Shown: piece after piece, positions 1 through 64,000 of the stretch
Layout of the letters: each line of letters starts with the position of its first letter
How positions within the stretch are numbered: the stretch's first letter is position 1
DNA from: Holothuria leucospilota
Taxonomy: Eukaryota
Assembly (NCBI GenBank): GCA_029531755.1
Contig: CM055977.1
Coordinates: 30,302,229-30,366,228, forward strand
Direction of reading: 5' to 3'
DNA: 64,000 nt
Made by a program: the position numbers and the translations under genes
Notes under the pieces: generated by a model
What the model was told of the DNA's origin: nothing
The model's database searches: none
The model's input: the letters and a program-made list of their open reading frames with translations, nothing else

Positions 1-359
1 TAAAAACATAATAAAAAGACAGATTAGAGAAAACATTATTCTTTATGATAATTAAGGAATCGCTTTAAGAAAAGCTGAACAAAAGACGAGGATAAAGGTA
101 GTTCTGCTCCCCGACTTTAAATAAACGTATCTCCCCTATATGCTAACCTTCTCTTCAGTGCAGCCAATCTAGGCTACTGAGGGGCAGGAGTAATACACGT
201 CCGCCGGGCGGGCGACCTGTGATACTCATTCATCTCTGGTTTTATTAATCACGTGACACAATTTTATCATATAATCCCATACAAAATAATTAAGTCTTTG
301 GTTTATCTTTAATTTGTAATATCTATGTACTGAAACATGAAAGATACTTGTAAAGCATA

Positions 360-616
360 GGCGTAGGAAGCTGTTCGAGACTGGAATGCTACACGTTGTT
401 TCCGACCACCCTCTAAGGAGAGGGGTGTCCCCTTTCTTTGATCCCCCTTTGGAAATTTTTTGAATATTTGAGGGTCCTAGATGCAGTTTAGTGCAGCATA
501 TTGCACAAATGTTTAGGAAAATTACTGCAAATTTCTGACAATTTTTACAGAGGATACAAATAAGGGGTTTTCGTCCTTGGATTGAGGAGGGGCGGAAGCA
601 TACTTCCGCCCACCAC
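360..616. repeat. degenerate member of the GGCGTAG-headed MITE superfamily
   Basis: It starts ATAGGCGTAGGAAG, the same head as the 3470 copy. The internal block AGGGTCCTAGATGCAGTTTAGTGCAGCATATTGC resembles AGGGTTCCTTACATGCAGTCTGGTGCCACATATGC at 7940. It ends in a palindromic hairpin, GGCGGAAGCATACTTCCGCC, and a G12 run. Confidence 0.5.
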
Positions 617-800
617 ATTTTGGACGGGGGGGGGGGGCTAATGGCTCACTTGTACTAATGGCTGAACTGACGTTGCACTATGAGGCTAGGGTGACTGTTT
701 AACTGACGGCTGGAATATTATTTCCTATCTGCGATAGTTTTCTTTAGAAATGAACTCCAAAGGTAATAGCCTAAGCAAAAAACGGTTTCCACATTTTTAT

Positions 801-819
801 GTTTATTTAAGTTTATTTA

Positions 820-877
<58 letters not shown>
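801..877. repeat. (GTTTATTTAA)x3 followed by a (TA)n microsatellite (~26 units)
   Basis: Direct reading of the sequence. Confidence 0.95.
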
Positions 878-878
<1 letters not shown>

Positions 879-2279
879 CTGACGACACTACTTGAATACA
901 TAAACTTAAACGGAGGTATGATGTTATGATATGGTAACATCCGGTGATCAGCCTTCGAATAAAAGAAATGAAGTCTAAAGAAAGGTTAAGGCAATAGGCA
1001 GTAGCGCCAAATTTTGCTTTGAAAAATCAGCAAACTCTTGCAAATCTCCTCTTATTGCATTACAGGCACATCTGAAGAGGTTTTGAGCATAACTGTTACA
1101 AACAATAGGTAAAGCAAGGAAAAATTCTCCTTGAATTTTACAATTTACTAACAAAAACATTGTCACATGATCAAAATATGCCATTCATGAACTAGAGTGA
1201 CGGGCATAGTAACTCTGATTGGGGTGACTGCATTTTCCCTTTAAAGGGCAAGAGCAGTCGCCCCAAACTTATTTTGAAGCAACAGCTAAATCTCAGAATT
1301 GTCTTCTTATTTCTCTTCAAAGTATCTTTCATAATATTTTCGGACTTTAATATTGCATATTCAAAGTAAACCAATCAGTTACTTCTAGTAAATTTCACAT
1401 TTGAGGAGAAAAAATATTGTCACATGACTCTCAAGAGCCAATCATGAAACAGGACAGTCTACTACACTACTTCAAGTTGGGGTGACTGCATTTCCCCTTT
1501 AAATATACGTGATAACAAAAATTCGTGAATGAACAGAATAAAACACCATTTTCTATAGTTGGAATAAAATGTCATCGTAGGGTATGTTTGCCCTATGCGT
1601 GTTTAGTAAATACAATTCTTCAAAGAGTTGCATGCAGAGGTAATTACAAATGATGTTGCTACAGGAGGAGGTACGTGGTGTATTGTTATATCTGAAGTGC
1701 AAAAACCAAAATTGCCGTAACAACTTACTTCACTGCAGCATATCAAGAGACAATGGGGCCATTTTGATCGTAGCTGATTTATTGCTAACCTTTGGAGCAT
1801 ATTTTAACTAACAATGAATGTACTGAGCTACCTGACACTGTTCAAATTAATATAGACAGAAAAGCCTTGGTTGAATTTTTATCCAGTTTGAGAACTTGAG
1901 TGTAGAAGCAAGTCTCCAAGCAGCCTAGACTTCCCGCTTGATCTTATTATTTTTCCAAAAGAAAAAAAAAGAAAAAAAAAAGCTGCCGGCTCGGAATCTT
2001 TGCCATGATCATATAGTCAATGAGAGTTTGACATGGCTCGCCTCAGCAGTATCTTTTCAACCGTAATGAATTCATGTCACTTAAAATTACGCCATCTATC
2101 TCAAATCTGCTAAAACTCTCCACAAACTATAAACAAGTGCTTCGTAAGACTGAAAGGGCTAAATAAAAGACCAACAAACATATTACACGCTTGTGGTGTT
2201 TTCTCTATCAGATTTTAGCTTATCATTATACTTTGTTCCACTTAATTCGATTTGATGGTATTACGGTTCACGCTTTCAC

Positions 2280-2520
2280 GATTCGGACGACGGGGCGCAC
2301 GAGTATTCTCGCTTGGCGATGACGTCACGAGAATAATTTGAATGGCAGTTGCCAATTTGACAATCCCATGATCGTAACATCTGTTTTACAACGACGCACA
2401 CTCTCGCACTGGTATTTTGTGCGGCACGCTGGGATATCATTTCGAGGGGGTCTTTCTCTTCTCTGACAACCAACTCACGGAACGCGGTGTATGGCGCCAG
2501 CTACCAATGACAAATGCCTC
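2280..2520. promoter_or_regulatory. CpG-dense island-like segment (~25 CpG in 240 bp) with a TGACGTCA CRE/ATF octamer. Candidate promoter of an unidentified gene
   Basis: CpG density is far above the flanking AT-rich sequence. GATGACGTCACGAG is present. No coding exon could be linked to it. Confidence 0.25.
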
Positions 2521-3080
2521 GTTCGTTCATAGAAAGACAAAACCGTTTAGCCTATTTATAGTTTAGGCGCCTTTTGTTTTTTGCGAGATCTTTTTGAAAC
2601 TTCTGATGCAAAACAACTATACTAAGCATCAGATTTCCGAATAATCCGACCTGTGGTGCCATGTTAGACTGTCCTTTGTGACCAAAACGCCAAAGCCATG
2701 TCTCCAAATAAGCTTCAATCTAAACGAATTTGTTTCCTTAAATTATCATTTTTTTATTTAGCAATTCCGATCATCATAGATGATTGAGCTGTTTGTTCGG
2801 TGAGATTAGCAAGGCGGAAATTGTCAACAAGATTGTATCATTCATGGTCTTTCGACCAACATACTGAGTCAAAAACTCAAGGATGACTTTTGACATCAGT
2901 ATACAAGTACACCATTAAAGTAATATAGCCTACATAAAGTACCACCACACACCACATTTTTCAGTACGCCCTCAATTGAGAGAGGGATGGTTTATGCATC
3001 AATTAAAATTAAAGGTGACTTTTTGTTGATTGCAAGTGCGTATCTCAAATTTCGTGCTTCTTCAAATTTCATACAGTACC

Positions 3081-3348
3081 AGGCGCTTAACCAGAAATTT
3101 GTCAGAGGGTGGGGGCGAAGTCTGTGGGCAAACTATCTAAGCGTAGCGCCATCATTGGTTGTCGTGAAGCGGAAAATACCTCCCAGATCTCTGGAAATGC
3201 CACTTCCCAGGCCTTGTAAGTTGCATCTAAACATTTTTTATTTTGAGTTATACTGGCAATATCATAAAAAAAATCATTAAAAATACCAAAAACATGCTCA
3301 AGAGGGGAAGGCGGGTGCCCTCTTCGCCCCCCCCCCCGGCTACGCGCC
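3081..3348 (+). mobile_element. MITE copy of the core-containing family (~270 bp), ending ...GGCTACGCGCC
   Basis: Near-colinear with 29412-29688 across the core, the block GCATCTAAACATTTTTTATTTTGAGTTA..GCAATATCATAAAAAA, a C-rich run and the terminal GGCTACGCGCC. Confidence 0.8.
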
Positions 3349-3469
3349 TCCAACGTTGTCTCTACATGGTTAAACAGTTAAAGCAGAGAGTGACAACTCC
3401 CTGATTACAGGCACCATGGGCGTCGACAGCTTCTCAAAATTGGGGCAATGACCTTCACCAAAAAATATA

Positions 3470-3891
3470 GGCGTAGGAAGGTAGTTGGGGGATCCAAGGC
3501 CAGTGCTCTGTAAGAATGGGTTTGTGATACTATTCACCAGAGTGCCATGATCATAATGAGTTGGCGTGCAGAGTACCAGAAAATTTTCGACCAAAATGGC
3601 TCCCAGGTTGCAGGAAATGGCACTTTCCAGACCATGTTAGAGCATCTAAACCATGGGTGTAGATCATGGGGGACGGGGGACGAGTTCCCCTCACTTTTTT
3701 TGAAAGGAAGTAGTACTCTTAATATTTATTAGACAGAGGAAAATGTGCATTCATTGGAGGAAAAAAATCATATGTTGGCCTGTTGCAGGTGTGAATTTAT
3801 GGTACCAATATTTGAGAGTGAAGTGAATATTTGAGAGGGAGAAAAGGGGTGTTCCCCCACTCTTGAGAGTGGAGGTGCTGTCGCCTACGCC
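3470..3891. repeat. related MITE-like copy (head GGCGTAGGAAG, internal core variant, tail CGCCTACGCC)
   Basis: The head and tail are mutual reverse complements, GGCGTAGG and CCTACGCC. The internal block CCAGAAAATTTTCGACCAAAATGGCTCCCAGGTTGCAGGAAATGGCACTTTCCAGACCATG matches the family core. The boundaries are approximate. Confidence 0.5.
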
Positions 3892-4564
3892 GCCTCCCCT
3901 TTTCCTCCGCCTATGGGAATAATGCTGGCACAGGGTGTAAAGCACTATAGCGGCCTGGGTGGGGTTCAGGGCCCACTGTCCTATCAGCCATTGTAAGCTT
4001 TAGAATGATGAATTACATGGATACTATATTTACACAGGTTCTGGAAGAAGTGGGGCACAAACTAAAGACTTTGCTATCCTCCAACTTTCGAAAGCCCCTC
4101 CCCCTCCCGCGCCTGTTGACGCTCATGAAAGACACCACCGTTAAGCTGACTTTGCATGTATACCTATGGAAAAAATAGTTGCAATTACCTATCCTCCCAA
4201 GCTAAAAAAGAAGAAAACTATTTGTCATGTCCATCCTTGAAAATGATTGAACTGCGTGGTTTGGTTAATTTGCAAGGGTGCTGGATTAGACTTTGGTAAG
4301 TCTATTCATGATGGTGGGAAGAAGATATATACTCAGCCATCGTTCCATCATGGGCACCATGTCAAGACACATGTCCAGAGGGTAACGTCTAGTTCAGCTC
4401 AACTCTGAATGCAAAGGTAGTTTACCCTCTTCACATTCTTGTTTCGCATACTAATTATCTTTTCTCGGATGTAGAGATAGACCCTACCCCCGGGTATGCA
4501 GGCTACTTTCTCTATGACAACATACACTTACTGTAACTGTGTAAGCCTTCTGTAATTTAATGTT

Positions 4565-4668
4565 AGTCAGTCAGTCAGCCAGCCAGTCAGTCAGTCAGCC
4601 AGCCAGTCAGTCAGTCAGTCAGCCAGCCAGTCAGCCACCCTGTCAGCTAACCAGCCAGGCAGCCAGTC
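4565..4668. repeat. (CAGT/CAGC)n tetranucleotide microsatellite
   Basis: GTCAGTCAGTCAGCCAGCCAGTCAG... repeats over ~100 bp. This explains the ORF at 4560-4754 with its ASQSVSQP periodicity. Confidence 0.95.
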
Positions 4669-4670
4669 AT

Positions 4671-4833
4671 AGAGGTTTTTCACGTGACGTCAGCGCTTTT
4701 CAATTTGGCATACTGGCCGTCACTGCTCATGCGCAAAAGACTGCAGTATCTTAGTTATGATTGCTATACACTGGGCGCCTCGCCGTCAAAAAAGAGAGAC
4801 GCGCAAACGCAGTGACGTCAGTGAAAAACCTCT
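4671..4833. mobile_element. 163-bp MITE/hairpin element with a 22-bp TIR containing the palindromic TGACGTCA (CRE) octamer
   Basis: The left end is AGAGGTTTTTCACGTGACGTCAGCGC. The right end is GCAGTGACGTCAGTGAAAAACCTCT. It abuts the (CAGT/CAGC)n microsatellite. Confidence 0.7.
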
Positions 4834-6753
4834 ATAGGTTAGTCACATAAGAGTGTCTCAAGTCTCAGTATTCTTTCGTAAAGACTGTTACGTCACATTT
4901 ATGTTTCATAGCACTTAGGCTATTACAAATTGATTAAGAATGTGCAGCATAAACATTTAACAATTAATCAACACAATATTTCTTAATGGAGGTTAGAAAG
5001 CCAAATCATGACAGGTGATATTAACTCATCTAATACCAGGGAGTTGCTAATAGCAATGTCCTGCTAAAACAAGGAAGAAATAATAACCTGTGAGAATATC
5101 TAGATATTCTCACAGGTTATTATGCAGTGTGCGCATTCCGATTGTCACAAATATTTTTTAATCGACAAATATAGTAATTTCTCACTGAATATACAACATG
5201 AGGTCTCAGAGTGTTTATTTGCATGTATACGTTGCAGGCTTTACCGCATATTCCTTGTTCAGTCAGGGAGTTGCTATTTAGAAGGAGCCTGAGATATATC
5301 GGAAATTTTAATTTATGGTAATCTAATTAGATCCACCTCATCGTTTACATAGTTTCAATTCATGAATGATTATTAGAGCTTAGGGTACGCACTTCTTTTG
5401 TCCGATCCTTTTCAATTGATACATGTTACTCATTTAAACCTTTTATACACTTACTTGTACCGTATGAATAAGATTAGAAGGAACGATGCTTTGTTCCGAA
5501 GGTTTTACCGACAGTCATGTAAGAAACACCGTCTAATAAATAAAAACGACTGCTAATTCCTAAGGAGTCTAGAAAGACTAACTTATAAGAAGACGGTCTT
5601 ACACTGACACAATGCATAAATGACTAAAGAGGAGTGTGAGACTATAATTTGTTTTAAGATTTTACTTTCCGCAAACTTTCGCAATTTCCGAATTGTAAGT
5701 GCATGATCAACATGTTACATAAACGTTAACTAGCCTATTGTGATAAGCGTTGTATCACGTTGGAAGCTGCAAATTAATTTTCAAGGAGAGCGACTGGCAA
5801 TGCTATAGCATATAGACAAAATTTGTTGACATTTCTTTTCAACGTAGCAGACGACATGAACCTTTTGTTAAATACTAACAATAGCTTTAAGCCCATTGTA
5901 TCTTCAAGTGCTATACAAAGCAAGTGACCTTGGCGGCAAATTGGTGGGTACAAAGGGGAGAGCCGCCGTTTTATCTCCTTCTAAATTACAACTCACTGGT
6001 TCAGTCATATCCCATTGGTTTGGAAAGCCTTAAAGGGGGGCTGAGCAAAGAGAGTCAGCCTCGCTTTGTAGATGTTTAACAGCAAGCAAGTTTCAGTGTC
6101 AAACCTTAGGGGAAAAGTAGCTACCATTCTTCAGAGCTGCCTAGCTAAATTTGTCAATGAACAATAAAAAGCTTAGCACTTAAATAACCAGGGTGCCGGC
6201 AAGGGGGGTATGGGGGAGCGTGTCCCCCAATCGGTTTCAGAATTTTTTTTTGAAAATTTTAAAAGATCCCAAAAGGCGTTTAAGCTATAGATTTCTGTAG
6301 GGGTATCTGTGTTTTCGACCAAGTGATGGATCTATTGTAATCATTTTTGGAATTTTTGCTATAAAATACTGATCAAATTTTACGAGTCGATGCCTCAAAA
6401 ATATTTTTTAAGAATATTTTCTGTATTATCATTATTTAACGAAAAATATTCATATTTTTGCCGCCAGTTTGTTTTTGGCAGCCATTTTGAATGAGTGAAA
6501 TCCAAAATATTTACTGCTACCACTTGATTTCGTGTTCAGGGGACCATAAGGTTTCCAAAATATATTGGGTTGGAGAGTTGTGGTGGGGGCGCCCGTGAGG
6601 TGCCTCTGACCTATGGCCTATAGGTTTGGCATGGAAATCTTATTTAATGAAAATTTCGGCCCTTTTCGCGCGCACTCGTCACGGTTTGCTCTTCATCTCA
6701 TGACCATTATTAAGGTAATAGTACATGGAACTATTCTGATCACAACACTTTTC

Positions 6754-6912
6754 CAGGGGCGGATCCAGGATTTCTGAAAAGGGGGAGCCGAAGTTGTTCG
6801 ACCTGTGATTGACAGTACTATACCATCTAAGCGGAGCGCCACCATCGGTTGGCGCGGAGCGTACAAGAAAATTTTTGACAAAATAGACCTCCCAGATCGC
6901 CGGAAATAGCAC
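6754..6912 (+). repeat. partial copy of the MITE core with a GGGGCGGATCCAGGATTT-type head
   Basis: GGGGCGGATCCAGGATTTCTGAAAAGGGGGAGCC is followed by CTAAGCGGAGCGCCACCATCGGTTGGCGCGGAGCG...CCTCCCAGATCGCCGGAAATAGCACTTCCCATG. The same GGGGCGGATCCAGGATTT head recurs at 14613-14632 and, reverse-complemented, near 10318-10340. Confidence 0.65.
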
Positions 6913-7771
6913 TTCCCATGTATTATTTTTGCATTTTCTGCTTTATATAATTTCATGTCTCAACTCTTAACACATTAATTTTTCCACAAGTTATTAACAG
7001 AAGACAGTTATCATAGGCACAGTGCCTTACTACAATGCATCCTGTTCAAGACGTCTAATCAGATCTTTAGTAGTCATGTTCTTAATTGGTGAATATTGAG
7101 GGACTTCCTTGAGAAATTTGTGACCCATATCTTAGTTCGACTTGATGCCAGGACCCAGGTACCTTGCATTGACATGTGGGCGTAAATGTACGTTTTATCA
7201 CGTGCATGTTCCCCTCTGCCTAATTTCTTGTTTTGCGTGGACTCAGTGAGAAAGTGTAAATGACCCAAAATGCACGAGACTTGGCAGCCCTGTCATTGTT
7301 TTGGGGTACGTCCAGGTAGAGTGATCATGGTGTTATTGTAGGCCTTACATAGTATCAAAACTGAATGACCGAATTGTAATGATTCCGACCACTATATTTC
7401 TAAACAAAATTTTGTTGGTGACGTGCACTGTAGGCCAATCTTAACATCTTTCAGACAAAAATCGAGGGATTAATTAACTGACAGAACAGCATTTTGCCAT
7501 TTAGTTTGTCATTGATTATGGTTATACTTGTTGATTGCTGATTTTTACTTAATTTATAATTCCTCACTTTTCTCCTTAGGAATTTATTTATGGAGGGACG
7601 TCTCCTCACTGAAAATTTTAGGGAGGGACGTGTCCTCCCCCCCCCCCGTTCCCCCGCTCCCGCCGCCTATGCGTAGCATACCAGATAAATTGGGTAAAGC
7701 ACATCCCAGATAGCCGGAAAAGACACTTTTTAAGGCCTTGTAATTCGCATGATTTTCCATTTTAATTCTCT

Positions 7772-8099
7772 TGCAGTGGCGTAGCTAGGATTTTTGTTTG
7801 GGGGCGGGTCTCCCGTTTACTATCTAAGCGGAGCGCCACCATAAGTTGGCGCGGAGCGTACCAAGAAAATTTGAGATTTTAATACCTCCCAGATCGCCGG
7901 AAATGGCACTTGCCAGGCTTGAAAATTTTTGAAAAATTAGGGTTCCTTACATGCAGTCTGGTGCCACATATGCTACCTTTTGAAGTAAAATTTGTGTTAA
8001 AAAATTTACGTATTTTTAGGAACTAAAAAAAAAATCGGCATCAGTGGGGGGGGGGGGGAGGGCATGGCCCAATGACCTCCCCCAGTGCACGCCACTGCA
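7772..8099. mobile_element. MITE (328 bp) with an 11-bp perfect TIR TGCAGTGGCGT...ACGCCACTGCA and a conserved internal core
   Basis: The termini TGCAGTGGCGTAGCTAGG and CAGTGCACGCCACTGCA are reverse complements of each other. The interior carries the family core CTATCTAAGCGGAGCGCCACC..GGTTGGCGCGGAGCG...CCTCCCAGATCGCCGGAAATGGCACTTGCCAG and a G13 run. Confidence 0.8.
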
Positions 8100-8212
8100 T
8101 TTACTATCTAAGCGGAGTGCCACTATAGGTTGGCGCGGAGCGTTGCAAGAAAATTTGAGGTTTTAATACATCCCAGATGGCCGGAAATGGCACTTGCCAG
8201 GCTTGATAGCAG
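8100..8212 (+). repeat. partial second copy of the MITE core, immediately abutting the 7772-8099 element
   Basis: TTTACTATCTAAGCGGAGTGCCACTATAGGTTGGCGCGGAGCGTTGCAAGAAAATTTGAGGTTTTAATACATCCCAGATGGCCGGAAATGGCACTTGCCAGGCTTGA. It is about 90% identical to 7826-7925. Confidence 0.75.
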
Positions 8213-8567
8213 CCCATCTCAACTGATGCGCACTGTCTCGTAAGGTATTTTTCGATTGGCTGATGGTATTGTATCAGTATTGTATCGTATTGATTGTACC
8301 CAATCGTGTAGTAAGACAGCATGCGTGTGAAAGTCCCAATCGACGTTCAAACTGACCTGCTGTACGCTATGACTCCCATGCTTCGAGGTTGCTAATTGCA
8401 GCTTCATTCTCTATCACTCCACTCTCTGTCCTTCTCTCTATCTCTTCTCCTTTCCGTTTTCTTCTCTCTTTTTTCCCTTTCATTTTTTTTTTTTTTTTGC
8501 ATTTTTAAAAAGGGGGGCCGGGGCCGGGTCGGCCCCCCTAGATCCGCCCATGCTTTTCTGAAAAACA

Positions 8568-8622
8568 CAGGCATATCTCCAACCTCTTTAGGGGCCTCGA
8601 ATCGATATGGGATCTTTCAGTC
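8568..8622 (+). repeat. short dispersed repeat (family B), second copy inverted at 34392-34440
   Basis: AGGGGCCTCGAATCGATATGGGATCTTTCAG matches the reverse complement of CTGAAAGATCCCATATTGATGCGAGGTCCCC. Both copies generate a spurious ...YGIFQS... ORF. Confidence 0.55.
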
Positions 8623-11600
8623 TACTGTAATTTGTAGCATGATATGTGGAAGGTTGAAAGTACGTATTTGCCTTTATACATTTTACAAAATGTTTTTCCT
8701 AGCGCTTCGCGAGCAGCCATTACCGGTATAGATGGTGATTGTTAATACACTTACGACGAAAAAAGCATTCTGAACCAGCTTGTTAGTCCTCCACCCCTTT
8801 TGCTGTAGGCCTACCTATGTCTAATGTCACCTTCCTGCACTCATTCTCTCCCTACCTCAGATTCCCCATTGCTGGAAGATGTTCGTCTGGATTTTCGTTC
8901 AGACTTCGTTGTAAAGCGATCGTTGTAAAGTGCTCGGCGTCATACTCTATATTATCATTTGGATGCCAGGTAATAAGCATCATGTCATTGCCACATTTTA
9001 TATAATTAATCCAGAGCTTCCAGGAGGCCTTATACGGGTGTCTGTAAGCCTTAGATACCCTTTTATAATGCACAATTAAGCAAAGGAAAATTTTCGTAAT
9101 AGTCCAAGAATGTTTCTGTGGACTCCACGCGAGTATTTTTGCGTAAAAACTTTCCCCGAACAAAAGTCAGGAAAGTAGCCAAAAGGGGGTCTTCAAGAGG
9201 TTTGTTGACAACACACCCTTCTCTTAGATAACATAATCTCTTTCACCTAACAAAAATTAATTCACTAAGTTATGGACATTTTTCCAGCCATATATGATCA
9301 GTTCCAAAAATATCCCAAAGATAGTACCATTTTGCATGTAAACAACCTTAAATTAACAAAAATTTCTCAAAGGGGGAGGGACCCCTCCCCTTAGATCCCT
9401 CCCCCCGGACAGCACCTTTTTGTAGTGACAAAGTTAGGATCCCCATCTGCTGTATAAAATCGCAGGGACGCATAAAAAAGGTACAATTACGCAGACTTGG
9501 AGGGGGTCACCAAATCCTCCCGGCGCCCCTGTAAATAACAATTAAGTATCATCCATGATATTTCAAAATTAAACATCATTCACTGTTGCTGATGTTTTAT
9601 TAAGGTACCATCCCTTAAATCTGACAGTGAAACATGATTTGGAAACGGTTTTTCAAGATTTCTTTGCAGGGTTGCGAGTATGTACGAAATGCCATTTGGG
9701 CGAAATGTGCCTTAAAATCGGACAAACGGACAAACATTTGCCTGTTTGTCAAATCCGATTAGTCAAAGACAAAATAGCAAAACTTTTCTAAGGGGTTATG
9801 TAACCTGTTTACGAAGTGACAAAATATCGAAAACCAGTTATTTCAGCATTTATATAAGCATTGTTGAGAAGCCTTATACATGATAATACTCCAACATTGT
9901 CAGTCTCATATCGATCAAAAACAGCCAAAACCATGTTTGGGTGATATCGTTAAAAATGTTTGCCACCAAACCGGTTCTAAAAATACCAAATTTGCTATCT
10001 TGGTTAGTAATAGTAAGGGCAACCCTGTTTTGTACTGCAAGGTGAAAATCAAGTTTTAGCAACCAGACGCGGAGCCAAATGGGGACTATGCCGGCTCCAG
10101 CCACCCCTCCCCCCCCCCCTTTCGGCACCACTTCCTTTTTTTAGACTGTCTCAAAGCTGCTGTACAATTTGTATGCTTATTTTGATTGTCAAATGCCAGG
10201 GAATACCATATATAAGTGTCTAAATTTTTACTTTTTGCCCTAGACACCTCCCCCATCGAGGCTTCGTACACTTGACGCTCGTAGGTGCGAGCTTTGCCCT
10301 CATGGATTTACCCCCCTTTTCTGTGAAATCCTGGATCCGCTCCTGCAGGTATCTTTCTATTCTCCATAAGTAAAAGCTGTACAACATTAGTATTGCCAAT
10401 GTATTGTATTGTATTTGTACTGTATTGAGAAAGATTTCCACAATAATATATACATACTTATGTTACAATATTTACATTAATACTTAATTGTGGGGCAGGT
10501 CTGAAAAAAGCTTAAAAGCTTGTACAAGCAGACTTCCATTTTAAGGGTACCATAAGGGTACAGAAGAAAATGTCACTTCTTTAAGAGGTGTCGTACCCCT
10601 GAAGGCCCGGGGAGTCCCTGCCCCCTCATTTTCAAGGATAAAGGTTCACTGGTATCAAAAGAGAGAGAGGTGTTAAAGTCCCGGAAGAGGAAGAGGAAGA
10701 AAGGAATATGGAAACCTGTTGGACCTCGCATCTAAGGCGCTTCGGCTAACGGTTCAAACACTCAAATGGCGGCCCCTCCCCCAAAATTTTGAGGAGGATG
10801 AGCTCCTTGACTTCGTAGTGCATGTATGTTGCTCTTCTTTACTTTATCATGAAACAAAATTTCTCTGTAGATCGAGCTTACTTGATCGAAACATCGACCT
10901 GTTGAAACTGTTCAAGACAGTTCCTGCTTCCTCTACAGCAATGTTGTCTGGGTACTTCTCGATAAATCTCACTTTCCCTCCAGCTCGTAACTCCTTTTGT
11001 GAGCACTTTCAGGTCTTCCCCTATAGCTGGTGACAGTCCGCAGGAATTTTCTTACTGTAACCATTTTTCACGTAATTAAACTTCGTCTGTTCTGTAGGCA
11101 GGTTCTATAGAATTTTCTTTAAAAAAAACATAGGAAAATGTGCAACAGCTAAGATTGGAATCTTGAAAAATCTCTACTCACAGCACGACGTAAGAATTTA
11201 ACCACCAGGCAGGGTCCATGACTAGAGCCTGGTGTCGAGAGGTCTGGCGCCTGTACGTCATTGTTGAGAACGTCGTGCATAGGAGGCCTTCAACTCTAAA
11301 GTACTTGCTAAATCAACGATAGTAATTGACATGTAGAAAAGACTGCAGACGTCACCAGTCTTAAGATCTAAAATCTCGTGGAGATAAATGATGTTACCCC
11401 CAGACTGCCTTTGAATTTTTCAAGGTTTCAAGGTATAGGCTTATACGTTGTTACAAATAGCCTATTGACGAACGAACTGAAGTCTTAGATTCCGTAGGCA
11501 AATGTTTCCATTAAGTCAATTATAAAATATTATCTTGGCTATTAAAATATTTTGTTTTTCTGGCTTATAACACACTTCTTTTAGTGGTATTAAATGTTGA

Positions 11601-12113
11601 CAATAAACAAAAGCAATCTTCATCGATAAGAGAATAAATAAATCGCACAGCAAAGTATTGAGTAGCTTGTGTGATGTACTATTCCAAAACCAAAATAAAT
11701 TAAAATAAGTCAGAAATGAAGACGCTAAGCCACCACGAATGCACGTGGAATCAAAACTGAACTGCAAATGTTTCCCGAACGACTGGTAAAATGAGGTTTT
11801 TTCAAGGATATTTCTTTCCCAACAGCCCAAACTCTCAACATTTGAGTCGTAGGTTACTTTTCACTCCCAAACCACTGAACTTCACAGCCATATATCTACC
11901 AAGATCCCCTTTGAAAAGCGATATTATTGCGTAACGATTAGTAGAGCTTTGTGAAATCAGGGAGTTGCCACTAGAGTGACATCCTTGTGTTTAACTGATT
12001 AAACGGTGTCGAGATATTACGTCAATGGATCTCATGTGAAACCACCAGTGAACATCTTTACATATACTAGCCGTCCCATTGCGGGAACCACAACATGGGC
12101 ACGGGTACGGGCA

Positions 12114-12375
12114 GGCGCGTAGTCAAGGGGGCTAAGGGGGCAGCCGCCCCCCTTGAGCATATATTTGGTATTTTTTAATGTTTATTTTTACAATGTTGCT
12201 GGTGTTCCCCCTATTTATTTGCGGTAAATAGGCCTGGGAAGTGCCATTTCCAACGATCTGGGAGGCATTTTGGGCCAAAATTTTCTTGAGCTTTGCGCCA
12301 ACCCATGGGTGGCGCGAAGCGTTGAGAGTCTGTCTATGGGCTTGCCCCCCTCCCTGAAAAATTTCTGGCTACGCC
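12114..12375 (-). mobile_element. MITE copy of the same family, opposite orientation
   Basis: It begins GGCGCGTAGTCAAGGGGGCTAAGGGGGCAGCCGCCCCCCTTGAGCATATATTTGGTATTTT. This is the reverse complement of the 3' end of the 29412-29688 copy. It contains GGGAAGTGCCATTTCCAACGATCTGGGAGG and ends ...CTGGCTACGCC. Confidence 0.8.
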
Positions 12376-15300
12376 CCCTGGGTACGGGCACGAGGTCATG
12401 AGTACTGGTGTGGGTGCTAGGCCCTGGTATGGGTGCTGGACCAAAGACAACTGAACCTTGAGTACCAGGTACCGGCCTCAGTTCGTGACTATATAGAAAC
12501 AGGGGCTCGAGTACGGACTACGGGTACGTCAACACTAGAACCTATACAGCCAGGTTATGGCACAGTGTGGTCCCGTTGACGGCTCACATCCGGCGCCTGG
12601 GCCAATGGGAGTTTTCAGTTTGCACTCAAAAGCTAATATCCTGCCATACAAAATTACTCCAAGCTGTGATACAAACACTGCATATTTGTCGACTTCGCTT
12701 TGCGGTCGAGAAAGGGGGTTAATGTCCGATGTTCGTGAAGCGTTCGAAGTGGATCGCAACCTACGAAAATGGCATCGTCTGAGGTGGGCCTCCTTTGACC
12801 ATGTGGAATTGTTTTTATTCCAGCCAGCCTTTTTTATTTTTTCGTGATTGATTTAGGAACCTTTTAAAGAGACTATTCTGTCTTTTTATTGCGAACTTGT
12901 CACAAAACGGATTGATTTGTGAACAATTAAAGTTTGAAAACCAAGCTATTGCAAACAGTTAAACTGTTGTTTTTTTACGGAACAAGCTTTTTAAAGTCCT
13001 TAATGTTTTTGTAATCTGAATGAAGAATCTGACTCAATTTCGTGATGGGAAAAGGGCGGTGAAGAGTTCAATCTTGACCGACGAATGGAACTTTATAAGT
13101 TTCAGTTACAAATTAGAAACACACCTCAGGCCGTCCTCTGCTATAACACACATGGTCACAAGCAAACTTGGCAATATATTTAATCATTTCGGGTATTTTC
13201 AGCAAACAAAATATCCAGTTTTTTTACGTACGGATAGCCGCCCATCTAATACACCCTCACCTGAGAAATAGGTATATGACGTTACTGGACTTGTTCAAGA
13301 GCTCGTTGTATCGCAATTGTATGTAGGTTCTTGGGGAGTACTTTGTTTAGACGAAGGTAAGTTCTGTCCATTGCATATTTAATTGTGCAAAATACCATCT
13401 GGTATAGGCTACTCACATAGACTTTATTTCACTTATAGCCCTAGTCGAAAATTGACCTCATAAGGCCTTCTCATAATATTTTAGTTGCTTTAAAATATAA
13501 ATGAACTTTACATGGCATGGACGTAGTATGTATGGTCAGTCTGGGGTATGAACAGACCTTCGAAGGAAAGTTTTAAGCAAAGAAACATTTGGCATGTAAA
13601 TTTGTTATGGAATTATGTGCACTGGAAAAAAATTCAAAAGGGCGGAAAGTGTTCGCCCTGAAATTTTCTCAACTGGCAAACAATTGTTCCATGAATTTTC
13701 TCCTTAAAACGACCATTTTTGCTCTGAAATCTATACTTTTTTGCTCAAGAAGATGTTGCCTCCTACCCAGATCCCCTGCTAATCATTAGTCTATGTAAAT
13801 ATTCACATCACCTGCTATGAAGTCGAATAGACTTTTACACGTAAAACAAGTTGGAACTGAACCATGGGAGAAATCGTTTCCAAGCGAGGGAGCATCTCTC
13901 TTGCCCTTTGAGAACAATGTGTCGGGAACTGCACAAAACAAGGCAGTTCATCAAGACGAAGATGAGTTGTCACCAGGCTCATATAACAAAGCTAGATTCT
14001 TGTCGGGTTACGGTGTAGGCTATTTAACGACGTTAAACCAGTACGTTAGGTTACGTTTGATTCACCTGATCCACATTTTATTTTCATCCACTTCCAATTG
14101 CATGTTATCGGTTTCTTTTGATCCCAACACCTACATGCCTCGTAAGCAAGATTCTGATCATTATCCGTCAATCACAATCTAAGGCAAAATACTAATTTTT
14201 GTAAAAACCTTTAACATTCCTTTAGTCACAAATTTCTAATTTTAAATAATTTGATGAAAGGACGTGTCTTTGATTTGACGGAAAGCACCTGGCTCGTTAT
14301 GTCTGAATTTTCGATAGTATTGAAAACGCTTCATTATAATTGTAATTTTCCTGTTTAATTATTCAGCAGTGTGAGAGGGTGAATAACGTAAAAGTATTTT
14401 AAGTTGGCACGTCCCCACCATACATTTTAAACTCCATACATGAAAAACACCTTAAAATGATCAAAAACAGGAAAAACACCTTAAAATGATCAAAAGCAGA
14501 AAAAAAAAACGAGAAAACATGTTCAAGAATAACAGAAGTCGACGAAAACAACAGTGTTGAACCGATAAGCCTATCAAAATTCGGTGATATCGGTATAGTG
14601 GGTCGATTTCTGGGGCGGATCCAGGATTTTGCCATATGGGAAGGGGGCATACGAGTTCAAAACGGACCTTTACCTCACCCACATCGCTTGGGGTAGATGT
14701 TAGAGGGTGAAAAGTTAGCAACCCAACCCCTAGATTTTAACAATCCATCACATAAGCAAAATTCATCACTACAGTTCTGCGTCTTCCACGCGTGGGCCCC
14801 AGTATTCAGTGGAAGGGGGTGCCCAATCAGGACTCATGGAAGGCAGCCACCCCATGGCCTCATTTAAAATCTGACGGTGGTCGATATTCATCATATAAGC
14901 CTTTTAGTCTAATTTTAAATGTACCTCTAAAATTTACTCATGACGATGATTCGACGTCGCTGAAATGGTCAAGTGTTACTTTCCTAGTAGTTTTACCTAT
15001 AGAGGTTCTTCACTGACGTCACAAATACATGTGACAACAACAAAGTCAGCCATATTGGACGTCATACTTATCGCGCGCAACATGTATGATGTGTACAAAA
15101 AGTATTCATTTGGTCAATGGTTAAAATGTGTAGTTCATTCTTTGTAAAGAATGTTTCTCGATGATAGCTAAAGTTCGTATTCGTCAAGGAAATCACAGGG
15201 CCGAAGTTTTATTATCGATTTCCAACAAATGTACAAGATGGGCTTCTGAAATTCTTTATATGTACACCTCTACATGTGACGTCACACAACTGGGATTGCC

Positions 15301-18300
15301 CGCGGCAATCCCAATCGATTTGGACTGCCAGGCATTGCCGGGCACAGCACACGCATTACCACAGATACTACTGTGACACAATGGACGGTTGCCCGGCAAA
15401 ATGTCTGACAACCATGCGCGATCACGTGACGCCGGTGAAACATCTCTATTGGTGCACAGTTCAGGTGAAGCACCCATATCGATGACACAATTGGTTGGTG
15501 CAAACGTCTTCCCCAGATAAACAATTGTCAGCTCCTTGCATTTGCAAAAGCCGCAGGCTATGGTGGTAACATGCGGTATGCCCCTAGACAATAGAATGGT
15601 GGGGTGTGCAAACAACATTTTCAGAGCAGTTTATACAGCATGTTGACTTGCTGATATTACACACCACCGATATAACCTGTGATGATGGAGTGGACCTAAA
15701 TATATACAGTACGTCTAAGTAAAGAGAAACGATGTCGCGGTAGCCTTCAGGCCTATACCATGGACCAAGCGACAGTCCCTGAATTAATCACATGAAAGAT
15801 AACTTAGCAATATGCTTTTTATAGTATTTTCTTTTTAAATTTATCGGTGTCGGATAGATATCGTCCTGTATTGGGATTTGAAATAATCGACATCGGTTCA
15901 AGCTGATATTGGTAATGTTTGTCCACAGCTAATTTTAACTTTCCCACCAAATTTCACCATAGGTTATAGAATATTCTTTCCTACATATATATTGGCTATT
16001 ATAATAGCCAATTATTCTGTTACCTCATCCCAACTGCATTACGGGACGAGAGTATTTAAATAAAGCCAGCAAGGCCACCAAGAGGGGAACATAGGGTATA
16101 CCCCAGTCAAGGCTTTTGCCCCATTGCCCCTACCTCAGTCCGCAGTTATACACTGTACAGGATCAATACGCACACCCAACTTTTGCCCCCATACCTGCTT
16201 TTCCCCTTGTCCCACAACTTTGAAATTCGCCACCGCTGAATATAGCAACATAATATCCTTATATACTATTCTAATACCAATAGCTTAGTTGTGTAGGCCT
16301 AGATGACTGAAGATACGTTCCACCATTTTGTAGCGCCCAAGGGCCTTTCTCTTAAGTAGGTCAGTTTGCTATTCATTCCTTCGTTATCTTCATTATCTGA
16401 TCCTCCCACTCCTCTTAAAACCATGACTTGTCTCTTAATTGACTTGCCCAATTATTCCCATCTTAACCTACATTTCTTTATCATGATATCCTTACGGTTC
16501 TCCTGCCATTGTCAGTCGCCAAATATTTTATCCATCTAAGTATGGTAACACGTAATTCTGAGAAGACGAGAGGGAAGCACTTGAACGCAATTGAGATCCC
16601 TAATGTGCCGGGGTCTCTCTCTCATCATACTTCTGGGCCTCATTACCTCGCCGCTGATTTTGATGACATGAGATTATTTTCATTTCCTGTCAATCGCTAA
16701 GCCATCAGTTCAGGAGAGTGAATGTTTTTATTAATCGTGTACTCAACCCCCTTCGTTCGTCAAACAGTACACCCAAGAACCCTTGGAAGGGTTCGCTGTC
16801 AAGAAGAGAAAGCCTTCCCAGGTTTCGTATTTAGAAGTTTCACCTGACAAGTTAAATACCGCGTCAAACCAAATCCGTATGAATATAAATTGATGAGATG
16901 ACAATTTTTGAGAAATGTCAGATGCCTAATGGGTGGTCCAACATAAAATCAAGGAAGCATTATTATGACAAGAGGGGATGCTCAGGACTAAACGTGGGCT
17001 TCGCAGTCGAACTTGACTCAAGTCCGTCAATCATCGCTTCGTCCAATCACTGTTATCCTAAGAATCTACCTAATTGCCCCTCGAGATTGCTGTAGGAAGA
17101 CTACCATTCGCCAACGGCAGGGAAACTCTTGAACCGCTCACTTAGCACTGTTTTAAAGCATCAACGAAGGCCTACAGAGAGAAGCTACCCCGTTGTGAAA
17201 AGTAATTTGCAGGCGGGCTTTAATGTCAACATAATCCTCTCCAAACCGTGTCGTCTCGCATTCATCCCGGGTCTTCTGCATCCGAATCGATTCAAATCAA
17301 AACTAATTTTTTCTCCCTCTCTTCTTTTCTAAACAGTCAGTTGGTTATATCAATTAAACGACAAAGGCGGAGATGATGGCTGGTTCTGCCCCGGGGAGAC
17401 AGCAAGAGGTTTTCATTCGCGATATGAGTTTAAAAATATGACTCGACAAACACACGAAAAAGAATGTATAAAATCAACATTGTAATGGGGGCAATAACTC
17501 GGCTGGTTCCTATTCGAGTTTTCAATATCGAGCTTGATTGATAAGTCTTCGGGAAGCTGTCTTCATCGTATACTTTCAAAACAGTTTAAATTGTTTTCGT
17601 AAATTGGTGTCCCTGTTTATTTAGTCATTCTTTAATCTCCTGGTCACGTGGGTATATAGACGAAGGAATGGCTGCTATGAGCCACATCTGTCATAAAGCA
17701 TAGAGAGAAATCGTGGAGAAGCTGTTTATTTTGACTGACACAAACATGTATAAACTTTTACTCTATCGAAGTTAATGAAGATTAAAATGCCTAATAGATG
17801 GGATGTGCTTCAAGTCTTGCGGAAAAAGAGTCTTAGCAAGATAAATGAGAGGCCGTTTAAATCGATGATTAAAAGAGACAGCTTAGTTTAATAAATTAGG
17901 GATTTGTTTGGACTTGTAAAGAATTAAAATTCAAAGTGGACAATTAGCAACGATCATCGCCATTGATTGCTTATCAACTTTCAAGTTGAAGACTTTGTTG
18001 AGGTAAGGAAGGGTATTCGGGAGGAGTTTATAGGTATCTTAGATGTGTAGCCCTTGTTGTTTTTAAGTTGATAACAAGACAAAGTGAAATTACTTTTAAG
18101 TGAATCATATGAACAATTCATTGGCGGTGATAATTTATTTAATTAAATGTGTTTTCTTTGGGGAGGAAGGGGGTCGAGGGTTGAAATTAGTTTGACTCTC
18201 TCGCGAGATAATTGTAATAGATGAAAGGGAAGTTTAAGCCATGAAAAACACGGTCTATGTAAGCCGTGTGGGTTTGTGGTAACAACGTTATTATATGTAG

Positions 18301-20670
18301 TGCTTGCCGGGATGGGATAGGCATTCTTGGGTTTAATTAAAGTAGAAGGGAAAACAAAGTACTTGACACAGAATTATTACCACGCTCGTAGACAAAGTAA
18401 CCAATTGGGGGTCACATTTACATGCACAAGAGAAATACAGTAATGGGGGAGTTTCTGTGGGATTTATGGGGGAGTGAGTGTTCCCTCTTAGAGAAGTTCT
18501 TCTTATTTGGGTATAAGACACTGACTGGGGTCGATTCTTCCATCTGTTTGCCTTACATATGCGGTCAACTCATTGGCCTTTTTTTTAACAAAAAGAGAAA
18601 TTGAAGAAGTTTGTGGCAAGTAGTTCTCCCTCATGCCCCCCTCTGTTGCTATGAATCAGATTATGACATCAATAGCTTCGCCACAAGGATTGAGAGTAAA
18701 TAATCCCAAGTTAAACTCGGCATAGAAGGAAGTGTAAACATTTGCATATCAGCAGGGTGTCTGATTGTGAAATATCAGCTAAATGTGGCAAGTCTCAAGT
18801 CCTCACATTTCCCTTAAAGGTATGTTTTACATGTATGGTGGAATGATATTTCACAAATTACGGTAAACCAAGCCAACCAATTATCTTGTATCAAGTTAAT
18901 AATTAATGAACAAATTTTGTTACATAACTAAACGAAATCATGCAGTGCATGATTTCACGTACCGGGTAGCTTTTTTCCGCAGGACTGATAGTCAAATCGA
19001 CCAGGCATGTGACATGAAAATTACATAGTTGGATATTTGATGTAAAAAGCATTAAATATCCAGAAAATAGCCGCAATTCCCATTAAAATCCATCAAATAT
19101 TGACCATTTTACAGGGTAATTTATATTTCACACTTGTATGATGAATAGACATGAGCTAAATATGCAATTATGCAAATATGTGACATCGAAAGATGGACAT
19201 ACCATATATGGCTCATGTTAGCCTTTGTTTTTTCAACCATAATTCCAAGGACACTGGTAGCATAATTATCCCCTGAGGGGTTTATTATGAAAGTAAAATT
19301 TTTTCCTTCAGAAATATTGATATCTTTCACCAAACTGTAATCTATATCTAATCAGTAATTAAAAGATAATTGATATAGGGTGAACAAAAGAAATCTTAAC
19401 ACTGTGCAACACTCCGCATCATTATTTTTGTATAGGCTATGAGTGTCTTCAGGAATCATAAAACTTTGAAGACGTACATTTTGAGAACGGTAAAAGATAT
19501 TGAAATAATTCCAACGGATCTTTCATTGGAGGGCTTCATTCTTTAACTGACAAGTGAAACAGCTCTTTTTGGTGACATGTCACACGACCTTTAAGTGAAA
19601 GTACACTTTTCGAAAACGTTCTGAATCATTGTCCAGTTTTGACCTCGAATTATGAAATGCCATACCGATACGTGATTCTCCTTGGTCATTTATACTACTA
19701 AGCCTTTTTCAAGGCATTGTCTGGTGGAATTTTGTAGGGGTCTTATATATGAAAGATAGAAAATTTTCATTACATGTCATCCATACCCCATATCAAAACT
19801 CCATTTCTAACTCAAGATATCTCTTCCTAAAGATTGGTTACTTTTAATAAGAAATACCTCCAAGTTTCCTAAAGGTCACAAAACGTGATCCAAAGTGGGC
19901 AGATTGCCTCAGATTCCTTTTGTTATTCTTTACAATTGGCTACCTTGTTTGTCCTTGAAATTTGATACCGTTGGAATGTTTAGATATTTTTCCGTGTAGA
20001 TATAGTGAAAAACTGTTCCATACTTACGGTACAGCAAATAAAGTTATGGAATATTCAGTATAGTGATATCAACATTATAAAGAAATACAAAAGCTACATC
20101 AAATCCATTTGCCCAGATGACATCACAGATTTCCCATCATGCACTAGGGAAACTGAAAATCTAGTATTTCTTCAAAAATTTGTATCTTCCGAATGCAAGA
20201 TGCTATTGAGATGGGGTTTTCACTGCCTAGCACAGAAAATTTTCCTGCTTTTTTGAAAGCATCAAATTTGGTCACTAGACCATGCTTTTAATCGTAACCC
20301 CATAGGCAGGATTATGAGGGGGACAAGCGGGCACTTGTCCCCACACGCTTTTTGGAGGCTTAAAAAATGATAACAAAAATGTACAAAATGGAGCTAACCT
20401 GTAGGAATTGTGAGGGAATTTTTAATGCTATAGTAAATTTTGCAATGTAAAATAAAAGAAAACCTTTATATCATACGGTGTACCATAAAAATGCCAAACG
20501 GATTTTTTTCTGGGAGCGCTTCGCGCACACTCGCAATGAAATCTAACTAATACAGTTGCGAAGATCAAAGGTATGGAGGCAAGGGTTAATTTCTGTTGAA
20601 AAGTTTGTTTGGTATCTTAATTAAAATTTCTTCCAAAGCATGAGCGTCGAGTTCGCCTTCACACTATTGC

Positions 20671-21266
20671 CAGTTCGGGAGATAACCGCTTTCGGGGGAA
20701 AATCGATTTTCGCCCGATCGGGGGAAAATTTTGTCATGGGTGGCGCCAATTTCAAATTTCTCCCATCATACGTTGCGATCCTACCGCGCAAATTCAACGG
20801 AGACGAACGTTCAAAACAACCTGAAAATTTTCGTCGATTTTAGGAAATAGAACTGCTGGCATATTTAAAAAGTTTGTTACTAGGGGAACAAAAAAGCCGG
20901 ATTATTTTTGATTGTTCATCGCGCAGATTTTGAGATATCGAGCAATTTTGTTACATTCTTTGTCCTAAGCTTATTTAGACTCGATACAGCCGCAAGTTTT
21001 GTGCACTGTTTTCCACACAAAGGTGTGCAAGTAAATTGTGCCAGCACTTGTGTTTATTAACACGCTGTTGAAAGTTCCTTGTGGTTTCACTCTTTGTGTG
21101 TGAACTATTATATTATATTCAAATACACACACATTTATTAAACAAATCGACGACTGTGAAGAGGTAGACACTATGTGCTCATAAATATTCATGCTCCGAG
21201 TCAGGCAAAATTTCCCCCGATCGGGTGAATTCTCATTTTCTCCCCAAAGCAGTTATCTCCCGAGCT
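20671..21266. mobile_element. ~600-bp non-autonomous TIR element with ~62-bp terminal inverted repeats
   Basis: The left end is CAGTTCGGGAGATAACCGCTTTCGGGGGAAAATCGATTTTCGCCCGATCGGGGGAAAATTTTG. The reverse complement of the right end is CAGCTCGGGAGATAACTGCTTTGGGGAGAAAATGAGAATTCACCCGATCGGGGGAAATTTTG. The internal 67-aa ORF is not credible. Confidence 0.75.
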
Positions 21267-22699
21267 GTTTGCGGCGACTTGAAGACCTGAAATAAGGGTC
21301 GCAGACAGTACGAAATGTTCGTCATTACACGCATGCACAATGGTCCTTGCATATTCAATTCAGAAATCTATACCTGTGTTACAGGGAATACCTATTCTCA
21401 GTATCTTTTCGTCGTGCTTCGTTTGAGCTCAGTATCAAAGTAGGTGTCTCGTTATTACTGCTGTCCGTAGGAAACCTTTTGTGAAATTGCCTCCTTATTA
21501 CTTCCTGTCGGACAACTTGAGTAAATTACTATATCAAAAACCTTTGCACCCCACCCCGGCGATGTTCACTTTTCCAACCAACTATCGCCCATCCTCATTA
21601 AATTTGCATTTATCATAAGAAAAATATTTCATTTAAATTTCAAATAACACCCAATGGGGGCGAAGGATTTTCCTACAAATGGTCCTGCAGAATGGCCACA
21701 AAAGCCATCAAATTTAAGACAAATTCTCTGGGAGGACCCTCGGCCCTCAGTCTCCGGTTTCGCGCCTTCGTGCCTCGAAGCCAAAGGTTTTACGATTAAA
21801 CCTTACGAAGATGCAGCCTCCAATGCAAATTACTTCCCTGGTATTTTTATTGGGGATGACCACGGCGATTTCCCTGTCAGAAATTCCCATAACAGCATTT
21901 CACTGATTTTGGAAATTATGATATACCTATAACCCTAATACTCTGATCGCCCCTACAAAATTACACTTTACTAACCTGCAGTTTTTTAGTTTGCGCAGTA
22001 ATAAAAAGTTGAGAGGGTCCCTTGTCCCAGACCATCGACAAAAATTAAACATGAAAGAAAGAACAGGACGCTGGGAAAAGCAGGAAAATCTTTTACACAA
22101 TGGACGATATTGCATTTAAAAATAAAGAAAAACAATAGGCTACAATAAAGTGTTTTAAACAACGCTGTTTTCTTCGCCGCTAGTTTTGCCACTCTTCTTA
22201 TCTTCCACCCTTCAAGCCCCTCCCCCACCCCAAGTGATCAGCTGTTTGTGTACCTGTTCATCGCGCAAACTCAAACGCCACGCATGTCCATAGGTCCACA
22301 GTTTTGAAAGCACAGAGAGGCCCTCGTCCGGGAAAGTTTTTGTCGATTCAATGCACCTCACAAGGTTATTCCCCCATGGAAATTCCACCATGCAAGGGCT
22401 TTAATGTCAAGAAATAGTGTGGAAAACATTTCCTATGTTTATTCTTTTGTGGAGTGTCGCGGATACTTTTACCCCCTCCGCTTACCCTTCCTCTTCCCCT
22501 CCCATCTCCTCTGGTCTTCAATAATAAATTATTTGTGCTCGGAGTAAGTCTCTTCCATGTTACCTTAAGCCAATTTCGTGACATATTCACAAATATGGAT
22601 TAAGGTTACTTTAATCTGAAGAGGCCAATTAATGGGGAATGGTTTCACCAATTAAATTATTAAGTTGAGGGCTATATCGGAATTTATATAACCTTCTTG

Positions 22700-22870
22700 C
22701 CTACGTAGCAGGCTGTACGGCATATTCCTTGTTCAGTGGTTTGGCAAGCTGAGGAGCTGAGCAAACAGAGTCTGCCCGCGGGGTAATACCCTTCCCGCTT
22801 TTAATATTCACTTCTCACCCAAATGTTAAACACAAGTGACCTTGATATTCCACGCTAGCGCCTTCTCGTG
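22700..22870 (+). repeat. dispersed repeat (family C) sharing blocks with 5215-5270 and 5900-6080
   Basis: Shared blocks include GCAGGCTGTACGGCATATTCCTTGTTCAGT versus GCAGGCTTTACCGCATATTCCTTGTTCAGT, and GCTGAGCAAACAGAGTC versus GCTGAGCAAAGAGAGTC. Confidence 0.45.
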
Positions 22871-24686
22871 TGAACCTATACGAAGTCCGCAATTCCCTCC
22901 AACCAAAAAGTTTTAACAACTAATTAAATTTTAAAGTTATATTTATCTACTTTTATTATTCGAGCATCTCAAATGTTGTCATAGACCAGACCCATCCAAC
23001 CCCACCTCCGACCAATGAGCAGCCATCTACTAAGGTTTTTCTTATCTGCTTATCGGGTTTCATTTCCCAAAGAAACATGTGTCAAGGGAGAAGGCTTGGC
23101 CACAGCTTACCTATCCGTTCAAACATCCTTTTATCTATTTAGTAACTGTTTATCGCTGATACGGTTTTATTTTTCTGACATTCTTCGATTGAGATGTTCA
23201 ACTCAGTTTTATTGTGCGCTTCTCTTCATTCAAGGGATGAGCCTCTTGTGAGGGCTTTTAACGACTTTTTCATCGAAGACAAAGAGATCGTTGCAGATTA
23301 TTTAACCACACTCCGTCGGTGCAATTAGTGTCCATTCTCACCGAGTGTTATCTTCGACACTTCACTTCTTAGAGAAAAGAGAAAGCCTCTTTTCAACTTC
23401 ACACTTAGAGCTGAGTTTGCTCTAAAGAGCGATCGAAGACACTCCGGAAATATTTGCTTGGGGTCTCCTAATCAAAAAGAATAATTCTTTTCACTTGAGG
23501 CTAGAGAAAACAGATAAAAACTCCCCCTCCCCCTTTTTTCAATTGTCTATCGTAGTCTCTTTGTTAAGTATTTGCTCAAGTGTTCCTGGAGTACCTCATT
23601 AATGGTCAATACAGGGCCGAAATGTATATGTTTGTAAATGTCAGTGACAGAATCGTCTAGATGGGCAAATCGGGTCATTTAAGTGACATCTTCTTTATTG
23701 GAAATCTAAAGGCTCGTTCTTCAGGGGGAAGCAATCGCCTTCCAATGTAATAAGTTCGTTTTATTACGCAATACTTCAATACGACAGATAAAGTTGTTTC
23801 TAATCCTTGCACTAATAAATCTTTCGCAAATACAGTTAAGAAAATTTTGCTCCTTTTCTCTCGGTAAAGGTAACTTGTTGTGTCTTTACAAACAAGCTAA
23901 AAAGTACAAATTGCATGACACAAGGACCACAGGAAATTTGTAGCATTAGCCGACAAAATGTATAGCCTACACAAATTGTATAAAAATTGGTATGAACCTA
24001 CAAAATTTTCTGTAGTGTTTGGCGACATAATCTGCATATAAGTGCAAGGAAATCAAAGGAATTTAAAGTGTACCTAAAGTCTGAAAATTCAAAAATATAT
24101 ATTACAGAGCATGAAAACTGAATTCCAATGGTCCAATTCCCATCTTCACAGGACTTTCTTAAGCTGAGATATAAAATGTTGAAGTTTATTTACTCGATTG
24201 AAAAAGGTAGATTGCGCAATAATTTATGATGTCATTGTTGTACTACTCAAATTACAATCTTTGTATTTCTTTGTTTTTCTGAAAGCCACCGCACCTTGTG
24301 CCAAAATGTGATCGCGTTCTTACTGCTTTGGGGTGACTTGACTATATAAGCCCTCTCTGTACAGCATGTCATGCAAGAAAACAGGAAGCGGTCAAGGTCA
24401 TATAAACATTTTTAATTTTAAAAGAAAACAAAGCATTTAATATGAGTTGTACAACAAGAATGTCAAAAATTATTGCGCAATGAACTGTTTGGATTTAAGT
24501 GAATAAATTTTAACATTTAATATCTCAGCAATGGAATAAGCTATGACAATGGGAGTTGGACCAATAAGATTAATTTTGTAACCTCTAAAATATATATTTT
24601 TGAATTTTTAGACTTTAGGTCCACTTTAAGCTAGGGCCTTCGTAGTGAGGCTTACTTTTAGGCGTAAAATTCACTAAATTTTGTGT

Positions 24687-24745
24687 TATACGTTTTTTTT
24701 TTTTTTTTATTTTTTTTTATTTTATTTTTTTTTTATTTTATAGCG
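24687..24745. repeat. poly(T)-rich tract
   Basis: Direct reading. Confidence 0.9.
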
Positions 24746-25689
24746 ACAAGGTTCGAGTGCCGTTTAACCACAAACGCGCATGCGTTGTATGGTGATCATA
24801 TTCTAAATTACACTGCGTCATTAATTTTGAATCAGTACCGTAGGCTAAGCTATGTGTTAAGCAGTCTGTCTGACTTTCAATTCTTTGAAGGAACCTTAGC
24901 CTCTAATTGGAACTAAACTGATTAATCCTTTGTTTTCTCCTTACAGTTAAAGACTTCATCTTGGGGAGGGGCGTAGGCTGGGGGTGGTCAAGATAGCTAC
25001 CCGCCTCCCTTGCAAGGATTTGGGGGGGATTTGAAGGCACACTTGAACACTATTTGTATGCACACTAGGTGGCAACCCCTTTTTTTCTAACACCGTCTTC
25101 CACCCACCTTGATTCAGAAAGCTGACTACGTCAGGAAATGGGAGGGGCTCTTCTAAACGACAATTTGAGAAACGGCTATACGGTAACAAAATAGATATAA
25201 GGTACCGATGTAGAAGGTCACCATGTAAAGCTGAAGAATCATGCTAGCTAAGAGGCTCCGTATATACATCGATTTAATGCACGCTTCTGCATATCTTTAA
25301 GATGATTAACCGTCATGATCACCACAGATTGTGTCACAAATTATGGTCATAAAACCTCTCAGAAACTACAAGTAATATATGACAAACTCTGAAAAAGATC
25401 GTTCCTGGATGTAAAGATAATCTACCGGAATAGCATTTGAAACGATGCCGGGAGGGATGTAACGGATAATAACGAAATAGCTAAAGTAATTCAGTAACTT
25501 CTTTACTTCTGTCGTCCATTCTATTGTACCTATAGAAATCTTAGTCATGGTATACATGCATCAGGATTAATGAAAGAAAACTCAGTGACACTGTATTATG
25601 AATATACCTCATGTGACAGTGCACTTCGTAGCTAAAGAAATAGATAAGATGTCATGCACAAAAGCTACAGGATATTAACTGTAGAATTC

Positions 25690-26175
25690 TAAAAATTGCC
25701 AAATCTATCATTGAACCATCTCTTACAGAAATTATTAATTTATCGATAAGGACTAATCAGTACCAAATCTCTGGAAACAAGCAAAAGTTACACCGATTTT
25801 TATATCAGATGATCGAAATGATGTACCATATTATTCACCTATCTCTGTCTTGCCAGTTTCATCAAAAGTTTTAGAAAGGCAGTTTTTAATTATTTTATTG
25901 GTATTTAACGAAGTGTTATATCCTGTATGATAAACAATCAGGGTTTGTCTATTGAATTCATGTTGTTCAACACTAGACAGCTAGATGAGTGGACCAATAA
26001 TGTTGATAACGGGAAACTTAATGGTATTCTCTTGATAGACTTGCAGAACGCTTTTGACACAATTAATCAAATGGAAGGGTGTGAGCAGGGTTTGATATGG
26101 GAAAGAAGAATTAAATCTACGCACTCTTGTGAAATTGTCATTCAGTTCCGATGTGTAGTTCTCAGCAAATAAGTT
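25690..26175 (+). mobile_element. CR1/L2-like non-LTR retrotransposon, reverse transcriptase fragment (frameshifted pseudogene)
   Basis: One frame reads KQAKVTPIFISDDRNDVPYYSPISVLPVSSKVLERQFL. This is the classic ..VTPIFKKGD..NYRPISLL...SK..E motif. A shifted frame downstream reads NGILLIDLQNAFDTINQ, the FIDFSKAFDTV RT motif. Stops and frameshifts are present. Confidence 0.75.
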
Positions 26176-26370
26176 TACTGTTCTTTTGTTTTTTATTATC
26201 ATTCTTTATGACACCTCCGAAGAGGTTAAAGAGATTCAAATACATGTGGATCATACATATAGACATTATGAAATATATAAACATAGAAGTGAACTAAGTG
26301 AACTAAGATAAAGAGTGGGACCTGTTCTATTCAGCCAGTCTAGAACGGGACCACTGTCGGGTGGTGTCAG

Positions 26371-26643
26371 TTAAAGGTGATCAGTCGTCTTGAAATATTC
26401 TTTGTGACGTCAGCCTTTTCTTGACATGTTTCTGCAGTCGTCACTGTTCAAGGATACACCGTACAAGTAGCTATGATGACATCGGTATAGCTAGTAGGTA
26501 TACAGCTACAAGCCGTCTCTTCTTGCTTACCGATTAGCTATACCATGCTTGTACGGTGTATCCTTGAACAGTGACGACTGCAGAAACATGTCAAGAAAAG
26601 GCTGACGTCACAAAGAATATTTCAAGACGACCGATCACCTTTA
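26371..26643. repeat. near-perfect palindrome: 97-bp inverted arms (1 mismatch) around an 80-bp spacer
   Basis: Arm 1 at 26371-26467 is TTAAAGGTGATCAGTCGTCTTGAAATATTCTTTGTGACGTCAGCCTTTTCTTGACATGTTTCTGCAGTCGTCACTGTTCAAGGATACACCGTACAAG. Arm 2 at 26548-26643 is its reverse complement. The arms carry TGACGTCAGCC, resembling the TIR of the 4671-4833 element. Confidence 0.85.
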
Positions 26644-26762
26644 AGTCAAAGTTTGTCCCTTGGGGACGTTGTTACTCCTTCAGGGAGCAGAACTCCTTCG
26701 GGAGTATTGTTTGGTTTTCGCCCCTGGCTCTTCGCGAGAGAGTTGAGGGGACTTTTGGAAAA

Positions 26763-26870
26763 AAAAGCGTAGCTAGAAGAGAAGAAAAAGAGAAAGAGAA
26801 AGAGAGAAAAGAAAAAAAAAACTAAGATAAAGAGGAGAAATGAAAAAGAAAGAAAAGACAAGAAGGGGAA
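26763..26870. repeat. purine-rich low-complexity (AGAGAAAG)n tract
   Basis: Direct reading. It underlies the overlapping ORFs at 26571-26933. Confidence 0.9.
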
Positions 26871-28234
26871 AATATAGGAAAATAACAACACCTGTAAATG
26901 GCAACAACCTGCACGTTTAACAGTGGAAACCACACATTAAGAAAAATAAAAAAATGACTTAAGATTTTAGCACAAAATTAGCTTAAATTTAGTAAAATTT
27001 TCTTATTACCTGTATTAAACAGTTCTTTCATATTAAGGGTGTTATGGTTTCTATAGTAGTGCGGCCTTCAGAACTTAAACCGTTCTGTGGAAAATGAGGG
27101 GCATTCCAACAAGTAGTGCATGGTATTCATCTCCTAATTTACTCTGATTACATAATGTGCAAATTCGATTACAAAAATCTATATCACGGTATATCACGGT
27201 ATCTGTCACTTACAGTGGGAATTCTACTAGTATTACAACGGAACGTAGAAAAGATCTAACCTATTTTTTTATAGGAAGAGTAGTGAGGTATTTTTCTAGT
27301 TTTAGTTCCCTCTTGAAAATCCTATAAACTTTGCATCGAGAGTTGCTATTGATATCAGAAATCCGTTCTTGAGCATAAATTTCATTCAATTGTTTTTTCG
27401 AGCCAGTTTGTATCAATGGAATTATAATTATATGATTTCAGATAAAGAGCATGCCTTTTTTTCAAGGATTATTTTAATCCGCCATATCCAATGCGATTTG
27501 TAAATGTTTTTGTCTTGCAAAATCCTTAGGAATTTACACATCATACCTGCCAATTTATTATTCTTACTGTTGATCAATCTACCACTGTATGCTACATTTC
27601 TTCCCTCAATAACTCGAGTAATGCTGTACCTCCCAAGCTCCCCATAAGCATACAGTTTGGTGACATGAAGTGAGCTTGAAGCAAGCAGAGGTTATGTCAT
27701 CTCCTCACATTGATGAGCATGAATGCTTTGTTTTCAAGCTGTAGTGTTGACCTTGAAGTTAATTGGGATCTGAGCTTCCCCTTGGGAATTTGAAGCTTGT
27801 AAAAATTCCCATGCCTCTCATTCATTTCACATTACGATAACATTAAACTATGGGAGAGAAAAGTGGTCCTTAAATTTTAAAGAAAAACAGAAGAGAGATC
27901 ATTAATGTGAGATGATGATGTCATATGCGCTTGCTCCAAGTTCACTTTGGGTTGAAATATCATGACTTCATCTGCTGATATCTCGAGAACCACATATCGG
28001 ATTTCAATGCAAATTTCACCAGAATGTTTAGATTAAGTTCCCTCTAACATAACAAAACTCCATATAAGCCTGAACCCTCCTTTTAATAAGCTGAGGTTGA
28101 TAGGATGTTCTGACAATATACGTATTTCATTGTTAAAATCTTATCTTACAAATCGTCAGCAAAAGTTTTGTTTTAACTTTTAAGCATAGTGTTTCATCGT
28201 TTGTCTACTTCGATATAGACACCCCCCCCCCAAA

Positions 28235-29060
28235 GAAGTATTTTAGGACCATTTTTATTTACCGTCTACATAGATGATCCCCCTAGGACATTGCCCGACA
28301 CCAAAGATGATACTATACCGTAGTTGATGACACGACTCTCCACATAGCAGGCAATAATTGTTATTCATGCAATATATCGCTTACAATCTGCAATTGATGG
28401 GCTATTGAAATGGCTTGAAACAAATTGCATTGAGCGTAGATAAAACTAAACTCATGTTTTTTTTTTTGTTTTTTTTTTGTTTTTTTGTTTTTTTGTTTTT
28501 GTTTTTTTTTTTTTTTTTTGATCCACCAAAAAACTAAACCTCGTTAAAACAGATGAAGTCAATGTTCTGTTAAAGGAAAAACGTTAGAGGTTTTTAATTC
28601 TGCTAAGAAATTAGGAATGCGTAAAGATTCACAACTAAAATTTCATAAACATGTTGAAAGTTTAACTCAAAAGATATGAGGTATAAAAATCAGTTTTCTA
28701 CGTAGTCATCAGGTTAGTTTGATTGGACGCCATTACCCGAAGTAGAAAACGATTGCAAGATGATGTATAAATGTATGAATGATCAAGTACCTTACTACCA
28801 ACAATATTTACCCTACAAGCCAACGGACAGGTAAAACTTTAATGCTACCACAGTGATAATGTAGGACAAGCTTGTACAAGAAGTCTTTTATTTTTTGAGG
28901 AACCAAACTATGGAATAGTCCAGATCCTAGAGCAAGACCTTAAGTGCTATAAATTCCTTTCCACCTTCAGACATAAATTAAAACTAACGCAGGTCTTGAC
29001 CTTGTTAACTCAACGTTTTTACTCATTTAGTTTTTCTCATTGCTTCTACATTTTACGTAA
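28235..29060 (+). mobile_element. CR1/L2-like LINE, C-terminal RT and 3' end, same orientation as 25690-26175 (probably the same 5'-truncated copy, interrupted by insertions)
   Basis: The frames read GPFLFTVYIDDPP (GPLLF.IYINDLP motif) and VVDDTTLHIAG (YADDT motif), followed by the segment ...AKKLGMRKDSQLKFHKHVESLTQKI. A short stretch near the 3' end reads LYKKSFIFRGTKLWNSLPD, typical of CR1-family ORF2 C-termini. The element is decayed and carries a (T/G)n simple-repeat insertion at 28443-28522. Confidence 0.7.
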
Positions 29061-29411
29061 TAATTTTGATACTACTTTTGTACATATTTGTTTGGACCGT
29101 TTTACTTTTATTATAGCGTTGCTGTAAAGAGTTGTTTTTAACTAATTGTTTCTGTTTTATTTCGATCTTTCTTTTCTTTTTTTCTTGCATCTGCTTGTGT
29201 TACATATTTAATCTGTGTATTTAATCTGGTATATTTTGTGGTCGGCCTATTCATTATGTTTTACCAGTTTACTTCGTCTTAGTTTTTATGTTCAAAAAAC
29301 GAATCCTTTTGCTTTTCTGGTTCATTTCGTCTTTCTTCTGTAGTGTGTTCTTACATCAATTTTATATGTTTACTACTTTTTATCCTTATTTCTTTTATTT
29401 TGTGCCGAGGG

Positions 29412-29688
29412 CAGGCCCGTCGCCAGAAATTTGCCAAGGGGGGGGGGAGCCTGTAGACAAACTATCTAAGCATAGCGCCACCATAGCTTAGCGCGAAGAG
29501 TACAAAAAAATTTGGCCGGAAATACCTCCCAGATTGCTGGAAATGGCACTTCCCAGACCTTGTGAGCCTTGCATCTAAACATTTTTTTATTTTTGAGTTA
29601 CTAGCAATATCATAAAAAATCATTAAAAAAATACCAAAAATATGCTCAAGGGGGGGGGGCTGCCCCCTTCGCCCCTTGGCTACGCGCC
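29412..29688 (+). mobile_element. MITE copy of the same family
   Basis: About 85-90% identical to 3081-3348 over its whole length. The terminus GGCTACGCGCCCG and an internal G10 run are present. Confidence 0.8.
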
Positions 29689-30164
29689 CGACCCAGGGCC
29701 CAGTGGAAGAACAGTCCCTTGGGACATTGGGTTACATTGTTTAAAGAAAGTTTATAAAATAAAATAACACAAAATATACATTGTGGAAGTTCAAATAACG
29801 GAACCATCAAGAAAACTAACAAACGACTGAATGCAAGTTTAACGAATGTTCGGGATAAAAAAAAGTTGTTAGCCAATAAGGTGTAGGGAGTTGCAAACCG
29901 TAAGTCCAGTATTTGATTTATTTCAAACTTCAAGGTATTGGTTATTTAGCAAAGTTTGCAAAGTTTCTTAATCAGGTCGTCAACTAGTTTACTTGATGAG
30001 TGAGTATTTTTTTGACATAATTTGATCGAAATTTGCCTATCCAATTAATAACAAGACAGTTTGATTATAAAATATATCCCGCAAAATAATTACAACTCGG
30101 TTTTTATTCATAACAAAAGTAAACGTAAAACCTTATCAACTTTCTTTTGTTGTTTTTTTTTCTT

Positions 30165-31562
30165 GTATAAATCATGTTGATTGGCTCGCTCGTATGGAAA
30201 GCCGTTTTAACATTTAATCAGGAATTTTAGATATCTTGAATTAATTTTAGATATCTCAAATTCTATTTCAGATATCTCGAAATGAATTTTAGATATCTTA
30301 AAATAATTGCAGATATCTTAAAATAATTGCAGATATCTTAAAATAATTGCAGATATCTCGAAATAATCACGAATTTCAGATGTCTAAAATTCTAATTCAG
30401 ATATCTCTTATTCAATTTTAGATATCTCGAATTCTATTTCAGATATCTCGAATTCAATTTTAGATATCTCGAATTCTATTATGGATATCTCGAATTCAAT
30501 TTTAGATATCTCAAATTCTATTTCAGATATCTCGAATTCAATTTTAGATATCTCGAATTCCATTCCAGATATCTTGAATTCTATTTCAGATATCTTGAAT
30601 TCAATTTTAGATAACTCGAATTCTATTTTAGATATCTTCAATTCTATTTCAGATATCTCGAATTCTATTCCAGATATCTCGAATTCAATTTTAGATATCT
30701 CGAATTCAATTTTAGATATCTCGAATTCTATTTTAGATATCTCGAATTCAATTTCAGATATCTCGAATTCAATTTTAGATATCTCGAATTCAATTTTAGA
30801 TATCTCGAATTCAATTTTAGATATCTCGAATTGAATTTCAGATATCTCGAATTCAATTTTAGATATCTCGAATTCAATTCCAGATATCTCGAATTCAATT
30901 TTAGATATCTCGAATTCAATTTCAGATATCTCGAATTCAATTTTAGATATCTCGATTTCAATTTCAGATATCTCGAATTCAATTTTAGATATCTCGAATT
31001 CAATTTCAGATATCTCGAATTCAATTTCAGATATCTCGAATTCAATTTCAGATATCTCGAATTCAATTTTAGATATCTCGAAATCTATTTTAGATATCTC
31101 GAATTGTATTTCAGATATCTCGAATTCAATTTTAGATATCTCGAATTCAATTTTAGATATCTCGAATTCTATTTTAGATATCTCGAATTCAATTTTAGAT
31201 ATCTCTAATTCTATTTCAGATATCTCGAATTCAATTTTAGATATCTAAAATTCTATTTTAGATATCTCGAATTCTATTTTAGATATCTCGAATTCTATTT
31301 CAGATATCTCGAATTCTATTTTAGATATCTCGAATTCTATTTCAGATATCTCGAATTCAATTTAAGATATCTCGAATTCTATTTCAGATATCTCGAATTC
31401 AATTTAAGATATCTCGAAATGAATTTTAGATATCTTAAATTGTATTTCAGATATCTAAAATAGTGCATAATTTGAGATATCTAAAATTAATTCGAGATAT
31501 CTAAAATTCCTGATTAAATGTTAAAACGGCTTTCCATACGCTCGAGCTTCCATGATAAATTC
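30165..31562. mobile_element. foldback-like non-autonomous element: long terminal inverted repeats flanking a 21-bp satellite array
   Basis: The left end is ...TCATGTTGATTGGCTCGCTCGTATGGAAAGCCGTTTTAACATTTAATCAGGAATT. The right end is its reverse complement, AATTCCTGATTAAATGTTAAAACGGCTTTCCATACGCTCGAGCTTCCATGA. The inverted match continues into the first two satellite units at each end. Confidence 0.75.
30226..31505. repeat. tandem satellite, 21-bp unit AGATATCTCGAATTCAATTTT / AGATATCTCGAATTCTATTTC, ~60 copies
   Basis: Direct tandem repetition is visible across ~1.28 kb. Each unit contains the palindrome AGATATCT and a GAATTC site. The long ORFs at 30408-31208 on both strands are artefacts of this periodicity. 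Confidence 0.95.
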
Positions 31563-34500
31563 AAAAATTCAAAAGTCACTGAAATCACCAACACACCAAC
31601 TAAAAGGATTTCTCATTTCTCTTTAAACTGCTGAAGTGGTAGGGGATGGTGTGTGGCTGTATTTCTCATCTGTCAAAAGATGAAGTGCCGCTGTTATCAA
31701 TAAAATAGAATCGAGGAATCTTCAGTTAACTCCCTGAGAGCGAATTTGCTTGAACATCAGACCCTCAATGGGAGGTACTTGAAGCCAAACAGCGGTCACA
31801 TCGGGAAATAGATTAGATCCTCATTTTATTTATGTCAAAAGATCGCCTTAAGAGGTTACCTATTGAGCCAAACTAAACCTTCACACCACACAACTATAGG
31901 ACCTGTCAATCAAACCCTTTAAGTGCCCCATCGTTCCTCCTCCCAAGTGGGGAGTTTACTGTCTCGAATCAAAGTTTGTCATCCGCTTTCGAAGTACAAG
32001 AAAACTGTCAATAAGGACAAAGCATCTCAAGAGGCTATTGTGAAGATTAGTTGTAAGGTAAGCCACAGGTAAACAGGACCAGGCCAGGTATTTGAGCGTC
32101 TTTCTTTATTTACTTTGAAGAATCCAGAGAACAGGATTCGGGTGTGAATTCACTATTGAGGGTCCTGATTACGCTCAATTATTCACTCATCGTGAAGAGT
32201 AGGCCCTAATGAAGTTGTTGGTTGCTTTCTGACACTTATTGTCCATTTCATCCGGAATGTTCTTACCTGCGGGGTCCAATTGAGAAGGATGTACCTTGCC
32301 TTTTGGACCAGCAGGGGTCCCTTGTACTTTTGTGTTCCCTGGCTTAGTTGGATATCGTGTCCTATTCATCGATATTTTAATTGGGGACATCCAGGTGGGT
32401 TCGAGAGCGAAAAATTAGTAAGATTTCATCAACTTGCATTTCTGTGTTGGTGTTTTTCCTACGAAGATACCTGGCAATATTACATGCTTACAGAGCCGTC
32501 CGGTGAAATAAAACGCTCACTTTAGATCACCCACCGTGTTGTAGCAAATAATTAGGTGACACAAAGACAGCTTCAGGGTGTAGCACGACTAACTAGGGCT
32601 TCTCAACTCTTCACGACTTTCAGCAATAATACCAGAGTTGCGTGTCATTCACAAAAGTAATGTTTTGGATCAATTCAAAGTGTTAATAGGTCTCAACGGA
32701 AGAGAACGCCCATAGTCACCCTACGCCTAGACTTTCATTTCACTATTGCAAAGTAAATTGCATTTGTATAACTTGAAACACAAAATCTTTCGGAGTTTGA
32801 TGAAAATGGTGGTTTGGAATGCCTAAGGTATTTTAAACAAACTTTTGCTAAATTTGATGTAGGGTGGTTTCTGTTGCTACAGAAACTGAGACAATAAATG
32901 ACTGATATAAAAGTATCAAGTTCGATGGGCGTCTGAGGACTGAATTCATTACGGTTAAACAAACATTTCTTTTCATATGTTACCCTAAGAACCAACCGAC
33001 GTTAACATGCGAAATTCAAGAAATTTCAAGAAGAGTGGAAACACTGCTGGAGAGTGACTGCAGCTTCTGTTCGAGGAATTTTCCCGCCATAATAGCACCT
33101 CTATCTCCAATTGGTTTTTTCTACACTGCTCACGCCCATACCCAGGGGCGTAGATTTCTTTTCTACTCTGGGGGGGGGATGTGGTGAACTATCGCAAATG
33201 TGGAAAATGTGCACGCGAAGCGTGCACGGCGAGCGCCAAGCGCGAGCCCATGACGGATGGGGTCCAGGGACCCGCCTTAGGGCCCCTGGTAGGGTCCAGG
33301 GGCAAAGCCCCCGGAAGCTCCTGGGTTTTAATGTCTCACAAGTGCCAGAAAGACTGTTTTAAGGGGTTAATTTCAGTGGTAATGTTCTTTGGTAGGCTAT
33401 TGGTATATTCATACATTTAGGAAATGCTATTTTGAGCACAAAACTCGTTGATAAGCTGCACTGGATTGACATTGTACAAGAGCAACAATGTCCTGTTAAG
33501 CTTAAAAAGGCAGGGATCAACATATAGGGTCATCCCAGACAACTGGATTTTGAATTCGGAGATCATTACAAGAACTGCAAGTTGGCTTGAGATCAGTGGC
33601 GTCGCCAGGTTTTTTGTGAATTAGGGGCACCATAGATGATGTCGTAATAATACCTCAGTTCTCCCAAGTCTGCGAAAATTACACCTTTATTTTTCACGCG
33701 TTCCTGCACTTGCATGCAGCAGTTTTGATCTTTCGTTTGTCACTGCATAAAGGTGTCGTCCTGGGGAAGGGGTCCCCTCTCCTTTAAGAATTTGTTTTAT
33801 TAATTTAAGGTCTTTTAGATGCAAAATGGTGCTCTCTTTGGGATGTTTTTGGAACTGATCATATATGGCCGGAAAATGTCCATAATTTAGTAAATGCTAA
33901 TTTTTGGTAAGGTAAAAGAGGAGAATATGTTGTCTATTAAGAGACAGATACGTTGTCAACAAATCTCCTGAAGCCCCCTCCCTTCTGTCTATTTTACTGC
34001 CTTCTGTTTCGGGAAAGTTTTGCACAAACTATGTGCATGGAGTCCACAGAAACATTCTTGAGTTATTACGAAATATGTCCTTTCCTTCATTGTGCATTAT
34101 GAAAGGGCATCTAAGGCTGGCAGATACCTGAAACGAACAGCTGCCAGCAATGGAAAATGAGAGGGAGGGAGAGTAGTATAGGTGCAGGGAGGTGATATTA
34201 GACCTCCCTGATAGGTGTAACAAAAGGGGTGAAGGACTAATAAGAGTGTTACAGAATGCTGTTTTCGTCATAAGTGTATTAACAATTACCATACCGATAA
34301 TGGCTCAGCGCGAACTGGCGAAGCTCTGGTAAAAATTTTTGAAAAATGTATAACGGCTGATACTTACTTTCAACCTTCTACATCATGCTACATATTAGAT
34401 TGAAAGATCCCATATTGATGCGAGGTCCCCACAGATGTTTGGATATGTATCTTTGTTCTTCGGAAAGTGTAAGTTGTGATCAGAACAGTTTCGTGTATCA

Positions 34501-35325
34501 TTACCTTAATAATAGTCATGGCATAGAGTGTAAACAGTGACGAATATTTCCATAGACCCTTTTCCATATAGCAGTCACAAAGGATTGTGGGGTACACTTT
34601 TGAAGTGGGGCGTTTTCTCAATGTCATTCTACTGTGGCCAAAAACGACGCACACCAAAATCCAATGCCACAATCCTCTGTAATTGCTATTTGGAAAAGGG
34701 TCTATTACAAAACCTGCATTCAGACTCTACATCGAGACACTTTCAATTGCCCAACAAACCTACATGCCACTGCCATAAGCCAGTCTTTTACCTATTAATT
34801 CGTTAACTTTCAACTTTTGCTGCTGTGATTCTCCCAACGTTGCTATCGGAAGATACAAATAATATGAGTGACACTGAGGTGAGGTTGGAAGCGCGCGGAG
34901 CGCGCGAAAATTTTAATAGATTGCCAAGGATTTGCTAAAATTCTGATAGTTTGAGAAACATTTGTGATAGAAAGTGAAGCGAGATTGGAAAATTTCTCAC
35001 GAAAATGAAGAATAAAATATACTTTCCATCATACACGTATCTGTAGACTGAAACATTGGGGGGATGATTACATGGGCCATCCCCCTAGTCAAATGTTGGG
35101 GGGATATATCCCCCATCCCCCGGGATTTACGCCCATGCCCATACCCGCCCCTAACATGAGAATTTCTCTTTGCGGGTGGATGTGTGCCGTGTCACATGGT
35201 GAATGAACACATATTCGTAGCTTGGGGGCATTTTGCGCTAGTCGGTTAAGGCAGCCCTGACATCATCGGAAACACATTTTGTAATACCCGGGTATAGCTG
35301 GAATCATTGTCCGTCATTACACTTT

Positions 35326-35337
35326 GATTGACACACC

Positions 35338-35420
<83 letters not shown>
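35326..35420. repeat. compound microsatellite (CCCA)3-(CA)13-(TA)~25
   Basis: Direct reading. It produces the HTHTHT/IYIYIY ORF artefacts on both strands. Confidence 0.95.
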
Positions 35421-35421
<1 letters not shown>

Positions 35422-37997
35422 TCATAGAAATGTGAGACATACAGTTGTGGGCATCCTCTATAACACTCAAAAGTGTTGTTTTCTTAAGGTGTCATTGAAA
35501 CTGAATGGAACTGAACATTTTACGGTAGCGCGCTATATAAGTTTATGAAATAAATAAATAATAAGTGTACACAACAGAATATGGCATTGGGCAATTGAAC
35601 TGCATTTCGGTCAAGACACTTTTACCTAGGAAGTGCAAATAACCGCAAATAACCTTTTCATGGATTGTAGGATGGTCAGTAGACAGGTAGAATGAAACTT
35701 AGCCTTCAGAGAATAGAGCTGCGGGGTAACTTTGTCGAGGAAGAGTTTGCAAAGTCTAACTGGAAAGTGAAGACCACTTCGGTATTATAACTTGAAACTG
35801 TTTAGATGTCACTAAGAGTGATTGAAATACGGTGGGGCCATTTCGGAGGAATGGGCGATTTGACCCTAACTGCACAAGGTACCAGTATTGAAGGGAGGTA
35901 AGGTAACTTCCCGGGGGTGAATTTTTTTAAGGGCAAGAGATGTTACAATGTATAAACTCAATAGTACCTGTAAATTTGTTTTTCTTTAAAAACTTCTAGG
36001 GGTGCCACCCCTGGTCCCCTTGGCTAAGGGCCTGGGGTAAGTACAAGGGAGTTTGTCAAAAGAGGAGACCACTCAATGCTTGTAAGGGTGCCTTCCCCTT
36101 TTGTATTTTGAGAGCTACGATACAACAAGTGCCGTACGAAAGGTGATGACTTACTCAATGAACTTTTTAAGACAGATCTGTTGGAGATCAACTTGGCGAA
36201 TGCATATCCCACCCAATTTGATCACTTTTGGGTACATACCTATCTTTTTTATTACCGGAAATATTGTTGTATACTTCTTTACGTAAGCAAATGGTATTAG
36301 TGCAAAGACTTACCACTTACCGTAGTGACTGGGCCCACAATCTTACACATTCCTGTTAAATATGGGGTGAAACTTTACAATATACCAACTTGTTACCGTC
36401 AAAGCCGAAAAATAAATAAACGAGCAGAGAAATACAGACCCATTTGTGTCCATCTCGTGACACTGGGTCAAGCCTCTAAATAACTTGACGAAATCATGTC
36501 TCCCTTTATTTGAAAGTCACGAATTTGACATAAAAGTGCCTAAAATGCCTAGAAAATGTGACAATCTGTCAACGTCGGAAGTGGGACAGAGTGTCGAATA
36601 TTACTCCGAAGATTAGTCGATGACGAACTCGCCCTCAGGTTCATAGTCACAGCGAAGGCAAAAACTGGGGTGTAAGGAACCAGCTTTTATCCGATTGTGG
36701 CAGGTATTAAATACACCGCGACGTGGATTTTCTTTACCCATGCCCTTTAAAGAAAACAGTGTACGTAAGTCTTTCAGTTTCCTTGGAATAAGTTCGATTC
36801 TTGTATACTTGAAGGTGTCATTCTATCTGCTCATGTTAACATGTTTTTCCTTGCACTCTGTGCGACTTTTTGACGTCGTGAATGGGCCTTCGGACATCGT
36901 GGGAAGTTCATTTGAAGTCGTGCAGTGGACAACGAGCTTAACGATTTATCATGCGATGTCACGCGAGATCGTGTCGTGTCGTATCGACGGCGACATGCCC
37001 GTGACCGTACGCAGAATATTTTTGCGGCAGAGAAGGGGCTCAAGCTCAGCACAGAGCTACCATCCGTTGGTGTTTAGTGTACGAAGAAACGAAAAACCAA
37101 AAAAGCTAATTCCGATATTGCCGGAAATGACACTTTCCATGTTTAGCGAGTTGCATCTAAACAATATTTAGACAATGGAAGTACCGGTATCGATGTGATA
37201 AAACGTTAATTTCAAAATTTCGGGGGGCTCCCCCTGCTTCCCCCTTCCCTGCCTTACGGTAATGGATATACGTTGTCGTGCCTTTAAAAATCGTAGGTAA
37301 AATTGCACCGTATGCGCCCGTCTCGTGATTAGTCAGGTTAGTGTCGCGCATTATCATTCAAGACAAGCAATCACATTGCTTACAGAAAAAAATGTGCGTA
37401 AAGCTGTACGGAGGTCTATCCATCTTTTGGCAGAAATAAAACATGTGGCGAGGTATCGAACAGCATCAACGAAAGTGTGATCAAGATCATATCACGAGAA
37501 ACCATTACGTCACGTTTTCTGGAGTTTATTGACGACTGAAAGTATCGTAACGGAAGTAAGGGGTGCAGTTACCAGCGATGTTGTGTGCTTTATTTCAGAC
37601 AAGCAATTCAGAGACGAGCTTTGACAGGAAGAGAAGATCACCCAGAGGTGAACCAGATAATGTTTATGGGTACGTTACGGATTACTGTCGATCTGGATAA
37701 AAAGAAGATAGTATTCAGATGTGAGAAAACCGTCTCCTTGGGGAACCATTAACCAAACTGAGAATTTGAATTTGTGTTGTTTCCCAGCGCTGCGTACCGT
37801 TTCCCATCAATCGCCGTCGAAGTATAGCGATTGACGAGTATCATCAGTATTAGCTATACGTATCGATACCTGATATTTCAAATCCCAAATATCGATCCGA
37901 CACCGATACACGAAGAACACATAACCTAAGACCGTAATGATTATACTGTGCATGCCATCAATTATTGACCGTCGGTCGCCGGTCCGTCATACATGCA

Positions 37998-38266
37998 TGC
38001 AGTGCAGCAGTGGCGTAGCCACGGGGAGGGTTTTGGGGAGTGAAACCTCCCCCCCCCCCCACATGACCCAACCTTGAAAAAAAATAATTGCAAAAACCAC
38101 ATGATCACTATAAACTTTACTACATTTGAGGCACAAACATTGCACCATTTTGCATCTGGAGACCTAAAATAGCCGTTTTTTCTCCCTCTCCTTAGACCTT
38201 TCCCTCATGTCGTACTCCAAAACCCTCCCCATGACACAATCCTGGCTACGCTACTGCAGTGCAGTG
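37998..38266. mobile_element. MITE (269 bp) with a ~20-bp TIR GCAGTGCAGCAGTGGCGTAGCCA...TGGCTACGCTACTGCAGTGCAGTG
   Basis: The termini are reverse complements of each other. They share the GTGGCGTAGC motif with the 7772-8099 element. The interior has a C13 run. Confidence 0.8.
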
Positions 38267-40518
38267 ATGTATGCAGGCTACATACAGACATAGCTTGAGA
38301 GGAAGGCCACCCCCGATTATGACGTGGGACGTTCACAAACCCAAAGTTTAACTTGTCTACATACGCGACAGCCTAGACTTTGAGAGGTCCGTGGTCCAAT
38401 CGCTCCCCCAGTCACGCCAGTGATACGGTGGTATCATTTTGATTAACCGCAACATCGATTGCCATGTATCTATAATAAGTAATTCAGGTCAACTTTGTTT
38501 TTCTTTTTCACCGAGGTACTACTATATAGCTCCATGATTTTGACCGATACCTTCCGATACCGATACTAAACACTGCGAAACGTTGTAAGAGTGGCCCTTG
38601 GTTCCACAACCCAGTCAATATCGGGTTTACGGGAGCCTGCGTAGCTGGCAGCTGCCCTCTCGGAGTACATCCGATGAAGGTGCCTCCTCTCAACTGAAAC
38701 TCGATGTTGATGCTAACTAGGCTCTGATAGACAACTTAGCTAAGTCGATTGTTAAACTTTGTCTATAGTGAGTGGCCACTCCAGTCAAGAAAAACGATAA
38801 CGGAGGGGGCAGAGAAGGGCCGGATTCCCTTCCACAAAGAATATCTCATTGAGGGGCTCCAAGATTTCTCCAAATTGTGTTGGGGAGGACATGATCTTGA
38901 ACAGAACTAATGCATGGACGATGCCGTAGCGGTGGGTTCCTGGGCCCGCCCAGGGTATTTGGGAAATTGTGGATTCCAGATGTGGTGTAATCTGAGAAAT
39001 TGTCCCACCATTTAAACACATTTTAGCCCATGCATATGAAAGACTAGGCATATGATATGCCACACATTTTAACAAGCCTGTAGCCTTCCTCCCCCTCCCC
39101 CGAAAAATGTTTCCCCCAAAATTACCATTGCGTCAATGCATTTTAGTATATCTAGCCCCTGAAAAAATATTTCGCCCCCTGGAAGCTTTCTTGCCCCCTT
39201 CACTACCTCGTCTGGCCACGAGAACTGGATATTAATAAGGTTTTGGAAAAAGTGGAGGCATGGTCTAAAGCAATATCTCCCACCACTTTGATAGGTGTCT
39301 GTCAACGCCCATGGGAGCCGTGAAGAAAGACGCAAGAACAATTCCATAAGACTGCTATTATGGGGGGGGGGGGGTATTCTCCAAGTAGATTCGACAGACT
39401 AGAAGTTACAACAGCAGAAGATAAATTGAGAAGTAATTATGGTATCTTAGCTGTATATCCATGATCCATCATTGAGATAACCTTCTGTCACTCATTCTTT
39501 ACAGACTAAGAGAGATATCCACGAAATCACGTAGCATGTAGGCGAAATGAAACTTAGTGGAACAGGCACGTTATTGACTGAAATTGATACCAGAGCCTGT
39601 GAATCAACATCAAAGGCACCATTCTCAATTAAACTTACCAAAGTCGAAATTAGTTACCGACCCGTAGTGATCAAACGTAGCATCATGCAACTTGTTGTCG
39701 GAGTGACAAACCATGCCATTTAATAGACGAGTTGGGAAATGTTTCTACGCAATGCACTATGGTAATGGGTCAAAGGTGAAGTGTACCACGCTTACAGTGT
39801 CCCAGCCCGGGTGTTGCATGCTGAGCACGCAGAGCCAAACACGTTGCCGTTGTCATGGTACACTTGACCTTGTGACCCAACCGGAAGTACCGAATTTCCC
39901 AACTCGTCTATCCTCCTCGTATAGGATCAGGGAGCTGGGAGACTGTTTTCCAGCTACCTGGTAGGATGAACAGGATAACAATATTTCTTACCTGGAGAGG
40001 TAAGTGAAATTGTAATCATTTCTCGTAATTATGAGGAAAATAGGCTTTGTAGTGATTCCAGTGTACCTTCAAGGGTATTCTTACCTTCTTTACTTGGCGA
40101 CCTTCGTGTAATTGTATCAAATAATATCGAACAATCACCGTGTCATCGTTGCAGAAATTCATGAGTCTAACATCTTGTAATGTAGTCGCACAACAACTGT
40201 CCGAGGTGACTCCATCATCTTTCTGGGAGCACTAAAGAGCAGGCCTGTAGCCAGCTGACATGGTATTGAAGGGGATGAGATAAGAGTCCAGGGGCGAAAA
40301 AATGCATCAAGGTAATAGAAACGTTTGTTTTTTTCTAGGGGCCCCTAGCGCCCCCACACACCCCATGGCCACGGTCGACCCGGGGCCTGCTAAGATATGC
40401 TGTTCAGTCACATATATCATGAAAATATTCTAGTTTGTCAGTGAAGAATATTGAACAGTCGGCAGGCCCTTTCTCATAATTTTTTAAAGGGTAAATGCGG
40501 TCACCTCAATTAAGTAAG

Positions 40519-40607
40519 AGTGAGTGAGTGAGTGAGTGAGTGAGTGAGTGAGTGAGTGAGTGAGTGAGTGAGTGAGTGAGTGAGTGAGTGAGTGAGTAAG
40601 TACAACT
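40519..40607. repeat. (GAGT)n microsatellite, ~21 units
   Basis: Direct reading. Confidence 0.95.
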
Positions 40608-43600
40608 TTATTACTCCATAAAAAGGAAATTCAGGTACTCGCACCAACAGCAGTAAACAAAGTAACAAACAAAATCAACTTAAAAAGAAATAATAATAAA
40701 AATGTTTGTATATACAAATAATACAGTAAACTGTAAAAGTATTGAAATAAACGAAGTAAATTATCATTAAAAAGCGTCATCGCACATGGGACGAATGAAT
40801 TGAGGTACCTATTAGTTTTGAAACATGGAAGTCTCAGCCTACCAATGCCTCGCTTTATTCGTTTCTCATGAAACACATCATACAGAGGGTGGCTAGAATC
40901 ATCCCGTACAGAGTCTAGTTTGGACTGTAAGAGGCACTGGTAGATGGATTTGACAGTTGGCTGAGGCTCCCCAATTACTTTTCCTGCTTTTTTTTTATAA
41001 TGCTTCTAATGCGACTCAATTCCACTTTAGTGACACTACCACCCCAACAGATCAAACAGTACCTCCACACTCCACTAAATGTACAATTATAAAATATACC
41101 TAAAATCTCAGAACTAACATTAAAATTTGACAATTAGGAAGATAATATAATCTGGAGTTTAACTTTTTAACCAACACGTCCACATGATCTCCCCATGTCA
41201 ATTTGTCGTTAGAATTAGTGTACCCGATAACTTAATTCATGAGTGGCTCTTTTTATTAATCATTTGACAATATTTTTGTGACAGAATTGGTAAATTCATG
41301 GAGAATAACTCGTTTCACCTGTTGTTTGTAATACTATATTCCAAAACATCTTCAGAGGTACGTACGTATTGGGCAAATAAGAGGAGATCTGCAAAAGTTT
41401 CCTATAACTTTTCAGAAAATATTTGCATTGACTGCTTATTCCCTTTAATTGCCAGGAACCATTAATTTTTCTCATTTTGACCCATTTTGGCACTTTTAGT
41501 TGTACTATCACACTTCGTCAAGTTAACTGCATACAGTCAAGATAACCATTATTTGTCGGGTAACATAAAATGCTCGGGCGCCCTCTGTTAGACACGATTT
41601 CTCTGATCTGAAAACATTGGAGAGTATGTCGGTTACCACGTCTGTTTAGTCAGTTTGCTCGTGGAGGGCAGGATAAGGGAAAAGAAATCCTCTTACATAA
41701 GCCAAAACTCCTGTTTGTCTAATAAGTAGTATTTCCAGATTGTGATTGTAGATATTACTTTTTCCTTTTTCCCCAGTCCCTTCCGTCATGACATCAGATC
41801 TGAGGTATTGCGCACTCCTCTTTACAGACGTATTTGTAATTACGCCACACAAGTTCAGAGCGGTCAGAAAAGGAAAGATTAGGGGCTACTAGCCCTCCCC
41901 CTCCCCTTCCCACAAGCTTTTCTTCCGAAATTATTATAAGCTGTGCCTATAAGAACGGCAAAGAGCTACATAAATGCCAAAATTCGGGAGATAATAGGCC
42001 TACTTCTCAGCCCTCCACCGCGAGTGACCACTACAGAAACCTTCAACAATCCTGAAGTTTGCACTATGCATATTGCACCCGTTACAACCCTTAGACATAC
42101 TTGTTTGTCATTTTTGCACGTTATAACAATGTGGAACGTGAAAGAAACCATAAAATGAATACGAATACACTCGTACTTGACTGGCAATAAGCGGCTGTTG
42201 CATGTGTGACTCGGATGAACATTAATGTTGAAATTGTACCATTCTAAAGTGTAGGATAAAAAAACGGGTCGACCAGGTCATGGTCAAGGCTTCCGCAAAA
42301 GCCAAGCTCCCTGGGAGGTGTAATAACACTTTTTTTTCATTTTATAACCATCATCAATACAATCCTTCACACATCGTGTTATCAAATAGTATTCAAGGCA
42401 GGCCTGTAAGATCCATGTTGGAATTGTTTTATTACCGCACATGAAATGTGTTGTGTGAATTTGGAACAATATAGTGTAACTCTATAAAGTGGATAAAATT
42501 TCATTGAATACATACTTTTTCATAGCCCTGCATTCCTATTGGTATAGAGCCCAACCCACCCTAAATCCACCATGTCATTCACTTCCTCCTTCCTTTAAAT
42601 ATTTTCCATTTTCATAAAAATCTACAATTGTTCCAATTCTCACAACGAAGTCTTATGTTAAGCAACTCATCCAATAGCATTGGCCTTTTTTTTTGCACCA
42701 CCCACAGTGCAGTTTTATTGCCCCCCCCTCTTGCTGCTAAGATGGGGTTACTCCCCAGGTCAATACCCTTCCCCCACTAAGGTACAAATGAAAACTGCTT
42801 GCCCAACTGACGCCCTCCTTCCCCACATTTGAAATTCTGGTGGCACCACTGTCCACAATCTTTCCCAATTAAACAGCACTTCTGTACTTTGAGAGTATGG
42901 ATGCACTGCATTTTGACTCTATTGAACCATGCACGTAGGCAACACAAGTTGCATGGGGTTGGCATAGTATGAATTACCCAATCTCAATTTTTTGGGATGT
43001 TTATGTGAATTTGTGTTGTGTGATAATCATCTGTCTAAATGTACAACATAAACAAACCTTCAAGCCTGTTTCAAGTTGACCAACACAATTGAAACTGATT
43101 TTTCAATGTTTTGGGAAACTAATTTTCAGTCTTAGCAATTTTTTTCTGACAAAGTACTATGACCAGATGACTGTAAACTGTGCAAGTTGCATTTACTATA
43201 CTACCAGTACTTGTGCTGTTACAGCTGCCGTCAACACTCACTGGCACTACTGCTGCCACCACTACTTCTTGTATGCAAAGAGCAGTGGCTAGCCTATAAC
43301 ATTCACTTAAAAGGCAACTACCAAGAAATTTACAGAAGTTAAACAGAACAACGATCAAAAAATTTCCTTTACCGGGTATGATTTGTAACTGGTAATTTGA
43401 TGAAGGCTGTGCAAAATAAAAATCCCCGCTTGCATATGACAGATTTTCAACTTCTCATCACTATTTAGGAAATAGTATTTGCTTGGGACAGGTTTCAAAA
43501 CAGTTGCTAATACTCTATCAAACCAGAACTATTTTATACCGATTCTCTATCACAACATCATTTAATCAAAAAGCTCTAAGCAAAAGTTTTAACATTTTAA

Positions 43601-45483
43601 TGTTTTAACTCAACTGTCTGCAGCATGAAAACCTTCACTCAAGGAGTAAAAAATTGTAAAATGTACAGAGCAAATTTCAAAGGAAACAAATTCACACATC
43701 ATACACAGAGACGGTTTCATTTTGGAAGGCAAACAAATGTATTTTTTATTGTACTTTAAGAAAGGTTTAAGTTACATAAAATGTAAATGGACTGTACACT
43801 TTTTACATCTCTTATCTTTCCAAAAATATCATTACTTGCAAGAGATGTCTTGACCAGTTTTTCTTTTCAGCAACTCATTCTAAAATTAATTTCAAAATAA
43901 ACACGGAAAAATTCAGTGAAACATTTAAGGCATGCATTTACATCCATTTGAAACAAATTTTTCTAAAGAAACTCAAAATTTTTGATCTGACCATCTGAAA
44001 GTAGCCACCGATATACTGTAAATGCTCTAAACATAATGGAAACCTTATAGACCCAAATCTCAATATTGGTGGCAACTCCTCGTAACATGAGGAGAGGAAA
44101 GGGGGGGGGGGGGTGATTGACACAGGACACTGACACCCCATTTTAAAACAGTTGCAACTTGCTAGCAGTATAATCCATCCAGGGCACTTTATTACAGTGC
44201 ACTGCAAACAAAAGTAACACTACAACTTTGGTACTAGAAATAAGGCATGTTTAATTGTTCTTCTTTGTCACTAATACATCAATCTATTCTCTGACCCCCC
44301 TCACCAAAAAGTGAGAGCAAATGTACACCTCCATACTCCTGGATTAATGCTTGTTGTGTTACTGTGTTTCATCCCCTCTCACTCACCATGCCTTTTCTAC
44401 CTGACTTTGTATAAAATTGTTTAATTCTTACACCTAAATCTGAAAAATTTTGACATAATTTTCCAAAGCAGGCACAAACCTTACAGGCTGTAACTTACCC
44501 TAACACACGGACTCTGTTTGCTCAGTCCCTCTTCAAGACTTCCCAATTACTGTCCTTCCAAGTGAAGAGGACTGCGTCCAAGTTTGGATGCAAACCTAAT
44601 TACCATAATATGACTTAGTCATGTATGATATACTTTCTCATAATTCATGCTATTGTTTTAATTGAGTGAGTGTTTGCACTCATGTAGTTTTAAAACAGAG
44701 CCTAGACTGAAACCTGATAAGTCTGATCATTACTATGTTGCATAACCACCTGTGCAGTGGGTAATACCAGGGAGTGGGTACTACAATGACATACCAACAC
44801 TGTGGGTGGCATAGGCTACTGCATGATTTAAACAGGACCAGATGCCAGATGTTGCAATGTTTTGAACATTCACAAACAATCAACCAGTCTAAGGGTCACA
44901 TATTTCTATGAATATCCAAAGAATTTGTTCCGTATTCACTTGGGCAGGCGTTTGGGATGTGACTGAACAGCCTGCTACATAGGCAACCACCGAAGTAGCT
45001 ATCTGTACCCTGACTCCTCATACAAATGAATAGTTTTGGAGTAATATCACTTATAACTAATGTAACAGATATTTGATATTTCAATATTCAATGTCAGCTG
45101 ATACCAATATATTTTTAAATGAGTGTGCATTTCAAGCCATGTCCAAAACATCCTAACCGTGCTGCCAAAGTACATGAAAAAATCTTTCAAATCAGTTTTT
45201 CCATGTTAATGGAAATATACCTACAGAGGATGAAGTCCTGCCAGCTAGCCCAGGCCAAAAGTGGCAGCACCTGTGGTGCCCAACTAGCATTTGGTAACAA
45301 TTAAATGACAAACTGGCACAAAACTTGACTTTTCATTGATAATAAAAGCTAATGGTAAACCACACAACTTTGTATGATCTACCTCAACTCGGCTGTCATG
45401 ACCTAGTTTCCTACAGTTGGCGCAACTTTCATTTATATGATTGACAATGCACACTACACAACTGGCTGGCCCATTTTGAGGGT

Positions 45484-45921
45484 GTTGCACTTAGGGCTGT
45501 GACCGTTTCGCGATTAATCGCTAAACGATCGCATGTGTAATAAACGTTTAGTACAAAGCTACCAGCGATTAATCGCAAAACCCGTTTTTCCGTACGAAAT
45601 AAAAAAACAATCTGCAGTCATTACAGAAAATTAGCTGTTCACTTTAACTCTTTTTGAAAAAGTGAAATACATAATTATACAATTGGCACACACGTAAACA
45701 TACGACATCAAAGTTGAGCTTCGAAGAGGATCCGTGTTTGAGGTTCATGGAAACTATGTCCCCTGGATGTCACTAATGCATTTTACATATTCATCATGTT
45801 CAAGAGCACATTTAAAGTCTCTATGTTGATCATAGGTACTTGCGATTAATCGCTAAACGATCACAAAATTTTGCGATTAAACGTTTAGTAATTTTGCTAA
45901 ATGTTCACAGCCCTAGTTGCA
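45484..45921. mobile_element. 438-bp MITE with a ~20-bp TIR (GTTGCACTTAGGGCTGTGA) and four internal GCGATTAATCGC-type palindromes, ~700 bp 3' of BUB3
   Basis: The left end is GTTGCACTTAGGGCTGTGACC. The right end, TCACAGCCCTAGTTGCAC, is its reverse complement. Repeated internal blocks read CGATTAATCGCTAAACGATC. Confidence 0.75.
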
Positions 45922-46453
45922 CTATAGTTTTCGACACCCCTCTTTTGGCTTTGTGCAGGACTGCTGGAAGGTGATTGGTCAATTTCTTCAGCCTTAAAGA
46001 CTGTCACAGACTCCAGTCAGGAAAGCCAACCTGTTTGTTTTTCCAGACTGAAAACAATATAACTTAAAAGTAGTCTTAAAACTGCCAGTCGCAGTCATAG
46101 ACCCATACACACTACAAGACTATTGGCAATGCAGCAGTCCAGTTGAGTTGCATCACACAAAGTTGTGTAATGTGCAGCTACCTAAAAAGGACAGTACCAT
46201 AATTGTTATTTATTCTAAATCTTTTATGAAATAAACTTTTAAATAAGATAATGCTTGCATAAGCTGCCACTAAATTTTGTCTTTCTTCAACTTTGACAAT
46301 AAAAACACAAAGCAGCTACGATCACAGAGTTTGAAGAACGTTAGGGAGAATAGATAGGCTTATACTTTAGTCCCAGCTATCCCTTGAGATTGTGCCGTCA
46401 ACAACCATCAAGTTTACGGTGCTAATACTTTTCTTTCCACTTTAAAAAAATCT

Positions 46454-46459
46454 TTATTC
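46454..46459 (-). terminator. candidate polyadenylation signal AATAAA about 180 nt downstream of the BUB3 stop (a second candidate lies at 46209-46214)
   Basis: TTTATT on the plus strand equals AATAAA on the minus strand, in AT-rich sequence 3' of the stop codon. No transcript data are available to choose between the two sites. Confidence 0.35.
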
Positions 46460-46636
46460 ACACTAGTTTCGTGGAACAGAAACTGAAAATTGTTTCAATC
46501 TTCTCAGAAGCAGCAGTGTAAAATCTCACCAAACGAATCCAATTCCAATTGTTACTTGAGTTGTAACAACACATACAAATAATATTGTTTTGTTTTCTCA
46601 CAATTCATTCAAGTATGCTTAATTCAAATCTCTTCC

Positions 46637-46763
46637 TCAATTTTTAGGTTTCGTCTCTTGGTCAGAAACATTGCGGATGAAGATGGCATCTTCAGGGTGT
46701 TCTGCATCTGCTCCCTGTTCGTACATGTAGGATGATGCGATAGCTAGAGTAGAACCGTCATTA
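46637..46763 (-). CDS. BUB3: BUB3 terminal coding exon (acceptor ctttacag|T; stop TGA at 46639-46637)
   Basis: AG|T completes a Ser codon. The exon then encodes NDGSTLAIASSYMYEQGADAEHPEDAIFIRNVSDQETKPKN*. The vertebrate counterpart is SNDGTTLAIASSYMYE..DTEHPEDGIFIRQVTDAETKPK. Total conceptual protein is 327 aa versus 328 aa in human. Confidence 0.88.
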
Positions 46764-48776
46764 CTGTAAAGAAGAAAGTAAGCACACAATTAAGAATGCT
46801 ACAACTACAATGGAACGGAGGTTCTTTGGCACCATAACGTTGCTGCACGTTTCTCTATTTGACATTGGAACTGTAACGCATTCCCTGTATTGCACTTGTG
46901 TCCTAAAACCTACTGTATATGCACATCACTTACACACCTTCAATGAATGGCACATAACCATCAACATGTCAATAAGATACTGATGATGAGTTAAAAATCC
47001 TCTGTACAAAATAGTGGTCAGCTCCTAGATCTAAATGCACTTCTGCTGTCTGTATTAGCTTTATCAGCCATGGTACCCCTTTGATCAGATAATCTTAATT
47101 TGTTTCCACTAGAATTAAGATGATTTCAAATATCTAAGCTGCCCTGAGACTTCACTTGGGATGCACCTGATATTAGGTCTAGCTGGAGTATACAGCAAGA
47201 CATGAGGAAAACCTGGCCAGATATGTGCAAGAACCTGGCCAGATATTTTTCAAATTCTTATCAGAATTACCATATGAGCAGAGAGTAGCAGTCCATAAAT
47301 TTATGTGACAACCCTCCCACTTTTTTTAATCTGTATAGCTTACAAAAGTCCAAGGTAATACTGTACTTTAGGTATGCAATATTCATTTCACTTCATATGA
47401 AAATTCACTGGGGTCATGCAATGAGACATCTTCAATATCACAGATGTTAGAATAGCTTTGAAGTTCATCAAAAATGACTGAGACTGACAATAAAGACAAT
47501 TTCAAATTTAGCATATCCACAGATATCCCACCCCAAACACTTATCATAATGTATTAACATCTTTAGACCTTAAATATGTTGTGTAAACCATGTGCCACAT
47601 CCCTGTATTTACTACTGTACCCAGCCCTCGAAAATAGCCTCGGCATTCGGCAATGCTGAGGTAAATGCCGAGACAAATTGACTTGACTTCGGCAAAAATT
47701 TTGCCGAGGCGATAGATTGCAGGACACGTACGGGGACTTACCGGTTACGAAAGCTGCACACTAGGCCTACACGGCTCGAAACGAAGCTTCGAGTAGCGAC
47801 TTGAAAAGAAATCGTTTTAGGATAAAATTTCCACCATGATCGAAACTTGAGCAAATGTATTCAGTATGACTGCTTTATATACAAAACATAGTTGCAATTT
47901 TTCAAGTTTTAACGGAAAATCCTGATTTAAAAAGTTCGTTACGATCGGTATTTACTGTACGTACGAAACTCACTGTCTGCTCTCAAAAGAGTAATTACTG
48001 TACACACATGAATATGACACAGCCACGGACTTCAATACATGGACAGAGGATTGCGCAATCAATACTGTCGCCACCGTTCGAACAAATTTAGGCTAACCAA
48101 GATGCCGGGCCGCCGGGTTGCCACCATTTGCCCAATTTGACGATGAATCTGCAACATTTCAGACAAAATATCAGTATGAATGGAAGAACAATATCACAGT
48201 CCTTCATTCTATTTGATGAATTTGACCTGAGCTTGCATTCTTTTGAAAATATTACAAGTTTTTCACGCAATTTGTCGATACTGAGCCACTTGAGCAAGTC
48301 CAAACTTTTACACACAAGACTATAGCAGGCAGCCATATTGGTAAGCCTACTCGTGTACGTACACGGTGGCGACAATTTACGCATAGGACGTTAGTGCAAT
48401 ATGCTCTGTCCATGTATATAAGAAGTCCGTGGACACAGCAGAGTGCGACCTTTAGATTTCAGAACCAGCCGTTTTGTCTTTTTTAATGTGTAATAAAGTG
48501 GGAAAAATTCCCAAAGTGGCTGTATTGGTTTTATCAATGGAATTCCGGAGCTTAAACAAACAAATTACGTCAACCTACTGTAAAAGAAGTTTGTAAACAA
48601 GTAGATAGGCCAAACTTTCGTTAACTTGCCATGCACATGGCTGCATGACTTTTACTGCCGTTTGCATCGGACAGTTACCTAATGCCGAGGTAAAGTGTAT
48701 TTTTGCCGAAGTAAATCCTTTTTACTTCAGCACTTTTTTTGCCATAGCCAATATCTTATTTGGAAGGGCTGTGTAC

Positions 48777-48949
48777 CTGAATGCCAGAGAACTTATACTA
48801 CTGGGATATCGATGGAACTGGCACAATCTCTTCTTGTTAAAGCCATCCCAAATGTTCACATAGCCATCAGAGCCACCTGTTGCAAACGTGTTATGTACGT
48901 TGTGGAATGCGATGCTAAGAACAGGGTAGATATTCTCCTCTCCATTGAC
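48777..48949 (-). CDS. BUB3: BUB3 coding exon 5 (173 nt; acceptor tttaag|GTC; ends in phase 2 with TTC AG|gtacac)
   Basis: Encodes [57 protein letters not shown] plus AG. The vertebrate counterpart is [51 protein letters not shown]. Confidence 0.9.
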
Positions 48950-50145
48950 CTTAAATAAAAAAAAAAATAGTAAGAGACAATGTAACATTTGCAAGTATTT
49001 AAGGGAAAGATGTATTGTTTATTACTTTCAACACAAAGAGATGATTCCTCCTCATGTACAGGTGAGATGGGGAGGGGGGGGGGGGGAGGTGCATGGGGTC
49101 AAGGAAAATCTTTTTCGACTGGAAAGTAGAACAGGAATGGGCAATTACAGTGTGCTAAGCCAAAGCTGCCCAAAATAAGTCAAGAAGAAGAAAACTGAGA
49201 ACAAAATTACAAAACAGTTTCCTGTAGAGGAGGTGGGTGGGGCATTTGCTTTCAATTTGATTCAACTCAAGAAAAAGCAGATTATTATGACTGCAAAAAG
49301 AGCAAAAGAGAGCATGACGGAAGTTAAGGTTTTGGTACTTTTGACATAACTCCTTACAGCTTACTAGCTGTGACAGCTCAAATAGGGCAAACTTTTTTTT
49401 GTCTTTTTCTTGTCTGTCACAGCACCTGGAGGTGCAGAATGACAATCATTAAAATCATCACTTACCCACCTTTCATGGCTTGATGATACCTTTAACCTTA
49501 AACAAAGCAGTACCACCAAACAAACACAGATGGCCTTAAATTTATGCAGGTCTCACTGATGTCATTTTCCAGATTTTATGTAACCAAAGCAATGATCACG
49601 TTAAAGGTGCTCGTAACTTCAAATTATACACAAAGGCTGTCACCACAAAATGTAAAGACTATGCTCAATGGAAAGATGGTACCAATGGGACTTAGCGGGA
49701 AGCTTTAATTGGGTTGGTAGACAATCAAGAATCTGTAACTAAACACTTTGATAATTTAAACAGAGAACAACACATCAGCACGAATACCATAATGGTATTT
49801 ATTGATTCCACATTCAATGAAGTTCTATCTTCTGACTGACATGTTTGGAAATTACAGTAAGAAATTAAACTGCCATCTAACTAACTAAGCAGCTACAATT
49901 TGTAATTTGATCAGGTTAACACGACCAGCTGAAGATAATTAAAGTCATCCTTTTCAATCAAGGTAACATCTTAATGGTATCTCACCTGCCAAACTCTAGC
50001 TCTTAAAAACACATCCCATATGGATAAAGCTTCCTCTAAAATCTGACATTTGTGAATGTACCCTCCTAAACCCATCCCCAAAACACAAAAATACTCTGGA
50101 GAATTGCTCGCATTTAGAATGTGACATTTAAAAGCACTTCCTCAC

Positions 50146-50409
50146 CTTCAGCCTATGACATTTAAAAGCATATTTTTTCTTCTGGACTTCCGGGCTTGGA
50201 TCCAGGTATTCAACAGCCACTCTACCCTCGATACTGCTGAGGACATAGCCCTGTTTGTTTGGGAAGCATCTGATACAACGTGTTTGGTATTTAAGGCTCG
50301 ACTCCCTCCTCTGTTGTACGTAGCCCATGTTCCTCAGATCCCACACTAGGACCTTTCTGTTGGCTGTTCCGACCACTAGACGGTCCCCACAAAGGGCGAG
50401 TGTGTAAAC
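50146..50409 (-). CDS. BUB3: BUB3 coding exon 4 (264 nt, 88 codons, phase 0/0; acceptor tttatcag|GTT; donor AAG|gtgagg)
   Basis: Encodes [88 protein letters not shown]. From [10 protein letters not shown] to KCHRLK this is essentially identical to human BUB3. Confidence 0.93.
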
Positions 50410-51472
50410 CTGATAAATGATTACAAAATTTTGAATTTTTATAGAAAATAAATAATAGCACACTTACAAAAGAGACTTCTAAAATGGGAAAACTTTTGAG
50501 GATCACTTTAGGCACAGTGAAAGGTACACACTAAAATTATTCAGTGCTGAAAGGGTTTAGTCACAAAACTGTACCAAAGATATCCTATATATTAAGTTTG
50601 TTAACGATGTACACCTGACTTATATTCAAATTTGTTTTAACTCCACACCAGTGTTACTCAACTTTTTTGATCCAAGTGACCACTTCCTACCAATGCTGGC
50701 AGTCTTGAGGCCCAGTCCTGGGAATTGTACCCTATGGACCCAGAACATAAGGTAAGGCTTCTTCCAGGCCAGCAACTGGAAGATACCTAGTAATGTCCCA
50801 AACATCCCCTGCAAAAAGGCATAATATTTTTCTCTTTGATACAAGAGAAATGTTTAGGAGTGTGTCACAAAGTATGCTTGCTGCATGATGTCAACTAAAA
50901 TGTGGTAAACACCCTGACTGTTGCAAGGGCAAACACAGTCCATAATTTTTTTTAACCCACATGCCCTTTTGCTAATTCAGTTATGGCTGTTTTTAATCAC
51001 ATGACCATATTTTTGCTCTCAACATGTTTAATACAAGCAAGACAATCACTTGCATTAGAGGTCATTTTTTTCTCATCATTTTCACTAGTATACAAAACAT
51101 ACTTCGTGTATGAACTCCCTCTGGCTCCCAAAGGACACTCTGAAAAATGTAAAAAATTATGATTTGAGCCCAAAACTCATCATTTATTATACTTTGAAAA
51201 ATTGTGCATGGATCTCCCCCCTCCACCCCAACCCCAAATGCATTTTGTATGCCTGAGAAAATGATTAAAAAATTGATGATCTCTTAGCTTTAATATGCAA
51301 AATCATGACAGACAGAAACAGCTCATATTTCAAGTAAGGTTGGAATGACTTCCTATACCCTTTAAGGCCTACATTATCAAAAATTTTGACACAAGCTACC
51401 ATCCATTTTACTAATTGATCACAGTACTGAAAAATGTTGCAAAATTCTAACAAAAATCACACACTTGGTTAC

Positions 51473-51624
51473 CTTATCTGGTTGAGAAAAGGAACCTGCA
51501 CAATGAGAAATCCGAGCATCCCAGAGTTTGACAGTCTGGTCCCAGCTGCCGGTCACCAAGACATTCACATCTGGACAAAACTCAACACACCTAATAGCAT
51601 GATCATGCTTACCCACCGTTTCCT
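51473..51624 (-). CDS. BUB3: BUB3 coding exon 3 (152 nt; acceptor ttttacag|AG; donor AAG|gtaacc)
   Basis: The split codon G|AG gives E. The exon then encodes ETVGKHDHAIRCVEFCPDVNVLVTGSWDQTVKLWDARISHCAGSFSQPDK. The vertebrate counterpart is LVGTHDAPIRCVEYCPEVNVMVTGSWDQTVKLWDPR...AGTFSQPEK. Confidence 0.9.
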
Positions 51625-51774
51625 CTGTAAAACAAATTAGTAAAAAAAAAGTTTAATTGGATAGGACCAAGCAAATTTATGAGACTGTTACTACCGTAAG
51701 CTGTTATGTAACCATATTTGATTGATAATAAAATCCTAACACCAGCCTGAACCAAGAGTACTAGGTAAACTTAA

Positions 51775-52068
51775 CTATAATTCAGGCCTTGAAGGGGCAG
51801 TTGTTTAACAACGCTAAGTGACCACGGATGTGGGAGAAGCCTATGGCTTATGAATTACAACTTCACGTCGGGTGGCTAACCAACTTAACGATTTAGGTCA
51901 AATCTGGTTACTTTTGAAAGGCCAGTTCAGATGAGAAAACCATGGATTGCTCTTGGATGAAAACCCAGTTTACTTTGGCCCAGCAGAGGATCGAACCCTG
52001 AACCTCCCGGTTGCTAAGCTTCGTCACTTCAATGCCACTGCCTTCATCCACTCAGCCACAGCACTGGT
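51775..52068 (-). mobile_element. tRNA-derived SINE copy (in BUB3 intron 2)
   Basis: The head CCAGTGCTGTGGCTGAGTGG...GGTTCAGGGTTCGATCC carries box A-like and box B-like (GGTTCGATCC) pol III promoter motifs. It is about 80% identical over ~295 bp to the copy at 54354-54651, in the opposite orientation. Confidence 0.7.
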
Positions 52069-54353
52069 TTGTGGTAAATACATCATGGTTGTGGCTATTA
52101 GTACTGGCTAATATCCTGTGTATTTAAGTAATCTATCAGTTTGCCTGAAGCAGTGTTCGCACTAAGGAACTGAAACTGGGACGGAATTCCCTCTCTAAAT
52201 TTTTTTTTGGGCAGGATTTTCAAAATTAAGGCGGGACCTCATGATTTTCAAAATCAAGGCGGGACCTCATCCCTCCCCTAAATTTTTTTGAGCAGGATTT
52301 CCATCGCCATCGCAAAACTACTCCCCATGCTAGCGGTACCACTTGCTGTTAACAGCAGTTAATGCGTGTCACTAGTGCTTCTCTCCAAGTTCAAAGCCTC
52401 CCCACACCCCTCCTCCGATACCTCAGGCTCCAATTCGTCACTTGGTGTTTTCCTTCTGAAGAATGAGTAAGTATAAATCCGTGAACTTGAAGTTGAAGTG
52501 GAAAATATGAATGAACTTCATTGGAGATACACATATGATCAGATATTAACGAGAGCAATGTACGACGTAATAATGAAGAAAGTACATACTGTACATATTC
52601 AATACAACACATGTGAGACTCCACAGTGCACTAGTCTACAGGTGTGTAACCAAACATACTGTACACGATACAACATTGCATTTGCAACCCTGGGACTGTG
52701 ATTGAATTTCAGTCCAATCAGATTCGCTATTATGTAAATACAACCAGCAGACGGTATATAAAAGCTCCACTGTGAATGGCTAGATTACAATGATATATGT
52801 TGCTGCCATAATCAGTGTTCAGCTTGGGAGTTGACATCCGCTTGCTTGGTAACGATTCTATATTGCAATTTATTGTGCCTAGCATAATTGCAATTCCTCA
52901 GTACAATTACAGCTGCGAAGTGCGCAGGAATTTTGGCTGGATTCAGAACATCAGCTGCCCGTTTAAGATTTATTTAGCGAAGAAGGTGTACGGGATTTTC
53001 CCACATTACATTTAATTATGTGCGGGATTCGAAAGACAAAAGCAGGATTCCTGCAATTCCGTGCCTTAGTGCGAAACTGGCCTGAAGTATGGTTGAAGGA
53101 GGTTTAATAGGGTAAACAATTTGGTATTAACCAGCATAGTGGTACTCTTTGGCATCCACAAAAGTCTGCCAATGATAGTCAAAGATTCCTTCAGACAGCC
53201 CAAAAGATTTATTAATATTAAAGAACTTTATCTTAAGAAAGCCTATTGGTCTTATCTTTCTTTAGAGTGGTGCACTGTGTATAGGCCTCAACACAGTTGT
53301 AACAAACAGTGCCAGGGAGGCGTCAAGTTACACCCATCTCCCTGGTGACAAGTAGTGCTTTGCAATGGTAGTAATGCTTCCCTTCTAATAAATATTAAAT
53401 TGACTTCAATATTTAAATGCCTTGTGGCAATGTAAATTAAGTTTCCATCACTTTTCTAAGGCAAATAAAAGTGTTACTGCATGAGATATGATGTAAGGTA
53501 CCATACCAACCTTATATTTCACGTCTTTGTCACTCAATTTTAGGCTCAGTACCACATAACAGAAATTTTCCATTGTGAAAGTTAAGCACATCTCTCTTTT
53601 CACTCACTATTTGCATGACATTTGAAAAGTATGAGAGAACACAATTTAGACAGTTTGCAACCAGGCATAGCCTTTCCTGCTACACTTGGCCTGCAAAACA
53701 TCATAAATGTAAAGCGCAGGTCACACTAGAGTGATTTCAGTTCGATTTTCGTTGGTTTTGGTTAAAATCTTCTCCATCTCTGGTCGGAAAAAGCAAAAAT
53801 TTGCCAACCTGTGTAAATATGTGATTTGCATCAGAGGACTATGAAAATGAAATGTAAACTTATTATTTCATGACGTCACATTGGCAGACAGCTTTTATCG
53901 GGCATGCGTGCAAAAATTGGATTGATATTTTGAATAAATGCCGCTCTGTTGAGCGGTATAAGTTATGGTAGCAGAACAGTATATCGTGAGACAAACTAGG
54001 ATCAGTTATCAATATAGCGTGACCATCCTTACAACAAAGTTTGAATAAAAAGCTATTGGTTCGATTTTGAAAAATTTGGATTGGATTTTGGACTGAAAAT
54101 CACCGTAGTGTGACCAGCCCTTAACCCTTCAGAATGAAAAAGTAAGACTTTTGTGTTCGACAGAACTCACAGAAAATTCAACAAGAGTCGCAGCCCACAG
54201 GCAAGTGGATTTGCTAAGTACAGTATTTACTTAAACCAGAGTTACAACTTTAAAATAAAGTTGGGTGACCCACTCCAGCCTGACACGTGCATTGACTAAT
54301 AAAACCTTGATCAACACTGTTACACTATCTGTAAGACCTGCATATCACACAGA

Positions 54354-54651
54354 CCAGTGCTGTGGCTGAGTGGATAAAGAGGGAAGCATTTGAAGTGATG
54401 AAGCTTAGCAACCAGGAGGTTTGAGGTCAATCTCCACTCCCCATGTGGGTCAAAGTAAAGTGAATTTTTTCATCCAAGAGATTTCTACTGTTTTCTCATC
54501 TGAACTGGCCTTTCAAAAGATACCAAATTTGACTAAATTGTTGAGATGGTTAGCTACCTGACATGAAGTTGTAGTTTATAAGCTACAGGCTTCTTCCAAA
54601 TTTGTGGTTACTTAGTGTCGTAAAACAACTGAGCTTCAAGGCCTGAATTAC
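54354..54651 (+). mobile_element. tRNA-derived SINE copy (in BUB3 intron 2, inverted relative to the first copy)
   Basis: Aligns end to end with the reverse complement of 51775-52068. Shared blocks include TTTTCTCATCTGAACTGGCCTTTCAAAAG and CTTCAAGGCCTGAATTA. Confidence 0.7.
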
Positions 54652-55355
54652 ATTCTGATGCATCAAAGTCACAAAAATTGAATCAAAACTAGTGTTCACA
54701 CTGAAGTGTGGGATTGCAAGATTCCTGCTACTGAATAGGATTATCCCACACAGAAAACAGTTGTCTGTGGGGAATTCCCACACATCTTTAGCTGCCTCAA
54801 CCAGCCACCTATACAAAAGAAACACCTTAAATGGAAGAAATCCCATAGAACTTCAGAAAATCCTGCACTAAAATATCTCAAATGTGCAAATTCTCTTAAT
54901 GATTCCAGTTGCTCACAGGAACACTGATCAAAGATGTGATGTGCTTCTTACATTTCAGGGAAAACATCTCTTCAAGCCAAATGTATACACCTACTACAGC
55001 ACTATACTAGAAAGGCAACATGTCAAAGTAGTACAGCTGAAGGTGCTTCAGCAAAACTGCAGCTACCTCAGCAAAGCTGCAGCTGACACTCCAAATTCAA
55101 GCTGCTACAGCAAAGCTACAGCTGCTTCAGCAAAGCTGTTGGGGCAGCAGTCATGATTTGTTGGTTTATAACAAATGTAACATTACTATGATAAATTTAA
55201 AGTTCTATTAGTAACAAGTATGGCAACAAAGCATGGCAGCTGCAGCTTTGCTGAGGCAGCTGCATCTTCAAAAGTTTTGACATGGTGTCTAATACCAGTT
55301 TAACACTGTGCCAGTGTTATTGACAAGGCCTACCAAATCTACAGACATACTGTAC

Positions 55356-55425
55356 CTGCATTTTTGTTGATGTCATACATTTTGAGTGTGTTGTCCAGTC
55401 CCCCACTAAATACATGTGTTTGATC
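55356..55425 (-). CDS. BUB3: BUB3 coding exon 2 (70 nt; acceptor cacag|GAT; ends in phase 1 with G|gtacag donor)
   Basis: Encodes DQTHVFSGGLDNTLKMYDINKNA plus one G. The matching vertebrate BUB3 segment is DPTHAWSGGLDHQLKMHDLNTDQ. The phase joins correctly to exon 3. Confidence 0.88.
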
Positions 55426-55820
55426 CTGTGTAAGAGAAAAATCCAGAAGGCAATAGTTAAAATTTGAAAAAAACTTACAGTCACTGTTAACACAATTAAG
55501 CTTAATTTGACTTGATGGCAAGTAGAGATATCGAAATCCAGGGCTTGAAATAAGCTGGAAAAAGGGCATGGCCAAAATGAGCAAAATGGCCGTCAGTCTA
55601 TGTTATTTCAATGGACATTTACTGAGGGGCATCACGGCCATCAGAAAGGGCCCGACAGCCATGGCCGTCGGTGCCACTGGTTATTTCGAGTCCTGGAAAT
55701 TCAATTTTGCTTCTTACTGTAATATTATGTACTCACTAATTACTTTTAAACAATTTAACTGGTGCAAAATGGCAATGCCAAGTTTAAAGTTTTCTTACTT
55801 TTTTAATACAAAATACTTAC

Positions 55821-56018
55821 ATGAAAACAGCAATCAAGTACAGCCCTGTCATGTTTGTATTTGGCTCTCATGGTATTTGCCTGGACATCATATAACCTCA
55901 CAGTTTCATCCCAGGAGGAGACTAGAAGGAACTGAGAACTGTTGGGACCAAACTTAACAGCAGAGATGCCATCCTCTGGGCAGTCATTCAGCTTGAATTC
56001 ACTGGTTGCATCTGGCAT
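55821..56018 (-). CDS. BUB3: BUB3 coding exon 1 (ATG at 56018-56016; 66 codons, phase 0; donor CAT|GTAAGT)
   Basis: Translation is MPDATSEFKLNDCPEDGISAVKFGPNSSQFLLVSSWDETVRLYDVQANTMRAKYKHDRAVLDCCFH. It matches the N-terminus of metazoan BUB3 (FKLN.PPEDGIS.VKF.PN.SQFLLVSSWD..VRLYDV.AN.MR.KY.H..AVLDC.F). A consensus GTAAGT donor lies immediately after the CAT codon. Confidence 0.88.
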
Positions 56019-57452
56019 TGTGATTTATAGAACCTGTTGAATGGACCAAACAAAGAATGTTCTTGAAATTTTATTTAACTTTGTTCCTTCACACTACCAC
56101 AAACTCTGCCCTTCAGTTTCAATAACAGTGACAGGAAAAGTACCCAATTAAGAGAATGTGTGCTAACCAAAAAAGAGAGAAGGCAGAAACGTAAAGACAT
56201 TTAACAAACCAAACAAATATGGCTGAATACTTTCCTCTGATTAGACATCTGTTTGTAGTGATATACCTCAGTATCAGGGTTGTAGCTAGACTAGTTTTAG
56301 TGGTGGGCTCAAAGTAGAGTCCAATCAGAATGTACCTAGTGAAACATGTAATTGTTGAAAAGAGTGGGGTATATTCTTGATTAATGAACCAGTACTATGT
56401 CAACAAAAGTGGGAAAATAAAACAAATGGTTGATTTTTATAACTTTCTTCAAAACCAGTTGAAGCCATCATGGTTCTACAGTTAGAAGTAAAGTTAGTAA
56501 TGGGTTGTGTCGGGCTTCATGACCATTAGTCTGGGCACTAAAGAACATTATTGGGTAGCACTGCCCAATGCTGCCCACTGTACTGTACATAACCCTGCTC
56601 CAGAGAGTGAGTTTGAAGAACCTGTACTTCTTCTATGTTATGTTAAAGGTATGGATATGTAAACAAAACAGCTGTTTTCCTTAACAATGATAGATTAAGA
56701 TTCCCTGATGAACTATCCCAGGGTTCCTGCACCTTAAGACATACAGTATTTCAAAATAATTGAACCAATCTGTTCCCACAATGGAGTAAAAATAAAACTT
56801 TCCAATAATGCTTAAAGCTCCCTTGGTTTGATGCATCAGGCTCCAAGTTTCAATAAAAGAATAAAAAGGACATAACAACCTTGTGCATTTCCTTTGTTCA
56901 AAGGAAATTTAACTGGGGTGGTGTTAGGTTCCCATTACAGTGCTGTCAACAGTAACATTAGCAACATTAACACAGGGTTTCAAACATGAGACACACCCTA
57001 GTATGCATAGGAAACAAATTTGTATTTTCATTTGCCTTACACATTCAGCAGGAGTAAGATTTCTGAGAAATAAGATATAAATATGATGTGTTCAATAATG
57101 TTCTGGATAAAAAATTTTGGAAAAGTGTGTGCTAATGTTACTATGTTGCAGACGTTATGTATTCTTGACAGCAAACTATACCCAGTCAGGTGAGGTGACA
57201 GATTATGGATATTTGCCACCCTTACTAGTTTGTTACCTTCAGACAGGGAGATGCTATAAATTGACCATGAAAGGGCACGCATACATTTAGTATTTTTCAA
57301 GTGGAATGCATTTATTGTGTGCTAATTCAGGCTTCGACAAATCCGCCGCCCGACAGTCCAGGACAAGTAAAAACTTACTTGGGCAAGTGCATTGTTCAAT
57401 ATCATAGCCCACCAGGCAAGTACCCTTGCGAAGTCTCCTCCACAATAGAGTT

Positions 57453-57515
57453 CAAAGGCATATTAAAAGTGGACAAGTAGATATTCATGTGGACAAGTAG
57501 ATATTCATGTGGACA
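57453..57515. repeat. 20-bp tandem repeat x3 (GTGGACAAGTAGATATTCAT)
   Basis: Direct reading. Confidence 0.9.
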
Positions 57516-58839
57516 AGTAGACTTAGAGAAAAAAGAATTTGTCAAAGCCTGGCTAATGTTATTGCTAAAAGTTTGACAGCATTGCAAATAGTGACATTAG
57601 CAACATCTTAAGCAGAAAACTAATCATTTTCACAATTAGCTACAAGTGTGATCCTGGTATCACTGAATTGCTAGCATGGTAATTATTCATTCAAGCAGAA
57701 GTCATACAATTCCCTCGGCTTTTGTGGATTCCAGCTGCAGTTTTCATTTTTGTGTGATTTTTGACAGCAAAACATAACATTAGCACCAAAATTCAATTCA
57801 GGACCATAAACTACCCAAAACAGAAGCATAGATGACAGGTTTTTAACTTTTTCAAAGGAAGGGGTCAATGCTATCTGGAATAAATAGTTAACTATACAGA
57901 AGTGTTCATACATAGAGAATTGCTATCATGATTGTAGCCATATTTGGACAGCATTTTCTATGTGAGGAGAATTTGCTGTCAAATTTTAGCGCTTTTCAGT
58001 AATGAAACTTTTTTGTGTATTATATTGCACAAGCCTATGTGCTTCATTTTAATTTTTCTATCTCACAAGCTGGTCTAGATGATAACTGGAGATCAAAAAA
58101 GTTAATAAACATATTTATCTCCACTTTTATTTATCACAAAGGAACAGGTCTATCTTTGGTGTCAGTTAATGTGAAACATGTCTTAAGGAAAATAAAATCC
58201 TACGACTTTTGTATGACTATTTCATGACCAAATTGCAAAAACACCTTTCATCTATTTATGGAAGAACATACAAAAACTGATGGTCCATGCATGCAGGGTC
58301 TGTAGTAGAGACAGAGAAAAGCAGACAAGGCAATGTCAAGTCAGCTTTTCAGATATAGGCTTCGTCACTAACCAATCACAATGCATGCCACGCCACAGAG
58401 CCTTGCATTTGAGTGTTCTACCTCGTTAGTATGTTATGCCTAGCGTATGTACAGTACCTGTATATGGTCAATTCCATCATTACGGACATTACATTTGCAG
58501 GATATTTGCAATGTTTAGCAAACAAACACACCTGCAGTTAAAGCACAATTTTTATTTTTTGCCTATAAAGAATATACACTCAAATGTTTAAGACAGCATG
58601 GCAGGATTAGTTTTATCTTTATTTGCTAATTAGCTAGGGGGTTGATAATGAGCATTTCGGACGTTACATAGTTTGACATGGCTTTTTAAAACTTCTGACA
58701 TATTAGAAAAACTCTGTGAAGTTACTTGTTCATGCTTATATTTTTTCGTCTGCTGAAGTTTGTCTAAGTACACACTTTACTTAGTCTACTAACATAGACA
58801 AAAATATTGTAAAAAGCAATTCCTTGTTAGACTTGCTCC

Positions 58840-59520
58840 TATTGATTGCTGTTACGGACGTGATATTTTAGAAGTTACAAACGTTACATGTAACATCTGA
58901 ATACTGGTTAGGTACGGGGATGTAAACTTAAATCAATCTTATTTCACATTTTTGTTTCACATCATAATCCAACATGAATAAGCTCCAAATATGAACATGA
59001 ATCATTAAAATCAATAAATTTGAGTGAAATTACTGAAGAAATTAAACAATGTTACTGATGTTACAAATTTCTAATGATATTGCATGTAACATCCGTAACA
59101 ATTTTCTCAAATCATAAGTTTACAATTTTTAGCCCAGTTTTAATTATCCAAATTTTACTATTTCTACTTCAGTAGTTGTTCCATCAAAAGTACTTTTAAA
59201 TTTATAGCACATACTGAAAAGTTACTTTTAAATTTATAGCACAACTGAAATCAAACAATACAATTATAGTTTTCTGGTAAAGGACAAAAATGTCATTTTT
59301 GGCTATGGTCAAATATTGTCCAAAATGTAACGTCCGTAACGCTGTAACTCTAGTTTTAATTACCCAAATTTTACTTTTTATGGTTCATGGAACAAGTCAT
59401 CAAAAGTTAGCTTTAAATATGAGGTATCATTAAAACTTTTTCATTCTACTGTATTTTAGGGGAAAAAAATGCTAACAACGTTATGGATGTTACAGGTTTC
59501 ATGGAAATGTAATAGAGTAA
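58840..59520. repeat. diverged tandem repeat, ~245-bp unit, ~2.7 copies
   Basis: The recurring blocks are TAACATCCGTAACAATTTTC, TAACGTCCGTAACGCTGTAAC and GTTACGGACGTGATATTTTAG. TTTTAATTA(T/C)CCAAATTTTACT...CATCAAAAGT(A/T)(C/A)...TTTAAAT(T/A)T..G recurs at ~59120 and ~59350. Confidence 0.65.
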
Positions 59521-61054
59521 ATTCGATAAACCCCATCCTATCAACGAAAAAGAAAAACCAATTTTTTTGTTCTCACCAATGAAGGATCATTCCCAAGAGT
59601 TATTGAAAACACAAAAAAATAATCATAAACCACTCTTAGGTGATACAGTGGGGACTTTACTTTGGGACCCGTTCGATGAAAGAGAGGTAACTAAGAAAAA
59701 CATTCTACCCTCCGAGCACTAATTAACGAGTAATTAACCTTTCTGTAACAGCTAATTGATTTGTTCACCCAAACAATTATGCCTGCAAAACCACTCCTTC
59801 ATCATCCCTGATTTGGAATCCACCGATCAAATCATTTCTCTCACATTACGTCAGACAATAACAAATGCCTTCTACAGCATGTACAAAAAGTTCGGAAAAT
59901 ACGAACTAAGTAGAGTACAGCACTTTAGTGGGAATTATTACTACATTATGTCTGTATTAGTGAACCAGGGAGTTTCTATTTGACAACCTAACGGAACTAC
60001 CCTTACATTACAGTAGGTGGTCTTATCAACTCCCTGGTACACTATACACAAAGTTACAGTTATTCCGTAATTCGAATTGCAGCCCTTGGGCCTTAGCAGG
60101 TTTGATTTACTTTCGAAACAGCCGGATGTAAAAGAGACTGTTGGTGCTTCGACAATGGTACAAAATGAAAATTTTACAAACCTGTGATGCCAGGGATTGC
60201 CACTTATCCACAACAAAAGAAATATGCAGGGCCTACAAGTCTTTCGCAGATAAATTAACACGTTTGTAGTGACTCTCCTGTAACAACTAATAACACAGAC
60301 TCACCAGGGAACCAGGGAGATGACGCTGCGTTTCAATGTGTGAGTTTTAAATTCCAATGTACAGCATGGAGTGGTACAGAAACTGTTGGTAGTTTGTTGT
60401 GAGCAGGGTCATTGGAATTACGGTAAGCAACGTCAACATGTACTGCGTAATGGATGCATATATGTCCTGACATGACGACTTTTCCTAAATGAATATGCAG
60501 CAGTACGAACGTTGCGTAGTGTGGGTGAGGCTTATTGTTCTATAATGAGCCCGTTAGATACAAAAATTGCTGCTTCTTTCTTTCCATATTTCGTGAGATT
60601 AGTGTTGATCTGCTGCAAGTTATTTGTGTTCTATGTTTGGAAAGGGTAAAAGACCACAATGGGATAAAATTAGAGTCACGTCGTGGTATTTTTTCAAATG
60701 CAATAGGCCTAGGCCTATTTCCCTTTAAAGCAAATTTCTGTGAGGTGGTGGCCGAAAACTATGCGGTGGCTGCCTCACAAGTAGAATGCCAGGGGAAACC
60801 CTGAAAATAAAAATCCCTCAAACCATTGATGAACCAGGAGGGCATTTTTCAGGGAGAGGTGGGGTGGCATTCATGTTGTCCCCAGTGAACACCAATATTG
60901 ACCTGGTTCTTACTGTACACACTGTAAGATTAAGACTCATCATGTAGCCAGCAAGGGGTAGGTCTGTCTCCAAAAGGGAACCAAGATCCCTCAGTAATTT
61001 GCACACAAAGCATGGAGTCATGACCCTGACAGGCTCTGAGACTCAGCTGGTCAT

Positions 61055-61180
61055 ATGACCCGGGCGATCGCCCGGGCCCGCCTTGTCGCCCGGCTTGGGA
61101 GCAAAAATACTTCCCAAGGCGGGCATCAAAATGCCCGCCTTAAATTGTGTGGTGGGCAACAAATAGCCCACCTTGAGAAA
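61055..61180. promoter_or_regulatory. CpG-rich patch with three consecutive perfect hairpins (candidate regulatory element, structured RNA or transposon terminus)
   Basis: CCCGGGCGATCGCCCGGG at 61059-61076 is an 18-bp perfect palindrome. AAGGCGGGCAT-CAAA-ATGCCCGCCTT lies at 61116-61141. GGTGGGC-AACAAATA-GCCCACC lies at 61151-61171. The flanks are AT-rich. Confidence 0.3.
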
Positions 61181-64000
61181 TAGATCGCCCGTGTGAAAGA
61201 GCATTGCTAAAAACATCCGAATATATTTACATTAGTACATTTGAAAGACCTCCAAAAATTAAGAATTTTTTCCCCGATAATATTCGGCAACTTAGCGCGT
61301 GCTGCACTGACAGCCTCATGAACACGAATCATCGAGTTCGAAGCAACGTTGTTTCTTACGATCCTTGTACTGTACAAGGTAAATTACGTAGTAGCAGGCT
61401 ACAGTACAGTAGCTTGCATACTAGACACACCGCCCGACCCATTGCAAGTTGCGATAATGTTCGGCGTGCTACAGAGCCCTGCATGTACAGTACATATTAT
61501 ACTACGCAATGCTGTTCCTTCAGTTCAATACGGCATGCCTCCTTGAGTATGCCAAAAAGAAAATAAAAATCCTCGCCCAACGTTCAAACGTGTCACTATT
61601 GTGCAAATCAACATCTTCCCGCCATGTGTAAACTAACTAGATACGACTATAATAACGCTGTAAATATTAAAGAAAAGTTTCAAAATTAACTGTGCTATTG
61701 TATCTAACGTTAGTTTGCACCAAAATGACGATCGTAAAAATTGCAAAACTCCATGTGCAAGCTAATGTGAGTAGCCCGGATGTCAACACAAGGATAGCTA
61801 CGTAAGAACGCACGAAGCTGTCAGTGATAATGTGTACACCCTGTAGTCAGCAAATTTCACTAGCGTGACATCGTTTGTTTACATTCTGTAATTTCGGACG
61901 TGCAAGAGAATACTTACTTCTGAAGGCTCTGATTGGTTGACATGTTTAAATTGGTATAACCTAGACAGCTTCGAGTTAAGCTTGTTTTTTGAGTCGGAAA
62001 ACGCCCCAAAATTCAATGCAGTAGATAGACAGAGGCTTTACGAAGTACTGCATTTATTAATTGGCTGTTTTTATCAGGTTTCTCATATTGTTAATTTTCT
62101 ATTTGAAACGACACGATTTCGTTGTGAGAATTTTAGTCTTCTTGAACATGTGGTAACTACCACTCCGAGACAGGTCAAAAATCAGGCAAGTGTCATTACG
62201 TGCCTTACAAAATTGCTGCTTTACTTTATTATATCGGTTATCGGTATCTAATGAATATGGTGATCGGGTACCCGGGTTACTACGTTTTTGTACCCTTGCA
62301 AACACAAGTTTTATATTAGGCAAACAAACTGCAATTCACCAATTCAAAATTATCCTGGGTCCTTCAAAATAAGGCTCACCAGCAAAATCCTGTGGGTCTG
62401 GAGTGGCATTTTTTTTTTTTTTATTTTACCCCTGATGCCCAATACTTAAATTCAGACCCTGAGGCATAACTCAACAGAAGGACAAAAAAAGCTTTGAGAT
62501 TTAACTTGTCACTGCATTTTCCTGACTGTAGGCTTCGGCCCAACTATGTGCCATAGAAGAAGGAATATTGGTACATGGATGTCAGTTAATGGTTCCTTGG
62601 ACCCCTATTGGCATGCATCCATCGAGTGGCTCCGCCATATGTTACCCTGGACTTGGCCTGCTTTGTGTCCACAGTGGTGCATATGGTAGAAGGGAATAGA
62701 GCGCCAACTCTACCCTGAAGGAAGGGCGCCATGATGTTGCTGATGGGGGTTTTGTGGCAAGTTGAGATGCAGTCATTTTCATTTCTTCACTGATTTATAT
62801 GTCAGAAAACATATGGCCCCACTGTTTGTTGGCAGTGTGTCGCATGGGTAGAACACAGGGAGGGACACAGGGGGGGGGGACACAGAGCGTAAACCGAAAA
62901 GAATGATAAATTTAAATGAAACTTGTATATTTGGGTGTTTATTTTAATTAGGGTACCAGACTGTGACATGACTTTTATAGCCCTCATTTCATGTATCATA
63001 ATTTTTGATGTGAAACCATGGGTGGAATTGTTATATTTACTTGTTCACTGTAGGCTTAGGCCTAAATGATGTTGTACAAGTTGTTTTATGAATGTTCAGA
63101 TGACGTTTGACCTCAAAATAGCCCCATTGCACAGAAATTATAGGTTTCACAGTGTAACATGAACACCAAAAATATGTTTGTCCCACTAAGACTACTTATT
63201 GAGTTATTTTATATCATTTATGGGTTTTCTATAGTTAATCTGAGCAGTCTGAAGCTAAAACCTCTTGTGATTACTTAGTTAAGGGTTTCATCTCAATTCT
63301 GTAGTACAAACAATACGTTCCACGTGTAACCTAGATTGGGAGAACACCAAAGTAATCTTGTATGATATTTCAAATCATAAACTACAGATGCGCCAGGAAT
63401 AAACGTAAAAAACCGACCGGAGCGCTAGATACCAACCGCTGAAAACCCACAGTTTACCACGCTTTTGTCGACGTTGTTTCACTGAAATCTGCGGCTCATG
63501 GTTTTGGGCGGTTTGAATAGGACTAATCTGATAAGTCAAGTAACAGCCTACACAAAAGATTTCACCAATAAAATTCTTTACAATGAGGAGCGTAACACAA
63601 TAGCTGCATCGTCAGGTTTCATTGATCAGACTTCCTGTGTAATCGATAAGAAATGTTTATCACTAGGCCTTCGTTAATAGCGCAGAGGGTTGTTATCCGA
63701 TGGTTAGCATGTGCTGACAGAGTTTGGAAACGGTCGGACTATACCTAGTACTGTACGTCACTGAACCGTCCTGGTTTAGGCTTACGGGTTTGTGAAGTTT
63801 TAGGCCTAGGTACAGTAGCGTAGTTACTCAGGCCTGTTCATTCAAAGACACAGCCGTCACATACACACAACAAATTACAGTTTTATAGCAAAACGGCACA
63901 ACTTACTGTATACGTTTGATAATACTACACTCACAGTAAAGTTTTGCAATTGTCTTCCCTGTAAGGCTGCGTTATTACTTTGATCAACTTTTTTAGAATA

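Follow-up and report, generated by a model that had tools for sequence, protein, structure and literature searches.

A non-autonomous DNA transposon of Holothuria leucospilota that probably amplified its own 21-bp subterminal repeats

Tandem repeats have been described in several kinds of DNA transposons. DTC84/pearl of bivalves and both miDNA4 and Xstir of Xenopus are short non-autonomous elements with inverted ends, a target-site duplication (TSD), and an internal array of varying copy number. Such tandem-repeat MITEs have been proposed to act as both the seed and the vehicle of satellite DNA, and the palindrome present in each repeat of DTC84 was suggested to be a hotspot of length change. 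Another group consists of the foldback types, in which long terminal inverted repeats (TIRs) contain short tandem repeats: Drosophila FB, Galileo (P superfamily), Tetris, Muta1 (a MULE, called a "type 2 foldback"), and sea urchin TU. FB and TU are foldback elements whose TIRs consist of subterminal tandem repeats. In these types the repeat number varies by copy and by arm, and in Tetris the arrays can grow into satellites. The repeats of Galileo and Muta1 carry or strengthen transposase binding. Galileo has THAP-domain sites within the tandem repeats of its long TIRs (PMC3688188), and experiments with Muta1 demonstrated that a larger number of 12-bp subterminal repeats results in stronger transposase binding and more excision (PMC5499845). 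TIRs built of repeats and the route from a transposable element to a satellite are thus already established, and the locus described here opens no new mechanism.

Elements of the IS3EU superfamily have termini of the form TA..TA, and their TSDs usually measure 6 bp (PMC10045372). GingerRoot elements range from 3.9 to 12.9 kb and prefer GC-rich TSDs, and solo TIRs are frequent in IS3EU/GingerRoot (PMC10045372, PMC6839031). A GC-rich 6-bp TSD together with TA..TA termini and long TIRs is accordingly the published signature of IS3EU/GingerRoot (PMC10045372, PMC6839031), and members occur in marine invertebrates including the acorn worm, oysters, and cnidarians. The structure of IS3EU has been termed "largely unexplored" (PMC11934779). 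In Hydractinia symbiolongicarpus, an IS3EU-derived element with internal tandem repetition, HSymIS3EUlR, has expanded in the genome; its unit is 182 bp, and its arrays reach the megabase scale at putative centromeres and account for 4% of the genome (PMC11934779). The genome paper on the sea cucumber H. leucospilota gives a repeat content of 50.4% and does not mention the element described below, and a literature search retrieved no description of the element or of its 21-bp unit.

We analysed a window of 64,000 nucleotides of the H. leucospilota genome (contig CM055977.1). A preliminary description of this stretch had noted an element bounded by TIRs, with a 21-bp satellite of about 60 units as its body. 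The array and the TIRs are real and far beyond chance. Tandem Repeats Finder (TRF) detected an array at 30223-31456 with a 21-bp period, 58.7 copies, 88% matches, and the consensus AATTTTAGATATCTCGAATTC. With up to one mismatch allowed, 61 AGATATCT cores were counted, spaced 20-21 bp apart except for two gaps of 26-27 bp, and the repeat body therefore agrees with the one first noted. Each unit had also been said to contain a palindrome plus a GAATTC site; the palindromic core is indeed found 61 times, whereas GAATTC occurs in only 39 of ~61 units. Exact AGATATCT sites are concentrated in the element, which holds 58 of the 59 in the 64-kb window; the single site outside compares with ~1.9 expected.

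From left to right, the element consists of a 36-bp tip, units 1-3, three 20-bp variants, two irregular units, 50 regular units, three inverted units, and the right tip. The left-arm variant repeats (30263-30398, plus strand), delimited with a core-anchored unit table and by spacer orientation, comprise the rest of unit 2, unit 3, three copies of the 20-bp variant AGATATCTTAAAATAATTGC (30291-30350), and the irregular units 7-8. They are followed by the homogeneous array (30399-31448, plus strand), which TRF, the unit table, and spacer orientation define as 50 units of exactly 21 bp with the consensus AGATATCTCGAATTCAATTTT. The spacers of 49 of these 50 units have the left-arm orientation, and that of the last (unit 58) is weakly reversed. 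Across the regular units, only 2 of 400 core positions (8 bp per unit) deviate, so that 398 are conserved. Variation is concentrated at positions 16 (A/T) and 21 (T/C) and in the CpG at positions 9-10; this CpG is kept in 44 of the 50 units in a CpG-depleted genome (observed/expected, 0.64). Identity between neighbouring units is 0.94 at the centre of the array versus 0.87-0.89 at its edges, and units two apart are more similar (0.921) than those one apart (0.906), showing a partial two-unit periodicity. A single CpG-to-CpA change distinguishes unit 2, which lies in the left TIR (AGATATCTCAAATTCTATTTC), from an abundant unit of the array, and unit 3 has the same sequence as unit 57. Judged from the units themselves, this pattern fits that expected of amplification in place with homogenisation by slippage or unequal exchange.

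The unit is an imperfect 20-bp palindrome, AATTnnAGATATCTnnAATT, and because of this the array is ~74% self-complementary, as measured over 520 nt. Single-strand DNA folding predicted a terminal stem of >70 bp with an MFE of -285 kcal/mol, a value given with no shuffle baseline. The contrast with foldback elements drawn in the preliminary description is thus not sustained.

The window contains the 35-mer GTATGGAAAGCCGTTTTAACATTTAATCAGGAATT at exactly two places, 30192-30226 and 31505-31539, which are inverted relative to each other; 100 shuffles contained none. When the left end (30193-30262) was aligned with the right end (31469-31538), only one mismatch was observed in 70 bp, with matching from the first base. 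The inverted match spans two repeat units, as had been stated, and past a 5-bp indel (an insertion on the right) it continues more weakly for about two units more. With this weaker extension the TIR is ~120 bp long, within the ~100-150 bp of IS3EU/GingerRoot. The left TIR (30193-30262, plus strand) is composed of the 36-bp unique tip TATGGAAAGCCGTTTTAACATTTAATCAGGAATTTT and subterminal units 1-2, with AGATATCT cores at 30229 and 30249. The right TIR (31449-31538, minus strand), delimited by the inverted match and the unit table, is composed of the inverted units 59-61, with the 5-bp insertion in unit 59, and a unique tip ending in GGCTTTCCATA. Elsewhere in the 64-kb window, neither a second TIR nor a further copy of the 21-mer was found.

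The whole non-autonomous element accordingly extends from 30193 to 31538 (1346 bp, 5'-TATGG...CCATA-3', strand unassigned) and has no coding capacity except for frames created by the repeats. On both sides lies CGCTCG, a perfect direct repeat of 6 bp in which five of six bases are G or C (n = 1 insertion); the left copy (30187-30192) abuts the first base of the TIR, and the right copy (31539-31544) adjoins the CCATA tip, neither being assigned to a strand. For two fixed boundaries in this window, the empirical probability that all six bases match directly is ~4-8e-4, and CGCTCG, being GC-rich, is even rarer than that in DNA of 39% G+C; the G+C content of 30173-31554 is ~26%. The reconstructed empty site reads GGCT-CGCTCG-AGCT, with the longer flanks TTGATTGGCT CGCTCG AGCTTCCATGATAAAT. 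It forms a 12-bp near-palindrome (GCTCG CT CGAGC) with the duplicated hexamer at its centre, which is the geometry expected from a symmetric staggered cut.

The element lies in non-coding, intergenic sequence, ~15 kb from the BUB3 gene, which is located on the minus strand at 56018-46637 and has six GT-AG exons encoding 327 aa, an exact match to KAJ8025970.1 of H. leucospilota. Long open frames occur within the element only as artefacts of its period of 21 bp (7 codons). Pfam searches with the longest open frames of the window yielded nothing, as did a search of 5.8 billion proteins with a four-frame chimeric peptide of the array. An exhaustive HMMER search with the 278-aa EFEISKI frame retrieved only unrelated coiled-coil or other heptad-repeat proteins with at most 51% identity. 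Rfam families and tRNAs were absent from the entire window.

The TIR core was used to scan JGI metagenome contigs, and one match was obtained in Ga0056115_1010448, a 5.7-kb contig (hereafter L004). A literature search on this JGI sample retrieved nothing. L004 has only the TIR module in common with the window, 64 bp at ~80% identity, and beyond this module it is unrelated to both window ends. Positions 4649-4676 of L004 are identical at 28 of 28 bases, and this identity starts precisely at position 30193 of the window. Within ~120 bp of its tip, L004 contains one TGATATCA core and three AGATATCT cores without a tandem array, and the first two cores are 20 bp apart, the same spacing as in the window element. 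A second TIR was not found in L004 within 3 mismatches or by short-word BLAST, and a weak facing copy of the TIR 20 nt away was marginal (p ~0.05). L004 resembles a solo TIR situated upstream of a gene whose exons are immunoglobulin-like by weak Pfam matches, and it probably comes from a species other than that of the window. In bacterial and archaeal genomes the TIR core gave 2 matches, which is the chance level, and in viral contigs the TIR and a two-unit array pattern gave 0 matches. The element interpretation had been said to weaken if the TIR occurred only here; its tip is also present in L004. Together with the perfect TSD and the non-coding interior, this agrees with the proposed mobile element bounded by TIRs.

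Taken together, the locus is probably one inserted copy, in the H. leucospilota genome, of a non-autonomous cut-and-paste DNA transposon that amplified its own subterminal units; the copies found are one complete element and one solo end. The window copy has ~58 units; L004, the only relative found, is a solo end, probably of another species, with four dispersed cores and no array. Since L004 has the same cores and the same spacing without the array, the 21-mer appears to be native to the element and the array to be a local expansion. The 21-mer is thus most likely the element's own subterminal repeat, which would have been amplified locally. The subterminal 20-21-bp units centred on AGATATCT are the most likely candidates for transposase binding sites. 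Replication slippage or unequal exchange among the left-arm units, either before or after insertion, may then have produced the ~50 phased 21-bp copies that fill the whole interior, as the structure of the array suggests. With a period of 21 bp, equal to two helical turns, the candidate sites would all be presented on the same side of the DNA. The element has no coding capacity and would need a transposase supplied in trans. A binding role of the AGATATCT palindromes is suggested by analogy with the experimentally characterized repeats of Muta1 and the sites of Galileo.

The assignment to a superfamily was examined from the ends. The element has a 6-bp TSD (n = 1), TA...TA termini, and long TIRs, that is, all of the sequence-level features of IS3EU/GingerRoot, and the L004 copy ends in the same TA tip. 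From these features, we consider the chances about even that the element belongs to IS3EU/GingerRoot, the superfamily with an integrase-related DDE transposase (Pfam rva_4/rve-like, PF24764). Tc1/mariner (TA), piggyBac and Kolobok (TTAA), and PIF (3 bp) were ruled out by TSD or termini, Transib (5 bp), P (7-8 bp), and MULE/FB (8-10 bp) by TSD, and Polinton (AG..CT) and Ginger2 (TG..CA) by termini. These exclusions use superfamily hallmarks, in part those given in published descriptions (PMC10045372, PMC6839031). Dada, with a TSD of 6-7 bp, is disfavoured; it inserts into multicopy small-RNA genes, and none was found in the window.

A possible but less probable reading is that the TIR transposon is as described and belongs to a different superfamily, such as an undescribed group or a hAT subgroup in which TSDs are short. 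In hAT and P elements, palindromic target sites are a classic feature, as are subterminal binding motifs that are short and repeated. TSDs of 6 bp are sometimes seen in hAT subgroups and in Dada. Furthermore, no transposase evidence and no autonomous partner link this TIR to IS3EU: neither tblastn, run with six cores of IS3EU transposases given in the supplement of PMC10045372, nor Pfam searches detected a transposase remnant in the window or in L004. The TIRs of one locus of the IS3EU type (L013) showed no similarity to this TIR (p = 0.6-0.9), and a locus with an IS3EU-type transposase (L012) was without spanning TIRs. An apparent TATGG tip in L013 was rejected as a link, because it is not the true end of that element. 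Against another superfamily, hAT elements typically have 8-bp TSDs and short TIRs, the small-RNA genes into which Dada inserts are lacking here, and a 6-bp TSD combined with TA..TA termini is what has been published for IS3EU/GingerRoot. We therefore retain IS3EU/GingerRoot as the preferred assignment.

As for the origin of the array, the preliminary description had considered satellite amplification inside a mobile vehicle or a TIR element that seeds satellite arrays. In a rival reading, a MITE would have captured a pre-existing 21-bp satellite of the host, as proposed for miDNA4, and would now disperse it. Capture of tandem repeats has indeed been proposed for a Xenopus MITE (review, PMC12628747). 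However, both TIRs include the unit, in inverted orientation, the same cores, spacing, and tip are present in L004, which has no array, and no further copy of the 21-mer lies in the 64-kb window. Capture thus seems improbable, and less likely than amplification of the element's own repeats, given that L004 has the motifs without the array.

The boundaries given above differ from those first proposed. The flanking DNA contains ATAAAT-CATG at 30167-30176 (strand unassigned), outside the start of both the L004 homology and the perfect TIR. A mirror partner, CATG-ATAAAT, is present in the right flank at 31551-31560. If the element extended from CATG (30173) to CATG (31554), it would have ATAAAT as its TSD and a degenerate outer TIR of 16-20 bp. 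In favour of this placement, ATAAAT is perfectly repeated in direct orientation next to an inverted match of 4 nt, and six matching bases at fixed boundaries would be just as rare by chance for this word. Nevertheless, the 16-20 nt between the CATGs and the tips contain a 4-nt indel and several mismatches, whereas the next 70 bp contain one mismatch; on these alignments, such a contrast cannot have come from uniform decay after insertion. In addition, the L004 identity stops at 30193 and not at CATG. CGCTCG is almost its own reverse complement, and this produces the partial inverted similarity GCTCG..CG seen outside the tips. Part of the word could pass for an inverted match of 4/6, but a direct repeat of this near-palindromic word is the better reading. 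Moreover, ~0.4 shared 6-mers are expected between two AT-rich flanks of 30 nt. Boundaries at CATG are hence quite improbable, slightly more so than capture. Three lines, namely, the outer-versus-inner divergence, the CGCTCG repeat, and the start of the L004 identity, set the ends at TATGG/CCATA. The ends and TSD first proposed were consequently misplaced by 20 and 16 bp, with ATAAAT/CATG lying 11 and 7 nt outside CGCTCG. Of the inverted termini of at least 45 bp reported there, the outermost 20 nt on the left, CATGTTGATTGGCTCGCTCG, do not match the reverse complement of the right end, CATGGAAGCTCGAGCG; they represent flank plus TSD. The outer ATAAAT/CATG pair may be a coincidence, given how AT-rich the flanks are, or a remnant of some earlier event.

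The host might also have co-opted the array as a phased cluster of ~60 palindromic protein-binding sites with, for example, a regulatory, architectural, or heterochromatin-nucleating role. The nearly invariant core beside variable spacers, the period of two helical turns, and the retention of the CpG despite CpG depletion would all accord with such a function. Conservation of the core is, however, equally expected from recent amplification and homogenisation, and the locus is intergenic, ~15 kb from BUB3; we judge co-option very improbable. Least likely of all is an immobile local minisatellite whose flanks were inverted by a small rearrangement or palindrome formation, for although a near-palindromic unit in a ~74% self-complementary region is prone to local inversion or hairpin-mediated rearrangement, 36-bp non-repeat tips are inverted at both ends, a perfect 6-bp direct repeat flanks them, and the tip recurs in the unrelated context of L004.

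The transposon that amplified its own subterminal units, the preferred reading, provides a worked example, in an echinoderm, of such repeats growing into a minisatellite inside the element. If the assignment to IS3EU/GingerRoot is true, the locus also offers a concrete candidate binding motif and an end architecture for this superfamily. We further put forward, as a long shot, that the element displays the IS3EU/GingerRoot end design, i.e., a unique TA-tip followed by phased palindromic candidate AGATATCT sites, amplified ~30-fold, and that it acts either as a transposase "sponge" (a high-avidity competitor) or as the seed of a 21-bp holothurian satellite lacking TIRs.

The preliminary description had placed this architecture outside known classes; however, DTC84, miDNA4, Xstir, Tetris, Galileo, and Muta1 had already been described, and the element resembles each group in part. 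Like the tandem-repeat MITEs, it is short (1346 bp) and non-coding, and has TIRs and a TSD, here of 6 bp. DTC84, miDNA4, and Xstir belong to other superfamilies (AA or TA TSDs), and in their arrays a long unit, separate from the inverted repeats, is present only a few times (at most 5 in DTC84). In the present array, a 21-bp unit that also forms part of the TIR is repeated ~58 times. As in foldback elements, the arms consist of 20-21-bp subrepeats beside a unique tip, and the element is predicted to fold back over its whole length. It differs from the foldback types in that its arms are extremely unequal (~57-58 units versus 3) and that its palindromic unit blurs the orientation of the arms. 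A middle domain is missing, and the TSD is 6 bp as opposed to 7-10 bp in the foldback families. The likeness to IS3EU/GingerRoot lies in the TA...TA ends, the GC-rich 6-bp TSD, the long TIRs, and, apparently in L004, a solo TIR. In contrast to GingerRoot (3.9-12.9 kb), the element measures 1.35 kb and is non-coding, and the IS3EU/GingerRoot literature examined describes no element whose interior consists entirely of amplified subterminal repeats. Finally, compared with HSymIS3EUlR, whose 182-bp units extend over megabases at putative centromeres, the element in H. leucospilota is a single euchromatic copy of 1.3 kb with a unit of 21 bp.

Over the whole window outside the 21-bp element, a non-autonomous TIR transposon copy with a 21-bp tandem array as its interior, the CpG observed/expected ratio was 0.64 and that of GpC was 1.00. 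This CpG depletion suggests germline methylation. Within the array (30399-31448), CG was kept in 44 of the 50 units, which fits an array that is young or lacks methylation.

In the flanks of the element, ATAAAT-CATG (30167-30176) was mirrored by CATG-ATAAAT (31551-31560), at distances of 11 and 7 nt, respectively, beyond the CGCTCG target-site duplication. This pair could be a coincidence, or it could have been left by an earlier insertion that produced a 6-bp target-site duplication. At a distance of 500 bp upstream of the element was one copy of a dispersed repeat family of ~270 bp with G-runs and C-runs at its ends (GGGGGGGG...CCCCC). Copies of this family were located at 3080-3348, 12114-12377, and 29412-29688, and partial copies at 6821-6918, 7816-7922, and 8100-8206.

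A separate inverted-arm element of ~570 bp was found at 24063-24629, with arms of ~210 bp each that were 76% identical. Its termini were TTAAAGTG... at one end and ...CACTTTAA at the other; accordingly, it may be a TTAA-flanked MITE of the piggyBac or Kolobok type. It and the 21-bp element are unrelated. Two inverted dispersed repeat pairs showed 76-80% identity, namely 8555-9500 with 33664-34466, and 51778-52073 with 54348-54650. The latter lies inside introns of BUB3, a complete gene on the minus strand (46637-56018) with six GT-AG exons (56018-55821, 55425-55356, 51624-51473, 50409-50146, 48949-48777, and 46763-46637), whose 327-aa product was identical to KAJ8025970.1 of Holothuria leucospilota. 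This identity establishes that species as the origin of the DNA. Microsatellites of the types (AGTC)n, (GAGT)n, and (TA)27, together with long T-runs, were observed at 4565-4634, 40518-40601, 824-877, and 28457-28520.

In L004, the metagenome contig sharing the 28-bp TIR tip of the element, a weak TIR-core-like stretch, AAAGTAGTATTAACATTT (4677-4720), was present 20 nt past the tip and faced the first TIR core. Its score was marginal against shuffles (p ~0.05), and the stretch may be a decayed second end.

L013 is an ENA contig that contains a fragment of an IS3EU-type (rva_4) transposase. On this contig, two mutually inverted arrays of 22-26-bp repeats (9083-9424 and 10420-10854; ~14 and ~17 copies) enclosed ~1 kb between them. 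These paired arrays are a foldback-like structure within or next to an IS3EU copy.
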